Part shown: positions 1-64,000 of the stretch, one piece after another
Layout of the letters: every line of letters begins with the position of its first letter
How positions within the stretch are numbered: position 1 is the stretch's first letter
NCBI GenBank assembly: GCA_964489065.1
Contig: CAZAXH010000006.1
Location: 2,867 to 66,866 of the forward strand
Length of the DNA: 64,000 bases
Source of the DNA: an uncultured Planctomycetales bacterium
GTDB taxonomy: Bacteria > Omnitrophota > Gorgyraeia > Zapsychrales > JANLHA01
Reading direction: 5' to 3'
Position numbers and translations under genes: made by a program
Notes under the pieces: model-generated
What the model saw: the letters and a program-made list of their open reading frames with translations, nothing else
What the model was told of the DNA's origin: nothing
Databases searched by the model: none

Positions 1-181
1 ATTGAAATAGATAACTTCTTCTTCCTGCAGGGTATAAAATTGTCAGGGTTGTCCCTCTCTCCTGTTGATTCTCTTCTTGTCAGGGGATTAAGGACTTAAG
101 GAAGTGAGTTCGAGCCGCTGCGCTTTTTTCGCTAAAAGACATCACCCCCGGGACATGGAGCGAGCTGATTGTCGTCGGCTG

Positions 182-577
182 TTATTGGGGGAAAGCCACG
201 ACCGTTGCCGAGTAATTGGCCCGGACATAGGCATTCCCGATAAATTTTTGGGCAGGAAATTTTTTCCAGGAACCTGTAGCATTCGTCTGAATGTTAGTGA
301 TGGCGTCTCCTCCGAGTTTAGCCGCTTCGGTTTTCATCCGGTAGAGGATATCTTCCATCTCTTGGTTCCGTTCGGTGTTTACCGTGATATATCCTATGAT
401 TTCATGCGGTTGTGTTAACTGTTCTACCACCTGTACCTCTTCTGGCGTCTTGGGCGTGTAATAGTTGTCGGTCACTTCCTCGAAATTTACGCGATAAAGG
501 CTGCAGGAGGAAGTCAATAAGACGGCACATAGAATAATAAGGAATTTTTTTATCATAATAATATCCCTCCTTTTCAC
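182..577 (-). CDS. Small secreted or lipoprotein, DUF1471 (YdgH/BhsA/McbA)-like
   Basis: 131-aa ORF. N-terminal signal peptide with a lipobox-like LLTSSC. The C-terminal half (EIIGYITVNTERNQEMEDILYRMKTEAAKLGGDAITNI) resembles the DUF1471 stress-protein fold pattern. It overlaps the plus-strand ORF 104..418, which is low-complexity and judged spurious. Confidence 0.45.
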   Translation of the reverse strand: MKRRDIIMIKKFLIILCAVLLTSSCSLYRVNFEEVTDNYYTPKTPEEVQVVEQLTQPHEIIGYITVNTERNQEMEDILYRMKTEAAKLGGDAITNIQTNATGSWKKFPAQKFIGNAYVRANYSATVVAFPQ

Positions 578-804
578 ACGTTGGTTCTTGTAACGCTTCG
601 ATGGTTTTCCCGAAGCGACAGGTAATTCTTTGATTTAGGCTCCAAGCGCCCCATGAACAGAGCTTGGAGAGGATCACGATACTACTTTACCACATAACTT
701 TATAACATTTTCCGTAATAATATCAAGATTATTTATATCCTATTTAAATTTTGGACAACAATCTTTAAGTTTTATGTGGCCTGGGCTGGCAACACTTCCG
801 CGGG

Positions 805-2676
805 TCACACGTCGGGATCTTTCTTGTCGCCGTGTTGCCGGTGCTGGTTTGTCTTGTCCTGAATTTCTTCCAGGGCTAATTCAACGACGGCGATATCCCA
901 CCCATGATTTTTGATTTCATGTTTTATCCCGTCCAGATTTTTAGAAGCGTCTATAGGATGCCCTTGCAGATAATATTTAAGCACATCCAGGTTGAAACGC
1001 TGATGTTTTGAGAGCCGCCAATGCATGGGCCGCTCGACTTCGGGACGGTTAGCGATATAGGCGTATATAGCATATAGGAAAGGCAATAAAAGAATGATGA
1101 CGGCGCTGTAGAAATCATACGGGGCCGCCCGCCCCAGTAAATAGGCCGAGCTTCCCCAAAAGACATCAAAGAGGAAATGCGCGACCAGGACCGGGATAAT
1201 GCCGAAACGCAAATAAACGACGGCAAGAAAGAGTCCCATGGTCGTGACTTCGAGGCCCCGGAACCACATTGGGAAAACAAGATATGTGCTGTGGCCGTAA
1301 CCCCATATAATGGAAGCCAGCAATGCGGCGGCGAGGGCGTTTTTAAAAAATTTTTTCCCCAGGCTGATGGAAAATAACCGGAAGGCGATTTCTTCCGTTG
1401 AACTGGCAATAAATCCCATTGTAAATGCGGTTAAGAACGGGAAAAAACTGGCGGATAACTGTGCCATCCAGGTGTATTCCACCCAGACGTTGAGATAGCG
1501 TTGCCCGAATTCAAACGCAAAAGACTGAATGCCAATCATGATAATGGCCACGATGTAGCCAAGTATGACCCTCCAGGCTACGTTCCTTGTCCGAAAGGAA
1601 GACAGCAGATAGTATAAAAAGGCTCCTTCCTTTTTTTTTCGAAATTGTTCATAATGCAGGGATTCCCCGGTCAGGCAAGGCATAAGGATACTGATGGTGA
1701 CGATAAAAGAATCCATGAGAAATTGCGTCACAGCTCTCCAGACATACGAGTTGAAAGAAGACGTGGTGCTGTAATGGTAAATAACGGATTCGAATTCGTT
1801 AAAGTAGGTTAAAAGATGCAGGCCGAAAATAATCCCGGTCAACCCGACGCAGAAATTTTTTGTTGTGTGCATGACGAGGTCGTTACGCCGCACCACGACA
1901 TAAAAAATAGAGGTAGCCAAGAGCAGGAAAAAGACCATCCGAAAAATCAGGGCAAGATTGCGGCCGGTTGTCTTGAGCCGGGCGATATGAAGATGAAATT
2001 TTTCCGGGATATCAAGGGAGTTTTTATTAAAAGTGAGTATCTCATCCCCGGAAACCTGGACTCCGACAAGGAGCTTGGCCCCGCCTCCGTCAGCTTCTTG
2101 ACTCCAGGGGACGTAAACATCTTTCTTTTCCCAGACGAACGTGTAATCAACCCTGTTATCGAATTTCTTGGAAAGATTACTGTGTAAAACATATTTGTTT
2201 GGATTAAACGCAAAATTTTTTATGAGAAACTGGGTAGCGCGTTCCTGAGCTTCCGCTTCCGGAATTTCAGGCCTGGCCTCGCTCTCAAGGATCGTGTGTT
2301 TAAAATTTGTTATCTCTCCCGTAGCCGCGCTGATGGTGAGTCGGTACTCCTCCTGTTCATTTTCTTTATAAAAACGGACTTTCCAGAAAAAATATTCCAG
2401 GTTGTGTTCTTTTATGAATTCGATTGATTTATCAAATCCCAGGGCTTTTTGTAAATACCGGTCTGCGTCGGCGGCCCCGACAAAGACAACCGCGGTCCGG
2501 TATGCCGGCACATCAACCCCACGCTCCTGGGATAAGTAGGTTTTTGCAATATTGACTGCGGTTTTCTTATTGATAGAGAGGTCTATAAATGCAAATTGGG
2601 GATAAGTAAAACGGTACCATAGGACGATGCTTAAGAAGGTTGCCGCAATAAAGAAATAGAGATATTTTTTTGACAT
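805..2676 (-). CDS. CPBP-family (CAAX/Abi) intramembrane glutamic metalloprotease with a large N-terminal extracytoplasmic domain
   Basis: 623 aa. The C-terminal polytopic region carries the three CPBP motifs: EEIAFR (EExxxR), WGYGHSTY (FxxxH-like) and HFLFDVFWG (HxxxD/N). The N-terminal ~240 aa follow a single TM helix and look soluble. Confidence 0.7.
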   Translation of the reverse strand: MSKKYLYFFIAATFLSIVLWYRFTYPQFAFIDLSINKKTAVNIAKTYLSQERGVDVPAYRTAVVFVGAADADRYLQKALGFDKSIEFIKEHNLEYFFWKVRFYKENEQEEYRLTISAATGEITNFKHTILESEARPEIPEAEAQERATQFLIKNFAFNPNKYVLHSNLSKKFDNRVDYTFVWEKKDVYVPWSQEADGGGAKLLVGVQVSGDEILTFNKNSLDIPEKFHLHIARLKTTGRNLALIFRMVFFLLLATSIFYVVVRRNDLVMHTTKNFCVGLTGIIFGLHLLTYFNEFESVIYHYSTTSSFNSYVWRAVTQFLMDSFIVTISILMPCLTGESLHYEQFRKKKEGAFLYYLLSSFRTRNVAWRVILGYIVAIIMIGIQSFAFEFGQRYLNVWVEYTWMAQLSASFFPFLTAFTMGFIASSTEEIAFRLFSISLGKKFFKNALAAALLASIIWGYGHSTYLVFPMWFRGLEVTTMGLFLAVVYLRFGIIPVLVAHFLFDVFWGSSAYLLGRAAPYDFYSAVIILLLPFLYAIYAYIANRPEVERPMHWRLSKHQRFNLDVLKYYLQGHPIDASKNLDGIKHEIKNHGWDIAVVELALEEIQDKTNQHRQHGDKKDPDV

Positions 2677-2695
2677 GGGCGGATCCTTCGTTTTT

Positions 2696-3376
2696 TTATA
2701 ATAAATTAATCACTTCTTTGGGCAGCCGTCTGATTTCCTGCGTGCCCAGGACTTTGAGCGTCCAGCGGAGGATTTGGAATTTTTGAATGAGATGGGGATC
2801 GGGTTCCGCTAAATTCGCCAGGTGTCCTCGGGATAAAAAGAATTGCCGCCGTAAAATGTTAAAAACGATCCTGGCTTCCCGGGGGCGGTTATTCCCCTCT
2901 TCAATGATGTTGTTTATCCCGTCGAAAGCCATTTCGTTGACAGCATCATTATAATGATCCATTTTGGTGATGAGTAAGGGGACCATAGAATCAAAGTATT
3001 TATAACGGTCCATGAGGCAGAGTGTGTGCATGATTTCGACCTGTACGAACGGCGAGTCTGTTCGGTTTAACCGGCGGAGAAGGATTCTCTCGGCCGCCCG
3101 TTTTTCTTTAGTGAAGATTTCTTCACAGTATTTTTCTTTAAAAACCCGAACCGCCGCGGCTGTCTTAAACGGCGTAACGGTTTCATCCTGAATAACCGCC
3201 AGCAACAACTCTCTGTCTTCAGAGGCATATTTATCGGCGTAGCCATTGAGCATCTGTTTGTCGTCAAAAATGCTGTTGGCTAAGACTTCATCTTCATCAG
3301 CGGCCGAACATAAAGAAGACACGCCCAGAAATAAAGTTAAGAAGGATAGAAGAACGCAAACTTTAAATTTCAACAT
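2696..3376 (-). CDS. Secreted hypothetical protein (predicted helical repeat)
   Basis: 226 aa with a clear signal peptide (MLKFKVCVLLSFLTLFLGVSSLCSAAD). No recognisable catalytic motifs. The stop lies 19 nt upstream of the CPBP protease start, so the two are probably co-transcribed. Confidence 0.45.
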   Translation of the reverse strand: MLKFKVCVLLSFLTLFLGVSSLCSAADEDEVLANSIFDDKQMLNGYADKYASEDRELLLAVIQDETVTPFKTAAAVRVFKEKYCEEIFTKEKRAAERILLRRLNRTDSPFVQVEIMHTLCLMDRYKYFDSMVPLLITKMDHYNDAVNEMAFDGINNIIEEGNNRPREARIVFNILRRQFFLSRGHLANLAEPDPHLIQKFQILRWTLKVLGTQEIRRLPKEVINLL

Positions 3377-4224
3377 GACTCTCCTCCGATGAACTCCATA
3401 GAAAAATCAATAGCCTGGGGGGAGTGTGTCAGCGCTCCGATCGATATCCTGTCCACTCCGGTGAGGGCAACCTGCCGGATATTGTGGAGGTTAATGCCTC
3501 CGGAGGCTTCAAGAAGACAGGGCTTTTTTCCGCGGTTGCGATATTGCACGGCTTTCTTTAACTGAGGGATGCTCATATTATCCAGGAGGACAACGTCCGG
3601 ATTGGCGTCCAGGGCTTGTTTAAACTGCTTGAACGTGTCAACTTCGACGACAATCAGTTTCTTAGTCTGTTTTCGTACATCCTGGATCGCATCTTTGACC
3701 GTGGCATCTTTCTCATAAGCCAGGAGATGATTGTCCTTAATGATGACCATTTCATTCAGGTTGAATCGGTGGTTCACGCCTCCTCCGCAGCGAACCGCCA
3801 TTTTCACCAGGGGCCTCAGGCCGGGGATTGTCTTTCGGGTGTCCATAATTTTAACCGGCAAATCAGAAACTTTGTCGACAAAACGATGCGTTAAGGTGGC
3901 AATCCCGGAGAGATAAGAAAAAAAGTTGAGCGCCACTCTTTCCCCTGAAAGGAGGGCTCGTGTTTTGCCTTCAAAACTGATGATTTCTTGGTTTTTTTTG
4001 ACTTGCTCCCCCTCCTGGACGAAACAGGTAATTTTCATCCTTTTATCCAATTTGCGGAAGATCGTGGTAAGGATATCGAGCCCGCATACAATGCAGGTTT
4101 CTCTGGAGATGATTGTGGCACTGGAAACTTGGTCCTCTCTCACTAAGCAACGGGTGGTTACGTCTTTATCGCTGTGGTCTTCCCGGAGCGCTTGTTGTAT
4201 GGCTTTATTAATTACGGCACGCAT
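3370..4224 (-). CDS. nadC: Nicotinate-nucleotide pyrophosphorylase (carboxylating); quinolinate phosphoribosyltransferase
   Basis: 284 aa. QPRTase signatures are present: RxxxLxxERxALNF, TRKTxPGLR and GGGxNHRxxLxD. Confidence 0.9.
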   Translation of the reverse strand: MRAVINKAIQQALREDHSDKDVTTRCLVREDQVSSATIISRETCIVCGLDILTTIFRKLDKRMKITCFVQEGEQVKKNQEIISFEGKTRALLSGERVALNFFSYLSGIATLTHRFVDKVSDLPVKIMDTRKTIPGLRPLVKMAVRCGGGVNHRFNLNEMVIIKDNHLLAYEKDATVKDAIQDVRKQTKKLIVVEVDTFKQFKQALDANPDVVLLDNMSIPQLKKAVQYRNRGKKPCLLEASGGINLHNIRQVALTGVDRISIGALTHSPQAIDFSMEFIGGESC

Positions 4225-4239
4225 GATATTTTCCTAAAG

Positions 4240-6906
4240 TTAGTCCAAAGAGTTTAATAATTTTTCAAGTTCCTGCTTTTTACTTTGAAAATCGATGAGG
4301 CGCGCACGTTCTTTTTCAATCACGTCGACCGGGGCTTTACGGACAAAGGCATCGTTGCCAAGCCGCCGGTCCAGGTTCGTTATAAATTTTTGAATATCCT
4401 GAAGTTGCTGAGTGATTCTTTCTTTTTCTTGCCGGACATCGATAATTCCGGAGAGCGGAACGGAAACAGTCGTCTTATCGACCAGTCCCGTGGCCTGTCC
4501 TTTTGTGCCGGGTAATTCCGTGCTGAAAGTCAGAGTGCCGATTTTGATGGCCGTTTGGATAACCGGCGCACTGGTCTTCAGGAATTCGAGTTGTCCCGGA
4601 TCTTCACAGGAAAGACAGCAGTCGATCGTCTGGCCGGGTTTCATTTGCCACTGTGCTTTGATATTCCTGAGTTGGGTAATGATATCCATGATCAGTTGCA
4701 TATCTTTTTCCGTGTCGGGGGATATCCACCCCTGACGGGTTTCCGGCCATGCTTGAGCGGCGAGAGGCCCTGGCTTTTCGTGGATTTGGCTGAAAATTTC
4801 TTCTGTCACAAAAGGCATGAACGGATGAATCAGGCGTATAGACTGTTCCAGGAGGAAAAAGACCACAGATCCGATCACCGGGTCGTGGAATTTCGCCTTG
4901 TTGATCTCCAGATACCAGTCGCAGAAATTCCTCCAGAAGAATTCATATAACAGGGATTCGGCCTCGGAGAAGCGGAACGTTTCAATGGCTTTGGAAATGT
5001 CATCCAGACTGGAATAGAACCGCGATATAATCCATCTCGACGGCATATCCAATTGATTCGGAGGAACGGTCATCCAGAGTTCCGGCTGGCGCTGGTGTTT
5101 CGGGATATTGCTGAGAATAAGCCGGGAGGCATTCCAGATTTTATTGGCGAAGTTCCTTCCAACTTCAAATTTTTCTTTTGAAATATAAAGATCCTGCCCC
5201 GAGTTGATAATTAGGCTGAACCGCAAAGCGTCTGCGCCGTATTCTTGAATGATTTCAAGCGGGTCAATAGCGTTTCCCAGGGATTTTGACATCTTCCGGC
5301 CCTGGGCGTCGCGAACCGTGCCGTGAATATGAACGTCGCTAAAAGGAATTTCGTTCATGAATTCCAGCCCGGCCATGATCATGCGGGCGACCCAGAAGAA
5401 AATAATTTCTGAAGCGGTGAAAAGGGCGTTCGTAGGATAAAAATATCGTAATGTTTCCTCGTTGTCTTTCCCTTCCTTATTTTCCCCCTTTTGGGGCGGC
5501 CAGCCGAATGTGGCGAAAGGCCACAGCCATGACGAAAACCAGGTGTCCAGGACGTCGTTCTCCTGAACCAATTGGGAGGATTGACACCGCGGGCATGTCT
5601 TCGGCTCGGTTTTCGCCACGATGATGTTTTCTCCTTCTTTGCAATTTTGGCAGTACCAGACCGGGATGCGGTGTCCCCACCAGATTTGCCGCGAGATGCA
5701 CCAGTCCCGGATATTCTCCATCCAGTTCAGGTATACTTTAGTCCACCGGTCCGGGGTGAAGGTGATTTTTCCGTCGAGGACGGCTTGAATGGCCGGTTGC
5801 GCCAGGGGGGCCATCTTCACAAACCACTGTTGGGATAAATACGGCTCCACGACCGTGTGGCACCGGTAGCAGTGTCCTACCGCATGGGTGTGGGGTTCCA
5901 CTTTTTCCAATAATTTTAATTCTTTCAGTGTTTCGATGATCGCTTCTCTGGCTTCAAATCGGTCCAGCCCGGCGAAGTCCCCGGCGTTTTCGTTAAGGAC
6001 GCCGTCGGGGTACATAATATTGATGGAATCCAGATGATGGCGCGTTCCCATGGCAAAGTCATTGGGGTCGTGGGCCGGGGTGACCTTCACGGCTCCGGTT
6101 CCGAATTCCCGATTCACGAAAGCATCGGCGATAATAGGAATTTCCCGCTGAAGGATCGGTAGCACAACCTTCTGCCCGATAAAATTTTTATACCGCTCAT
6201 CATCGGGGTGCACCGCAACCCCGGTGTCCCCCAGCATGGTTTCCGGACGCGTGGTGGCGACAATGAGATGCGTATTCGGTTTCCCCTGCAGAGGGTAACG
6301 GATATAGTACAACGCCCCTTGCTGTTCCCGGTGTTCCGCTTCTTCGTCCGACAAAGCCGTTTGACAGCGGGGGCACCAGTTGATGATCCGTTTTCCCCGG
6401 TAAATCAGGCCTTTGTCGTAAAGCCGGACAAAAACTTCTTTAACGGCCTCACTGTAATCGGCATCCATGGTAAAGCGCGTGCGGGGCCAATCGCAGGCGG
6501 AACCCAGTTTTTTCAGTTGGTTGATGATGATGCCTCCGTACTGCTCTTTCCAGGCCCATAAGCGTTCCATCATCTGTTCCCGTCCGATATCGTAACGCGT
6601 TTTCCCTTCCTTGGCGAGTTGCCGTTCAACGACATTTTGGGTCGCAATCCCGGCGTGATCCGTGCCCGGCATCCAGCAGGTTTCAAAGCCCTGCATCCGT
6701 TTATAACGGATGATGATATCCTGAAGCGTATTGTTGAGGGCATGTCCCATATGCAGAATCCCGGTCACGTTGGGAGGCGGAATAACGATGGAATACGGTT
6801 TTTTCCCGGCCTTGGCTTGCCCGTGAAAAGTCTGGTGATTTTCCCAATATTGGCACCAGTGAGGTTCGACGACATTAAAGTTAAAACGGGTTGGTATTTC
6901 TTTCAT
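4240..6906 (-). CDS. valS: Valine--tRNA ligase
   Basis: 888 aa class I aaRS. It has HMGHAL (HIGH) and KMSKSLGN motifs and a C-terminal coiled-coil tail typical of ValRS. Confidence 0.95.
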   Translation of the reverse strand: MKEIPTRFNFNVVEPHWCQYWENHQTFHGQAKAGKKPYSIVIPPPNVTGILHMGHALNNTLQDIIIRYKRMQGFETCWMPGTDHAGIATQNVVERQLAKEGKTRYDIGREQMMERLWAWKEQYGGIIINQLKKLGSACDWPRTRFTMDADYSEAVKEVFVRLYDKGLIYRGKRIINWCPRCQTALSDEEAEHREQQGALYYIRYPLQGKPNTHLIVATTRPETMLGDTGVAVHPDDERYKNFIGQKVVLPILQREIPIIADAFVNREFGTGAVKVTPAHDPNDFAMGTRHHLDSINIMYPDGVLNENAGDFAGLDRFEAREAIIETLKELKLLEKVEPHTHAVGHCYRCHTVVEPYLSQQWFVKMAPLAQPAIQAVLDGKITFTPDRWTKVYLNWMENIRDWCISRQIWWGHRIPVWYCQNCKEGENIIVAKTEPKTCPRCQSSQLVQENDVLDTWFSSWLWPFATFGWPPQKGENKEGKDNEETLRYFYPTNALFTASEIIFFWVARMIMAGLEFMNEIPFSDVHIHGTVRDAQGRKMSKSLGNAIDPLEIIQEYGADALRFSLIINSGQDLYISKEKFEVGRNFANKIWNASRLILSNIPKHQRQPELWMTVPPNQLDMPSRWIISRFYSSLDDISKAIETFRFSEAESLLYEFFWRNFCDWYLEINKAKFHDPVIGSVVFFLLEQSIRLIHPFMPFVTEEIFSQIHEKPGPLAAQAWPETRQGWISPDTEKDMQLIMDIITQLRNIKAQWQMKPGQTIDCCLSCEDPGQLEFLKTSAPVIQTAIKIGTLTFSTELPGTKGQATGLVDKTTVSVPLSGIIDVRQEKERITQQLQDIQKFITNLDRRLGNDAFVRKAPVDVIEKERARLIDFQSKKQELEKLLNSLD

Positions 6907-6929
6907 GTTTTGAAGGGGCTTGGGCCTTG

Positions 6930-8504
6930 TTAGCTTTTTTTCTTGTCTTTCATAAGTTTATATTCAATGCTGTCTGTGAGGGCCTCCCAGCTGGCCTGAA
7001 TGATATTTTCGTGTACTCCCACCGTGGTCCATGCGTCTTTTTTATCCTGGGATTCAATTAACACCCTGACTTTAGCCGCTGTCCCGGCTTGAGAGTCAAT
7101 AACTCTGACTTTATAGTCTCTGAGGTGCATATCCTGCAGGCTGGGGTAAAATTTATTAAGCGCCTGGCGCATGGCCCGGTCCAGAGCATCCACCGGCCCG
7201 TCTCCTTCGGCAGCGGAGTATTCTTCATTCCCGTTAATGTTCAGGCGTACGGAGGCTTCGGCAAAAATTTTGCCGTCGAAACGCTTTTCAATAAACGTTT
7301 TGAACCCTTCCAGTTTGAAAAACGGTGTGTATTTTTTTAGCTCTTTTTTCATGAAAAGTTCAAATGAGGCGTCGGCGGCCTCAAACTGATAACCTTCAAG
7401 TTCTTTGGCTTGCAAATTTTTAAGGAGCTTTTTAGCCTGCGCCGACTTCTTATCGATCAACGTGTCCATTTGTTGGGCTTTCATGATGATCGGCATTTTA
7501 CCGGCCAGCTCCGAAGTGATAAAACGGCGGTGGTTGCCTACGAGCGCCGGATCGGTGTGCTCATAGGCCCGGGGATTTTTAATCATGGCGTCGATATGCA
7601 CCCCAGCTTTGTGGGCAAAGGCGGAGCGGCCCACAAAAGGGTGGTTATCGGCGAGTTTAATATTGCTGATTTCACTTAAAAAATAAGCGGTTTCGGTCAG
7701 CATTTTAATTTTAGAAACAGGGAGAGACTCCCTCTTCATTTTTGTGTGCAGGATGGAGATAATCGTACAAAGATCGGCATTTCCGCATCGTTCTCCCAAT
7801 CCATTAAACGTCCCCTGCACCTGGATGCAGCCATTTTCAATCGCCATCAAGCTGTTGGCGACCGCCAAATCCATATCATTATGCGTGTGAATGCCCAACG
7901 GCACCGTGATGTGTTTCCGGACCTCCTGGATGATGGCTTGTAATTGAGTCGGCAAGGTGCCGCCGTTGGTATCGCAGAGGACGATGCAATCCGTTTTGCC
8001 GTCCTGCGCGGCCTGCAGGGTTTTAAGGGCATAATCCGGGTTGGACTGGTAACCGTCAAAAAAATGTTCGGCATCATAAAACACTTCCCGGTTTTTTGAC
8101 TTTAGAAATTGAACGGAATCCCTGATAATGTCCAGATTTTCCGCCAGAGTGGCCCGTAAGACATCTGTGACGTGAAGATCCCAGGTTTTTCCGAATATGG
8201 TGACCGTCGGCGCTTGGGAACGGATGAGCTCTTTGAGGTTCACGTCTTCGGAGGCTTTGATCCCGGCCCGGCGCGTGGAGCCAAAGGCAGCGATCTTTGC
8301 GTTCTTGAACTTTTTCCCCCGGGCGAGTGCGAAAAATTCTTTGTCTTTGGGGTTTGACCCCGGCCAGCCGCCTTCAATGTAATGGACTCCAATCTGGTCC
8401 AGTTTTTCGGCGATTTTCAGCTTATCATTAACCGAGAAGGAGATCCCTTCGGTTTGGGAGCCATCGCGCAGGGTTGTATCGTAAATGATGACCGGTTGGG
8501 ACAT
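6930..8504 (-). CDS. cimA: LeuA-family synthase, probably (R)-citramalate synthase or a short 2-isopropylmalate synthase
   Basis: 524 aa. The N-terminal DRE-TIM HMGL-like motif YDTTLRDGSQ and HxH metal ligands are present, and there is a C-terminal LeuA-dimer/regulatory domain. The size and N-terminus match CimA-type enzymes. Confidence 0.8.
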   Translation of the reverse strand: MSQPVIIYDTTLRDGSQTEGISFSVNDKLKIAEKLDQIGVHYIEGGWPGSNPKDKEFFALARGKKFKNAKIAAFGSTRRAGIKASEDVNLKELIRSQAPTVTIFGKTWDLHVTDVLRATLAENLDIIRDSVQFLKSKNREVFYDAEHFFDGYQSNPDYALKTLQAAQDGKTDCIVLCDTNGGTLPTQLQAIIQEVRKHITVPLGIHTHNDMDLAVANSLMAIENGCIQVQGTFNGLGERCGNADLCTIISILHTKMKRESLPVSKIKMLTETAYFLSEISNIKLADNHPFVGRSAFAHKAGVHIDAMIKNPRAYEHTDPALVGNHRRFITSELAGKMPIIMKAQQMDTLIDKKSAQAKKLLKNLQAKELEGYQFEAADASFELFMKKELKKYTPFFKLEGFKTFIEKRFDGKIFAEASVRLNINGNEEYSAAEGDGPVDALDRAMRQALNKFYPSLQDMHLRDYKVRVIDSQAGTAAKVRVLIESQDKKDAWTTVGVHENIIQASWEALTDSIEYKLMKDKKKS

Positions 8505-8520
8505 CAGAGGGTCCTTTCTT

Positions 8521-9744
8521 TTAGTCTTTCTTCATGCTAAAACTTTCATGGAGCGCTTTTACCGCTTTATCGGTATTTTTTTCATGAATGATGCAGGAGA
8601 TGCTGATTTCGGACGTCGTAATCATTTCGATGTTGATTTTATTCGTTGCCAGTGTTTGAAACATCTGGGCTGCGATCCCGTGGCGGGAACGCATTCCGGA
8701 GCCGACAATGGAAACCCTGGCGATCTTATTGTCCTGCAGAACGTCTCCGGCGTGCAGTTTTTTGGCGATCAGCTCAGCCACTTTAAGAGTCTTGTGCAAG
8801 TCCGCCCGGGGGACGGTGAACGAGATATCCGTTTGCCGGGTATGAGACACGTTTTGCACGATCGTATCGACGCTCACTCCGACCTTGGAGATTTCAGTGA
8901 AAATATGCGCGGCCACTCCCGGTTTATCGGGAACCGCGCATATCGTGATTTTGGCTTCTTTTTTATTGCTCGTGATGCCGCTCACGGAAATTTGTTCGAG
9001 TTTGGAACTGTTCTGGGTGATCATGGTACCTTCCTCCTTGGAGAAGCTTGAACGAACATGAATGGGGATGTTAAATCTTTTGGCGACTTCAATGGAGCGC
9101 GCCTGCATGACCTGCGCCCCCAGGGATGCCATTTCCAGCATTTCATCATAAGAAATGTTCTGGATTTTTTGGGCATTTTCAACGATTCTGGGGTCGGCCG
9201 TGTAAATCCCTTTAACGTCGGTAAATATTTCACACACCTTGGCCCCCAGCGTGATGGCCAGCGCGACGGCGGTCAGGTCAGATCCGCCCCGGCCCAGAGT
9301 CGTGATGTCATTTTCACTGGTGATCCCCTGGAATCCCGCGACGATGACGATTTTATTCTCACCGAGAGCTTGGCGGATGCGCTGTGCGTCAATCGTTTCG
9401 ATCTGAGCCTTGGTGTAGGATTTGTCTGTCCTAATTCCGACTTGCCCGCCGGTAAAAGAAATGGCGTCATGCCCCAGGGCTTTAATGGCTATCGCCAAAA
9501 GCGCGCAGGAAATCTGTTCTCCGGTGGACATCAGCATGTCCATTTCCCGTTCCGGAGGCTGGGTGGTGAGCTTCATGGCCAGCTCTTCCAATTCATCGGT
9601 TGTGTCTCCCAACGCCGAGACAACAACCACAACATTGTTTTTTTTCGTTTTCGTTTCGAGGACCCGTTGGGCCACGGCTTTAATGCGGTCAATATTGGCG
9701 ACGGACGACCCCCCGAATTTTTGAACAATAATCGGTTTTGTCAT
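8521..9744 (-). CDS. lysC: Aspartate kinase (monofunctional, with two C-terminal ACT domains)
   Basis: 407 aa. The N-terminus VQKFGGSSV is the amino-acid-kinase family signature, followed by tandem ACT-like repeats. The start overlaps cstA by 4 nt. Confidence 0.9.
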   Translation of the reverse strand: MTKPIIVQKFGGSSVANIDRIKAVAQRVLETKTKKNNVVVVVSALGDTTDELEELAMKLTTQPPEREMDMLMSTGEQISCALLAIAIKALGHDAISFTGGQVGIRTDKSYTKAQIETIDAQRIRQALGENKIVIVAGFQGITSENDITTLGRGGSDLTAVALAITLGAKVCEIFTDVKGIYTADPRIVENAQKIQNISYDEMLEMASLGAQVMQARSIEVAKRFNIPIHVRSSFSKEEGTMITQNSSKLEQISVSGITSNKKEAKITICAVPDKPGVAAHIFTEISKVGVSVDTIVQNVSHTRQTDISFTVPRADLHKTLKVAELIAKKLHAGDVLQDNKIARVSIVGSGMRSRHGIAAQMFQTLATNKINIEMITTSEISISCIIHEKNTDKAVKALHESFSMKKD

Positions 9745-11384
9745 CGAACTCCTCTTTTGAAATTAAAAATGGATTTAGAATGATAGGTTTTCCTAAATAT
9801 TAAAACGACCTCACTGCTGAGAAAAACGGCCGCGGTAATCAGGATGATGGAAATCAGGGCCAGCCCATAATCGCGATGGGAGATGTAGTGAACAATTTGA
9901 AAAATGAGCGCTGTGACAGACGTTATTAGCATAAAAAGCGCCGGGATCAGTGAATAGGCCGTGGGCCGGTTTTTACTTAATAGCCACGCTGAGATGATTA
10001 GAAGGGCCAGGGCGGCTACCAATTGATTGGAGGCGCCGAAAGCCGGCCAGATTTTTTGCCAAAGGGGGTTTTGGGCGCTATCTTTGCCTAATGCGAGGAT
10101 TCCAGCCGGGATCACCACAACTAAGGTCGCTAAATAGCGATTTTTGATCCCGAAGAGTTCTCCCGTGATATAGCGGGTGATGCGGGTAGCAGAATCGAGT
10201 GTCGTTAAAATGAAGGCGTTTAAAACGGTTAGGGCGAAAAAGCTCCCCCACTCTCCTGCGATCGGGGCAGTCACATGGCCGAAGGCCAAACCATAAAAAT
10301 TGACTGGGTCGATTTTGGCGGCCACATGGCTTTGAAATTCTTCAGGAGAAAAGCCGCTGGTCATTAGGATGACGACAATCACGGCCAGAAACCCTTCTGT
10401 CAGCATCCCTCCGAAGCCAATTCTTTGTGCGTGGCGCTCGTTAGGCAGTTGTTTGGATGTGGTTCCGGAGGCAATCAGGGAATGGAATCCGGAATTAGCC
10501 CCGCAGGCGACCGTGATAAACATCATCGGCCAAAGTAGGCCAATAGGACTTGATGTGGATACAAACGCCGGAGACGACATAACCGGGTGGCTCACCAGTA
10601 TCCCGGCAACGGCCAGGAGGAGCCCTCCGAAGAGCAGATAACTGGACAGGTAATCCCGTGGTTGTAACAGAATCTGGACCGGTAAAATGGACGCGAGGAA
10701 GCAATAGGCCAGAAGCAGTAGAATCCATTGGGGCAATCCATGGACACCCAGCGTGACGGGACAGCGCTCTCCCCAAAAAAGAAGCCAGGTCAGGATGCAG
10801 AGGCCGCATACGGTAACAATTCCTGGGGGCCATTTGAGTTTGTAAAGCCCGAGTCCAACAATGACGGCTAGAGGGATGAGTCCCAGAGATGGCACGACAA
10901 TTTTAGGCTGCTCCACGAATGTCTTCCCGGCCAGGTAGGCAAACACCGCAATGACCAAAAGTAGCGCCAGCCAGACGAAAATGCTGAAAATTAATCGTGC
11001 GCGTTTAGAGATCACTCGGCTGGCGATATCCCCGATCGATGTCCCGTTTTCCCGGATAGACAGCATCAGGGCCCCGAAGTCGTGAATGCCTCCGATAAAG
11101 ATGGATCCTAGAACGATCCATAGTAAAGCGGGCAGCCAGCCCCATAGCATGACCGCCATGACTGGGCCGATGATCGGGCCGGCGCCGGCGATGGAGGCGA
11201 AGTGGTGCCCAAAAAGCACAAACCAGTTTTTGGCCGGCACATAATCAACCCCGTCAAACTGGCTTGTTGCAGGCGTTGGACGGTTGACATCAATTTGCCA
11301 GATGCTCGCGATTTTCTTTGCATAAAATCGGTATCCTAAAGAAAAACAGACGACGGAAATAAATAACAAAATGACGGAATTCAT
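9741..11384 (-). CDS. cstA: CstA-family carbon starvation protein / peptide-pyruvate transporter
   Basis: 547 aa polytopic membrane protein. The N-terminal segment DGVDYVPAKNWFVLFGHHFASIAGAGPIIGPV matches the CstA signature. Confidence 0.8.
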   Translation of the reverse strand: MNSVILLFISVVCFSLGYRFYAKKIASIWQIDVNRPTPATSQFDGVDYVPAKNWFVLFGHHFASIAGAGPIIGPVMAVMLWGWLPALLWIVLGSIFIGGIHDFGALMLSIRENGTSIGDIASRVISKRARLIFSIFVWLALLLVIAVFAYLAGKTFVEQPKIVVPSLGLIPLAVIVGLGLYKLKWPPGIVTVCGLCILTWLLFWGERCPVTLGVHGLPQWILLLLAYCFLASILPVQILLQPRDYLSSYLLFGGLLLAVAGILVSHPVMSSPAFVSTSSPIGLLWPMMFITVACGANSGFHSLIASGTTSKQLPNERHAQRIGFGGMLTEGFLAVIVVILMTSGFSPEEFQSHVAAKIDPVNFYGLAFGHVTAPIAGEWGSFFALTVLNAFILTTLDSATRITRYITGELFGIKNRYLATLVVVIPAGILALGKDSAQNPLWQKIWPAFGASNQLVAALALLIISAWLLSKNRPTAYSLIPALFMLITSVTALIFQIVHYISHRDYGLALISIILITAAVFLSSEVVLIFRKTYHSKSIFNFKRGVR

Positions 11385-11388
11385 AATT

Positions 11389-12591
11389 TTATAAATATTT
11401 GTTCATAAAAACTTCCATCAGGGCCTCTCCATTCTGATACTTCAACCCTTTGGATTTTGCGCTTATTTCGTTGAACATATCGACAGGATCCAGGGGTATC
11501 CCTTTTCCGTACATGACAAAGCCCACCGGCTCCCGGGTATGCGTCCGGAGGGAAACCGGTGTCGGATGATCCGGAAGCACCAGAATCCGGACATCGGCAT
11601 GGGCATCGAAATGCGTGAGAATCGTGCCGATAATCTCCCGGTCGATTTTTTCAATACATTCCATCTTGGCCTTGGCATCGCCGTTATGCCCGGCTTCATC
11701 CGGGGCCTCGATGTGGATATAAACGAAGTTTTTGGTTTTTAACGTGTTTAAAGCATATTCCGCTTTTCCCAGGTAATTGGTGTCGTAATATCCCGTTATT
11801 CCGGGGACCTGGATGACTTCCAGCCCGGCTAGCCGGCCGATTCCGTTCACGAGATCGACGGCAGAGATTATCCCGCCGTCCACACCATATTTTTCTTTAA
11901 AAGAAGGCAGGGTGGGTTTGACTCCCTGCCCCCAGAGCCAGATCAAATTTGCAGGATTTTCTTTAAGATCAATACGCACATTGTTGACGGGATGGTCAGC
12001 CAGGATGGCTTTGGATTTTTCCATGAGTTTTAACAGGATTTTGGATCCTGCGCCCTGGGGCAGATAACGGTCGACCTCCTTGCCCATGATGTCATGCGGA
12101 GGCGTACACTTGATGTTCAGAAATTCTTTGATGTCCCTTACTTTGATGACCATGATATGTCGGTAGCTTTTCCCGGTATAAAATCGTACTCCTTCCTCGG
12201 CCACGTGTTTGTTCAGAGTATCGATAATAAGGGCTGCTTCCTTGTCTTTGATATGACCGGCGCTGTAATCGACCATTTTTTTGTCCAGAGCGGTGACCAG
12301 GTTGCACCGGAACGCGATTTCATCTTCGGCAAGATCAATGCCGAGATTCGCCGCTTCCAGCGGCGCCCGTCCGGAAAAAACTTTTTTGGGGTCATATCCC
12401 AATAGAGACAAATTCCCGATTTCAGACCCCGGTTTCAAGCCATCCGGGATGGTTTTAATCATGCCAACGTTCCCGTTCCGCGCGAGAAAATCCATATTGA
12501 GAGTATGGGCCGCTTCCAAGGGGGTCTTCCCGGATAATTCTTCCAGCGGCAGATCCGCCATGCCGTCCGGCACAATGACGATATATTTCAT
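11389..12591 (-). CDS. apgM: 2,3-bisphosphoglycerate-independent phosphoglycerate mutase, archaeal type (ApgM)
   Basis: 400 aa. The N-terminus MKYIVIVPDGMAD and the overall length match the cofactor-independent ApgM family (alkaline-phosphatase superfamily). The C-terminal metal-binding HxH-like region is present. Confidence 0.8.
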   Translation of the reverse strand: MKYIVIVPDGMADLPLEELSGKTPLEAAHTLNMDFLARNGNVGMIKTIPDGLKPGSEIGNLSLLGYDPKKVFSGRAPLEAANLGIDLAEDEIAFRCNLVTALDKKMVDYSAGHIKDKEAALIIDTLNKHVAEEGVRFYTGKSYRHIMVIKVRDIKEFLNIKCTPPHDIMGKEVDRYLPQGAGSKILLKLMEKSKAILADHPVNNVRIDLKENPANLIWLWGQGVKPTLPSFKEKYGVDGGIISAVDLVNGIGRLAGLEVIQVPGITGYYDTNYLGKAEYALNTLKTKNFVYIHIEAPDEAGHNGDAKAKMECIEKIDREIIGTILTHFDAHADVRILVLPDHPTPVSLRTHTREPVGFVMYGKGIPLDPVDMFNEISAKSKGLKYQNGEALMEVFMNKYL

Positions 12592-13223
12592 AAGTGTGTT
12601 TCCAATCCCCGGATTAAGTGTTGGACCAACTGTCGTCTTGATGTCACCGGTCCCGTCCTCTCCCCTTCTTTGTAGGCGATGAAAGCCCGGTATGCTGGGT
12701 TTAAGGAGTTAGCCACCACGGCATCACATTGAGCTTCCCTGAAAAGTTTTCGGGTTGCTTCCAGCAGCCGCCCCTGGTGATAACGGGATGCGAGCTTGAA
12801 TCCGACCAGAAAACACCCGGGGGATAATTTTTTTATGATTCTTATCAATTTTTTTGTCGGGACTAAGGTCAAAGTCAATTTTTTCGCCTGTGAACTTATT
12901 TTCCCGGTAAAAGGGCGTTTGAGCTGGAAGTCAGAAACGGCGGCTGCGTGGATAACGATATCATATTTTTTTTTGAGTTCCTGCTGTAAGAGATTTTCCA
13001 GTTCCTTCAGAAAGTGAAATTTAAGGCGACGTATTCCCGTTGCCGAAAATTCCGCTGTTCCCGGGCCCTGCAAAAGGGTGACCTTGGCTCCTTGTTCCCG
13101 GCACATTTGTGCGCAGATTTGCCCCAAGGACCCGCTGGAGACATTGCTTAATATCCGGACATCATCAACCGGCACCCATGTCGGTCCGCAGGTAATCAAA
13201 ATTTTTTTATTTTTGAGCCCCAT
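12588..13223 (-). CDS. coaB: Phosphopantothenate--cysteine ligase, stand-alone CoaB domain
   Basis: 211 aa. ILITCGPTWVPVDDVRILSNVSSGSLG followed by GAKVTLLQGP aligns with the CoaB half of E. coli Dfp. No CoaC flavoprotein domain is fused or adjacent. Confidence 0.75.
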   Translation of the reverse strand: MGLKNKKILITCGPTWVPVDDVRILSNVSSGSLGQICAQMCREQGAKVTLLQGPGTAEFSATGIRRLKFHFLKELENLLQQELKKKYDIVIHAAAVSDFQLKRPFTGKISSQAKKLTLTLVPTKKLIRIIKKLSPGCFLVGFKLASRYHQGRLLEATRKLFREAQCDAVVANSLNPAYRAFIAYKEGERTGPVTSRRQLVQHLIRGLETHL

Positions 13224-13238
13224 CCCCGTCTATCCTGT

Positions 13239-14294
13239 TTATAATCCGATTTCTTTCAGGATGACTTTTAATTCCGGTTCCAGCGTGACCGGTTGAGAGA
13301 CATTTTTGATGGCGATATTGGGATCTTTAAGCCCGTGCCCGGTGAGTGTGCAGATGATCCTGGAGCCTTTATGGCTTTTGAAAAATCCGCGTTCGTGCAG
13401 TTTGAGGATGCCGGCCACCGAGGCCGCGGAAGCCGGTTCTGCGAATACGCCGATCCCCTGGGCCATCAGTTTATACGCCTCCAAAATTTCTTCATCTGTT
13501 ACTAGGTCAATCACCCCCCCGGATTCGTCCCGGGCTGCTTCCGCGGTTTTCCAACTGGCCGGATTTCCGATCCGGATTGCCGTGGCAATAGTTTCCGGGT
13601 TGGGGACAATCTTCCCCTGCACGATCGGAGCGGCGCCTGCGGCCTGAAATCCCAGCATCACCGGGAGTTGAGTTGTTTTTCCCCTCGCTTTGTATTCTTT
13701 GTAGCCTTTCCAGTAAGCGGTAATGTTCCCGGCGTTTCCTACTGGGATGGCATGAAATTCCGGCGCGTCTTGAAGCGCATCGCATATTTCAAAAGCGGCT
13801 GATTTTTGTCCTTCGATCCGGAACGGATTGATGGAATTTACAAGCTCCACAGGGTAATTGCTCGTAATGTCTTTGACCAGATTGAGGGCCTGGTCAAAGT
13901 TCCCTTTAATAGCGATGACCTTAGCGTTATGAATCATGGCTTGCGCGAGTTTCCCCAAGGCAATGTTTCCATCCGGAATCAGCACAACGCATCGCATGGT
14001 CTGGCTACGGGCGGCATACGCAGCGGCTGATGCGGAAGTGTTACCGGTGGAGGCACACATCACGATCCTGGCCCCCTTTTCTTTTGCTTTTGAGATGGCC
14101 ATGGTCATGCCCCGGTCTTTGAAAGAACCAGTCGGGTTGCAGCCATCGAATTTCAGATAAACCTTTAAGCCGATTCTGTCGGACAGGGCGTCTGCCGGAA
14201 TGAGCGGTGTGTTCCCTTCCTTAAGAGTTACGATAGGCGTAGCTCCGGTGACCGGCATAAAATCGCGGTAATGTTGTATAATCCCTTCCCACAT
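13239..14294 (-). CDS. thrC: Threonine synthase
   Basis: 351 aa PLP fold-type II enzyme. It has the lysine motif NPTGSFKDRG and the short-type ThrC N-terminus TPIVTLKEGNTPL. Confidence 0.9.
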   Translation of the reverse strand: MWEGIIQHYRDFMPVTGATPIVTLKEGNTPLIPADALSDRIGLKVYLKFDGCNPTGSFKDRGMTMAISKAKEKGARIVMCASTGNTSASAAAYAARSQTMRCVVLIPDGNIALGKLAQAMIHNAKVIAIKGNFDQALNLVKDITSNYPVELVNSINPFRIEGQKSAAFEICDALQDAPEFHAIPVGNAGNITAYWKGYKEYKARGKTTQLPVMLGFQAAGAAPIVQGKIVPNPETIATAIRIGNPASWKTAEAARDESGGVIDLVTDEEILEAYKLMAQGIGVFAEPASAASVAGILKLHERGFFKSHKGSRIICTLTGHGLKDPNIAIKNVSQPVTLEPELKVILKEIGL

Positions 14295-14325
14295 GGGTGT
14301 ATAGACTCCTCGAAAAACGGATGCG

Positions 14326-15627
14326 TTAAGATAAATTCTCCATCCTTATAACGACAGGTTTGCTCTTTACAATGGCGAACTTGTGGATTTGCTGCAACGC
14401 TTCCCGGACCTGGCGTTCCGGGGCGTAATCCGTGATCATAATGACCGGAATAGCCGCCACATTGCTGTTATGGGGTTTTTGGGTGACCGAATTAATACCG
14501 ATTCCGTGTTCGGCCAAGATGCCGGCGATTTGCGATAATATCCCCGGCTTATCCACCGCCATAAAACGGATATAAAATTTTGTTGAAACTTCATCAATCG
14601 TTTTTATGGTAATGGTTTCGGATTCTACAAAAGAATTCCCGATCATTTGAGACGCGGGGATACCCTTGCGGGTGCACAAATTGATCAGGTCGCTCACTAC
14701 GCCTGAGGCGGCCGCCATTTGCCCGGCACCCTGCCCGGAAAGCATAACTTCTCCCAGTGGATCAATTGTGGTGAAGAGTGCGTTCATGACACCGTTAATA
14801 GACGCTAAGGGATGGGTTTTGGCAATCAGGGTCGGGTGAACCCTTGCTTCGATCTGTTCCTTTTGCTTCTTTGCGATCGCCAGCAATTTGATCGTTAATC
14901 CGAGATTTTCCGCGTATTCAATGTCCTCGTGAGCAATCTGCGTGATCCCCTCCGTGTGAATGTCTTTCAGGTTGATAAAACGCCCCATGGTCAGAGACAC
15001 GAGTATAGCCAGTTTGTGGGCCGAATCCGTCCCGTTAATATCCAGGGTTGGATCCGTTTCGGCAAAACCACATTTTTGCGCACTGGCTACGGCTTCGGTA
15101 AAAGAACAGTTCTTCTGGCTCATTTCCGTGAGGATATAATTGCAGGTGCCGTTGATGATCCCATAGATACTGGCAAACTGATTGCCTGCCACCCCTTCCG
15201 TGATGGTTTTAATAACCGGGACACCGGCCATGACGGAGGATTCAAAGAAAATATTCTTGTCCTGTTTGTGGGCTTCCAGGAAAAGATCTTTGCCGTATTG
15301 CGCAATCAGGCTTTTATTAGCGGTGACAACGTATTTTTTGTTCCGGAGGGCTTTAAAAACAAAATCTTTGGCCGGATCAATTCCGCCGATCAATTCAACG
15401 ACCACGTCGATTTCCGGGTCGTTTAATATATCGTCTGCGCAAGCCGTGAGATGATATTTCTGCAGTTCTTTGGGCTGCTCCTGCCGGAAACGCAGGTCAC
15501 AGATGCTTTTGACGGTCAGGTTCACCGCGTATTTTTTATTGATATAACTTTTTTTCATCTGCAGGAATTTAATCAGCCCCATGCCGACATTCCCACAGCC
15601 GATCAATCCAATGGTCAGGCGTTCCAT
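14326..15627 (-). CDS. hom: Homoserine dehydrogenase with C-terminal ACT domain
   Basis: The ORF track extends to 15723. The start is set at the internal Met (MERLTIGLIGCGNVG, Rossmann motif) at 15627 because the 32-aa extension is low-complexity. The C-terminal ACT domain is present. Confidence 0.85.
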   Translation of the reverse strand: MERLTIGLIGCGNVGMGLIKFLQMKKSYINKKYAVNLTVKSICDLRFRQEQPKELQKYHLTACADDILNDPEIDVVVELIGGIDPAKDFVFKALRNKKYVVTANKSLIAQYGKDLFLEAHKQDKNIFFESSVMAGVPVIKTITEGVAGNQFASIYGIINGTCNYILTEMSQKNCSFTEAVASAQKCGFAETDPTLDINGTDSAHKLAILVSLTMGRFINLKDIHTEGITQIAHEDIEYAENLGLTIKLLAIAKKQKEQIEARVHPTLIAKTHPLASINGVMNALFTTIDPLGEVMLSGQGAGQMAAASGVVSDLINLCTRKGIPASQMIGNSFVESETITIKTIDEVSTKFYIRFMAVDKPGILSQIAGILAEHGIGINSVTQKPHNSNVAAIPVIMITDYAPERQVREALQQIHKFAIVKSKPVVIRMENLS

Positions 15628-15628
15628 A

Positions 15629-16009
15629 TTAGCCACGTTCTTTCTTGTCAAAATGTTCGACGAGCTTGGTGAGTAAATACTCGGCCTCGGGAGACAGGTT
15701 CTTAAACTCAAGCCGGGTTTCATAAATGATGTCTTTTATTTTTTCATGAGATTCCAGCACCAGACCTTCCAGATGGGTGAGTTCCAGGAGAAAAGGCGTT
15801 TTCATTTCTATCGCTAATACAGAATGAGACGGGAACCCTTTGGAGGTAATAAGGCACATCCCGCCCATACTGATATTTTTTAGCTGGGAAGCTTCAAAGC
15901 GGTGTTGAGGGTATGCCATATCATAGTAGGTCAAAATAAAATTCTTTTGGATTCTATGATATTTCCTCCGCTCCGGGCGATCCTGTTTGTCCATAGCCCC
16001 TTTTCCCAT
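15629..16009 (-). CDS. Stand-alone PilZ-domain protein (putative c-di-GMP receptor)
   Basis: 126 aa. It has RRKYHRIQ (RxxxR) and NISMGGMCL (D/NxSxGG), the two c-di-GMP-binding motifs of PilZ. The stop lies one nucleotide before the hom start. Confidence 0.6.
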   Translation of the reverse strand: MGKGAMDKQDRPERRKYHRIQKNFILTYYDMAYPQHRFEASQLKNISMGGMCLITSKGFPSHSVLAIEMKTPFLLELTHLEGLVLESHEKIKDIIYETRLEFKNLSPEAEYLLTKLVEHFDKKERG

Positions 16010-16053
16010 AGTTCTCTCCTATTTAAGAATATATTAATAATACGTATAAAAAG

Positions 16054-16127
16054 TCGGAGCGGACGGGTTCGAACCGTCGACCTCTTGAACCCCATTCAAG
16101 TGCGCTCGCCAACTGCGCTACGCTCCG
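16054..16127 (-). tRNA. tRNA-Pro (anticodon GGG)
   Basis: The reverse complement folds as a cloverleaf: acceptor CGGAGCG/CGCTCCG, D-arm GCGC-AGTTGGCGA-GCGC, anticodon stem CTTGA/TCAAG with loop AT-GGG-GT, and a T-arm with TTCGAAC. CCA is not encoded. Confidence 0.8.
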
Positions 16128-16329
16128 GTATCTTTCTAAATGTCAATAAATATATCTATCATCAATACAGAACGTTCATTATACCTTAATCCTCTTTATA
16201 TGCAAAGAAAAACTTCCGATTCGTATTTTATTAAACAATAACTGGATTTTGAGCCTGCCGTGTTTCCTGAAATTCCAAAAGAAACTATGCAGAGGAGCTG
16301 CATTCCACTCAGCTTAATAATCGTATCTC

Positions 16330-17328
16330 TTACTCAGCCTTTAGTTTACGAGTCATGAGATCGTTGACCGCTTTCCGTGGATCTTTCCCTTCATAGATAA
16401 TTTTATATACCTCTTCCGAGATGGGCATGGATACGTCGAGTTTTTGTCGGAGTTTATGAACGGCCTTAACGGTTTCGACCCCTTCGGCGACCATATTCAT
16501 GGATGATAGAATTTGCTGAATGGATTTCCCTTTCCCCAACTCTCTCCCGACAAAACGATTACGGCTTTGAGGGCTCACGCAGGTTGTGACGAGGTCTCCT
16601 AATCCGGTCAAGCCGCTGAAGGTTTTTTGTTTGGCTCCCATGGCTTTTCCCAACCGGGCCATTTCCACCAAGCCGCGGGTCAAAATGGCCGCCAGAGTAT
16701 TCGTGCCGAAGCCAAGCCCGTCACAGACGCCGCAGGCGATTGCGATGATGTTTTTCAAACTCCCCCCTATTTCCAGCCCGATGACATCATTATTGGTATA
16801 GATGCGAAAGTTTTCGGAATGAAAAATTTTTTGGAGTTCCTTAGCGGTGCGGATCTGTTTGGACGCGATGACGGCCGTTGTCGGCAGTCCCTCGGCCACT
16901 TCTCTGGCGATTGTCGGTCCGGAGAGTACGGCTAGATCCACATGGCCCAAGTGTTGAGTGATCACCTGGGACATCCTTAAAAGATTTTGGGTGTCGATCC
17001 CTTTTATAACACTCAAATATGTTTTGTTTGCGCAGGCACTTGCCGGAAAGCCTTTCAGGACGCTGGAAAGGTATTGAGAGGGTACAGCGAGAACAATGAG
17101 AGAGCTGGAAGCGATCGCCTGTTCAATGTCGGCGGTGACGACGATGGATGCCGGGATCATGATCCCGGGCAAAAACTTTGTGTTCATTCTGGCCTGGTTG
17201 ATCTCCCGGGCGTTTTCTTCAAAAGCGCTCCACAATGTCACGGTATATCCTTTACGGTCCAGATAAACAGCGAGAGTGGTGCCCCAACTGCCGTCACCTA
17301 AAATAGAAACATTTTGATGTTTTTTCAC
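16330..17328 (-). CDS. gpsA: NAD(P)H-dependent glycerol-3-phosphate dehydrogenase
   Basis: 332 aa. The N-terminal GDGSWGTTLA dinucleotide-binding motif and overall GpsA architecture are present. Confidence 0.9.
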   Translation of the reverse strand: MKKHQNVSILGDGSWGTTLAVYLDRKGYTVTLWSAFEENAREINQARMNTKFLPGIMIPASIVVTADIEQAIASSSLIVLAVPSQYLSSVLKGFPASACANKTYLSVIKGIDTQNLLRMSQVITQHLGHVDLAVLSGPTIAREVAEGLPTTAVIASKQIRTAKELQKIFHSENFRIYTNNDVIGLEIGGSLKNIIAIACGVCDGLGFGTNTLAAILTRGLVEMARLGKAMGAKQKTFSGLTGLGDLVTTCVSPQSRNRFVGRELGKGKSIQQILSSMNMVAEGVETVKAVHKLRQKLDVSMPISEEVYKIIYEGKDPRKAVNDLMTRKLKAE

Positions 17329-17439
17329 ACGGTCCTCCTCTTCGGGATGTCAAAAATAGAATATTGATTTTATGCTGGAATAATTTTGGGTCCAGACTCT
17401 TTGTCCGATTGAGCGCCCTGGATGGTTTCATGCTTTATA

Positions 17440-19335
17440 CTATAGAGGATTGATCAAAACTTTGTAAAGAGAAAAGACGTCGTTCTGGTAAACCGGCTCT
17501 AATATGGGATTGGCCGGGGGGGCGTTGTAATTCATGAACACGATGTAGTTCACGCGGTAGCGCAGCAGCGCGGTTTGAATCGCCGGGGTTATGTCCGTTG
17601 TGACCATCACTTTGAAGGGTTCGATATGGCTGACCCGTTTTTGCCATTCTCTGGCGGCCTGATAGTCAAACCCTACAATTCCGCAGTCCCGGTAGGAACA
17701 TATAATTTTTCTCTCGGATAATATCCGGAAACCGCCCATGGTCATGTTGTAGGGCACTAAAAACAGCGCGTTTTTAGGGGTGTGGGACTGCGCATATCTC
17801 TGCATGTCCTCCCAGTTCCGCTGTAACTGCCAAAACCCGGTTCCGTTCCGTTCCGTTTGAAGCCGCTGGTAATGATAAGCCATAAAATGTCCGGTAAGCA
17901 GAATAAACGGGATGATGATAGATAATGTCTTGAGCCGGAGGGTCCAGACCCGGTCGCGGAGGCGAATTAAAATAAGGAAGTTTATGAGAAGCAGGCCCCA
18001 GGTGGCTAAAACGTTCGTCAGCACGCTCGGGCTGTAATGCTGCCGGAGGAAAAGAAAAAATAACCCAGCGATCCCCAGGGCGATAACGCCGAGAGCCCGG
18101 GCGGCCTTTTGCGGGGATTTCCCCCCTTCCTGTTGGAGGCTCAACACCCCTATGATGAGAACCGTGGCGCATACGGTCACAAATCCCCCGAACCGCAGTA
18201 ATGGAATGGAAACGGAACAAATAAGAATTGTTAACGGCGAGGCCGTCGGCGCCAGATTGGCAAACAATATGAGCGTGTATCCCCACAGGAAGAACAGCAT
18301 AAACTGCGTGTGTCTTACAAGGTTGAAGTCCAGAATGAATCTTTTCGGAAAAATATAGGTGAAAGTAAAAGACACTAACAATGAAATGAACGCGGTCAGC
18401 AGGACCGCCTTGACTTTTTTGTCCCGCCGGAACACGGGGTTAAAATAAAAATTGAGGCCGTATAATCCCAAGATGGCCCAATAGGACGCCGTCGCCTCAA
18501 GGAAGACGGAAATATGTTTGCCCATGTCCGCCAGCTCCGCATTCTGGAAGAGGAAGTTTTGCGGGCAGGCCAGATGATAAAGTTCAAGCCATTCCCGGGC
18601 GGTCGGCGGCGGCCCGGCGGATGAGCTGATGTGCCCGGATTTCATCCAGATTAGAAGCGGGCTTAGGGAGAACAAAAATGCCAGTGACGCTTTTAGAATT
18701 GTCCGGCCGCCGTAACGGGAGAAATGCCGGGTCAAAAAAACCAGTAAATAGAGAAAGGGGAAAAGACTGTAGAGGGAATGGATATTGGCGGACAACCCGA
18801 AGATCGCCGCGGCCCAGGTGAACCGGTTTTTATAAAAGAAATAGATCCCGCCCATAATGAACGCCAGCGCGAATTCCTGGTGGGAGAACGTCCGGTAGAG
18901 AAATTCTTCTACCCGTCCCAGGAGGATCAGCATGACCACGCACAGGGCTCCGGTCAGACGGGACTGGCTGATGTGCGACCACAGTTTGAAAATATAGAAG
19001 AAAAAGAGATACCGGCAGAAAAGGTAGAGCGACAGGTAGACGGATGGGATTTGTTCCACCGAAATGACTTTTGCCAGACAAGGGTATAGCAGGGAGGAAA
19101 AGTTTTTCTTAAGGCTCTCCACATAATAATCGCCGGCGTAAAGTGACGGATCTATCAAACTTTTGAGAAGAGGTATTTCCAGATGCTGGTCATCCCATCC
19201 GTATGTGTATCCGTTGGTGAGCAGGAATATCCCCAATAATAAGACAGCGATGACCCAATCCTTCCGCCAAAGGGGTTTTAATGCGGCACGAAACCCTTCC
19301 CCAGCGGTGGAATTTATGTCTATTTTTATAGGCAC
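17440..19335 (-). CDS. Large polytopic membrane protein, GT-C-like glycosyltransferase candidate
   Basis: 631 aa with at least 12 predicted TM segments. A WDDQH acidic motif sits in the first extracytoplasmic loop directly after TM1, as in GT-C enzymes. It lies immediately downstream of a GT2 polyprenyl-phosphate sugar synthase-like gene. Confidence 0.45.
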   Translation of the reverse strand: MPIKIDINSTAGEGFRAALKPLWRKDWVIAVLLLGIFLLTNGYTYGWDDQHLEIPLLKSLIDPSLYAGDYYVESLKKNFSSLLYPCLAKVISVEQIPSVYLSLYLFCRYLFFFYIFKLWSHISQSRLTGALCVVMLILLGRVEEFLYRTFSHQEFALAFIMGGIYFFYKNRFTWAAAIFGLSANIHSLYSLFPFLYLLVFLTRHFSRYGGRTILKASLAFLFSLSPLLIWMKSGHISSSAGPPPTAREWLELYHLACPQNFLFQNAELADMGKHISVFLEATASYWAILGLYGLNFYFNPVFRRDKKVKAVLLTAFISLLVSFTFTYIFPKRFILDFNLVRHTQFMLFFLWGYTLILFANLAPTASPLTILICSVSIPLLRFGGFVTVCATVLIIGVLSLQQEGGKSPQKAARALGVIALGIAGLFFLFLRQHYSPSVLTNVLATWGLLLINFLILIRLRDRVWTLRLKTLSIIIPFILLTGHFMAYHYQRLQTERNGTGFWQLQRNWEDMQRYAQSHTPKNALFLVPYNMTMGGFRILSERKIICSYRDCGIVGFDYQAAREWQKRVSHIEPFKVMVTTDITPAIQTALLRYRVNYIVFMNYNAPPANPILEPVYQNDVFSLYKVLINPL

Positions 19336-19391
19336 GGAAACGGATCGTTAAATTTTTTGTTTGAAGTTTGTCCCGGGGTGATCGCGTCGTA

Positions 19392-20096
19392 TTATTTCCA
19401 GATAAAGACTTCCCGGAAAACCTGGAACATGTAGGCGGCGCCCCAGCGCATGACCTGCAGCTTCCGTTCCCCGCCCTCCCGGGGAGGTTCGTCTCCTGGA
19501 ATGTCAGCCGTCTTGAGCTTGCGCTTGGCGCAGCGGATGGACAGCAAGGGTTCCCAGCTGATCGTCGTCCCAAAAAGGCGTTCTTCAAATTCGTAACTGG
19601 AGTCCTTATCCAGGTCCAACTCCTGTATCAGGTTGGTGCGGTAGGCGCGGAAAATCACCATGGCGTCGGTATAGCGGGCACCGTGCAGAAGGTTTATCGT
19701 GGTCGTGAATAATTTGTTCCCGAACGCAGTCACCCGGTCATCATCATAGCTTTTGGCGCTCCCGGCATAGCGGGAAACGATGACCATGTCGTAGCCTTCT
19801 TTGAGCTTGGCAATGCAGTCGGGGATTAATTCCGGGATCGAATTCCCGTCCGGGCTAAAGGTCAGGATCACGTCTCCCGTGACATGCGGCAGGGCTTCCA
19901 TATAAGCGTGCCGCATCCCTTTTTTTTTCTGGACGATGACCGGATACCCCTTTTCTTTCGCGTATTCTATCGTCCCGTCCGTGGATTGCCCATCGATAAT
20001 AAGAATCTGGTTATACCATTCCGGTTTGATGCGGGGCATGATTGCCTTCATGCCGTCGATTTCATTCAGGGTGGGAATGAGTAAAGTAACGTTCAT
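19392..20096 (-). CDS. GT2-family glycosyltransferase, Dpm1/ArnC-like polyprenyl-phosphate sugar synthase
   Basis: 234 aa soluble GT-A fold. It has PTLNE, IDGQSTDGT (DxD-like) and VSRY motifs, typical of dolichyl/undecaprenyl-phosphate mannose or glucose synthases. Confidence 0.75.
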   Translation of the reverse strand: MNVTLLIPTLNEIDGMKAIMPRIKPEWYNQILIIDGQSTDGTIEYAKEKGYPVIVQKKKGMRHAYMEALPHVTGDVILTFSPDGNSIPELIPDCIAKLKEGYDMVIVSRYAGSAKSYDDDRVTAFGNKLFTTTINLLHGARYTDAMVIFRAYRTNLIQELDLDKDSSYEFEERLFGTTISWEPLLSIRCAKRKLKTADIPGDEPPREGGERKLQVMRWGAAYMFQVFREVFIWK

Positions 20097-20252
20097 AATT
20101 TTATAAATCCCGGTTATGGTTTTAATGACGGAAAAATCTTGCCCGCAGTTTATTCTGAAACAGGCAAGGATTTATGAAAAATATTATACATAGAAATGTT
20201 CAAAAATGTATTACTTTTTAGTAATTGTCGGCCCGAGAGCCGTTGACCAAAA

Positions 20253-20326
20253 TGGAGCGAGAGAAGGGAATCGAACCCTCGTATCAAGCTTGGAAGGCTT
20301 GTGTTCTACCACTGAACTACTCTCGC
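20253..20326 (-). tRNA. tRNA-Gly (anticodon TCC)
   Basis: The reverse complement is GCGAGAGTAGTTCAGTGGTAGAACACAAGCCTTCCAAGCTTGATACGAGGGTTCGATTCCCTTCTCTCGCTCCA. It forms a cloverleaf with anticodon loop CT-TCC-AA, and CCA is encoded. Confidence 0.85.
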
Positions 20327-20388
20327 GGGATGAGGGAATTTTGTCAATATCCTGTTTAACAGGATTTTAAGGGGGCCGGAAATAATTA

Positions 20389-20471
20389 TGGGCAGAGGAG
20401 GATTCGAACCTCCGAAGCGGTTCCGCAACAGATTTACAGTCTGTCCCCTTTGGCCACTTGGGTATCTGCCC
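20389..20471 (-). tRNA. tRNA-Tyr (anticodon GTA), long variable arm
   Basis: The reverse complement is GGGCAGATACCCAAGTGGCCAAAGGGGACAGACTGTAAATCTGTTGCGGAACCGCTTCGGAGGTTCGAATCCTCCTCTGCCCA. It has a GTA anticodon and a long extra arm typical of bacterial tRNA-Tyr. Confidence 0.85.
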
Positions 20472-20588
20472 GGTTTTAAAATTTTAGAGAAATTTAAGCC
20501 TCCCCCGCTGAACCTTGAGCGGGCAAGTCCTCTTGGCTTCTTCAGGGCTATTTCAAAGAACCGTGGTCCCTTTTAAGCAATAAAATTA

Positions 20589-20661
<73 letters not shown>

Positions 20662-21217
20662 GAATGATCTTAAATAAATTTTAATTCAGAAAAATTCGCC
20701 AGCCCCGCTTGGGCGGGACGCCAGTTATTTTTCTGAGTATAAACACATCATATCCGGGTAAAGTCTAACCGTCGGCAGGAATCCAAACTTGTTGATTCCC
20801 AGATATTTTGCAAGAGCCGGGCTCCTTGTGTAAACCTCTAACCGATATCTTGGCTATTTTCAGAAATTTTATTATACCTGAGATCGTTTAAAAGTAAATC
20901 AATTTTTTCCAATTTCACAAAATTCACACAATTTAATCTTCAGGGGCGTTCATGATATCCCCAGGAGACTTTTAGCTCACCTATTTCTTTTACTTTATCT
21001 GCTTGATGTCTCCCAGGTATAATTCTCTTGCTTGATTTAAATAAGCCTCTGTTGTTTGTTTTTGGTGTAACATTTCTCCGGATAATAAGCCGCGGGGGCT
21101 TTGAGGGGATGCTTATATTGTCCGTTTATAATGGACAATTACTAGAGGGAATTTTAAAAAGTTCAGTTGGTTTTTATTTGCAGCGATGCGTCCAGTTGTG
21201 TCTCTGATACGGGAAAT

Positions 21218-21496
21218 TTAGTATTTGAGTGGAGCCCAGTCCCGATACCCGAGCGGCTCCAGAGAGGTGGTGATAGTTTCGTCGGACAGACCTTTCTTTT
21301 GCTTCAGCTGGTTAACAAGCGCCTGAGTTTTCATGTTGTGAACGCAAATCACCGCACAAGGATCTTCCTTTTGGTCTTCTTTGGGCAGACTGCAAGTGCA
21401 GGTCATGGCCCCATTATTGTCGATTAAAAAAACGTTTTTGTTGAATCTTAAACAATACCGTTTTTCCTTTTCGGTCATAAGGTCCCTGCCGGGCAT
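21218..21496 (-). CDS. Hypothetical small Cys-containing protein
   Basis: 92-aa ORF with five Cys (C-x16-CxC-x10-C-x3-C). It has no signal peptide and no family that I recognise. It sits downstream of trpB2 on the same strand and is flanked by roughly 500 nt of AT-rich non-coding DNA. Confidence 0.3.
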   Translation of the reverse strand: MPGRDLMTEKEKRYCLRFNKNVFLIDNNGAMTCTCSLPKEDQKEDPCAVICVHNMKTQALVNQLKQKKGLSDETITTSLEPLGYRDWAPLKY

Positions 21497-21658
21497 TAAG
21501 TTTGCGCAATATATTGTTAAAAAATAAGTTATGACATATTTATTCTAACATAATCCATTGAGATGTACAAATAATTATCCTGGGGACAAAAATTTAACTC
21601 CCCTGTTGTGATCTTTTGATGCGGACGGCTTTTGATCCCGCCCCCGCTCTTGTTTCTG

Positions 21659-23032
21659 CTATTTGACCTTGGGGAAATCTTTGATGATATCTAGAGATTT
21701 TTGCAGGTCTGTTTCCGGGAGATGATATTCACTTAACTGTTGGGATAAAAATTTTTCGTATCCCATAAGATCCATGAGCCCGTGTCCGCTGTAATTAAAC
21801 AAAATGATTTTCCCTTTCCCTTCTTCCCTGGCTCTTTCCGCTTCTTCTATGACGCAGGCGATCGCGTGACTTGTTTCTGGCGCGCAAATCGTCCCTTCGG
21901 TTTTCGCCCAGAGGATGGCAGCCTCGTAGCACTTGATTTGATCATAGGCGCGGGGTTTCAATAGCCCTTCTTTGACAGCGTGGCTGACAAGGGGAGCCAT
22001 CCCATGATACCGGAGCCCGCCGGCATGAATGGGTGGGGGAACAAATCTGTGTCCCAAGGTGTACATGGCCAGCAAGGGAGTTTGGCGGGCGGTGTCTCCG
22101 AAGTCATATGTGAAAGGTCCCCGGGTCAAGGTGGGACAGGCAGTGGGTTCCGCAGGGATGATGGTCATTTTCGCTCCGCTAATTTTATCACAGAGGAACG
22201 GGAAAGCCAGCCCGGCAAAGTTGCTCCCCCCCCCCGCACAACCAATAATGATATCCGGATTTTTTTCATTAATAAGGGCCAGCTGCTTTTTAACTTCTAA
22301 ACCTATGATGGTTTGGTGCAACATGACATGGTTTAAAACGCTTCCGAGCGAATACCGGGTTTCTCCTGATGTGTCTTTGAGCGCTTCCTCGATGGCCTCG
22401 CTGATGGCGATCCCCAGACTTCCAGGGGTATCCGGCATTTCCTGGAGGATCTTGCGCCCGAATTCGGTTTCGGTGCTGGGGCTGGCGACGCATGTGCCCC
22501 CCCAGACGTGCATCATGATTTTTCTCAGGGGTTTCTGGTCAAAGCTGATCCGGACCATGTAAATTTTGCATTCTAGCCCGATTAAGTTACAAGCAAAGGC
22601 CAACGAACACCCCCATTGTCCCGCCCCGGTTTCTGTTGTCAGTCGCTTGATCCCGAACTGTTTGTTGTACCAAGCCTGCGCCACGGCCGTATTGGGTTTA
22701 TGGCTTCCCGGCGGGCTGCAGCTTTCGTCTTTATAATAGATTCGAGCTGGGGTTTTGAGATATTTTTCCAGGTAGATCGCCCGTCTGAGTGGAGTGGGCC
22801 GCCAGCGGTACAAAATTTCTAGGATCTCTTCCGGGATATCAATCCAACGCTGGGTGCTGACTTCCTGCTCGATAAGGTTCATCGGAAAGACCGCTTGAAG
22901 CATCTCCGGGGACAGGGGCGAACCATCCGGGGTTAAAGGCGGTAATGGAGGATTTCTCAGGTCCGCAGCCAAGTTGTACCACTGGCGCGGAATTTCAGAT
23001 TCTTTCAAAGTGATTTTTAACTCGCTCATCAT
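21659..23032 (-). CDS. trpB2: Tryptophan synthase beta chain-like PLP enzyme, TrpB2 type
   Basis: The start is set at the ATGATG at 23032, preceded by AAGGAAGG. The protein is long (about 458 aa) with TrpB2-specific insertions and the PLP lysine region [10 protein letters not shown]. No trpA or other trp genes are nearby. Confidence 0.85.
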
Positions 23033-23101
23033 GCTTCCTTCCTTGAAATTATTTCTACTCTGACGATTTGTACATGAACCAATTCCCGGGGGATTATTCA
23101 A

Positions 23102-23300
23102 TGAGCATTTAGTTTACGCGACCCGAGGGGGAGTGTAAACTAGACATGCGAATTGATCCTTCAGCGAGTGAGCTAAGCGAACGAGCCGAAGGATGCTGGT
23201 TTAATACCCCGCAGCTTGCTGCGGTTCATTGAGTCCAGAGCTTGCTCTGGGGGTTATACCTTTGATTTGTATTTTAACCCTTATCGGCCGTATCCCCTAG
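23102..23300 (-). promoter_or_regulatory. Structured 5' leader upstream of trpB2, with tandem near-identical hairpins
   Basis: In the minus-strand sense, two hairpins 17 nt apart share a CAAG/GCAAGC loop: CCAGAGCAAGCTCTGG and CCGCAGCAAGCTGCGG. A third palindrome follows (AGTTTAC ... CCCTCGGG ... GTAAACT). No T-box consensus and no Trp-rich leader peptide are present. Confidence 0.3.
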
Positions 23301-23307
23301 AAAAAAA

Positions 23308-25101
23308 TTAACCTGAATTTTTCGGACGGACAAACATTCGTGAAGAGATAAGAAGAGTTAGGGAAGGCAGTGTGTGAAGAAAGAGCCTGATAAAGGCGTC
23401 TTTCCCGGTGTGCTGTATTTCGTTAAAGCTTTGCCCGGCGTTGCCTAGAAGACTGAACAGGAATAACCCGGCCCAGGCCCATAGGTTCCATTTTTCAACG
23501 GCGCACCATGCTTTTGTATTGGGATGCAGGATGGACAGGAGGTATAAAATCATTAAAAGTGAGGCGATAGGGCTGGCGAGAAATCGGCATCCGTTTTCTC
23601 GAATCAAAAATAGGAAATTTTGTGTCACAGTGCTTGTTTGAAAGTGCACGATCGAATGCATATACCCGTGGCTTTGTATCCAAGTGGTCCATAGGGCGGG
23701 GAGCAGGCAGGCCCCTCCCCCTCCGATCCATAAAGGGATGTTATCTTTTTGGAAAAAGGCCTTCTTTTGTGTCACCGCCAAGCCGGTAAGCAGCATCAAT
23801 ACGGTTACGGCCCCTTCAAACTTTATGAGCGCGAGAGTTATTAAAAGGAAACACGCCAGCCGGCCGTAGCTTTTTGTCCCCGGGAATTTTATACAGGCGG
23901 TGAGGGCAGTGACTGTGGCTGCGGTGGTCGCCAGAAACATATTTTCCGCATTGGCTGTAGCCATAATCCGGTAGGAAAAAAATATAGGCAAAAAAATAAG
24001 CAGGATATAATAGCGCGGTTGCCGCGGGATATTTAAAATCGTAAGCCCACCCCAAATTTGGGTTGTGCACAATATAAAATACACTGCGGACATCCATTGG
24101 GCGGCCATATCGATGACTTTCCCCGTTAACATAAATTGTGTGGCTATGGTGATCGGCCACAAGAGCGGATAGTAGTTCTGGTGCGTGTAGCGGAAATCAA
24201 AGGTTTGTTTTGAAAATAGAACTTTGGCTTTCAGGACCCATTTGGAAAGTCCGTCCCAATCGGAAAGTGGCGTGAGTGCTATCAATATAAAAATCGCAGT
24301 TATTATGAATATCAAACCCGTTCCGGCCCATAGGAAAAACGGCTGCCCTTTCTCTTTTTCCTGCGATGATGCAAGGCGATTTGGTTTTTCCGGTATCCGC
24401 GGCCCGGCCCCCAGGAGGAGAAAGATGAGCGTCCAAATTAACCATATTCCTAGGAGAAGGCCTTTGTTCAAAGGGACCGAAAAAAGAAGCAGAATCCAGA
24501 TGGACATAGAATGCAGGGCGTTCCCGACCAGGCAGCTTGTTCCCCAGAACCAGATTCTTCCGCCTTCCTTTACAGGAATCCGCAGGATCTGAATCAGGAA
24601 ATATCCCAGTGCGCCATTCAGGAAAAGCGACAGCAAGAGAACACATATGAGAGAGAAAGCATTCCGGTGGGCTGCTGTATTCTCAGGCGGAGAGGATTTT
24701 TTCTGCGTCGGGACCGTGGTGGACAGTTGGACACCGCCAGAAAGCGGGTATAAAGTTGCCCCCTCCCGGGTTGCTTGTTCTCCCGGAGGAAGAAGAGAAT
24801 ACTCTGCCCCTGCGGCGATTTCGTGCGGATATAACGCATAACGCGCCGCAATCCATTGAATGGAATTTTTATTGAAAGACACGGTGATTTTTTCATCAGG
24901 TGGGATGATGTTTTGCGCCTCGTAAGAAGCCTGGAAGATAAAGTGGTAGTTCCTTTGTAAGATGTCAAAATCCCAGTGCTGGGCCTGCGCTAAACAGACA
25001 TTATTCCAGGCTTTTTTAAAAATAGCCGGCAACGCCCGGATGCTGAGGACAGCCATACAACTCAGGAGAATGATGGATAATATCTTTTTATGGCTCGGCA
25101 T
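23308..25101 (-). CDS. Large polytopic membrane protein with an N-terminal ~130-aa extracytoplasmic domain (possible GT-C-like or O-antigen ligase-like)
   Basis: 597 aa with a signal/TM at the N-terminus, a soluble segment, then more than 10 TM helices with acidic loop motifs (DWDG). It lies 37 nt downstream of the REC-TM gene. Confidence 0.45.
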   Translation of the reverse strand: MPSHKKILSIILLSCMAVLSIRALPAIFKKAWNNVCLAQAQHWDFDILQRNYHFIFQASYEAQNIIPPDEKITVSFNKNSIQWIAARYALYPHEIAAGAEYSLLPPGEQATREGATLYPLSGGVQLSTTVPTQKKSSPPENTAAHRNAFSLICVLLLSLFLNGALGYFLIQILRIPVKEGGRIWFWGTSCLVGNALHSMSIWILLLFSVPLNKGLLLGIWLIWTLIFLLLGAGPRIPEKPNRLASSQEKEKGQPFFLWAGTGLIFIITAIFILIALTPLSDWDGLSKWVLKAKVLFSKQTFDFRYTHQNYYPLLWPITIATQFMLTGKVIDMAAQWMSAVYFILCTTQIWGGLTILNIPRQPRYYILLIFLPIFFSYRIMATANAENMFLATTAATVTALTACIKFPGTKSYGRLACFLLITLALIKFEGAVTVLMLLTGLAVTQKKAFFQKDNIPLWIGGGGACLLPALWTTWIQSHGYMHSIVHFQTSTVTQNFLFLIRENGCRFLASPIASLLMILYLLSILHPNTKAWCAVEKWNLWAWAGLFLFSLLGNAGQSFNEIQHTGKDAFIRLFLHTLPSLTLLISSRMFVRPKNSG

Positions 25102-25137
25102 TGAAATAAGGTGTTCTTCTGCCTGGACATGGCGTCC

Positions 25138-25638
25138 TTATTTGATCCAAAATTTAAGGTTTTCCGTCCCCAGGAGAATGACCGACAGGAGTAAGACCAC
25201 CAGAATAATAATAATGACGGCAATCATTTCTTTGTTGATCCCGCGTGTTTTCCCGGGAATTCGGGAACGGCTGCCGTATTTTAGCAGGATTGAGGATGTT
25301 TTGTAGAGGTTGGGGATATCCAGCGGTTTACTTTGAAATTCTTCGACCCCCAGCCGTCGGAAAGGGCTTTCTTCAACCCACGCTTCTTTTAATATAATCA
25401 GGGGCTTGTTTTTTAACCGGGTATCTTCCCGGAGTCTTTTACAGACTTCCAGCCCGTCCATGTCGGGCATATCCGAGTCAATAATGAGCAGGTGGGGAGC
25501 ATTATTGATGTTCAGGATTTCCAGGGCCTCTTTCCCGTTGTGGGCGGAGAGGATATCGCATTGTTTTGATTCGAAAAACTGGGTAAGTTGCCTGAGGGTT
25601 TCCGGATTATCATCGGCAATAAATATTCTTGCGGACAT
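25138..25638 (-). CDS. Stand-alone response-regulator receiver domain with a C-terminal transmembrane anchor
   Basis: 166 aa. REC motifs are present: acidic DD near the N-terminus, phospho-acceptor LLIIDSDMPDMDG, and a conserved Lys (SKPLD). The C-terminal AVIIIILVVLLLSVILLG is a TM helix. There is no DNA-binding or enzymatic output domain. Confidence 0.7.
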   Translation of the reverse strand: MSARIFIADDNPETLRQLTQFFESKQCDILSAHNGKEALEILNINNAPHLLIIDSDMPDMDGLEVCKRLREDTRLKNKPLIILKEAWVEESPFRRLGVEEFQSKPLDIPNLYKTSSILLKYGSRSRIPGKTRGINKEMIAVIIIILVVLLLSVILLGTENLKFWIK

Positions 25639-25849
25639 AATATTTTCCTTTCCATTATTTCAAGTCAATGTTGAGTCAATTATAACTTATAGATGAGGAA
25701 GTGCAAAGAATTAATCGTGGATATTGATGCGTTTTGAAAAGTCAAAAATCTTTAAAAATCTGGAATATTTTGCTATGATAAGGCCATAAAAATCAGAGGT
25801 TCCTCTCTTTCCTCACTATTTAACTTTAGGACAAAAAATTATTAAACAG

Positions 25850-27523
25850 ATGCTGGAACGAATTGCTATTCATAATTTTGGCCTTATTGATATGCTTGAG
25901 ATTGAATTTTGCCGCGGGCTGAATATATTAACCGGGTCAACCGGCGCCGGGAAATCAATTATTATAGACGGCCTGCGTTTTGTTTTGGGGGAGCGGCTTC
26001 ATCAGGCTCAAGTCAGGGATATCCAAAAGCCTTGCCAGGTGGAAGCGGTTTTTTCTGTTGCCCCCACCTTGTTTCAGGGGACCCCGTCTCTGCAAGATTT
26101 TTCGCCGGAAGAAGACGGGACTCTGATTATTTCCCGGCAGAGTTCTCCGGAAGGGCGCGCTAAAATCAAGGTGAACGGGGTATCTGTGACGATAAGCCAA
26201 CTGAAAGATATCGGCCGCTGTCTCATTGACCTGCACGGGCCACACGACCACCAGATGCTTTTGTCTGAAGACTCCCATCAGGTCATTTTGGATCAGTTGA
26301 CGGACTTTGGCGGAGTCAAGGAACAATATGAACGGACCTTCCGTGAGTATTCCTCTTTGAAGGCTCGGCTCAGCGAACTTCAGCAACTGGCCGAGTCCCG
26401 GACTCGGGATTGTGACAGACTGGCTTCCCAGATTGAAGACCTGAACGCCGTTGCGCTTGACGACGCTGCTTATGAAAAGGTCTGCCAGGATTTGACCCGA
26501 GTTACAAATGCGGAAAAACTTTATGAAAATGCCGCCATGCTGGTGGATCTTTTCGAAAATGAGGCCTTTGGCATTGATATGGTTTTAAGGCGGGGTTTCG
26601 GCCCGTTAAGGATTTTGACTCATTGGGATGAAACGACCAGGCCTTTTGAGCGGGGCTTCAGCCAATTGCAGGAAAACAGCGGGCAGTTATTGGCGGATTT
26701 GAAGGCTTATGCCGATTCCCTTTCCTTTGAGCCGTCTCAAGCCGAAAGCGTTAAGAACCTCTATGATATCTATGAATCCTTGAAGAGGAAATACGGCCCC
26801 TCCTTGGCAGACGTCCGGAATTATTATCAAAAAATCCAAAGTCAGTATCAGGATTTGCTTGACTGGGAGCATAATGACCGGGAGGTCAGGCAACAGTTGC
26901 AAAAGACGGAGAAACACTTGTCGGTCCTGGCGGGGCAGTGTACGGAATGCCGCAAGAAAAGCGCCCAGAGGCTTAAAACGGTGGTCGAACGGGAATTGAA
27001 GGATTTAGGGATGTCCCATGTGGCCTTCGAGGTCAGGCTCTCTGAACGCGGCTTTCTTCCGCACGGCGTTGACGAGGTGGCTTTTTATATTAGCCCTAAC
27101 ATCGGCGAACCCTGCAAACCTTTGGCGCAAATCATTTCGTCCGGGGAGGCGGCCAGGGTCATGTTGGCTCTTAAAAGAGCGCTGATGGATGTTGATCCTG
27201 TCCCGGTCTTGATTTTTGATGAGATTGACGCGCAGATCGGCGGACGCTTGGGCGCGGTCATCGGGCAGAAATTGAAGGTTTTATCCCGGCACCGCCAGAT
27301 TATCCTGATCACCCATCTCCCCCAGATTGCCGCTTTTGCCGACAGGCATTTCAGAGTGCTTAAACAGGTCCAGGACGGCCGCGCCGTGACCAGGATCAAT
27401 ATCCTTGAGAAGGAAACCCGCATTGAAGAGCTCGCCCATATGATGAGCGGCGATAAAAAAGGCGACATCGCTGTCCGTCATGCCCGGGTTTTGCTTGCGG
27501 AGGCCCGGGAAACGGCTTCGTGA
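25850..27523 (+). CDS. recN: DNA repair protein RecN
   Basis: 557 aa SMC-like protein. The N-terminal Walker A is GSTGAGKSII, with a coiled-coil middle and C-terminal signature/Walker B region (LIFDEIDAQIGG). Confidence 0.9.
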   Translation: MLERIAIHNFGLIDMLEIEFCRGLNILTGSTGAGKSIIIDGLRFVLGERLHQAQVRDIQKPCQVEAVFSVAPTLFQGTPSLQDFSPEEDGTLIISRQSSPEGRAKIKVNGVSVTISQLKDIGRCLIDLHGPHDHQMLLSEDSHQVILDQLTDFGGVKEQYERTFREYSSLKARLSELQQLAESRTRDCDRLASQIEDLNAVALDDAAYEKVCQDLTRVTNAEKLYENAAMLVDLFENEAFGIDMVLRRGFGPLRILTHWDETTRPFERGFSQLQENSGQLLADLKAYADSLSFEPSQAESVKNLYDIYESLKRKYGPSLADVRNYYQKIQSQYQDLLDWEHNDREVRQQLQKTEKHLSVLAGQCTECRKKSAQRLKTVVERELKDLGMSHVAFEVRLSERGFLPHGVDEVAFYISPNIGEPCKPLAQIISSGEAARVMLALKRALMDVDPVPVLIFDEIDAQIGGRLGAVIGQKLKVLSRHRQIILITHLPQIAAFADRHFRVLKQVQDGRAVTRINILEKETRIEELAHMMSGDKKGDIAVRHARVLLAEARETAS

Positions 27524-27636
27524 CTCTGTGAGGGCGTTTCAGGAAGATTTGCCATTGATTTGTCATCAGGCCTGTGGTAATTTATTAAGCTAATTATGAT
27601 TGTATCTAATATTAAATTATATGAAAAGGAGCTCAA

Positions 27637-28845
27637 ATGAAAAAGATTGGGATTATCACCAGCGGTGGGGATTGCGGGGGCTTAAACGCGGTTGTCAAGG
27701 GGGTAGCGCAGATGGCGCACAAAAACGGGATGGAATGTTATGTGATCCCGAACGGTTACGCCGGGCTTTATAATTTGATGGATTTTGACAGTCTGGTCGA
27801 GTTGACTCCGGAGCGCGTGGACAATGTGGATTCCAATTTGGCCGGGTCCGAAGCCGGACATTCCCGCGTGAAGATCAAGAAGATCGATGACGATAAAAAA
27901 TACGATAAAATCAAGCAGGGCCTGAAAAAATTTAATATCGACGGCCTTGTGATCAGCGGTGGCGACGATTCCGGAAGCGTCATGGTGGATTTGAGCCAGC
28001 AGGGCATCCCCTGCGTGCACGCGCCCAAGACGATGGATCTGGATCTGCAGACCTATTCGGTCGGCGGGGATTCCACGATCAGCCGTATCGCGAATTTCGC
28101 CGAGGAGATTAAGACCACGGGCCGGACGCATAACAGGGTTATTGTCATGGAGGTTTTTGGGCGCTACGCCGGGCACACGGCTTTCCGCGGGGGGATCGCT
28201 TCGGAAGCGGACGCGGTTTTAATCCCGGAGGTCCCGGTTGATTTTGACGTCCTCTACCGGCATATGAAAAAACGGTTTATGGCCCGCGTTTCCCAAAGCG
28301 ATGTGAAAGCCGGAACCTATTTGATTATTGTGGCGGAGGGGTTGAAAAACGCCAATGGCGAAGAACTGGTGGATGAATCCGCCGGGGTCGACGCTTTTGG
28401 CCATAAAAAGCTGGCTGGAGCCGGGAAATACGTGTGCCAGGAGCTGATCAAAAGACTGAAGGCCGATCCGGAGATTGCAATATTCATGAAGCAGGAAAAA
28501 ATGTACGTCAAAGGCCTGTATGAGATTCCGGAAGTCCGTGCCGTCACTCCCGGGCATCTGGTCCGTTGCGGGCATTCTTCGGCTTATGACGTGAATTTCG
28601 GGAAAGAAGCCGGCGGGGCTGCGGTCCTCCTTTTGAAGAACAATATTACCGGGGTCACGGTCGCGGGCGTGTCCGGCAAAAAGATTCAGTACATGAAGAC
28701 GGCGGAGGCCATCAAGCAGCGTTATGTTGATCTGGATCTTGTTTCCTTCCACGAACGTATCGGGGTTTGTTTTGGCCGGGAAAAAGCAGCGGATTTAAAG
28801 CTAGAGTTTGAAGAGATCAAGGCGCCGGTGCAAAGACATTTATAA
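27637..28845 (+). CDS. pfk: 6-phosphofructokinase, PfkA family (ATP- or PPi-dependent; specificity not decided)
   Basis: 402 aa. It has GIITSGGDCGGLNA, ISGGDDSGS and MEVFGRYAGH (MGR motif). Confidence 0.85.
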   Translation: MKKIGIITSGGDCGGLNAVVKGVAQMAHKNGMECYVIPNGYAGLYNLMDFDSLVELTPERVDNVDSNLAGSEAGHSRVKIKKIDDDKKYDKIKQGLKKFNIDGLVISGGDDSGSVMVDLSQQGIPCVHAPKTMDLDLQTYSVGGDSTISRIANFAEEIKTTGRTHNRVIVMEVFGRYAGHTAFRGGIASEADAVLIPEVPVDFDVLYRHMKKRFMARVSQSDVKAGTYLIIVAEGLKNANGEELVDESAGVDAFGHKKLAGAGKYVCQELIKRLKADPEIAIFMKQEKMYVKGLYEIPEVRAVTPGHLVRCGHSSAYDVNFGKEAGGAAVLLLKNNITGVTVAGVSGKKIQYMKTAEAIKQRYVDLDLVSFHERIGVCFGREKAADLKLEFEEIKAPVQRHL

Positions 28846-28939
28846 TGGCGTGAAGCGGGCAGGCGGATTTTATCCGCTTGCCCGCTTCTTTCCCGTTAAG
28901 CGAAGTCCCTCCGGGGCTCCCTGTAAGGACATATTGATT

Positions 28940-30364
28940 ATGCCTGCCCGCGTAAATTTTTGGGTTATCTATGCTGTATTGCTTATCTTGGTGGTTTCAG
29001 GGTTTTTTATCCGCACAAACAATTATCGTAGAAGTACGACCCGGACGATTGATGAGCTGGTTTTTTACCATCTGGGAGCCCAGCTTAAAAACCATTTTCC
29101 TGCCTACCACACGCGGAACTTTGCGCGTCTGCTTTTGGAGATCCGCCCGCATTTTGCCCCTCTGCCGAAATACTTTACCCAGCCTCTTTTTAAGCACCCC
29201 CCTTTTTTCTCGGCCTGTATCAGCTTGAGTTTGAGGATTTTTGGAGAACATTATTCTTCCGCTGCTTTTGTATCGGCTTTCTTCGGGGTTCTGATGATTG
29301 TCCTGACATATTGGATCGGGACGCTTGTTTTTGACGAAACGGTTGGGCTGGCGGCGGCATTTCTTGTCTGGCTGGACCCGGTGAATATAATAACGTCGCA
29401 AAAAATATGGATGGACACGACAGCTAGTTTTCTTATGCTGTTGGCCGTTTTCTTTTTTCTGCGCGGGATTAAATATCAGGATACTCTTGATTATGTCGGT
29501 TTCGGTCTTGCCGCCGGATGCGCGCTTTTAACTAAATATACCGGTGTTTTAACACTTTTAAGTGCCGGATTGTATTGTGCACTGTTTCATAAGGAGTTGT
29601 TGCGGCGAAGGGCCGCGCTGTTTTGTTTCGGGGTCCCTCTAGGACTGCTTTTCCCCTGGTTGATCTGGAATTACGGTGTTTACGGCCACGTGTTTTTAAG
29701 TCAAATCCTGGATCTTCACAATTTATCCACGATCACAGTGAGATCTGTATCCGTCAGCGGTTTTCTCATCGGGACATTATTTTTAATGATCGCAGGCCTG
29801 ATTCTTAGAGGAAAAAATATCCAGGAGAAGTTCCGGAGGGGATCACAATGGCTACAAGGCCATAAGGAAATAAAATCTGTGGCGTTAGGGCTGGGTTTGA
29901 TAGTTTGGGGGGGAATTCTCTTCCCCATTTTCGCCTTGAATTACAGGCCGGCCACCTATTGGGATCCCGGGCATTTCTCCGGGGAATCCAGTTTTTTTTA
30001 CTTTAAAAGGTTGCCTGAATTTTCGTTATTTTACTGTGTGTCATTTTTAGCTTTCTTTTCCAGATTGCACACCGGGGACAGAAAGGGCCCGTTGATCCTT
30101 AAGCTTTTTTCCGGTGTTATCCTGGTCTTTTTTTCTTTGTGGAAAAATTATCAAACCCGTTATATCCTGGCCGCGACCCCGCTCTTGTTGATCCTGGGCG
30201 CTGCATTATGGTTGCAGGTCATTAAGGGGGTCGTGGCATCCCCTCATTTCAGATTGAAACAGATGGGTATGCTGGCCGCAGTCCTGCTGAGCGCGTATTG
30301 TCTGTTTAAAATATTTTATGTGAATATGACGGTCAGTTTTCCGAATGATATGTGCTATTTTTAG
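28940..30364 (+). CDS. GT-C membrane glycosyltransferase, ArnT/PMT (GT39/GT83)-like
   Basis: The start is set at ATG 28940 (MPARVNFW...). The ORF-track start at 28808 would overlap pfk. The first extracytoplasmic loop contains the DE motif (RTIDELVFYHLG), and the polytopic topology is typical of the PMT_2 family. Confidence 0.7.
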   Translation: MPARVNFWVIYAVLLILVVSGFFIRTNNYRRSTTRTIDELVFYHLGAQLKNHFPAYHTRNFARLLLEIRPHFAPLPKYFTQPLFKHPPFFSACISLSLRIFGEHYSSAAFVSAFFGVLMIVLTYWIGTLVFDETVGLAAAFLVWLDPVNIITSQKIWMDTTASFLMLLAVFFFLRGIKYQDTLDYVGFGLAAGCALLTKYTGVLTLLSAGLYCALFHKELLRRRAALFCFGVPLGLLFPWLIWNYGVYGHVFLSQILDLHNLSTITVRSVSVSGFLIGTLFLMIAGLILRGKNIQEKFRRGSQWLQGHKEIKSVALGLGLIVWGGILFPIFALNYRPATYWDPGHFSGESSFFYFKRLPEFSLFYCVSFLAFFSRLHTGDRKGPLILKLFSGVILVFFSLWKNYQTRYILAATPLLLILGAALWLQVIKGVVASPHFRLKQMGMLAAVLLSAYCLFKIFYVNMTVSFPNDMCYF

Positions 30365-30402
30365 GAAGATAGAAGCCCTCGGCGGGGAAGCCCGGCCTCT
30401 CT

Positions 30403-32277
30403 TTACCCCTGAATCAGTTGAAAAATCCTGACATCCTTCCCTTGGCTGTAAACGGACCGGAAACGGGAATCCCCCGTTAATTTCTTAAAGAATTCCTTCG
30501 TCTTCTCCTGCCCGTAGACCCTTCTCTCCCTGGGCCCGAGGAGGATATATTCGTATTCCAAACGGGTTAACTTTTGATAAAGATCGTCAACGGACAAGCT
30601 CTCCGCGTTAAGAAGATTCTCTTTGTATTCTTTTGTCCACGGCTCACATAACATGTCGTGTCCGAGCACGAACATGTTGTCAACGGGGGCGAAAACTTTT
30701 GTGTTCACTGGGAGATTTTTCCGCATCCACACATAGGCCCTCATTTCGTCATTGGACGTCCAGTACACGCCGTAAGACCACCAGGAGGTGTTGACCTTGT
30801 ATTTATAATATCCCGTTGTGTTTATAAATAAAAACGCGATGGCCAGAAACAGAATTTTCCTTTTCCCCGGGGTATTGAATATGTATGTCATCCATAATAA
30901 CGCGTCGGCGCACAGTGTGGCTAAAGGGATGGCAAAAAGCATCCAGAAACGAAACGCGAATAAGCCGACCGGCAGGTTAAAGGTTTCGCTGTTTGTGCCC
31001 AAAAAGGTAAATAGGAGCCAAAACAGGATGGTCAAGGAATAGAATTTAACGTCCGGCCCCCCTCCCTCGCCTGTTTTGCTGAACAAATGGAAAAGGTGGA
31101 GCGTCAGCCCGATCAGCCCTAGGAGAAAGAATGAAACCCCGATGCCGATGGGATTGTTGACATAGTTATATTCAGGGATATACAGGTAGTCTTGGAGGGA
31201 GTAGCTTCTTGTCCCCGTGCCGGCGGAGGCCCCGAAAAGCCTGGGGACCACGGCCTTGGTTTTAAACGTCTGGGTGGGGTCTTGGTCTGCGCGGGCCGCA
31301 AGCTGTGAGGTACCTTTGTACATTCCATGAAGCACGGGACCATACCATAGAAGGGCCAGTAAAGCCGCGAGCATAAGGGCCACGAGGGGGCGAAACGGAA
31401 TTTTCCGATATGCGATTATAAAAGCGAAAATAAGAAGCAGGGCCATAATCACAAACTTGATGCTCTGGGTCGGCTGGGTGAAAAATATTCCGGCCGCACA
31501 GACGGCCCCGGGGAAGACAAATTTTCGGTCGTCGATACTTTTTTTCAGGCAGATAAATGCCGGGAAGAATAAAGTCACGACCAGAGAATGCGCCCAGATA
31601 AAATGGCTTAGATAACTGGGGAGGCATGTAAGGAGAAACATCGCTGTTAAGGCGAGGGGTTTGCTTCTGGATAATTCCAGTGTCCATAAATAGAAAAACA
31701 AAAAACTGAGGGCCACGATAAACGCGTTAAAGAATTTGATGGTCCAATACAGAGACGGGACTATTTGATGACACAAAGCGAGCGTCAGGTCGTACCCCGG
31801 TGGATAAGGGTTGATGTAGTGAAATTCCCCCGGAGGAACGTTGACATTTTTTTCAAGAGCGATGTATTTGATTCCTGCCGCGTGGGTCCAGGAATCATCG
31901 TCTTCCAGCCAGGGGTAGGTAAAAGCCCCGTGGCAATAGATCCACACGTTCACCAAAAACAGCGCGATCACGCCGATCTCAAAGAGATGCGCTTCCCAAT
32001 TCCAACTCAGGGACTTGAGCTCCCTCCGGCCTCCTCCTCTCCTTCTGTCCCGTATCAGGTCAAGGAGAGGAACGATTAAGGCCAGAGATAAGATTGTTTT
32101 CCAGTCTATGGGGATGTGAAGGCGGTTTAAGAAGATCCCTAGGCCAGGGATGACTGATAAGCCCAGGCCGATTCTCAAAATGATGGTCTCGAACGAAATT
32201 TTTTTCAGGTGCCGGGTTAAGGTGTACCCGAACCCGTATTGGCAGACAAGAAAGAATAGGATGGATAAGATTCTCAT
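30403..32277 (-). CDS. GT-C fold membrane glycosyltransferase candidate with a C-terminal soluble domain
   Basis: 624 aa. The N-terminal ~480 aa are polytopic, with a YPWLEDDDSWTH acidic motif in the first large loop. The C-terminal ~140 aa are soluble. It is the terminal gene of the glycan locus and convergent with the ArnT-like gene. Confidence 0.5.
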   Translation of the reverse strand: MRILSILFFLVCQYGFGYTLTRHLKKISFETIILRIGLGLSVIPGLGIFLNRLHIPIDWKTILSLALIVPLLDLIRDRRRGGGRRELKSLSWNWEAHLFEIGVIALFLVNVWIYCHGAFTYPWLEDDDSWTHAAGIKYIALEKNVNVPPGEFHYINPYPPGYDLTLALCHQIVPSLYWTIKFFNAFIVALSFLFFYLWTLELSRSKPLALTAMFLLTCLPSYLSHFIWAHSLVVTLFFPAFICLKKSIDDRKFVFPGAVCAAGIFFTQPTQSIKFVIMALLLIFAFIIAYRKIPFRPLVALMLAALLALLWYGPVLHGMYKGTSQLAARADQDPTQTFKTKAVVPRLFGASAGTGTRSYSLQDYLYIPEYNYVNNPIGIGVSFFLLGLIGLTLHLFHLFSKTGEGGGPDVKFYSLTILFWLLFTFLGTNSETFNLPVGLFAFRFWMLFAIPLATLCADALLWMTYIFNTPGKRKILFLAIAFLFINTTGYYKYKVNTSWWSYGVYWTSNDEMRAYVWMRKNLPVNTKVFAPVDNMFVLGHDMLCEPWTKEYKENLLNAESLSVDDLYQKLTRLEYEYILLGPRERRVYGQEKTKEFFKKLTGDSRFRSVYSQGKDVRIFQLIQG

Positions 32278-32301
32278 ATTTGGGAATTCCGGTGTATGTG
32301 G

Positions 32302-33234
32302 TTATTTTTTAAAAAATCCATACAGATTTTCCCCCAGGTTAAAAAGCTTTAGAGGGACGTTGGTGATATGTCTTAATGTTAACAGGGTTTTCATCGTGAA
32401 GCTGGATTTTTGTTTGGCTAGCTTCGCCACCGCGTTACTGATTTGCCCTTCCTTCGGATGCCGTTTGAATTTACTTAAATATTTATTCAAAGTGTGCGGT
32501 TGTATCTCCAGAGTCTCAAGTTTGCTGCAGGAAAACCCGCATTCTTCCGTAAGCCGGCGGAGAGACTTTGGATTAAACAAATTGGGATGAGAAATGGGCG
32601 TGAGGCACGGCCAGTCTTCCTTGAGTAAAAACCATCCGATGCTGTGGATGTTCGGTGTGCTTAAGGCCAGGATGCCCGCCGGCTTCAGGATGCGATATAT
32701 TTCCTGCAGGATTAACCGTGGGTTATCAAGATGCTCCAGCACTTCCCACATGGTCACGGCATCAAAATGATTGTCGGGGAAGGCCTGCTCCTGTAGGGTC
32801 GTTTGATATACTGTCAAGTCATGCGCCCGGGCGACTTCCACCGAAGCCGTTTCCAGCTCGAGCCCGAGGACCTCCCAGCCGGCGATGCGGGCTGCGTTCA
32901 GAAAAGCCCCTGACGCGCAGCCGATATCCAGCAACCTCCCCTTGCGGGGGGCCTGCCGGCCGATCGCCCGGAGGAGCGGATTGTAATAATACTTACGTTT
33001 GAGTTCGGAGAAATCCCACTCCTGTTTTATCAGGGAATTATGGTGACTTTTTCTGTTGGTGTAAATATCGATTAACTGATCGGGGGTCACGCGGTTTTTC
33101 ACATACACGTGTCCGCAGGATGAGCAGGACACATACTGGAAGCCGTCTATGCAGCAGAAATTTTTGAAGTCAGAGCTTAAGCAAATGGCGCAATCAGCCG
33201 ACTCTGTTTTGTATTTGGGGTGAGGTGTAACCAT
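32302..33234 (-). CDS. Class I SAM-dependent methyltransferase with an N-terminal Cys4 zinc-ribbon
   Basis: 310 aa. It has CAIC...CSSCGH zinc-ribbon cysteines followed by LLDIGCASGAFL (motif I) and acidic motif II. Confidence 0.75.
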   Translation of the reverse strand: MVTPHPKYKTESADCAICLSSDFKNFCCIDGFQYVSCSSCGHVYVKNRVTPDQLIDIYTNRKSHHNSLIKQEWDFSELKRKYYYNPLLRAIGRQAPRKGRLLDIGCASGAFLNAARIAGWEVLGLELETASVEVARAHDLTVYQTTLQEQAFPDNHFDAVTMWEVLEHLDNPRLILQEIYRILKPAGILALSTPNIHSIGWFLLKEDWPCLTPISHPNLFNPKSLRRLTEECGFSCSKLETLEIQPHTLNKYLSKFKRHPKEGQISNAVAKLAKQKSSFTMKTLLTLRHITNVPLKLFNLGENLYGFFKK

Positions 33235-33244
33235 GGGTCGTTAT

Positions 33245-35008
33245 TTAGCTGCAATAAAAATTCTTCGAATCAATATCAATGTTAAAAATAGTTTTTAAAA
33301 TCCGTTCATGCGGTGTTTTATAATGAACGCCCATATAATTCAGGGGGATGCCAAAACCTTTTTTGGGACGATTGAGAATGTCCTTAGGGAGGATATCTGA
33401 ATAAGCAATCCTTAATAGCCCTTTTAATGAATTGTTATAATAGCGCGTCTTTTCGGGTAAAGAAAAGACGAATTCTATAATACTTTTACTTAGTAAAGGA
33501 ACACGGGCTTCGAGCGAAACAGCCATGGAAACACGATCTGTTTTTGTGAGGACATCACAGGGAAGATACGTGTGAAAATCTATAACTTGCAGACGGGTTA
33601 GGGGTGGCAAGGAAGGGTTGTCGTACTGGCGAAGAAACCAAAAATCATCGTAGTCTTTTGGAATTGATAATCTCTCTGCGTAGCTCTTTTTTTCGCAGGG
33701 GTCCAGCATGCCTAGAACTTTTGAGTAACGCAGCAGGTCATCTGGGCATAAATGGGAAAGGAAGTTGAAAAATTTGTAGGGAAAAGATTTCACTGCGAAA
33801 AATTTTTTAAGATTAGCAAAGTCCTTCATAAACGTAGAACGGTTTAATAAAGCGAATTTGACCAACCGCGTAATAGCCCGATATCTAAAATAACTATTAT
33901 AGCCGCCCAGCACCTCGTCCCCCCCATCTCCTGTTAAAACAACGGTAACTTTCTCTTTCGCAAAAGCCGACACGAGGTATGTCGGCATCGCAGATGTGTC
34001 AGCAAAGGGTTCATCATACCATTCCGGTAATTTATTTAACAATGCGCGGTTATCAGAACAGGTCAAGATTTTTGAGAAATGGTTAGTCCGAAAACGGTCA
34101 GCGATTATTTTGGCATAAGTTGTTTCCGTATAACGGGGGTCATCAAACCCGATGGAGAAGGTGTTGAGATGGCTGGACACAAAAGAGGATTCCGCCACAA
34201 CGACGCTGGAATCCATCCCTCCACTTAAAAAGAATCCTACAGGAACATCTGCGACCATTTGATCAGTGACAGATTCTTTTATGAGTTCCCGGAGCCGGGC
34301 CGTTGCTGACGGTAAGGTCATTGGCTCAGGGCCCCTGGGGACATTGAGGCGCCAAAATGGTTTGTTTTCGATAATGGAACGGGTTGAAATGTCATAAGTT
34401 AATTGATGTGCAGGTGACAATTTGCAGACATTTTTATATAAGGATTTTGGGTCAGGGATATATTTGTAAGTTAAATAATCATAAATGGCCGTATTATCAT
34501 ATTTAAAATCCTGATCCCGGCAAAGCGCCGTGATCCCTTTAAGCTCAGAAGCAAAAGCAAAATCAACGCCGTTGAATAGATAATAAAGCGGTTTTATCCC
34601 AGGACGGTCTCGGAAAAGTTTGATTTTTTGCGAACGTTGATCCAATATCGCGATGGCGAACATGCCATCAACATGCTCAACAAAGTTATCACCCCAGCAT
34701 AAATAAGCTTTGAGCAGGACTTCCGTGTCTGATTGAGTCAGGAAATGATAGCTTTTAGATATTAATTCTTCACGGAGTCTTTTAAAACCGTAAATTTCTC
34801 CATTAAATACAATGTGAACTTGAGCATCTTCTGATGACATGGGTTGATCCGCCATAGGGCTCAGGTCAATAATGGCGAGCCTTACAAAGGCCAATGTAAA
34901 GTTTTTAAATTTTTTAATTTTTTGTGAGTCTGGCCCCCTATGCCGGAGGACCTTAAGGGCTCCCGCGTAATCCCACGTGTTTTTTGTCCCGCCGAGTATC
35001 CCACACAT
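33245..35008 (-). CDS. asnB: Asparagine synthetase B-like glutamine amidotransferase (WbpS-type, found in glycan loci)
   Basis: 587 aa. The N-terminal MCGI class-II GATase nucleophile is present, along with the SGGMDSS PP-loop ATP pyrophosphatase motif. Confidence 0.85.
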   Translation of the reverse strand: MCGILGGTKNTWDYAGALKVLRHRGPDSQKIKKFKNFTLAFVRLAIIDLSPMADQPMSSEDAQVHIVFNGEIYGFKRLREELISKSYHFLTQSDTEVLLKAYLCWGDNFVEHVDGMFAIAILDQRSQKIKLFRDRPGIKPLYYLFNGVDFAFASELKGITALCRDQDFKYDNTAIYDYLTYKYIPDPKSLYKNVCKLSPAHQLTYDISTRSIIENKPFWRLNVPRGPEPMTLPSATARLRELIKESVTDQMVADVPVGFFLSGGMDSSVVVAESSFVSSHLNTFSIGFDDPRYTETTYAKIIADRFRTNHFSKILTCSDNRALLNKLPEWYDEPFADTSAMPTYLVSAFAKEKVTVVLTGDGGDEVLGGYNSYFRYRAITRLVKFALLNRSTFMKDFANLKKFFAVKSFPYKFFNFLSHLCPDDLLRYSKVLGMLDPCEKKSYAERLSIPKDYDDFWFLRQYDNPSLPPLTRLQVIDFHTYLPCDVLTKTDRVSMAVSLEARVPLLSKSIIEFVFSLPEKTRYYNNSLKGLLRIAYSDILPKDILNRPKKGFGIPLNYMGVHYKTPHERILKTIFNIDIDSKNFYCS

Positions 35009-35147
35009 ATTTGAAGTTAAATATTAATTGAGGTGGTTGAAACTTTTAGAATATTTTAGAAATAGATATTAACTTTTTATATTTCAATAATTATTGCGTA
35101 GGAGATTGTGTTGTTTTCTTTCCAATATATAATAATCCCTTGGGTTC

Positions 35148-35822
35148 TTAATAAAATAATATTTTCCTCAATAATGGCCACTTCCAGGAAATCGGTTCGG
35201 ATGTCATAGTTTCAAAGCCAAATTTTGTTACCGCCTGATCCAGTTGGAACCGATCCCAAGCCCGTAAATGTTGCCAGCGATGAAACAGGCAGCCGCAATC
35301 AGGACACAATATCTCATTGGCCTCGAGATTTTCTTTATTGCGGGTCGTCAGCACTAAATATCCCCCTCTCTTCAGGAGTCTTTGCGCTTCGGTTAACATT
35401 TGATTGAATTCCGACTCGGATAAATGTTCAATAACTTCCGTAGATATGATTAGATCAAAGAACTCATTTGGGAATACTGTGGGGAATGATTTTAAGCACA
35501 TAGCACCTTTAAATGCCAGCCTATTTTTACATCGGATTTGTGTCGCCTTCACACTATCTTCGGAAAAGTCGACGCCATAGATGTTTTGCCCGGATTTTAA
35601 ATAAGACGAGCAGGCATAAATAAGGTCGCCCAATCCACAGCTAAAATCTAAGATGTTGCATGATTTGCTAAAATGAATACGCTGTTGAATTTCTTTCGCA
35701 ACAGCTTTGCTTGCTTGGAATCCAAAATAATAGCTTCTATAAGAACGATTTGTTGAATAGTAATTCCATAACCTTGAAACTTTTTCTGGCGTCCAGCTTA
35801 TTTTGTGTTTTTGAAAGATCAT
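35148..35822 (-). CDS. Class I SAM-dependent methyltransferase
   Basis: 224 aa. It has ILDFSCGLGDL (motif I) and LVLTTRN (post-II). The gene is AT-rich. Confidence 0.7.
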   Translation of the reverse strand: MIFQKHKISWTPEKVSRLWNYYSTNRSYRSYYFGFQASKAVAKEIQQRIHFSKSCNILDFSCGLGDLIYACSSYLKSGQNIYGVDFSEDSVKATQIRCKNRLAFKGAMCLKSFPTVFPNEFFDLIISTEVIEHLSESEFNQMLTEAQRLLKRGGYLVLTTRNKENLEANEILCPDCGCLFHRWQHLRAWDRFQLDQAVTKFGFETMTSEPISWKWPLLRKILFY

Positions 35823-35877
35823 CGCGGCCCTTTTTAATTTAAATAATTAGATAATAAGATATATGTAATCCGTTTTG

Positions 35878-37425
35878 TCAAGTTGATGCTTTCTGAATAA
35901 TTGTACTTTTATGAAGGACAACTAGCAGGCTTGAGTAAATAATGATAAACAGAAGTGCTCCATATAATAAAGAATAAAAATAATTTAAGGATAAAGAGTC
36001 AATAAAAATATACGCCTTATGCAAGATAACAAATAAAATAAAAAGGTGCAAAATATTTTTTATAAGGGCGAATGAATATTGTGTATTAAAAATCCGAATT
36101 TTTTGATGGTGCAAATACCAATAAATCCATACAAAGTAAGTAATATATATTAATAGAGTTGACAAGGGCAGCCCTAAAATATCAAAATATTGGACCAAAA
36201 TGGTGGTAGATAACAATTTAATAACGAAAATTGAAGGGTAAAGAATAACAAAAAATTTGTTTTTATGAATTGCTGAGATAACACGAGTTGCAATTATGAC
36301 AGCGGCTTGGAAGAATATTAAAAAAATATAATATTGCAAAATTGGGCTAACCAGGGACGTTTCTCCTGTTGTAAATTTTCCTCTTTCAAAAAGAAAACCG
36401 ATAATGTCTTTGGAAGAAAGAAAAACATAGTAGCAGAAAGGAATGATAAGCATAACTAAAAAGTTAATAGCTCTGCGAACTGCATCAATGAGCTTATTTA
36501 TCTGTCGTTTTACTACCCATTCGGAAAAATATGAAAAGACAGCAATACCTAAGCTATATGTCAGCATCGAGGCGAGGGCATTGGGAATGCCTTGCCCGTA
36601 AGATAAAGCAGCTAGTTTTCCTGCTCCCAGGTAAGTGGCGACTTGTTTGTCGACAAATGATACAAAGTTAGGGAAAACTAGCGCGGAAAACAAATAAAGA
36701 AATTGGTGAAAGTCTGTGCCGGTTTTCAATATCTGGAAATTGAACTTTTTGTGTTTTAAAGAGAAAAAGTTTTTTTGGCATGTTTTGAAAGAGATCAGAA
36801 AGAAGCTGATGACGGCTCCCCAGATAAACCCATAGATAATTGAAATGAGTCCCCAATGTCTGTGGAATATGACTAGGAAGATTACGCCTATAAGGGGAAT
36901 CAGTACCTGAGGATACAATGATGTATTATATTCATGTTCGGCCTGAAGGATTGAAATGAAGAAACTGCTGATCGTGAAGAAGAAGAAATAGACCCCAATC
37001 CATTGGGAAAAGTGTAAATACGTTTGTGTTAAAATATTTGAGTTGAATAATGTTGGATTGGTTCGGACTAATAGGTGGGGTAAAATCCCACAGGAAAATA
37101 GGGAAACAAGGAATACCAGCACAGTGTAACAAACAAATACAACCAGCAGATAGTCTTGTCTATATTCAAGGTTCTTTTGTTCTTTGATTTTAAGATAGTT
37201 CGGAATAAAATACTGGTTAAAACTACTCGCCAAGACTGCATTGGTAAGAATCGGGACCATTAACGCGTAGAGGTAGATATCAACATATTCGTTGATGCCA
37301 AAATATTGGGCGACTAATAAATCAATAAAGAAATTAATTGTCTTTGTTATTAATAATATAAAAAAGATAGTACACGTTGTCTTTTTGAGCGGAGTGATTT
37401 TGAAACTTTTGAGGAAAAATGCCAT
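35878..37425 (-). CDS. MOP-superfamily oligosaccharide flippase (Wzx/MurJ-like)
   Basis: 515 aa with about 12-14 TM helices and no soluble domains. Its position and composition are typical of O-unit flippases. It is very AT-rich. Confidence 0.65.
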   Translation of the reverse strand: MAFFLKSFKITPLKKTTCTIFFILLITKTINFFIDLLVAQYFGINEYVDIYLYALMVPILTNAVLASSFNQYFIPNYLKIKEQKNLEYRQDYLLVVFVCYTVLVFLVSLFSCGILPHLLVRTNPTLFNSNILTQTYLHFSQWIGVYFFFFTISSFFISILQAEHEYNTSLYPQVLIPLIGVIFLVIFHRHWGLISIIYGFIWGAVISFFLISFKTCQKNFFSLKHKKFNFQILKTGTDFHQFLYLFSALVFPNFVSFVDKQVATYLGAGKLAALSYGQGIPNALASMLTYSLGIAVFSYFSEWVVKRQINKLIDAVRRAINFLVMLIIPFCYYVFLSSKDIIGFLFERGKFTTGETSLVSPILQYYIFLIFFQAAVIIATRVISAIHKNKFFVILYPSIFVIKLLSTTILVQYFDILGLPLSTLLIYITYFVWIYWYLHHQKIRIFNTQYSFALIKNILHLFILFVILHKAYIFIDSLSLNYFYSLLYGALLFIIIYSSLLVVLHKSTIIQKAST

Positions 37426-37435
37426 TTTAGGGGTG

Positions 37436-38251
37436 TTACCCTTTCTTCAGGAATACAAACTGATTGTTCCCTGTCCCTAAACAAGTTTTAATATTGGTTA
37501 GCACGAACCCCCTATCTATATAAAATTTAAAAATATCTTCGACTTTGGCGAACTCGTACGGGTATCCTCCCAACCAGTCAAACCAGTTATGGACGATAGA
37601 CATCCCTCGTCTCTTTTTGTAATTAGAAAATAAATTTTCCCTTTTTACAATGCTTGCGGTTAAGGATTTTATGAAAAAATATGGGATGAAGATTGCAGTT
37701 GCCAGTATTCGATTCATAGAATTGGAACAGTAAAACTTTTTAACGATTTTCCAGAATTTTGATGCTAGCCCGGCATCGTTATAAATTGCCAGGACTAAAA
37801 GGCCTTCGGGCCGGACTAATTTGGAGGCGTTCTCCAGAGCTTCCCAGATTTTCCCGGTGTGATGCAGAACGCCCCAGGAGTAAACAATATCGTATTGTCC
37901 CAATGTTTTTATGTAGTTTTGGTCAAGGATGGAACCATTTTCTATCGTCCACTGGGTATCATTATCAAAAAATTTATTTCTAAGTATTTTTGTGCATTCC
38001 ACTGAATCCGGGTCATAATCAAAAGAACGGACTATGGCTCCTAATCGTCTGGCCGACAGGGAAAATAACCCACTCCCGGATCCGATATCCAAGACAGTCT
38101 TCCCTTCTAGATTGTTTCTTTGAAGAAGGTCCTGCAGGGATTTCTCGGCTTCCCGAATCCTTTCTTCTGATAAAGTTGATAAAAAGGATTTCCAGTTTTT
38201 GCCGAATTCATATCTTTGGCCGCTTTTTATTTCTTCAGCGAATGAACCCAT
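37436..38251 (-). CDS. Class I SAM-dependent methyltransferase
   Basis: 271 aa. It has VLDIGSGSGLFS (motif I). Confidence 0.75.
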   Translation of the reverse strand: MGSFAEEIKSGQRYEFGKNWKSFLSTLSEERIREAEKSLQDLLQRNNLEGKTVLDIGSGSGLFSLSARRLGAIVRSFDYDPDSVECTKILRNKFFDNDTQWTIENGSILDQNYIKTLGQYDIVYSWGVLHHTGKIWEALENASKLVRPEGLLVLAIYNDAGLASKFWKIVKKFYCSNSMNRILATAIFIPYFFIKSLTASIVKRENLFSNYKKRRGMSIVHNWFDWLGGYPYEFAKVEDIFKFYIDRGFVLTNIKTCLGTGNNQFVFLKKG

Positions 38252-38263
38252 TTTTGAATCTCC

Positions 38264-39442
38264 TTATTTTAGGTTGGAATCGATTATTGTTTCTAGCAAA
38301 GGGATAACCGATCGAGTTGTATATTTTCCGCCCTTTTCCTTTGACTGTTTTTGCATGTGCTGATAGAGCCCCGAATCTGTTAATAACTGTATTAAAAAAT
38401 TTGACATGCTTGAAATATGACCTCTTTTTTCAACGATGAAACCATTCTCCCCGTGTGTAATGATTTGATCAATGCTATTGTTGAAACGGGTCACAACACA
38501 GGGAAGCCCCAGATACATCGCTTCTAAAAGTGAGTTAGGAAAACCTTCGTAGTGCGATGGCATAAAGAAAATAGATGCCTGTTTTAAATATAAATAAGGA
38601 TTTTTCTGGAACCCCAGAAACTTTACATAGTTTTGTATCTGCATATTTTGGGCCATGTTTTGTAGCTTGTCAAGAAGCGGCCCTTGACCAAGAATCCAGT
38701 ATTCACATGACACCTTTTCATAGGTCTTTTTAAAGACTTGTAAGCCGTCTTCATACCCTTTTTGTTCAACCAGACGTCCGATGGATATAATAATAGGGCC
38801 TCGTTTGACAAAATCTATTCGCGATGAAGTTAAATGCGGCCCGTTAATGGATTTTTCAATAAATATATCATCTATAAAGTTAGGAAAAATGAAATATCGC
38901 AGTTTAGATTTCTTGATGAGTTTTCTAAAATCATCAATAATAGCTTGTGACGGAGCGATAAATATGTCCGCGAATCTATATAAAATAAAAAAAGAAAGAA
39001 TCTTTAATATTTTTTTTGATTTTTTATGTAATCGTGCCTTAAGGACGTTTGTTTCCCGGATGATCAGTATTGTTTTTTGAAGTCCTGCCACATAACGAGC
39101 GGGGACGCTCAGGATATTAGTATAAAAACCGATGCTGATAAGGCAATCTGGTTTAATAACTTTCAGTGCTTTTGCTATCTTTTTTATGTTTACTATGTGG
39201 TGAATGAAACTGGTATTATCAATTTCTGCGCTTAATGTGTGTATTGTTACGTCTGGGGATATGAATTGTCTGTATTCCCCGGTATCTTTTAACAGGATTA
39301 AAGTTAAACGGTATTTCTGCCTGCTTAAATTATTTAAAAGATGTGTTGCGATCCTCTCGGCCCCTCCCCCTTGCATTGTCGCCAAGATGATTCCGATATT
39401 TTTTTTCTTAAAATTGTTTTCTTGCGGTGTATTTAATTCCAT
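38264..39442 (-). CDS. GT4-family glycosyltransferase
   Basis: 392 aa. The C-terminal EGFPNSLLEAMYLGLPCV matches the E-x7-E GT4 motif. Confidence 0.8.
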   Translation of the reverse strand: MELNTPQENNFKKKNIGIILATMQGGGAERIATHLLNNLSRQKYRLTLILLKDTGEYRQFISPDVTIHTLSAEIDNTSFIHHIVNIKKIAKALKVIKPDCLISIGFYTNILSVPARYVAGLQKTILIIRETNVLKARLHKKSKKILKILSFFILYRFADIFIAPSQAIIDDFRKLIKKSKLRYFIFPNFIDDIFIEKSINGPHLTSSRIDFVKRGPIIISIGRLVEQKGYEDGLQVFKKTYEKVSCEYWILGQGPLLDKLQNMAQNMQIQNYVKFLGFQKNPYLYLKQASIFFMPSHYEGFPNSLLEAMYLGLPCVVTRFNNSIDQIITHGENGFIVEKRGHISSMSNFLIQLLTDSGLYQHMQKQSKEKGGKYTTRSVIPLLETIIDSNLK

Positions 39443-40617
39443 CGGCTTTCTTCGTTTAGGACCGTTTGATACACTTTAATATAGTTTTTTGATATTATGC
39501 TGAAATCATATTGCGCTTTGACCTGAAGGGCCGCGGCTTGAGCGAGAGTCGCCCGTATCGCGACGTTTGATACGCAACGCGTTATTGTTTGGCATAATTT
39601 CTGCAAGTCCCCCACAGGGACGAGGATGCCATTTTGGCGGTCTGTTATGAGTTCCCGGTTCCCCCTGATATCAGAGGCGATGATACATAACCCTGATGCC
39701 ATGGCTTCCAGGAGGACATTTGAAACCCCTTCACTTCTGGAAAGGAAAATAAAGATATCGGCTATTTGGTAGTAAAGTTCAGGGTGTTCCTGGGCTCCTG
39801 CGAAGAAAATGTGCGGCAGTTTTTTGTCTGAAACGGTTTTCTTGATCTCTTCTTCCACGGAATCCTTCCGGTAGCCTTCGCCGCCGCATTTCCCGCTGCC
39901 GACTAGAATCAATTGAGCGGTAGGATGAATGTGCAGGACGTCCGGCCAGATAGTGATGATATCTTCCAGCCCTTTGCCCTCAACCAGACGGCCTGTGTAC
40001 AGGAAGATTAAATCATCGGGGCCGAAATGGAACCGTTCTCTAAGGCGCTCTTTCTCTTCCCTGTTTAGCGGTTTAAATCGTTCGGTGTCCACCCCGTTAT
40101 AGAGTTTTTTAATCCTGTCGGGAGGCGTGCCGATTTCCAGCAGCTGCTGCCGTATTTGTTCGGAGAGCCCGGTGATGGCGGCCGAGCGACTGAATATTTT
40201 TAAAACGATGCTCCCCCACGGCTTTTTTTGCAACTGGGGAATGCGAAGTGAGGAGGAAACCTTGGCCACGTTCTTTCTACCGGAGAGGAAGGCCATCACT
40301 CTGCCGACGGCCCCCAGTGCGGCCGCGCCATGCGTGTGAATGACATCGAATGTTTTCCGTTTCTTCAGGGCGAAAATGAAGAGTTCCAATATGTAACTGG
40401 CCGTCGCCCATATTGACCGGCCAGGCATTCCAACCCGGAAGACAGGAAACCCGAACGCGGAATCCCGGCGCGGCAGATTTTTGTCCCACCGGCGGGTTAA
40501 GACCGTGATCTCGCACCCGGACTCCGATAACCGCGAGGCCAACTGCGTCATCTGGCTTTCCGCCCCGCCCCAATACGGGGCGTAACAATCTATAACCATT
40601 AAGATTCTAATTTTCAT
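39433..40617 (-). CDS. GT4-family glycosyltransferase
   Basis: 394 aa. It has the SEGVSNVLLEAMASGLCII GT4 motif and an N-terminal GT4 N-domain. Confidence 0.8.
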   Translation of the reverse strand: MKIRILMVIDCYAPYWGGAESQMTQLASRLSESGCEITVLTRRWDKNLPRRDSAFGFPVFRVGMPGRSIWATASYILELFIFALKKRKTFDVIHTHGAAALGAVGRVMAFLSGRKNVAKVSSSLRIPQLQKKPWGSIVLKIFSRSAAITGLSEQIRQQLLEIGTPPDRIKKLYNGVDTERFKPLNREEKERLRERFHFGPDDLIFLYTGRLVEGKGLEDIITIWPDVLHIHPTAQLILVGSGKCGGEGYRKDSVEEEIKKTVSDKKLPHIFFAGAQEHPELYYQIADIFIFLSRSEGVSNVLLEAMASGLCIIASDIRGNRELITDRQNGILVPVGDLQKLCQTITRCVSNVAIRATLAQAAALQVKAQYDFSIISKNYIKVYQTVLNEESRWN

Positions 40618-41701
40618 GCGAGTTGAGAGATGAAACGATTCCTTTTAGAGTTTGTCCAATTTGGCTTTCCGAACAGTATTTTTCAAAAGTCAGATATCCA
40701 TTTTCAGCAATGCGGTTTCTCAACTCAGGATTTTCCCGAAGTTCAAGAACCGCATCAGCCAGGCTACGGGGATCCTCCGGGTTGCAGAAAAACACGTCCT
40801 TTCTGTGTTCCAGAAGTTCCCTCACGGCAGGTGTGTCGGCAGTAATGACCGCTTTCTTCATGGCGATGGCTTCGTACACTTTATGAGGAATAACCATTTG
40901 AGTTTTAGGGGTGTCCCCAAAAAGCCCCAGACACACAGACGCGCGGGCCATATAATGAGCCAGGTCTTCATATGGGACCGGCGGCAAGAACGTAATATTC
41001 TTCAAATTGAGTTCTTGGGCTAATTGAACACATTGCAGATGATGTTGCCCTTTACCGATCATTTGAAATTTAATATCCGGCAGAAGCGCTGCGGCTTTGA
41101 CAATATAAATCGCGCCATGGAGGGGTTGATATTCTCCGTGAAAATGAACCAGGAATTCCTTTTCTTCAAGGATGTCGGTCCGGGGATGCATGACCGACGT
41201 GTCCGAGCCCACTAAAACTTTTACGAAGTGCCGCTTCTCAAGACGATATTCCTTATGAAAGTATTGGATATGTTGATCGGTATCCAGGATGACGATGTCG
41301 GCGAATCGGCAGGCCATCCGGTCGAAAAATCTCGCTAAATGAGCCAGGACGCTTCCGGCCCTGAATACTTTGCGGTCGTAAACCATTGTCTGGTGAATTG
41401 ACAAAAAAGCGTCCAAGATGATTTTTTTACGGGTGCAGAGTTTTACGAAAGGGATAAGGAACTGGCCGAGAAAGCCTATAAAAATGAAATCACTCTTATC
41501 TTTATATTTTAAAAAATAAAAGAAACTTAAAAAATAACGCAGTTTGGATTTAAGCGCGCAGGAACAATCATAAATTTTCAGTTCCTCCACGGTTTGCAGG
41601 CTTCTTAAGATAACCCGTGTCCTGGCATAGCTGGATTCCCGGCCCGGCAAGAAACAGATTGATACTTGTGAATCAGCCATTTTAATTTTAGTGCCAAGCA
41701 T
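40607..41701 (-). CDS. GT4/GT1-like glycosyltransferase
   Basis: 364 aa. The C-terminal region KVYEAIAMKKAVITADTPAVRELL is GT-B-like. Confidence 0.65.
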   Translation of the reverse strand: MLGTKIKMADSQVSICFLPGRESSYARTRVILRSLQTVEELKIYDCSCALKSKLRYFLSFFYFLKYKDKSDFIFIGFLGQFLIPFVKLCTRKKIILDAFLSIHQTMVYDRKVFRAGSVLAHLARFFDRMACRFADIVILDTDQHIQYFHKEYRLEKRHFVKVLVGSDTSVMHPRTDILEEKEFLVHFHGEYQPLHGAIYIVKAAALLPDIKFQMIGKGQHHLQCVQLAQELNLKNITFLPPVPYEDLAHYMARASVCLGLFGDTPKTQMVIPHKVYEAIAMKKAVITADTPAVRELLEHRKDVFFCNPEDPRSLADAVLELRENPELRNRIAENGYLTFEKYCSESQIGQTLKGIVSSLNSHEN

Positions 41702-41802
41702 AAAGATATCTTAACTTATAGAATAATGATGATCCCTGTTGACGAGTGCCGGGCGGTGTCCGTCGTCCTTAAGCACGTTTTGCATATCCGATTCCAGTTT
41801 AC

Positions 41803-42738
41803 TTACATCCCTGACTTCTTGATCCTGAGAAGAATATCTTCAATCAGGCGTCTGTTCGCAGAGATAAGATCAGAAACAAGCCCGATAATGAGAATTTGAA
41901 ATCCGATGATTACCAAAACGGCGGCTAAAATCAAGGATTGGATTTTCCCCTCCCCGCTTCCCATAATGAAATAATAAAGAAAGCGGCAGCCGAGCAGAAA
42001 GCCCAGTAAAGAAAGCCCGGAGCCGATTGTCAAGAACAGCCGTAACGGGTTGAACATGGAATAGACGCGGATGATGGTCAGAACAGACCGTTTAATATAT
42101 TCCGGAATACTTTTAAACAATCTGGACGGCCGGTGGACTTCATTCGTTGTGATCGTAATATTGGCTATGGCCAGGTTTTTGTGCTCGGCCTGGATGATGC
42201 TTTCCAGAGTATAAGTGTATTCCGAAATAATGTTGAGATTGAGGGCCGCTTCCCGGTTGTAAGCGCGGAATCCGGTTGTCGCGTCAATGATAGAGGTTCC
42301 GCTGAGCTGTCTGACGACCCAGCTGCCGAGTTTCTGCAGTCGTTTTTTAATGAACGAAAATTGTTTGACGTTTTCAATGTCCCGATTGCCTATGACAATA
42401 TCGGCTTTCCCCTCAAGGATAGGCCTTACCAGGCGGGGGATGTCTTCCCCTTTATACTGCCCATCCGCGTCGGTATTGACAATGATATCCGCCCCCATAG
42501 CCAAGGCCGCATCCAACCCCGCTTGAAAGACCCTCGCCAATCCCTTCTTTTTCGTGAACTTTATGATGTGATGCACCCCGTGCTCTTGGGCCACCACCGA
42601 GGTGTTATCGGTGCTCCCGTCATCGATGATAAGGATTTGAATGTCATCGACTCCGTCAATATGCTTGGGTAAGTCCGCCAATGTTTTGGGCAGACTTTCC
42701 GCTTCATTAAGGCAGGGAATTTGTATGACTAATTTCAT
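41803..42738 (-). CDS. GtrB/ArnC-like GT2 polyprenyl-phosphate sugar transferase with two C-terminal TM helices
   Basis: 311 aa. It has IPCLNE, IIDDGSTDNT and TDADGQY (DxD) motifs, plus C-terminal membrane helices as in bactoprenol glucosyl/arabinosyl transferases. Confidence 0.8.
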   Translation of the reverse strand: MKLVIQIPCLNEAESLPKTLADLPKHIDGVDDIQILIIDDGSTDNTSVVAQEHGVHHIIKFTKKKGLARVFQAGLDAALAMGADIIVNTDADGQYKGEDIPRLVRPILEGKADIVIGNRDIENVKQFSFIKKRLQKLGSWVVRQLSGTSIIDATTGFRAYNREAALNLNIISEYTYTLESIIQAEHKNLAIANITITTNEVHRPSRLFKSIPEYIKRSVLTIIRVYSMFNPLRLFLTIGSGLSLLGFLLGCRFLYYFIMGSGEGKIQSLILAAVLVIIGFQILIIGLVSDLISANRRLIEDILLRIKKSGM

Positions 42739-42817
42739 GGCCGGCCCCTAAAGTATTTTTGTTTGTTTCCTTAAAATTTATATAAATAAAATTTCACTAA
42801 CGTCTTAAGCCTCTGTT

Positions 42818-43822
42818 TCAGCCGGGATAATAAACTTTCTTCCAATAATCCTGTAAGAATTTAAGCTTGTTGAAAAGCCACTCATAATGGTCCATAGCCC
42901 ATGCGGCTGTGGTTTGCATCCCTTCTTCAAACGATATTTGGGGTTCCCACCCGAGGCTGCGGATTTTGTCGGCATTTAAAGAATAGCGGATATCATGGCC
43001 GGGCCGATCCTTGACGAATTGAATGAGGCTATGCGGTTTGCCGACCAGACTTAGAATGGCCCGGACGGTCTCGATGTTTTTCTTTGTTATATGAGAGCCG
43101 ACATTGTAAACTTCGCCCACGCGGCCTTTGGCCAGAACCAAAAGAATCGCCTGCACGCAATCCGAAACATGGAGCCATTCCCTCATCTGCAGGCCTTTCC
43201 CGTACACCGGTATTTTTTGTCCGTTCAGCGCCTTGAGGAGCACGACAGGGACAAGTTTCTCCGGGTATTGCCAGGGCCCGTAATTATTTGACGGCCGCAC
43301 AATGATGGCCGGGAATTTGTGGGCTCTGACGGCCGCTTGGATTAAGAAGTCCGCGGCGGCCTTGGTTGAGGAATACGGATTGTTGGGGTGCAGCGGCGAT
43401 GATTCCGTGAAAGCCCCTTTGGGGATCTCCCCGTAGACTTCATCAGTGGAAATATGGATGAAACGCGGGACCCGGTGCCGGCGCGCGTAGTCTATGAGAG
43501 TCGCGGTCCCCTGGATATTGGTGGAAATGAACGGGGAAACATCCAATAAGCTTCTGTCCACGTGTGTCTCCGCGGCGAAATGGACTATGGCGGAAGGCCG
43601 TTCTTTCTTGATAATATCGTCAATTTTTTTGGCCTGAACGATATCCGCCTTATAAAATGTGATTTGATTCTTAACCGGTTGTAAACGGACCACATCTCCG
43701 GCGTATGTCAATTTATCGATAACGGCGACGCGGTGGCCCTTTTCAACCGCATTGCGGACAAAGGTGCTGGCAATAAAGCCCGCGCCTCCGGTTACGAGCA
43801 GTTTATGTAATCTTTGACGCAT
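42818..43822 (-). CDS. rfbB: dTDP-glucose 4,6-dehydratase
   Basis: 334 aa SDR. It has TGGAGFIAS and the YxxxK catalytic motif (YSSTKAAAD). The start overlaps the next gene. Confidence 0.9.
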   Translation of the reverse strand: MRQRLHKLLVTGGAGFIASTFVRNAVEKGHRVAVIDKLTYAGDVVRLQPVKNQITFYKADIVQAKKIDDIIKKERPSAIVHFAAETHVDRSLLDVSPFISTNIQGTATLIDYARRHRVPRFIHISTDEVYGEIPKGAFTESSPLHPNNPYSSTKAAADFLIQAAVRAHKFPAIIVRPSNNYGPWQYPEKLVPVVLLKALNGQKIPVYGKGLQMREWLHVSDCVQAILLVLAKGRVGEVYNVGSHITKKNIETVRAILSLVGKPHSLIQFVKDRPGHDIRYSLNADKIRSLGWEPQISFEEGMQTTAAWAMDHYEWLFNKLKFLQDYWKKVYYPG

Positions 43823-44622
43823 TCTTCCAGAATATCCTTTATGGGGCGAACTTTAAAACGGGTTGATTCGAGTTTCTTCGTCGACAGGATCAGGTTCGTC
43901 CTGACTAACTTTAAATCTTTAAAACCGATGACGGTGTAACGGAAATCCGGGGCATATTTTGAATAGATTCTCATTAAATCCGGGTAACGCAGTCCGCCTT
44001 TATTCACGACGTTATAAATCCCCTTCGCATCAATTTTAATAAGGTGCTGCAAAGCGCGGATAAAATCCGGGATGTACGTCACGGAGTTCGGCACGTCGAT
44101 AATTCTTTTATATTTGATAAGTTTTGTCAAAATATTTTTAGGATGCGGCTGGTTGTCCAGGGGGACGCGGATCCGGATGGTAAGGATATTATACTTTTTG
44201 GCCAAAGCGTTGAGCACATGCTCGGCATAAATTTTTGTGCGGCTGTAATAGAGCTCGAAGAAATCCGGCACCATGGTTTCCGTGATGGGCTTGGATTTTT
44301 TATAATCATAATGATAAATGCAGCCGCTGCTGATATGAACAAATTTCACGTTATACCGCAGGCAGGCTTCCGCCAACAGAATAGGGACGAACGTGTTGGC
44401 GGAGATGCTTTTGTCCGGATTACGTTCGCAGTCATCGATATTCTGGATGCCGGTGTATCCGATACAATTGATAAGAATTTTTGGACGGACTTTGCGGACC
44501 AGTTGAACGGCGTCTTGGAAGGAAGATATCCTTTCCTTTGATAAGGTGCCCCCAAGTTCTTTTTTCAGCCTTTGGCCAATGTATCCTTTCCCGACAATCA
44601 ATACCTTATTTTTCATGAACAA
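43792..44622 (-). CDS. RmlD-like NAD(P)H-dependent dTDP-4-keto-6-deoxyhexose reductase
   Basis: 276 aa. It has VLIVGKGYIGQ and YSRTK (YxxxK), with overall similarity to the dTDP-4-dehydrorhamnose reductase fold. No rmlC epimerase gene is in the window. Confidence 0.6.
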   Translation of the reverse strand: MFMKNKVLIVGKGYIGQRLKKELGGTLSKERISSFQDAVQLVRKVRPKILINCIGYTGIQNIDDCERNPDKSISANTFVPILLAEACLRYNVKFVHISSGCIYHYDYKKSKPITETMVPDFFELYYSRTKIYAEHVLNALAKKYNILTIRIRVPLDNQPHPKNILTKLIKYKRIIDVPNSVTYIPDFIRALQHLIKIDAKGIYNVVNKGGLRYPDLMRIYSKYAPDFRYTVIGFKDLKLVRTNLILSTKKLESTRFKVRPIKDILEECVKDYINCS

Positions 44623-45487
44623 GCTCCATAAGATAAGTCCCGTAATCTGTTTTAATTGTCTTGGCTAGCCGCACAATATCGTCGCGCGATATCAGCCCCC
44701 TTCGAAACGCGATTTCTTCAATGCAGCCCACTTTAAGCCCCTGCCGCTCTTCGATGGTTTTGATAAATATGGAGGCGTCAATTAAGGAGTTGTAACTGCC
44801 GGTATCCAGCCAGGCGTACCCGCGCCCGAGCTGTTTGATTTGCATGGCGCCTTTTTCTATATAGCGGTTGTTTACGTCGGTGATTTCCAGCTCTCCTCTG
44901 GGTGACGGCCGTACGGATTTGGCGATTTTTACGGCGTTCTCATCAAAGAAATAAAGCCCGGTCACGACCCAGTTTGATTTCGGATTTTGCGGTTTCTCCG
45001 TTATGGAAACCACCTTGTTCTTCGCGTCGAATTCAATCACGCCGTATTGCCGGGGATTTTTGACATAATATCCGAAAATCATAGCCCCTTTTTTAAGCCC
45101 GCACGCCTGTGTTACAAGTTCGCTGAGATTGTGGCCGTAAAAAATATTGTCCCCCAGGATCAGGCAGACAGGCTTGTGATCAATGAAGGTCTCCCCGATC
45201 AAAAGGGCTTCGGCGATCCCTTTCGGTGATTTCTGAGCCGCGTACGAAATGGTTAGCCCCAAATGACGGCCATCCCCGAACAGGGTCTTGAAACGCGGCA
45301 GATCTTTGGGGGTGGAGATAATCAGTATTTCTGTGATCCCCCCCAGCATCAAAACAGAGAGGGGATAATAAATCATCGGTTTGTCATAAACAGGGAGTAA
45401 TTGCTTGCAGACTCCTCTTGTGATCGGATAAAGTCGGGTTCCGCTCCCTCCGGCCAGAATAATCCCTTTCATAATCAGTCCCTTCAT
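44606..45487 (-). CDS. rfbA: Glucose-1-phosphate thymidylyltransferase
   Basis: 293 aa. GIILAGGSGTRLYPIT is the nucleotidyltransferase signature. Confidence 0.9.
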   Translation of the reverse strand: MKGLIMKGIILAGGSGTRLYPITRGVCKQLLPVYDKPMIYYPLSVLMLGGITEILIISTPKDLPRFKTLFGDGRHLGLTISYAAQKSPKGIAEALLIGETFIDHKPVCLILGDNIFYGHNLSELVTQACGLKKGAMIFGYYVKNPRQYGVIEFDAKNKVVSITEKPQNPKSNWVVTGLYFFDENAVKIAKSVRPSPRGELEITDVNNRYIEKGAMQIKQLGRGYAWLDTGSYNSLIDASIFIKTIEERQGLKVGCIEEIAFRRGLISRDDIVRLAKTIKTDYGTYLMELVHEK

Positions 45488-45623
45488 TCTATTAATATAT
45501 TTATTAATAAATAATTATACAAGAAAGTACCCCAGATTCAATACTATTAATAATTCTCATGAATATAACTGATCCGGCACATTATGTCTGAAGAGGGATT
45601 GATAAAGGAGAATTCCTGAAGGG

Positions 45624-46262
45624 CTACACCGGGTTTAATTTGGCGTGATTGGCACTTTGATTGTGTTTAACCAATGACGATTCTATGGAAAAATAACACC
45701 CGCAGTAATTTTGCCTGTAAAAATTTTCCCGTTTCGTGATCTGTTCCTTCCGTTCTGATCCCCCCTGTTTTCTCCAGTTGTAATCCCAGAAAACAAGCCC
45801 GGGATAACGTGCGGCAGCCGTCAGGCCACATTGATAAACCTGTTGAATATCTTTCCACCGGGAAATTCCTAAGCTCGTGGTAAAGATTTTAAAACCGTTT
45901 TCCACCGCATATTGCGCGGTCCGTTTTAGCCGCATGGAAAAACAGACTTCACAGCGTTTCCCTCGTTCCGGCTCCTGTTCCAGCCCTTGCCCTTGGATTT
46001 CGCGCGCCCATGCGTCCTGATCATAGTCGAGGTCGACAAACGGGATACCCATTTTTAAGGAAAAACGCGCGGTCTCCTGTTTTCTTAATTGATATTCGCT
46101 TTCCGGATAAATATTGGGATTGTAAAAAAGCACGGTCAGCGGGATTTTAGAAAAACTAATCGCCTCTATGATCTCCCCTGAACACGGGGCACAACAGGAA
46201 TGCAGGAGGACTTTTTCCCCTAATATCGGTGTTATTAAGGGGTTACGCACTGTTTTTATCAT
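45624..46262 (-). CDS. queH: Epoxyqueuosine reductase QueH (DUF208)
   Basis: The start is set at the internal Met (MIKT...). It has the LLHSCCAPCS motif and downstream Cys residues characteristic of QueH. The ORF-track start at 46340 is probably too far upstream. Confidence 0.65.
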   Translation of the reverse strand: MIKTVRNPLITPILGEKVLLHSCCAPCSGEIIEAISFSKIPLTVLFYNPNIYPESEYQLRKQETARFSLKMGIPFVDLDYDQDAWAREIQGQGLEQEPERGKRCEVCFSMRLKRTAQYAVENGFKIFTTSLGISRWKDIQQVYQCGLTAAARYPGLVFWDYNWRKQGGSERKEQITKRENFYRQNYCGCYFSIESSLVKHNQSANHAKLNPV

Positions 46263-46469
46263 ATGTCTATTCTGCCTGATAACACAGGGTTTGTCAAGTT
46301 CGCCTTGGCAGAAAACCAAAGGGTATTCCCGTGGATACATGCAAGAGGTAACAGGGTTTTCTGCTTAGGGGATGTTCGCGTATATGTTAAGATGTCAGAT
46401 CATTCCATGAAGCGAATTATTAATAGAAACCACGCGTATGGGCATGGGGGCTTTATTATAACCTATTGA

Positions 46470-47324
46470 TTAACTTAGAGATTTGACCGCTGGCGGGATA
46501 AAATCGATGATATCGCTGGCAATCATGGCCAGGCGGGTTTTTTCCCTGGCGGCCAGGTCCCCGGCTAACCCATGCAGGTAAGCGCCCCAGCGGGCCGCTT
46601 CAAAGGCATTCAGGCCTTGGCCTAAAAAGGCGGCGATCATGCCGGTTAAAACATCCCCGCTTCCGGCCGTGGCCATTCCCGCGTTTCCCGTGGGATTCAG
46701 GGCGTATTTTTTATCGGGGGAAGCAATAACGGTGCAGGCTCCTTTGAGCAAAACCACAGTATGGGTCTGCTGGGCAAGGCTGATGGCGGCTGCCTTCCGG
46801 TTTTCTTCAATGGATATTTTGGAAATATTAAGTACCCGGGCCATTTCTCCCGGATGCGGGGTCAAAATTTTCGGCGTGGAAAATTTTTTTAGAATATCGA
46901 TTTGGCCGGATAAGGCGTTCAGGGCATCGGCGTCAATGACCAGGGGATTCGAAATGGCGCTGACGGCTTTGCGGATAAACCTTTGCGTGCTTGGATGTGC
47001 TGATAGCCCCGGGCCTATGGCGATGGCGTTGAAACGCGGGAGTTCTTTGGCAAGGGGCTTCCAGGCCTGTTCAGAGAGCGTTTGCTCCGGGGTTTCGGCC
47101 AGGGGCAGCGTCATGATGACCGGGGATAATTTTTTATGCAAGGCCGTGTTCAGGCTTTGCGGCACCCCCACGGTCACCAGCCCGGCCCCGGAACGCATGG
47201 CGGCCAGACCCGAAAGAGCCGCTGCCCCCAGCATGCGTTTGGACCCGGCCAGGATCAGGACATGCCCGAAATGGTTTTTATAGACATTTTTTTTAAGCCG
47301 TAATAACGGCGTTGGCAATCGCAT
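46470..47324 (-). CDS. nnrD: ADP-dependent (S)-NAD(P)H-hydrate dehydratase (YjeF C-terminal domain)
   Basis: 284 aa. It has the HFGHVLILAGS ... GxGDVL motifs of the carbohydrate-kinase-like Nnr dehydratase. Confidence 0.8.
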   Translation of the reverse strand: MRLPTPLLRLKKNVYKNHFGHVLILAGSKRMLGAAALSGLAAMRSGAGLVTVGVPQSLNTALHKKLSPVIMTLPLAETPEQTLSEQAWKPLAKELPRFNAIAIGPGLSAHPSTQRFIRKAVSAISNPLVIDADALNALSGQIDILKKFSTPKILTPHPGEMARVLNISKISIEENRKAAAISLAQQTHTVVLLKGACTVIASPDKKYALNPTGNAGMATAGSGDVLTGMIAAFLGQGLNAFEAARWGAYLHGLAGDLAAREKTRLAMIASDIIDFIPPAVKSLS

Positions 47325-47646
47325 AATTATCTGAATGGGAAATAGAAAGATGAATGGTATGCGGGAATTCAGGTTTGTTGATGTGGCAGTAAGGTTTCCC
47401 GTTTTTCTGATTAAGAATTTTTATGTCTTTCCAGCCTATGGGCAGGAAGGATTCGTCCAGGGCTTTGAAGACCGCTTCTTTGGCCGCGAAACGGCCGGCG
47501 AAATGCCTGGCCGGAAATTTGTTTTGGTTCGCGTATTGAATTTCTTCATCGCAAAAAACATAACGCAGAAAATGCTCCCCCCACCGGGTCATGGCTTGTT
47601 CAATCCGGGCGACTTCAATAATATCGACTCCTGTCCCCATAATCAT
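47293..47646 (-). CDS. acpS: Holo-[acyl-carrier-protein] synthase
   Basis: Only the C-terminal 117 aa (MIMGTGVDIIEVARI...) of the 316-aa ORF-track entry match AcpS. The remainder is an out-of-frame overlap with pdxJ. A 4-nt overlap with pdxJ is the classic pdxJ-acpS arrangement. Confidence 0.8.
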   Translation of the reverse strand: MIMGTGVDIIEVARIEQAMTRWGEHFLRYVFCDEEIQYANQNKFPARHFAGRFAAKEAVFKALDESFLPIGWKDIKILNQKNGKPYCHINKPEFPHTIHLSISHSDNYAIANAVITA

Positions 47647-48362
47647 GTTGATATCCTGATGATCTGGATCATATCTTTGACCGCAGTCTCCAACCCTGTC
47701 GTGACCGCCCGGGAGATGATTGAATGTCCGATGTTTAGTTCTTCGATACCGGCAATCCCAGCGATCGCGGCCGTGTTGGTGTAATTGAGCCCGTGGCCGG
47801 CATTGACGGTAAGCCCGAGGTCCCGGGCGAAGCGGGTCATGTCCGATATTTGTTTTAATTGTTTCTGAGTGGCACTGGGGGTACGGCTGTTGGCGTAACA
47901 GCCCGTGTGCAGTTCGATCATGCCTACCCCGGTTTCTGCGGCGCGGGTAATCTGGGATTTCTCCGGGGCAATAAATAAGCTTACGGTGATCCCTTTGGCT
48001 TGGAGGCGTTCCGCCGCGCGGGTAATTTTTTGGAAATACCGGATGACATCCAGTCCCCCCTCTGTCGTGAGCTCTTGCCGCCGTTCCGGCACAATCGTGC
48101 ACTGGTCCGGCCGGATTTTCAGGGCGATTTGAAGGACATCCTGGCTTAACGCCATTTCCAGGTTCAGTCGTGTTGTTACGGTTTTTCTTAACATTTTCAC
48201 ATCGGCGTCTAAAATATGCCGTCGATCCTCCCGCAAGTGGCACACAATGCTGTCGGCTCCGGCCCGTTCGCAGATTTTTGCCGCCATGACAGGGTCTGGC
48301 TCATCACCCCGCCGGCACTGGCGTAACGTGGCCACGTGATCGATGTTAACGCCGAGCTTCAT
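47643..48362 (-). CDS. pdxJ: Pyridoxine 5'-phosphate synthase
   Basis: 239 aa. It has the LGVNIDHVATLRQ N-terminus and TIM-barrel PdxJ motifs. Confidence 0.9.
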   Translation of the reverse strand: MKLGVNIDHVATLRQCRRGDEPDPVMAAKICERAGADSIVCHLREDRRHILDADVKMLRKTVTTRLNLEMALSQDVLQIALKIRPDQCTIVPERRQELTTEGGLDVIRYFQKITRAAERLQAKGITVSLFIAPEKSQITRAAETGVGMIELHTGCYANSRTPSATQKQLKQISDMTRFARDLGLTVNAGHGLNYTNTAAIAGIAGIEELNIGHSIISRAVTTGLETAVKDMIQIIRIST

Positions 48363-48398
48363 CGTTCTCTTGTCCTTTCTGGTTCGTGTGCTGGTTTA

Positions 48399-48545
48399 TC
48401 AGGGGAAGGTGGACTGCTCTTGTTTCTGCGGGTGTTGGCGTTTTTCCTGGCGCAGGATTTCCCCGGAGACATAAATCCAGGTAATGATCGCCAGCCCTAA
48501 CGCAATCAGCTTCAAGCCCAAATTATGTGTTAACCACTTTTTCAT
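48399..48545 (-). pseudogene. 48-aa ORF resembling only the N-terminal TM segment of CdaR (YbbR), a probable truncated cdaR remnant
   Basis: Not in the ORF track because it is under 60 aa. Reading the minus strand from ATG 48545 gives MKKWLTHNLGLKLIALGLAIITWIYVSGEILRQEKRQHPQKQEQSTFP*. The first 28 aa resemble the start of B. subtilis CdaR (MDKFLNNRWAVKIIALLFALLLYV). No YbbR repeats follow. Confidence 0.4.
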
Positions 48546-48562
48546 CTCTGAAAGTTATAAAT

Positions 48563-49333
48563 TTATTTTTGCGGCTTTTGATTCCCGATAACCAGATTTT
48601 TAAGAATATTGGTAAACCTGTCCCGGTTGATGACCGGGATGAACCGGCCATCAGACGCCAGAGAAACTTCGCCGGATTCTTCTGAAACCATAACGACGAT
48701 TGCGTCCGTCTGTTCCGTTAAGCCCAGCGCGGCCCGGTGGCGCGTCCCGATAATTTTACTGAAACTGGGGTTGTCGGACAACGGGAACAGGCAGGCACAG
48801 GCAATAATCCTGTCCCGGCGGATTACAATCCCGCCGTCGTGCAAAGGGGAACTATGATTAAAGATGCTTTGTATGAGTTCAGAGGAAATTTTCGCGTCAA
48901 GGCTAATGCCGCTTTCAATGTAAGTTTTCAGTTTTGAGTCACGTTCAATCGCCATGATGCATCCGGTCTTGTTTTTTGAGAACCGGTAAGCGGCGTCGGA
49001 AATTTCCTCGATAATCGCCATGACTTCAGTTTCTTCCAGGGCGATATTAAAAAGATGCCGCTGCCCCAGGCGCGCCAGGCCCAATCGCAGTTCCTGCTGG
49101 AAAATAATCAAAAGCGCGATAATGGATATGCCAAACAGTTTTGTCAGCAACCAGTTAATGGTGTCCAGTCCCGCGATCTGTGAAAGCACAAACGCGAAAA
49201 CAAGCAGGGTGACGCCTTTCAGTACTTGAAAGGAGCGTGTCCCTTCAAAAAAAACCAGCGTCTGGTAAAAGATAAACCAAAGGATGGCTATTTCAATGAC
49301 TGGTTTTAAAAATGACCAAATGAAAAAAAACAT
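48563..49333 (-). CDS. cdaA: Diadenylate cyclase CdaA (c-di-AMP synthase), membrane-anchored
   Basis: 256 aa with three N-terminal TM helices. The DAC domain has the DGA (LHDGGIVI) and RHRAA motifs. Confidence 0.85.
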   Translation of the reverse strand: MFFFIWSFLKPVIEIAILWFIFYQTLVFFEGTRSFQVLKGVTLLVFAFVLSQIAGLDTINWLLTKLFGISIIALLIIFQQELRLGLARLGQRHLFNIALEETEVMAIIEEISDAAYRFSKNKTGCIMAIERDSKLKTYIESGISLDAKISSELIQSIFNHSSPLHDGGIVIRRDRIIACACLFPLSDNPSFSKIIGTRHRAALGLTEQTDAIVVMVSEESGEVSLASDGRFIPVINRDRFTNILKNLVIGNQKPQK

Positions 49334-49347
49334 ATGTCATATTTTGG

Positions 49348-50235
49348 TTAATGAATTGATTGCCGGATAATTGCGTCCGTCATGCGGGCGACATCTGCCA
49401 TTTCTTTAACATCATGAACGCGAAGGATATGGGCTCCTTTAAGGATGCTGGCGCAGACTGTTGCCGCTGTGCCCCATATGCGCTGTTTGGGGACATCTTT
49501 TTTTAACACTTTGCCAATAAAAGATTTTCGTGATGTACCTAGGAGAAGGGGGCATTGTAAAGACTGGAATTCGTCAAGCCGGTTAATGAGTTCCAGATTA
49601 TGCTCGGCTGTTTTTCCAAAGCCAATCCCCGGATCCAATATGATTCTATCTGATTTAATCCCGATTTCCAAGCAAATTTCAACAGATTTTCGCAAGGAAT
49701 CTTTTATCTCAATTATTAAGTTATTGTAGATAATGTTTTTTTGCATAGTGTGCGGGACCCCCCGGATATGCATTAAGACAACGGCGGCTCCGTAGCGGTG
49801 AATCATTTTAAGCAGGGCACGGTCGGATGATATCCCCATGATGTTATTGACAATGCTGGCTCCGGCATCAAGCGCGTGCCGGGCGACTGTGGGTTTATAG
49901 GTATCAACAGAAATCGGGATGGTGGCTTTCTGGGCGAGTGCTTTTATAACGGGAACGACCCTCGCGACTTCTTCCTTGACGGAAACACGTACAGCTCCCG
50001 GTCGGGAAGATTCGCCGCCGATATCAATAATATCCGCCCCCTGCCGGATAAATGTTAATGCTTTCCGGAGGGCCGGGGTGGTCCCGTCTCTCTTCCCTTG
50101 CAGGCATCCGTCCTGGCTGAAGGAGTCCGGCGTCACATTAATAATGCCCATGATCCGGGTTGCTTCCCCAAGATTCATGGAGTACCCCCTGGCCTGTAAC
50201 AGGAAATTTTTTCTTTGCAGAATAGTTTTTTGCAC
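49348..50235 (-). CDS. folP: Dihydropteroate synthase
   Basis: 295 aa. It has IMGIINVTPDSFSQDG and DIGGESSRPG pterin-binding motifs. The true start may be the internal Met at about 50178. Confidence 0.85.
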   Translation of the reverse strand: MQKTILQRKNFLLQARGYSMNLGEATRIMGIINVTPDSFSQDGCLQGKRDGTTPALRKALTFIRQGADIIDIGGESSRPGAVRVSVKEEVARVVPVIKALAQKATIPISVDTYKPTVARHALDAGASIVNNIMGISSDRALLKMIHRYGAAVVLMHIRGVPHTMQKNIIYNNLIIEIKDSLRKSVEICLEIGIKSDRIILDPGIGFGKTAEHNLELINRLDEFQSLQCPLLLGTSRKSFIGKVLKKDVPKQRIWGTAATVCASILKGAHILRVHDVKEMADVARMTDAIIRQSIH

Positions 50236-50250
50236 GAATAGCCGTCTAAC

Positions 50251-52233
50251 TCATGTGTCCCTGCCGGGAGAGACGGGAGACGGAGCGCTGTCTTCAACTG
50301 CGTTTGGAGATAGGTTTTGTCCCTCGGGGGCCCCTTCTTCCTCCGGCGTCATTCCCAGCAACGTCCTTGTTTCATCGATCGTGATGACCTCTTTCTCGAT
50401 GAGGGTTTTTGCGATCCGGTCCAGCTTGTCACGGTTTTCGGTTAATAACGTGCGCGCCCGTGTGTACGCTTCTTCTACGAGGGTCTGGATTTCATGGTCT
50501 ATATTTTTCGCGGTTTCTTCACTGTAATCGCGCTGCTCAAAAAGGTCACGCCCCAGAAAATGATGCTGGGGGTTATGCCCGAAAGACAAACGTCCTAAAT
50601 GAGCACTCATGCCGTATTCACACACCATGGCCCTGGCGATTTGTGTCACGCGTTGGAGATCATTCGAAACTCCAGTGGTGGTGTCCTGGATCACGATTTC
50701 TTCCGCAACAAGCCCGCCCAGAAGAAGAACCATCTGTCCTTTGAGTTCATTTTTGTTCAGATAATGGCGGTCCTCTTTGGGAGGGGTCAACGTGTAGCCT
50801 CCAGCCATGCCCCGGGGGATAATTGAAACTTTTGTAAAGGTGTCGACCTCATCCATGAGCAGGGAAAGGAGCGCGTGCCCGGCTTCATGGTAGGCGGTGA
50901 TTTCTTTTTCCTTTTTAGAAACTGTCCGGCTCTTTTTTTCCGGCCCCATAGTCACCCGTTCGATGGCGGCGAGAAAATCATCCATTTCCACTTTTTCTTT
51001 ATCTTTCCTGGCCGCCAGCAAGGCCGCTTCGTTGCAGACGTTGGCGAGGTCAGCTCCGGAAAAATAAACGGTTTGCTGGGCCAGCCGTTCAAAATTAACC
51101 TTGTCATCCACCTTGATATCCCGCGTATGGACTTTCAGAATGCCTTCCCGGCCTTTGATATCCGGAAGGGCCACGACGATCTGGCGGTCAAACCTTCCGG
51201 GGCGCAATAAAGCCGGGTCCAGGGTGTCGGGCCGGTTGGTCGCCGCGATAATAATGACCCCGCTCTGGGTATTAAATCCGTCCATTTCAACCAAAAGGGC
51301 GTTTAATGTCTGTTCCCTTTCATCGTTCCCGCCGCCTATTCCGGCAAAACGCTGGCGTCCTACGGCGTCAATTTCGTCGATAAAAACAATCGCCCCTTTC
51401 CCGGAACTCAAGGAGGCTTTGCGGGCCTGGTCGAACAAGTCCCGGACCCGGGAGGCGCCTACGCCGACAAACATTTCGACGAAATCCGATCCGCTTAAAG
51501 AAAAGAACGGCACCCCCGCTTCCCCGGCCACAGCCTTCGCTAGGAGGGTCTTCCCTGTCCCGGGATGCCCGACGAGTAAGACCCCTTTGGGGATTTTTCC
51601 CCCCAGCCGTTGGAATTTACGGGGCTCTTTCAGAAATTCAATGACCTCTTGTAATTCCTCTTTGGCTTCGTCCACTCCGGCGACATCTTTAAAGGTGATG
51701 TTCATCCCGCTTTTGGTACTCAGCCTTGCCCGGGATTTCCCGAAGGACCAGATTTTATTTCCCATCTGGCTGCCCCGGTAGGAAATAAACCAGATAAAAA
51801 GAATGATAATCAGGATCGGCACCAGCGACAGGATCATCTGGCTCCAGAAAGTCTGGGCCGGTTTAACCTGGACGTCCGGGACATTGGAACGCATAAGTTC
51901 CAGGATGGTTTCATCTTTGCTGGGAATGTTCAGCCGGAATTCCGTGCCGTCCTGATACGTCCCTTTGACGACGTTCTCCGGCCCCTCGATCAGATCCACT
52001 TTCTTTATGCGTCCGGTTTGAGGATTCTCTTTTAAAATTTTAAAAAAAGTGCTGTAGGCCAATGGTTCGGGGACTTTAAATTTATTGACCGATTCGGTTT
52101 GGCTCATGAGCAGGAGAAGGACGAAACCGATCATGAGCAAAAATAGGATGTTATTATTGGGAGGACGGTTTTTCCCCCGGTTGGGTGCCGGACGGACCGG
52201 CCGTTTCAGATTGGGACGTTTATAGTTCTGCAT
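50251..52233 (-). CDS. ftsH: ATP-dependent zinc metalloprotease FtsH
   Basis: 660 aa. It has two N-terminal TM helices, AAA+ Walker [12 protein letters not shown], and the HEAGHAL zinc site. Confidence 0.95.
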
Positions 52234-52291
52234 ATTTCCTCACAATCCTGATAATAAAATTTTTAGTATTATAACTGATCGCGATAGACTT

Positions 52292-53293
52292 TCAAGAGTT
52301 TCTTCTTTTGAGAATAATGTCGGGGGCTTCTTTCCGCACAAGGATCCCGTTAGGCAGATGAACCGACGCCCCTTCTTTTCGGTTTATGAGTAAGTCTTCC
52401 ATTTCCTGCGCGTGTTTGAGTGTTAAGCGGGTCAGGTCTCCCTGGAGTTTTTCATAGGCCAGCCGTAAGACGATTCTTTGCAGGCTCGGATGCATTTGGG
52501 CCAGTTTTTTTTGATGGAGTTTGACCGTCCTTTCCGGTGCTCCGGGCCGGAGGACTTTTTTAAGGCATTGCCGGCCGGTTTCCACAAGACAGTCGTAGTC
52601 TTCTGCGCAAAGGCTGGCAAGCTGGAATAAGAGTTCTTTAATTTTGGGCTGGTAATTTTTTTCTATATAAGGAAGGAGTTTTTTCCGGATTGCGTTACGG
52701 AAATAATAGGCATCTTGATTGGTGGAGTCTTCCCGGTATTGTATTTTATGCGCCCGGAGGTACTGCAAAATGTCCTTGTGGGGGACATTGTAAAAAGGCC
52801 GGATAATGGTTAAAGAATTCAGCCCGGTTTGCGGAGGGATCCCTCTTAAGCCCTGTAGCCCGGCTCCTCGTAAAATATGCATGAGGACAGTTTCCGCGCA
52901 GTCATCCCGGTGATGCGCGAGGACGACTTTATCGGCCTGATGCTTTTTTGTGAGGCGCGCCAGATGGAATAAGCGCGCCTGCCTGGCGTTTTCTTCCAGG
53001 GAACTTTGGTCTTTGGTGCGTTGAATGGTCAGGCGGACAGATTGACAGGGGACATTCAAGGAGCGGCAAAACTGTCCGACGAATTTCTCGTCGCTGGAAG
53101 CGTCATCCCGCAGCTGGTGGTTAAAATGCACGGCCAGGATCTGAAACGCCAAAAGATGCCGGAGGCGGCTTAAGACGTGCAGCAGGGCTATGGAGTCGCT
53201 GCCTCCGGAAACCCCGATTAACAGCGTGTCCCCTTTTCGGACCAGGTGTTTTCGAATGATGTTTGTTTTGACCTGTGAGGTGATGTCCGTCAT
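52292..53293 (-). CDS. tilS: tRNA(Ile)-lysidine synthetase
   Basis: 333 aa. It has the PP-loop SGGSDS. Confidence 0.85.
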   Translation of the reverse strand: MTDITSQVKTNIIRKHLVRKGDTLLIGVSGGSDSIALLHVLSRLRHLLAFQILAVHFNHQLRDDASSDEKFVGQFCRSLNVPCQSVRLTIQRTKDQSSLEENARQARLFHLARLTKKHQADKVVLAHHRDDCAETVLMHILRGAGLQGLRGIPPQTGLNSLTIIRPFYNVPHKDILQYLRAHKIQYREDSTNQDAYYFRNAIRKKLLPYIEKNYQPKIKELLFQLASLCAEDYDCLVETGRQCLKKVLRPGAPERTVKLHQKKLAQMHPSLQRIVLRLAYEKLQGDLTRLTLKHAQEMEDLLINRKEGASVHLPNGILVRKEAPDIILKRRNS

Positions 53294-53403
53294 AAATAAT
53301 GATCCTTGGGGTTCAGAACCGATTAAGCCACTTGTTGCCGGCGACCGCGATTCCGATCATGAGTAAGAGAACGCCCGAAAGGAGGAGGCTTCCCCATAGA
53401 ATT

Positions 53404-53973
53404 TTATTCACCCAGGAGTCCCTTCTTTTCCGCACGGGCGTCCCGATACGCTTCCCGGAGCTCCTCGGCATATTTGAAATTGGGCGGTTGTATATGCAGG
53501 TGGGCGAATCCTTGCCGGACAATTTCGGCATTCACGAAACGCCGGTCTTCGGCTAAGAAAACGTAAGCAAGATCAGCCGCGAATTCATCCTTCTTTCGGA
53601 TATCGAATTCCAGGGTGATTCTTTTCCCAAGGAGTAGCGTACGGACAAAATCAATAGCACGTTCTTCCAGGGACATCTCCGGCGAAGGTTCTTTCGTGAT
53701 GAATCCGTATTGGTCACGGATAATTTTTTTTTGCCGGGGCGGTTCCGGGGATTTAATCCCGATCAGTTTAATTTTATCTTTGTGGTCCAGGATGATCGTG
53801 TCGGCGGATATGACTCCCGTTACCATGCGTTCTTTTCCCGGCTTGTTTAGGAACTGAATTTCCTCCGCCGCCGGAAGGGGTGAAGAAAAATAACATGCCG
53901 CCAACCACAAGACCCCAATTCTTTTAATGGGTTCTAACATGAAACGGCGGCAATAAAACCTGGACAGGACCAT
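53404..53973 (-). CDS. Secreted thermonuclease (SNase/micrococcal nuclease-like) protein
   Basis: 189 aa with a signal peptide. The core DGDTI-like segment (ISADTIILD), LIGIKSPE, and ADLAYVFL...EIVRQGFA match the SNase fold. Confidence 0.65.
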   Translation of the reverse strand: MVLSRFYCRRFMLEPIKRIGVLWLAACYFSSPLPAAEEIQFLNKPGKERMVTGVISADTIILDHKDKIKLIGIKSPEPPRQKKIIRDQYGFITKEPSPEMSLEERAIDFVRTLLLGKRITLEFDIRKKDEFAADLAYVFLAEDRRFVNAEIVRQGFAHLHIQPPNFKYAEELREAYRDARAEKKGLLGE

Positions 53974-53979
53974 AGACGT

Positions 53980-54222
53980 TTATGATGAGCTATGCCGGGC
54001 GGGTTGATGAAGCTCGACAAAATAATCAATGGAACGGTTAAACGTCTTTTCTGCCTCTGCCGGGAAGAAACAGGCGGGAATTTGCCCTTTTTTTCTGTGG
54101 TAGCGAACACACTCGCAGCAAATCCCGGCTTTGTCGCACCCTGTATAGGTACAGTTACAGCCTTCCATGTTAATAGATTTATTAGGGCATTTCATCGCGA
54201 TGTCCTCTTCAAAAGATATCAT
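53980..54222 (-). CDS. Small Cys-rich cytoplasmic protein (DUF6485-like)
   Basis: 80 aa with eight Cys (CPNK...CNCTYTGCDKAGICCECVRYH...ACF). The pattern recalls a conserved small Cys-rich family of unknown function. Confidence 0.45.
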   Translation of the reverse strand: MISFEEDIAMKCPNKSINMEGCNCTYTGCDKAGICCECVRYHRKKGQIPACFFPAEAEKTFNRSIDYFVELHQPARHSSS

Positions 54223-54271
54223 AGACTTTCAAGGCTCGGATCGTCAATGATAATCTTCGGTTCGCCATTTT

Positions 54272-55258
54272 TTAAAAAATTCCGGCACGCGGCCGTCGCC
54301 AGAAGAAGCCGTAAAGCAGCGTCCCCCCCAGCAGAAAAAGCGTTGGCGGCTCTGGCACGGCTTTAACGTTGAACACCGTGACATAATCGATTTCATAAAG
54401 GTAGTCTATGTTTTCCTGGAGGTTTGGGGAGGACTGAAGGCTGGGGTCATAGGCCAAGGCCCATTCCGGGCCCGGCACCCAGATGTTGAGGCGCATGTTC
54501 AGCGGGTGGGTTGGTATATCGCTGTTGGCTTCGGACACCCGGACGTCATTGACGTACCATTCTATCTTATTCGGGAACCACACGATTTTATAGGTATTAA
54601 ATTCTGTGATGTTAACTCCGTCCGGAAACGGGAGTGTTTCCGGACGTCCCGCGGCGGAGGGCGGTTCACTGACAAAGCGATTGACCAGAAACTGCGGAGT
54701 GCCGCCGGCCGGCAGATAAAGATTGGACAGGAATTCCATGTCAATCTCATCTTTTAAATTCCCTGCCCCTATTTCGCCGAATCCGAATATGGAAGTAATC
54801 ACTCCCGGGGGGATGGATTCGGAGGCCCGCACCCTGGCTTCCAAGGCGATCCCTTGCTTCTGGGTGGGAAAAAATGTTTGAATCGTGTCAATCTCGGATC
54901 CCCAGAACGTCAGGTGGGCGGGGTCGGTGGGGTTATATGTGCTTAACAGGAGTTTGGCCACGCCAACAGCGGGATCCGCGAGAGAATTCCCGATTTCCAC
55001 GGTTTTCCGTAAGCCGCCGGTCATGCTGTCAGGGATATGGGGGTTGCGGATCGCCGTCTGCCCGAAAAAGCCCGCAGGGCCTTCCGGTGTGGTCCAAAGG
55101 GAACGGTCGACATCTTCGGCCGGGGTATTGAAGTCATCGTGAAACAGGATATCGGCTTCTGCGCGGGAGTGTATGAGGAGGAAAAACAAAAAAATCACAA
55201 GCCCGATGGGAAAAGACCCCGGGAACCGCCGGATTCGAACAGGGGAATGCATGATCAT
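54272..55258 (-). CDS. GH16/ConA-like glucanase-family protein with a C-terminal PEP-CTERM sorting signal
   Basis: 328 aa with a signal peptide. The EIDMEF (ExDxE) GH16 catalytic motif is present. The C-terminal VPEPPTLFLLGGTLLYGFFWRRPRAGIF is a canonical PEP + TM + basic cluster. Confidence 0.6.
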   Translation of the reverse strand: MIMHSPVRIRRFPGSFPIGLVIFLFFLLIHSRAEADILFHDDFNTPAEDVDRSLWTTPEGPAGFFGQTAIRNPHIPDSMTGGLRKTVEIGNSLADPAVGVAKLLLSTYNPTDPAHLTFWGSEIDTIQTFFPTQKQGIALEARVRASESIPPGVITSIFGFGEIGAGNLKDEIDMEFLSNLYLPAGGTPQFLVNRFVSEPPSAAGRPETLPFPDGVNITEFNTYKIVWFPNKIEWYVNDVRVSEANSDIPTHPLNMRLNIWVPGPEWALAYDPSLQSSPNLQENIDYLYEIDYVTVFNVKAVPEPPTLFLLGGTLLYGFFWRRPRAGIF

Positions 55259-55403
55259 GCTTCCTTTCGTAAAATTTTTAAATAAAAATTATTCCGACAG
55301 GAAAAACCATACAGAATGCTGATATATCGTCTATCCTTATTTTTAATAAGAAGGTTTTTTACGAACATGAACCTGAAGGGACCGGACCCTTTGACAGAAA
55401 AAA

Positions 55404-55480
55404 TGGTAGCGAGGGACGGATTCGAACCGTCGACGCCGCGGGTATGAGCCGCGTGCTCTAACCAGCTGAGCTACCTCGCC
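55404..55480 (-). tRNA. tRNA-Met or tRNA-Ile2 (anticodon CAT), elongator type
   Basis: The reverse complement is GGCGAGGTAGCTCAGCTGGTTAGAGCACGCGGCTCATACCCGCGGCGTCGACGGTTCGAATCCGTCCCTCGCTACCA. The anticodon loop is CT-CAT-AC and CCA is encoded. Base 1-72 is paired (G-U), so this is not an initiator. Confidence 0.8.
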
Positions 55481-55654
55481 ATGATGATATTCTAAGGGGA
55501 CCCCAAAGTGATAAAAAGCGTGTTCCCGCCTTTGTCGTCTGGGAAAAAACTCGTATTCCGAGATTCTAAATTTTACGCTAAACTTTTTGGATTGGCAAGC
55601 CTTTTTTAGCTTGAATCTCCCTTGAACCCCGGTGCTATGAGTTGAGAGGCGCTG

Positions 55655-56083
55655 TTAATAAGAGATGTTGAGGAGTTTGTGATTTTCAAAGGTCAGGCGG
55701 ATGGGACGCCATCGGGAGGTGTTGGCCTTATGAGAATCTTGTTGATATGTCCAGATTTCGGTTACGCTGACCTGAGAAATCAAGCGGTAAATATCGTCGG
55801 GCGCCCCGAACCGGGCCTGTATTTCCTGTCCCGAGAGGCCCGGCTTCAGTTCCCCCTCCATCACGGCCGTATTCAAGGCATGGAAGTTGGCTTCTTGAGC
55901 GGCTATGGCCGCCTTTTGTTCCGCTTGTTTGGCGGCGCTGCAGTTTGATAAAACAAGAACAGCAAAACATAAAGCCGACAGCTTTATTGTTCGGAGTGTA
56001 CGTATAAAAGTATGCGAAGGACGGTTATCCATAGGGAGGAAAGAATATTTATTAAGACTCTCGATTCTAGCCCGGGATTTCAT
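55655..56083 (-). CDS. BamE/SmpA (OmlA)-like lipoprotein
   Basis: It has the lipobox LSNC, then LKPGLSGQEIQARFGAPDDI ... WTYQ, resembling the BamE fold motif. The true start is probably the internal Met near 56032. Confidence 0.45.
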   Translation of the reverse strand: MKSRARIESLNKYSFLPMDNRPSHTFIRTLRTIKLSALCFAVLVLSNCSAAKQAEQKAAIAAQEANFHALNTAVMEGELKPGLSGQEIQARFGAPDDIYRLISQVSVTEIWTYQQDSHKANTSRWRPIRLTFENHKLLNISY

Positions 56084-56114
56084 AATCTCCGTTTAAAAGG
56101 ATTGGGTCGCCACG

Positions 56115-56417
56115 TCATCTAAAAATGTAATAAAGCAAGCCCAGGACAATCAGGAAACAAATCAAGTAGAAATCATTATAATAAAAAAAATCCTGCACAC
56201 GTTCCAGGGATGTGTAAGGATGGTTTGTTTCTTTTTCCTGGGGCACCTGCCCTTGCGCCCTTAAAGCGACAACCTCGGATTTTTTGAGCCTCAAGAATTG
56301 ATTCGCGATCCGATAAGCGATGAGTTGCTTTTTTTCAATGAGGTCCATAACCTGTTTCTCCGTAATATCCAGGATTTGGGCCGTCTCTCTCACCGAGATA
56401 TATTGGTTCTCATTCAT
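56115..56417 (-). CDS. Membrane-anchored excisionase-type HTH (HTH_17/MerR-superfamily) protein
   Basis: 100 aa. The N-terminal ISVRETAQILDITEKQVMDLIEKKQLIAYRIANQFLRLKKSEV matches the HTH_17 pattern. The C-terminal FYLICFLIVLGLLYYIF is a single TM helix. Confidence 0.55.
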   Translation of the reverse strand: MNENQYISVRETAQILDITEKQVMDLIEKKQLIAYRIANQFLRLKKSEVVALRAQGQVPQEKETNHPYTSLERVQDFFYYNDFYLICFLIVLGLLYYIFR

Positions 56418-56458
56418 ACCCGTCGTGTGTCCGTGCGTTCCCGTTATGCCAGAGATGT

Positions 56459-56983
56459 TTAATCTGTTATTTTCCCGGAAGCCGCCCAGGTATCAATCTT
56501 GGAACGCTCGAAGGTCCAGTCGTTGCCGTTGCGTGTGGCGGGTATTTGGCCGGCGTTCGCCAATTCGATAATGGCCGGCGATTCAATCTCCAGGTATTTG
56601 GAGAGTTCTTCCACCGAAAGGATGTCTTCCATCATCTGACATTTTCCCTGGAATATCGCCCCTTCCACCACATTCAGTTTGGGCGTGGAAATATTCCCGG
56701 TTAATACGGCTGTCGGCATCAGTACGAGCATTTTTTTCGCGATAATATCGCCCCGTACTTTACCGGCGATAATAATATTTTCACCGGTAATGTGGGCTTC
56801 CACAAACGCGGCATTTCCGATGGTCAATGTGCCACGGACTTCCAGGGTGCCTTTAAAATTGCCGTTAACTTTTAAATTAACCGGATCCTTAAAAGATAAT
56901 GTCCCCTGCATTTGCGCGTTGATGTCAATACTTTTTTCCTGAGGTTCGACTTCATTGACCCTGTTGCGGCCCCGGATCACCAT
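56459..56983 (-). CDS. Bactofilin (DUF583 beta-helix) fused to a C-terminal excisionase-type HTH
   Basis: 174 aa. Bactofilin repeats are present (GTLEVRGTLTIGNAAFVEAHITGENIIIAGKVRGDII...). The C-terminal LSVEELSKYLEIESPAIIELANAGQIPATRNGNDWTFERSKIDTWA is an HTH_17-like domain. The listed start overlaps MgtC by 32 nt, and an alternative start at M25 (56911) is possible. Confidence 0.6.
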   Translation of the reverse strand: MVIRGRNRVNEVEPQEKSIDINAQMQGTLSFKDPVNLKVNGNFKGTLEVRGTLTIGNAAFVEAHITGENIIIAGKVRGDIIAKKMLVLMPTAVLTGNISTPKLNVVEGAIFQGKCQMMEDILSVEELSKYLEIESPAIIELANAGQIPATRNGNDWTFERSKIDTWAASGKITD

Positions 56984-57440
56984 AGCATCCTCCTTGGTTG
57001 TTTAATCCATTTTTCAATCTTTTCTCTAATGAACGCACGCCCACCAGCACAAAGAAGACTGCGAGGGTCACGATGATCGCTGCAGAATATAAACCTGTGC
57101 CTACGGCCATTCCGATTCCGGATACGATCCATAAGGTGGCGGCCGTGGTTAATCCGATGACGTTAGATTCGCAGCGGATGATCGTCCCCGCGCACAAAAA
57201 ACCGATGCCTGTTACGATGCCTGTAATAATACGCGTCGGGTCTACGAGGGTTTCATTTCTTAAAGTATAAAAAATATGATAGGACGTGAGCACAAACAAG
57301 CCTGACCCCAGCCCAACGAGAATATGGGTTCTTAATCCCGCGCCTTTATGCCGGGCTTCCCTTTCACCTCCGATCAGGCTGCAGAGTAAAATGGTTAAAA
57401 TGAGTTTGAAGAGGAGTTCTCCAAGAGAAGATGTATTCAT
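56952..57440 (-). CDS. MgtC/SapB-family membrane protein
   Basis: 162 aa. The LLCSLIGGEREARHKGAGLRTHILV motif is typical of the MgtC N-terminal domain. Confidence 0.8.
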   Translation of the reverse strand: MNTSSLGELLFKLILTILLCSLIGGEREARHKGAGLRTHILVGLGSGLFVLTSYHIFYTLRNETLVDPTRIITGIVTGIGFLCAGTIIRCESNVIGLTTAATLWIVSGIGMAVGTGLYSAAIIVTLAVFFVLVGVRSLEKRLKNGLNNQGGCYGDPGPQQGQ

Positions 57441-57507
57441 TTTAAACCTCTTTGATTATATTAGATATCATTATTTTAGCAAATACTTCATAAATGAAAA
57501 TTGATTT

Positions 57508-58497
57508 CTAATTTTTTAAACAGTGGTAGGCTAGGCCGGCTACCATAGCCGCGTTATCCATGCACAAGCTTAGATCTGGGGAATAAACCTTTATGCTATT
57601 GGATGTTGCGGCTTCTTCAAGGGCCTCTCTCAGGCGGGAATTGGCGGCCACTCCTCCTCCGATGATTAAGTTTCGGATACGGAAATCCAGGCAGGCGGTG
57701 ATGCATTTTTTTATGAGAACCGATACGACACTTTCCTGAAAAGCACGCACGATCCCGGCCTTATGGGCGCTATCCTGGATTTTATTTTTTTGATGATAAT
57801 ATAAAACGGCTGTTTTGATCCCGCTAAAACTGAAATCATATGTCCCCGGCATTTCAGCGCAACTGAAGGCCGGCGTATGGCCCGAGGCTTGCCGTGCCAT
57901 GCGGTCGATGACCGGCCCTCCCGGGTAGCCCAGGTTCAGGATGCGGGCGACCTTGTCGAACGCTTCCCCAGCAGCGTCATCGCGCGTTTTCCCGAGCTGT
58001 TTGAAATGAGTCCAGGATTTTATCAGATAGAGGCTGGTGTGCCCGCCAGACACAATCATCCCCACCGCTGGCAGGACGGCCGGCGGTGGCGATGTTTTCC
58101 CTTTTACAGTTTTGTTTAATAAAGGCGCGTACAGGTGAGCCTGGACATGATCGATTTCAATGAGGGGTTTATGCAGTGTGAGGGACAAGGCCCTGGCAAA
58201 GGAGAGCCCAACGAGCAGAGAGCCGATAAGCCCCGGAGATTTGGTCACGGCGATCGCGTTGACCCGGGACAGATCGCAGCGGGCTTCCAGCGCGGCGCGG
58301 CGAACGACAGGATTGATCGCTTCGAGCTGACGCCGGGAAGCAATTTCCGGGATGATGCCTCCGTATCGTGTATGCTCTTTAAGGCTGGAGGAAACGATGC
58401 TGGACCGGATCCAGCGCCCATCCTGGACTATGGCCGCGGCTGTTTCATCACAGGAAGTTTCTATTCCGAGAATATTCATGGGCTGGCCTTCTATCAC
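57508..58497 (-). CDS. tsaD: tRNA N6-adenosine threonylcarbamoyltransferase
   Basis: 329 aa. It has ILGIETSCDETAAAIV and the HxxxH metal site of Kae1/TsaD. Confidence 0.9.
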   Translation of the reverse strand: MIEGQPMNILGIETSCDETAAAIVQDGRWIRSSIVSSSLKEHTRYGGIIPEIASRRQLEAINPVVRRAALEARCDLSRVNAIAVTKSPGLIGSLLVGLSFARALSLTLHKPLIEIDHVQAHLYAPLLNKTVKGKTSPPPAVLPAVGMIVSGGHTSLYLIKSWTHFKQLGKTRDDAAGEAFDKVARILNLGYPGGPVIDRMARQASGHTPAFSCAEMPGTYDFSFSGIKTAVLYYHQKNKIQDSAHKAGIVRAFQESVVSVLIKKCITACLDFRIRNLIIGGGVAANSRLREALEEAATSNSIKVYSPDLSLCMDNAAMVAGLAYHCLKN

Positions 58498-59333
58498 AGG
58501 GAGTTGATAAGGGATTTTACGGGGACAACTTCGTATCCCAGCGATGTCATGAGGTCAGTCTGTTCTTTGAGGATATCCCAGGATAATGACCGGGCATGAC
58601 AGATTCCAACGGCGTATCCATGTTTGACGGCGGTCTGCCGTAAAATCCGGAACTGCTGTTCAATGTAGGCGCGGTCATTTTGATTGTCGAGAAAGACGTC
58701 TCTCTGTGCGAACGGCAGGTGCCTCTGGCTCGCGAGATGGGGGCAAATGGTTTTACGTGTTACCCGGCTGTCCACAAAATAGAGGTTGTTTTTCTTTAGT
58801 TCGGTAAAAAGGATCGACATGAGAGCCGTATCTTCTGTGGCTTTGGAACCCATATGGTTGTTGACCCCTTTCGCGTACGGGACGCTGGCCAGCGCTTCGT
58901 TGAATTTCTGGACAACCAGGCTGGGAGGCATGGATGTCGTGATAATATAGTTCGCCGGATAAGGGTCTTTGTTCTGGTAAGGCTCCAATGGGAGATGCAG
59001 CATGACTTCTTTGCCTTGATGATGGGCGCAAGAAGCGGTTTCCTGGGAATACCGGAGATGGGGCAGCACGGACACCGTGACCGGGGCTTTGATCTGGGAG
59101 AGGACGGAACAGTCATTCATGCTGTAGCCGCTGTCGTCGACAATAATCGCGATTTTCCCCAACGAAGTCCGTTCCGGGGGCCTGATTTTTGGCCGGAATC
59201 CCGGAACGTAGACTTTCGCCAAGAGTATTGTTTCAATAACAATGATACAGAAAAGGAACACAATGAGGTTGTTTTTAAAGGTGTCCCGCGAGCCTGATTT
59301 TTTGGCTTTGTGTCGCTGGGGCATGGGAATCAA
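58494..59333 (-). CDS. Divergent polysaccharide deacetylase (YibQ-like, PF04748)
   Basis: 279 aa with an N-terminal TM. It has IAIIVDDSGYS ... VTVSVLPH ... HLPLEP motifs. Confidence 0.7.
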   Translation of the reverse strand: MIPMPQRHKAKKSGSRDTFKNNLIVFLFCIIVIETILLAKVYVPGFRPKIRPPERTSLGKIAIIVDDSGYSMNDCSVLSQIKAPVTVSVLPHLRYSQETASCAHHQGKEVMLHLPLEPYQNKDPYPANYIITTSMPPSLVVQKFNEALASVPYAKGVNNHMGSKATEDTALMSILFTELKKNNLYFVDSRVTRKTICPHLASQRHLPFAQRDVFLDNQNDRAYIEQQFRILRQTAVKHGYAVGICHARSLSWDILKEQTDLMTSLGYEVVPVKSLINSL

Positions 59334-60655
59334 CTCGCCTCTCCGAAGTCCTTATAAACGCGTATCCCTTTGATGATACTGATAGCGGCTTGAATTTGAT
59401 TGTCATCCAGAAGGAGTTGTTTCGCGTTTTGTTTCTTTTTGTCTTCCTGTAATTTTCCCGGCTCTGCCGCCTCATTCATTTCCACGTCGTCAAAGATTTT
59501 GTTGATTTCCTTTTCTTTCTTTTTGATCATCTGTTCGGTGTCGGTGGTTTCCGGATTTTCATAAATGCGTTTTACGACCACGTCCGGGGTAATCCCTGTC
59601 CCATGGATGGAAACTCCGGAGGGGGTGAAGTATTTGCTTGTCGTTAAGCGGAGCCCGGATCCGTCCGGTAAAGGAATCACAGACTGAACCGACCCTTTCC
59701 CAAACGATTGTTCCCCGACAATGATGGCCCGCTTGTTGTCTTTCAGGGCGCCGGCTAAAATTTCACTCCCGGACGCGCTCCCCTCATTGATCAGCACCAC
59801 GACCGGCCAGTCGATCTGTTTTTCTTTATGGGTGGCCTTGCTTTCTATGTTCTGGGACAGCCGCCGCCCTTTAGTGGATACGATCATTTCTCCGGTGGGC
59901 AGAAATGCATCCGTGATATCAATGGCCACGTTCAGAAGGCCGCCCGGGTTGTTCCGGAGATCCAGGATCAGGGCGTTGGCTTCCTGCGCGCGGAGATCCT
60001 CGATCGCCTTGAGAAAGTCTTTATGGGTGTCTTCCCGGAATTCCGTCAAGCGGATGTATCCGATTTTGTCTTCCAGAATCTGGGTGTCTTTGATATCCTG
60101 GATTTGAATAACCTCCCGCACAATCGTAAAATCCTGGAATTTGAACTCTTTTTCGCGCAGCACCGTTATAGTGACCGGGGTTTCCGGCTCTCCGCGTAGG
60201 CGTTTGACGGCGTCGCTTAAGGAAATGTTTTTGGTGATTTCGTCCTCTATTTTTACGATAATATCTCCGGCTTTAAGCCCGGCACGCCAGGCCGGCGTGT
60301 CTTCGATGGGGGAAATGATGGTCAATAGGCCGTCTTTAATGGAAATTTCAATCCCCAATCCCCCGAATTTCCCCTGGGTCTCGGTTTTTAATTCCTGGTA
60401 ATCCTCCGGTGTTAGAAATTGCGAATGCGGGTCAAGCGCGGCTAACATCCCGTTGAGCGCCCCGTAAATCAGTTCCTGGGGTTTTTTATCGTCGACATAT
60501 TCAGACTGGATTGTTGTCAGGGCATAACTGAATATTTCAATTTGCGAGTAAAGATCCTCAATTTTCTTGGAGGCGTCCATCTGGGAAACGCCCAAAGAAC
60601 AGAACACGAGGATCAAGGTTAAACTGAAAAAGAATGAGACGAACTTTTTACCCAT
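59330..60655 (-). CDS. ctpA: Carboxyl-terminal processing protease (S41 family, with a PDZ domain)
   Basis: 441 aa. It has a signal peptide, a PDZ domain, and the catalytic Ser motif region VVLINEGSASGSEILAGAL. Confidence 0.85.
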   Translation of the reverse strand: MGKKFVSFFFSLTLILVFCSLGVSQMDASKKIEDLYSQIEIFSYALTTIQSEYVDDKKPQELIYGALNGMLAALDPHSQFLTPEDYQELKTETQGKFGGLGIEISIKDGLLTIISPIEDTPAWRAGLKAGDIIVKIEDEITKNISLSDAVKRLRGEPETPVTITVLREKEFKFQDFTIVREVIQIQDIKDTQILEDKIGYIRLTEFREDTHKDFLKAIEDLRAQEANALILDLRNNPGGLLNVAIDITDAFLPTGEMIVSTKGRRLSQNIESKATHKEKQIDWPVVVLINEGSASGSEILAGALKDNKRAIIVGEQSFGKGSVQSVIPLPDGSGLRLTTSKYFTPSGVSIHGTGITPDVVVKRIYENPETTDTEQMIKKKEKEINKIFDDVEMNEAAEPGKLQEDKKKQNAKQLLLDDNQIQAAISIIKGIRVYKDFGEAS

Positions 60656-62102
60656 GAAAAAGCCTCCTTTTTATTAGATCGCCCACGACCTTTGGGTTAG
60701 CTTTCCCTTGGGTGAGCTTCATCGTTTGTCCGATTAGAAAACCAAGCGCCTGCATTTTGCCATCTTGAATTTCCTGGGCCGCCTTGCTATTTTCGGCGAT
60801 GACCTGGTTGATAAACGCTTCCAAGGCGGTGTCGTCGGAAACCTGGGCGAGCCCTTCGCATTCAATGATGGCCTGGGCGGTCTGCCCGGTTTGAATCATT
60901 TTCTTTAAAATATCTTTGCCAACGAGTTGGCTGACGGTCCCCTCTTCCACCTTGCGGATGAGGTCTGTGAATTGTTCCGGGGTAACCGGGACTCCTTCCG
61001 CGTTTTTTTTCTGGGCATTGAGCTCCTGCAGGAGCGGTCCGTTAATCCAGTTGCAGATTTTTTTGCCGGGAGAAAATAGTTTTGCGCAGGCTTCGAAGAA
61101 GTCCGCCAGATCCTGGTTTTGAATGAGGATACCGGCGTCGTAGGCCGTGAGTTCATAATGGGCCTGCAGGCGCTGGAGTTTTTGAAAGGGTTCCTCCGGT
61201 AGCGACGTCTTGATCAAATCGATATCTGGCTCCGAAACGGTGAACGGGACAAGATCCGGTTCGGGAAAATACCGGTAATCATGCGCTTGTTCTTTGCTGC
61301 GCATGGATTGAGTCACCGCCTCCTGTTCATCCCATAGCCGGGTTTCCTGGACGAGAGTTTGTCCGGAGGCAAGGAGTTTGCGGTGGCGGTTCGCTTCATA
61401 GTCCAGAGCGGCTTTAACGGCCCGGAAGGAATTGAGGTTTTTTATTTCTGATTTAACGCCGAGCCGTGTCTCCCCTGCCGGCCGCACAGAAATGTTGGCG
61501 TCGCAACGCAGGCTGCCTTTTTCCATATCACAGTCAGATACCTTTAAATATTGCAGCAGGAGTTTCAGCGCGGTCAGGTAGTCATAGGCTTCCTGGGGGG
61601 AACGGATGTCCGGTTCGGTGACGATTTCCATAAGCGGGGTTCCGGTGCGGTTATAGTCGACTAAACTGACTTTATGGTGCGCGTCATGGATCAGTTTCCC
61701 GGCATCTTCCTCCAGGTGCGCCCGGTGAATCCTGATTTTTTTAAACTTGTCCTCCGAGAAAATTTCGACGCAGCCGTTTTTCCCGATCGGATAATCATAT
61801 TGGGAAATTTGATATCCTTTGGGCAGATCGGGATAATAGTAATTTTTACGGTCAAATTTGATATAGGAATTTATTTGACAATGCAAGGCCAAGGCCACTT
61901 TGATAGCGTAGTCCAGGGCTGTTTTGTTCAGCACGGGAAGGGTCCCGGGAAGACCCAGGCAGACCGGGCAGGTATTGGTGTTGGGCGGCTGCTCGAACTG
62001 GTGATTCGCGCACGCGCAGAAAATCTTGCTTTGCGTGCTGAATTGAAGATGAACTTCCAGCCCGATGACTGTTTCGTAGGATTGTTGACGGCTCTCGCTC
62101 AT
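60648..62102 (-). CDS. gatB: Asp-tRNA(Asn)/Glu-tRNA(Gln) amidotransferase subunit B
   Basis: 484 aa. It has the IGLEVHLQ N-terminus and the GatB/YqeY C-terminal domain. Confidence 0.95.
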
Positions 62103-63553
62103 GAGTTTGTCCTGGGTTTTAAAGTTTCTTTATACCAGCCGGCTTTTTGTTCGTATTGAAACGCGACGCGTAACATCATCTCTTCATCAAAAGCCTTGGC
62201 GCATATTTGCAATCCGATCGGCAGCCCGTTTTTGGAAAACCCGCAGGGAAGCGATAGGGCCGGAACCCCGCTGAGGTTTGCGGAAATGGTGTAAATGTCA
62301 GAAAGATACATGGCCAGAGGGTCGTCCTTTTTCTCCCCGATGGTAAAGGCGGTCGTTGGGGAAGTCGGCATAACGATGGCGTCGACGTCCTCAAAAGCCT
62401 GGTCAAAGTCATTTTTAATAAGGCTCCGTACTTTTTGTCCCCTCAAATAATATGCGTCGTAATAGCCGGAAGAGAGCGAAAATGTCCCGAGCATGATGCG
62501 TCTTTTGGTCTCTTCCCCAAACCCCTGGTCCCGCGTTTCTTCAAACATGTCCACGATGGCACTTTTGCGGGGCGAGGCGGGCGTGCAGCGTAGCCCGTAG
62601 CGGACGCCGTCATAGCGGGCGAGGTTCGAACTGGCCTCGGCGGTGGCAATGATGTAGTAGGTGGCCACGCAATACTCCGTGTGCGGTAGCGAGATATTAA
62701 CGATAACTGCGCCCATGTCTTCTAGGAGGTTGATCGCCTCCTGAACAGCCGCCCGGACTTCCGGGGCAAGCCCGTCGATGAAATATTCCTTCGGCACGCC
62801 GATTTTAAGCCCCTTGATGTCTTTGCCAAGCGCCGCCGTATAATCCGGGACGGGGATATCCCCGGAAGTGGAATCCATGGGGTCATGCCCGGATATAATT
62901 CCCAAAAGCAGGGCGGCATCTTGGACGTCTTTCGTGATCGGTCCGATTTGGTCCAGGCTGGAGGCAAACGCAATGAGCCCGTACCGGGAAACGCGTCCGT
63001 ATGTCGGCTTAAGACCTACGACGCCGCAGAATGAAGCCGGTTGGCGGATAGACCCTCCGGTATCCGAGCCGATCGCCCAGATGGCTTCATGGGCGGCCAC
63101 AGCCGCGGCCGAACCGCCGCTGCTTCCACCGGGAACCTTTGTCAGGTCCCAGGGGTTATGGGTGGGGCCATAACAGGAGTTCTCCGTTGATGAGCCGAAC
63201 GCAAACTCGTCCATATTCGTGTGCCCCTGCACGACACCTCCCTCCGAGAGGAGTTTCCCGATGACCGTCGCATTGTAAGGCGGTTTGAATCCCTTCAGAA
63301 TTCTTGAGCAGCAGGTTGTTTCCATCCCTTTGACGCAGATATTGTCTTTTACGGCGATCGGCAGGCCGTGCAATCCCTTGGGAGATGAATTCGGTATCCC
63401 GGGGAACTCTTCCTGCAGGAGGACATAGGCGTGGACCAAGTTATCGTGAGCTTTGATCCTTTGCGTCAAAGAATGGTAAAGGGTACCCGGATCAACCTCC
63501 CGGGATCGCAACTTTTCTATTAAAGCATGGGCTGTCAGTTCAAAAAAATTCAT
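62099..63553 (-). CDS. gatA: Glu-tRNA(Gln) amidotransferase subunit A
   Basis: 484 aa. The amidase signature [13 protein letters not shown] is present. Confidence 0.95.
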
Positions 63554-63566
63554 GTCTTTTATTTTC

Positions 63567-63857
63567 TTATTCGATAACCTGCGGTACCGTGAACGCCCCC
63601 TCCTGCTGGGTGATGGCTATTTGCAGGGCTTCCGCCTGAGAAAGGGAAGGAGCCACACGGTCTTCCCGGTACACGTTTTGGATCGGGAGGACATGACTCG
63701 TCGGGAGAACGGCACTAGTATCGAGTTTTTCAAGTTTGGCGATGTAATCCAGGATCGCCTCCAGATCCTGCGTCAAGGTCGTTAATTCGGCATTGGTTAA
63801 CTTCATCCGGGCGAGGCTGGCAATAGTTTGAACCGTATTTCGAGTTATCATAGACAC
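63567..63857 (-). CDS. gatC: Asp/Glu-tRNA amidotransferase subunit C
   Basis: 96 aa. The [11 protein letters not shown]...[11 protein letters not shown] pattern matches GatC. It is in gatCAB order. Confidence 0.85.
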
Positions 63858-63911
63858 CTCATAATATAAATATTAATAAATAATATCATCCTCCTACGGT
63901 AAGCACAAGTT

Positions 63912-64000
63912 CTATTTCAGCAGCAGGGTTTTAAGATCCTCGGGAATGGGAACGGGTTTAAAATCCTGATTGAGACAGGCCAGAACGACTTCGGCGTCCA
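63912..64000 (-). CDS. 3' end of an unidentified CDS (partial, continues beyond the window)
   Basis: An open frame ending ...VVLACLNQDFKPVPIPEDLKTLLLK* has its stop at 63912. The fragment is too short to assign. Confidence 0.3.
   Translation of the reverse strand, partial: DAEVVLACLNQDFKPVPIPEDLKTLLLK

Follow-up and report, generated by a model that had tools for sequence, protein, structure and literature searches.

The window, by which we mean the whole 64-kb stretch of DNA analysed, carries on its minus strand a gene for a bactofilin fused to a winged helix-turn-helix (HTH) domain, called bacHTH here, and directly downstream of it hthTM, a gene for a small tail-anchored HTH protein. The features of the two genes and their neighbours, with the evidence for each, are listed below from upstream to downstream.

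57455..57482, minus strand: promoter-like sequence TTGCTA-16-TATAAT between tsaD and mgtC (consensus scan, 10/12; a pattern match alone)
56952..57440, minus strand: mgtC, gene for an MgtC/SapB-family membrane protein, a facultative neighbour (Pfam MgtC, E 1.2e-35)
56989..56995, minus strand: strong Shine-Dalgarno sequence AAGGAGG, within the 3' end of mgtC and 5 nt ahead of the ATG of bacHTH
56459..56983, minus strand: bacHTH, gene for the 174-aa bactofilin plus winged HTH (ORF, Pfam, homologues, AF2)
56930..56983, minus strand: N-terminal tail of BacHTH, residues 1-18 (consensus M-A-[LF]-[RN]-x-[RK]-[RK] in 77 orthologues, AF2)
56633..56929, minus strand: bactofilin beta-helical core, residues 19-117, with the invariant F111 (Pfam, conservation)
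56462..56632, minus strand: fused acidic winged HTH of the HTH_17 type, residues 118-174 (Pfam, pI, Foldseek)
56115..56417, minus strand: hthTM, gene for the 100-aa tail-anchored HTH_17 protein (ORF, Pfam, homologues)
56253..56405, minus strand: basic winged HTH of the partner, residues 5-55 (pI, charge, conservation)
56166..56192, minus strand: juxtamembrane motif D-F-F-Y-[FY]-N-D-F-Y with invariant aromatic residues, residues 76-84 of the partner (conservation)
56121..56165, minus strand: C-terminal transmembrane helix, residues 85-99 of the partner (hydropathy, AF2)
55655..56083, minus strand: putative lipoprotein gene, 31 nt downstream of hthTM (ORF, sub-threshold DUF3862)

A preliminary description of this DNA had placed the pair in an apparent operon with MgtC and a BamE-like lipoprotein. 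The upstream half of this string was confirmed at the locus, where the last 32 nt of mgtC overlap the start of bacHTH. Across the family, mgtC stands directly upstream of bacHTH in 39 of 77 loci, and also in the distant locus L087. Sites of the GGAGG type precede the bacHTH start in most of the orthologous loci listed and, as judged by eye, where MgtC is missing bacHTH is in many cases immediately preceded by sigma-70-like sequences, as would suit a promoter of its own. The identity of the downstream lipoprotein as BamE-like was not recovered by Pfam or NCBIfam; its sole Pfam match is DUF3862 below threshold (15.4 bits vs 25), and by tblastn the gene is recovered from a minority of loci, with 24-41% identity beyond the close relatives. 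Such weak conservation makes its membership of the unit doubtful. Since MgtC is present in 39 of the 77 loci and the lipoprotein is poorly conserved, the functional unit is the two-gene pair rather than the string of four.

Generally, the fusion is widespread within one phylum. It is represented by at least 809 cluster representatives, with both domains present in all of the best 120, and it was found in at least 116 species-level genomes, every traceable one of which belongs to Omnitrophota; homologues of hthTM form at least 480 clusters. In 79 of the 80 loci fetched hthTM lies directly downstream of bacHTH, and the one remaining locus is truncated where its contig stops. The median gap between the two genes is 6 nt, and the stop and start codons overlap in 30 of 77 pairs. 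The locus is collinear in at least 80 species genomes and lies in a housekeeping string, GatA-GatB-CtpA-TsaD-...-TilS-FtsH-FolP. Identity of the fusion is 60-77% across most species-level loci and 34-48% in divergent members, and its conservation exceeds that of TsaD, a universal enzyme of tRNA modification, at the same loci. Three of the distant fusions (L081, L086 and L087; 34-48% identity) lie in other neighbourhoods and keep the partner, with the L081 pair adjoining SPOR and TPR-PDZ genes, while in two others (L084 and L085) the partner is absent immediately downstream. The association of the two genes extends to relatives both near and distant, and bacHTH-hthTM is a real, very strongly conserved and apparently uncharacterised gene pair of Omnitrophota. 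The preliminary description had regarded the architecture as undescribed. This stands in so far as no description of a bactofilin-HTH fusion was found in titles and abstracts of the literature on bactofilins with excisionase or helix-turn-helix; the architecture is not rare, however, being a large family that public automatic annotation labels “polymer-forming cytoskeletal protein” or, at JGI, “excisionase family DNA binding protein”. Scanning the 64-kb window revealed no further bactofilin or HTH copies.

Both domains earlier proposed for the 174-aa protein score above their Pfam cut-offs, and the AF2 model and Foldseek agree with them. Bactofilin (PF04519) matches residues 19-116 over positions 3-98 of the 98 in the profile (81.1 bits vs cut-off 27.9, E 7.5e-23), HTH_17 (PF12728) matches residues 122-170 (34.9 bits vs cut-off 27, E 1.8e-8), and the “excise” model TIGR01764 reaches 32.0 bits, above its cut-off of 28.8. 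In the AF2 model (mean pLDDT 80.7) a beta-helix of residues 17-117, with pLDDT of 79-93 across residues 21-110, precedes a winged HTH (122-168), which is joined to it without a linker, about 5 residues lying between; the inter-domain geometry is uncertain (pTM 0.57). The HTH elements are helices 124-131 and 135-143, strands 150-152 and 155-159 and helix 160-168, which is a winged helix fold. By Foldseek, the beta-helix resembles the Thermus thermophilus bactofilin 6rib (probability 1.00, target-normalised TM-score 0.75) and Caulobacter crescentus BacA 2n3d (probability 1.00, target-normalised TM-score 0.72). The fused HTH matches BldC (6ama), Xis (4j2n), CbpM, RacA (5i44) and RdfS, with rmsd of 1.5-3.2 to BldC, Xis and RdfS.

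The usual picture of a bactofilin is that of a beta-helical core whose disordered tails recruit clients via short peptides. The canonical members BacA and ThBac (PF04519) have in common with BacHTH the core, the C-terminal interface Phe and a short basic and hydrophobic N-terminal tail, but their C-terminal tail is disordered, whereas that of BacHTH is a folded winged HTH of 55 residues. Conservation of the BacHTH family also far exceeds what other bactofilins usually show, with at least 95% conservation at 44 of the 99 core positions. F111 aligns with ThBac F105 and BacA F130 and is invariant in 25 of 25 aligned sequences; exchange of F to R at these positions of ThBac and BacA blocks polymerisation (title of entry 6ria; PMC12448750). 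At the other end of the protein, residues 1-14 are disordered in the model (pLDDT <50). The canonical membrane-targeting sequence (MTS) of bactofilins is MFSKQAKS or MFSRKTE, with consensus MFSKxxK (PMC12448750), in place of which the BacHTH family has MA[LF][RN]x[RK][RK]. Although the published motif is absent, the peptide is MTS-like in character, being hydrophobic at position 2-3 and basic at 4-7, and it is possibly a degenerate membrane-targeting peptide.

The product of the downstream gene is, as had been described, an HTH followed by a single C-terminal transmembrane helix. Its HTH_17 match reaches 28.4 bits (cut-off 27), while TIGR01764 stays at 20.9 bits, below 28.8, and the HTH profile matches Xis Gp37 (4j2n) with E 7e-4. 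The order of the winged-helix elements is the same as in the fused HTH, with lower AF2 confidence. Over 77 orthologues the C-terminal helix has a mean Kyte-Doolittle value of 2.73 across 17 residues starting from about residue 81-84, and residues 82-99 are helical in the AF2 model (pLDDT about 93). The protein ends 1-2 residues past this helix and is without a periplasmic part. Just before the helix, the juxtamembrane motif is kept in distant partners, as DFFYFNSFY in L086 and DFFYTYDFY in L087. The two HTHs had been called paralogous, and this is true in the sense of distant homology: BLASTP gives no alignment between them, while profile-profile comparison gives 93% probability (E 3.4e-7, 21% identity).

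The two HTHs differ in charge, and it is here that the idea of a DNA-binding filament, put forward in the preliminary description, can be judged. Both share fold and Pfam family with BldC, Xis (Pukovnik Gp37, Tn916), CbpM and MamR. Family-wide, the fused HTH has a mean charge of -4.6 and a pI of 4.47 and is acidic in every member examined, whereas BldC and Xis have a basic HTH core; counted from the aligned segments, the core charge is +3 and +4 in BldC and Xis and -5 in the fusion. Its recognition helix reads P-A-I-x-E-L, without a basic residue, where BldC and Xis have K-T-V-(T/R)-(R/N)-(W/Y). The exposed helix positions 135, 137, 139, 143 and 144 vary between species, in contrast to the nearly invariant bactofilin core, and the putative DNA-facing surface is the least conserved portion of BacHTH. 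Judged by these residues, the fused HTH does not look like a DNA binder, and the filament idea is weakened because this domain is acidic, lacks the basic and aromatic residues of BldC and Xis and has a variable recognition-helix surface. Two points count on the other side. R160 is invariant; of 77 sequences, 75 have K or R at position 151, and at position 162 K occurs in 46, Q in 18 and R in 9. These basic residues in and just after the wing could contact phosphate. Besides, a domain that is acidic overall can still bind a specific DNA site, which counts against the view that DNA reading has been lost.

The partner HTH is basic (charge +2.7, pI 9.18), and conservation reaches 95% or more at 16 of its 51 positions, among them R10, E11, Q14, E20, R43 and K45, with K21, K22 and D25 at 91-94%. 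The recognition helix, S-E-K-K-V-M-D-L, is near-invariant, and its K-K-V-M-D-L is a partial match to the K-T-V-R-x-Y pattern. Since it alone of the two is basic and conserved on its surface, the partner HTH keeps a reasonable chance of binding DNA.

The reading that we favour, to which we would give slightly less than an even chance, is that the two genes encode a two-component, membrane-associated bactofilin scaffold specific to Omnitrophota, in which the acidic HTH docks the tail-anchored partner. BacHTH would polymerise via its bactofilin beta-helix, and the polymer would present an array of C-terminal winged HTHs along the filament. The fused HTH, acidic and having lost the features of a DNA reader, would serve as a protein-docking module. 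The co-translated HthTM would be tail-anchored in the cytoplasmic membrane, with its basic HTH facing the cytoplasm and binding the filament; the likeliest contact would be between the basic and the acidic HTH, and/or through the DFFYxNDFY juxtamembrane element. Binding of the partner would fix the scaffold at the membrane, or draw the partner into the scaffold, and the process most likely to be served is the organisation of the envelope or of the division site, as with other bactofilins. We infer that BacHTH polymerises, that the pair is located at the membrane, that its two members physically interact and which process they serve; the domain make-up, the strict pairing with translational coupling, the conserved F111, the opposed HTH charges, the distribution of conserved surface residues and the chromosomal housekeeping setting are observations.

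Several points speak for such a scaffold: the bactofilin core with F111, the pairing that includes distant loci, the complementary charges, the lost DNA-reader features and the precedents of CbpM, BacR and PbpC. CbpM indicates that the fold can act as a pure protein binder, and the Foldseek matches of the fused HTH include two protein-binding precedents, CbpM on the CbpA J-domain (3ucs) and 6hn7. PbpC is a membrane-anchored client encoded beside a bactofilin gene (PMC12448750). In Bacillus subtilis, BacR (YhbD) binds BacE and BacF, which bring it to the membrane and lower its binding to DNA (PMC13649987). This is the nearest described HTH-bactofilin partnership, with the HTH protein encoded beside the bactofilin genes as it is here. 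BacR, however, is soluble, has about 210 aa, belongs to a Firmicute DUF4004 family and is encoded by a separate upstream gene, whereas in Omnitrophota one HTH_17 is part of the bactofilin polypeptide itself and the other carries a tail anchor. Another comparison is with RodZ, whose cytoplasmic HTH binds the MreB polymer rather than DNA. HthTM shares the logic of a small bitopic membrane protein with a cytoplasmic HTH, its own polymer binding being putative, but RodZ has an Xre-type HTH, a periplasmic domain and MreB as partner, while HthTM has an HTH_17 winged HTH, no periplasmic part and a bactofilin as putative partner. An identity as RodZ was rejected on these grounds, and the RodZ_C match in the beta-helix of the fusion reaches 13.4 bits vs 23.9. 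As a further precedent for a client encoded next to a bactofilin, the title of PMC10945521 names a cooperation between bactofilin and M23 endopeptidase.

Other observations count against the scaffold. In L084 and L085 there is no partner immediately downstream, and an HTH placed so close behind the beta-helix might interfere with tail-to-tail polymerisation. Besides, since the N-terminus of BacHTH resembles the canonical MTS, the filament may reach the membrane unaided by the partner. As for coevolution, mutual information with APC on 73 non-redundant paired sequences gave top inter-protein pairs (B64-H39, B7-H8 and others) which track clade splits, and yielded no contacts that could be interpreted.

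The strongest alternative, which we consider unlikely although it deserves serious weight, is a tether between chromosome and membrane or a nucleoid organiser, in which one or both HTHs would bind DNA, the polymer would make the binding multivalent and the partner would pin a chromosome region to the membrane. Its logic is analogous to that of RacA-DivIVA in Bacillus or BacNOP-PadC-ParB in Myxococcus, both of which link a polymeric scaffold to a DNA-binding module; bactofilins do organise ParABS in Myxococcus (PMC5703909). Both domains come from HTH_17/excisionase, a mostly DNA-binding family, and the structural neighbours of the fused HTH include DNA-bound BldC, Xis and the winged HTH of the chromosome anchor RacA (5i44). 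The polar and charged surface of the basic partner HTH (R10, K21, K22, R43, K45) hardly varies, which fits the recognition of one conserved ligand, for example a DNA site, and the extreme conservation and housekeeping context would suit a core cell-cycle function. The known systems, however, rely on separate adaptor proteins and on basic domains of demonstrated DNA binding, whereas the domain of BacHTH is fused, acidic in all members examined and devoid of the DNA-contact motif, without the K/R/Y/W residues of the recognition helix, and the face with which it would touch DNA is the least conserved of the protein. Even the partner deviates from K-T-V-R-x-Y, and its K-K-V-M-D-L helix includes several acidic residues. 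No conserved operator-like motif was seen by eye in 36 upstream regions, which have only Shine-Dalgarno sites and generic -35/-10 boxes, and no par genes adjoin the pair among the neighbours scanned.

A switch of the BacR type is rather improbable. Here HthTM would be a regulator that binds DNA but is kept inactive at the membrane, and the acidic HTH of the bactofilin would be a decoy on its DNA-binding face; release, for which a protease such as the nearby CtpA or one of the FtsH type would have to act, would couple the state of the envelope to transcription. In favour of this, the two HTHs carry opposite charges, and membrane-tethered transcription factors are a known class, such as ToxR and CadC. 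The partner, however, is without an extracytoplasmic sensor, having at most 2 residues past the transmembrane helix, there is no sign of cleavage, and neither protein matched the BacR family DUF4004 (PF13171) in a Pfam scan at E up to 0.1. The very high conservation, together with the likely one-to-one, translationally coupled expression, suggests a structural rather than a regulatory role.

That the HTH_17 genes are a remnant or cargo of a mobile element, namely excisionase or MADS Mad1-like defence parts fused to or placed beside a bactofilin by chance, is hardly credible and effectively refuted by the synteny: the JGI label and weak matches to Mad1 (NF047737; 38.4 and 19.2 bits vs cut-off 80) and to PADLOC mad1 (E 0.003) point that way, but the Mad1 scores lie far below cut-off, the housekeeping locus is collinear as described, no integrase or recombinase occurs among the scanned neighbours of the pair, and searches of 50,697 phage and 72,556 plasmid records gave no match in the former and none of full length in the latter. 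Function as an excisionase, that is, as a recombination directionality factor, was rejected on the same grounds, no association with an integrase or mobile element being found and the locus being collinear in 80 genomes.

The Omnitrophota are uncultured, mostly ultra-small and possibly host-dependent bacteria of the PVC group. The folded winged helix, the strict coupling to the partner and the conservation above that of TsaD point to a core cellular function in this large uncultured phylum. A bolder claim, possible but on the doubtful side, is that the pair is a phylum-specific and near-essential module, a bactofilin polymer hard-wired to a winged helix and clamped to the membrane by its partner, acting through HTH-HTH docking or as a tether of filament, chromosome and membrane. 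If this is true, it would represent a new way of attaching bactofilin filaments to membranes in the former case, or a direct filament-chromosome-membrane tether in the latter, and the module could stand in for, or organise, some of the machinery by which ultra-small PVC-group bacteria divide or segregate. BacHTH offers a clean test case for an HTH that has turned from reading DNA to docking proteins, and the pair one for how bactofilin scaffolds meet membranes or DNA. As the proteins are small (174 and 100 aa), heterologous study is possible without culturing the organism.

Besides, MamR (NF040990) was rejected as an identity, with 17.9 bits vs a cut-off of 100. In titles and abstracts of the literature that pairs both terms, a role of bactofilins in magnetosome formation is not suggested. 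The L084 locus carries MamF_MmsF and an actin-like gene, which together with the weak MamR match had suggested a link to magnetosomes, but the MamR score lies far below its cut-off.

The 174-aa protein (BacHTH) carries both domains ascribed to it in the preliminary description: residues 19-116 match Bactofilin with 81.1 bits (curated Pfam cut-off 27.9), residues 122-170 match HTH_17 with 34.9 bits (cut-off 27), and the protein is above the TIGR01764 'excise' threshold too. The HTH and C-terminal TM helix proposed for the downstream gene were also recovered: its 100-aa product (HTHTM) passes HTH_17 by a narrow margin (28.4 bits; cut-off 27) and ends in a hydrophobic helix. Both genes belong to five co-directional ORFs on the minus strand of the window, from tsaD to a putative lipoprotein gene:

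57508-58497, minus strand: tsaD (ORF call)
56952-57440, minus strand: MgtC-family gene (ORF call)
56459-56983, minus strand: bacHTH, 174 aa (ORF call, Pfam)
56115-56417, minus strand: hthTM, 100 aa (ORF call, Pfam)
55655-56083, minus strand: putative lipoprotein, 142 aa (ORF call)

The bacHTH start at 56983 is supported by an AAGGAGG Shine-Dalgarno 5 nt upstream and by the invariant residues I19, I21 and A23, which all precede the next Met. From this start, the first 32 nt of bacHTH are shared with the 3' end of mgtC; 41 nt separate bacHTH from hthTM and 31 nt separate hthTM from the lipoprotein gene, and a search of the minus strand for terminator-like sites found none.

An AF2 model of BacHTH, with a 25-sequence alignment as input (mean pLDDT 80.7), has disordered N-terminal residues 1-14, a beta-helix (17-117) and a winged HTH (helices 124-131 and 135-143, hairpin 150-159, helix 160-168). 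There is practically no linker from the last beta-strand to the HTH (...GKCQM-MED-ILSVEE...), and how the two domains are placed relative to each other is uncertain (pTM 0.57). In Foldseek searches against PDB, the beta-helix matched Thermus bactofilin (6rib) and Caulobacter BacA (2n3d), and the HTH matched BldC, the Xis proteins of phage Pukovnik and Tn916, RdfS and RacA, as well as CbpM and 6hn7, in which the same fold occurs within protein complexes. The invariant F111 aligns with F105 of the T. thermophilus bactofilin and F130 of BacA, where an F-to-R exchange abolishes polymerisation according to the title of 6ria and to PMC12448750. The HTHTM model is weaker (mean pLDDT 68.7); its HTH elements follow the same order as in BacHTH, and after a low-confidence linker come confident helices at 70-80 and 82-99. 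The two HTHs are distant homologues by profile comparison (hhalign probability 93%, 21% identity), and BLASTP gave no alignment between them.

In a set of 5.8 billion proteins, BacHTH has at least 809 homologous cluster representatives (E 1e-3 or better) and HTHTM at least 480. The best 120 of the BacHTH representatives all contain both Pfam domains with 69-99% identity to the query, and the named entries among them are Candidatus Omnitrophota or Omnitrophica. In a one-genome-per-species collection, at least 116 stretches encode a relative, a lower bound because the scan required exact peptide motifs, and 80 of these loci were fetched. Their titles read Omnitrophota or the generic 'uncultured Planctomycetales' on TPA assemblies, the latter loci being collinear with the former. 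No bactofilin-HTH fusion was found in the phage collection, and the plasmid collection gave no full-length match. Among the best 150 representatives of a library clustered at 50% identity, 143 contain Bactofilin and 35 contain HTH_17, so that within the bactofilins the fusion forms a clade of its own, of moderate depth. One relative of the same subfamily (P0277; 40% identity over residues 5-130) has a C-terminal PilZ (Pfam E 6.7e-10) in place of the HTH, so this clade appears to tolerate varied folded C-terminal effector domains; the PilZ is a hint that c-di-GMP may exert control in certain lineages.

The pairing of the two genes, suggested from the window, holds among relatives: hthTM lies directly downstream of bacHTH in 79 of the 80 loci, and the lone exception is cut off at a contig edge. 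Where both genes were recovered in full (77 pairs), they lie a median of 6 nt apart, and in 30 pairs the bacHTH stop overlaps the hthTM start (-4 or -1). The conserved order is CtpA-(polysaccharide deacetylase)-TsaD-(MgtC)-BacHTH-HTHTM-...-SNase-TilS, a housekeeping string extended in the window by GatA-GatB upstream and FtsH-FolP-DAC downstream. As for the proposed operon with MgtC and a lipoprotein, gene adjacency in the window stands, but MgtC is not a constant neighbour, being immediately upstream in 39 of 77 loci; in many MgtC-free loci, sigma-70-like boxes and a GGAGG site were seen by eye just upstream of bacHTH. It is the pair of genes that makes up the functional unit. The pair is kept in other neighbourhoods with fusions that share no more than 34-48% identity with the query (L081, L086 and L087), where all three partners retain the TM helix, those of L086 and L087 retain the DFFY..FY motif, and L087 again has MgtC upstream. 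Across the 80 loci, identity to the window proteins is 60-77% for BacHTH (outside close relatives), higher than for TsaD (54-64%), CtpA (55-67%) and TilS (34-46%). For a bactofilin, this is purifying selection of unusual strength.

In L081:1-5841 (fusion 35% identical) the pair is directly behind genes for SPOR-domain, TPR-PDZ and >1300-aa proteins. SPOR domains bind septal peptidoglycan in other bacteria, and this context hints weakly at a division or envelope function. More distant fusions in L084 and L085 have other genes downstream and no HTHTM gene there. In L084:1-6848 (JGI 3300009777), the fusion P0403 (31% identity) ends a cluster of a Volactin-like actin, a ParA/MinD-like ATPase with an AMPK1_CBM domain, an HTH_3 regulator and a MamF_MmsF-family membrane protein. 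This may be another kind of cluster, related to an organelle or to the cytoskeleton.

The two HTHs are oppositely charged. Over 25 family members, net charge averages -4.6 in the fused HTH, with a pI of 4.47 (range 4.13-4.89); the HTHTM HTH has +2.7 and 9.18. Counted over the aligned core, net charge is +3 in BldC, +4 in Pukovnik Xis and -5 in the fusion, whose recognition helix reads D-x-P-A-I-x-E-L-A-N, unlike D-P-K-T-V-T-R-W-A-K in BldC and S-T-K-T-V-R-N-Y-I-A in Xis. Per-position conservation was computed over 77 orthologues: 44 of 99 bactofilin-core positions but 10 of 53 in the fused HTH are at least 95% conserved. HTH positions conserved at 90% or more are mostly hydrophobic core plus E132, E159, R160 and D164, and the exposed recognition-helix positions 135, 137, 139, 143 and 144 vary. 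Given its acidity, the missing BldC/Xis helix residues and these variable positions, the fused HTH looks like a degenerate DNA reader retained for another purpose. The 231-aa protein P0282 is made up of HTH_17 repeated three times in tandem, and its recognition helices are basic (e.g. SKPYVYKLAKEGKIP), a useful contrast to the acidic HTH of BacHTH. In the HTHTM HTH, 16 of 51 positions reach 95%, including the charged or polar R10, E11, Q14, E20, R43 and K45 (K21, K22 and D25: 91-94%), so that it probably recognises one conserved ligand, which could be DNA or protein.

We tentatively favour, at a little short of an even chance, a membrane-associated bactofilin scaffold: BacHTH at the membrane would present acidic winged helices, which would dock the tail-anchored HTHTM with its basic HTH. 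The precedents of CbpM, RodZ, BacR and PbpC support this reading. CbpM, matched by the fused HTH, is a case of protein binding by this fold, and RodZ is an HTH-TM protein anchoring a cytoskeletal polymer. According to PMC13649987, the HTH protein BacR of B. subtilis, encoded next to the bactofilins, is bound by them and brought to the membrane, which lowers its DNA binding; the usual client of a bactofilin is a bitopic membrane protein, e.g. PbpC (PMC12448750). Besides, the N-terminal peptide MA[LF][RN]x[RK][RK] resembles the canonical bactofilin membrane-targeting sequence MFSKxxK in its hydrophobic-then-basic character, though not in the exact motif, so the filament may reach the membrane on its own, which would make HTHTM a client rather than an anchor.

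A chromosome-membrane tether is rather unlikely. The DNA-binding filament of the preliminary description is weakened by its fused HTH, which is acidic and without the K-T-V helix. What mainly speaks for the tether is the partner HTH, basic and surface-conserved, together with two basic positions of the fused HTH that are conserved, 151 and 160, in its wing and just after it. A decoy or regulatory switch like that of BacR is improbable, and a mobile-element origin of the pair, given the conserved synteny, was rejected as having almost no chance.

The architecture had been thought undescribed, and in the literature library searched we found no paper combining 'bactofilin' and 'excisionase'; in titles and abstracts, 'bactofilin' with 'helix-turn-helix' gave unfused proteins, for example BacR and PadC/ParB, and no fusion, and with 'Omnitroph' only an unrelated evolutionary treatise. 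None of the curated NCBIfam models scanned names such a family. The architecture is common in databases, where its annotation is automatic only ('polymer-forming cytoskeletal protein' or 'excisionase family DNA binding protein'). What is new is that a bactofilin is fused to a winged helix and has an obligate partner that is tail-anchored; both domains are familiar. The module, whose function we infer, stands out for its conservation, lends itself to experiment and is of conceptual interest.

Downstream of the locus, the window also contains:

54272-55258: GH16-domain protein with a sub-threshold C-terminal PEP-CTERM match (18.2 bits; threshold 20.7)
53980-54222: small Cys-rich DUF6485 protein
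53404-53973: secreted staphylococcal-nuclease homologue
48563-49333: DAC-domain gene (c-di-AMP synthase, CdaA-like), in the conserved TilS-FtsH-FolP-DAC string

Many Omnitrophota keep SNase and TilS as a pair close to bacHTH. At 33245-44622 lies a low-GC surface-polysaccharide cluster (GC 0.35-0.40 at 34-40 kb) with asparagine synthase, two methyltransferases, a MurJ/Wzx-like flippase, three GT1/GT4 and one GT2 glycosyltransferases and dehydratase/epimerase genes; this glycan locus is probably variable or exchanged horizontally.
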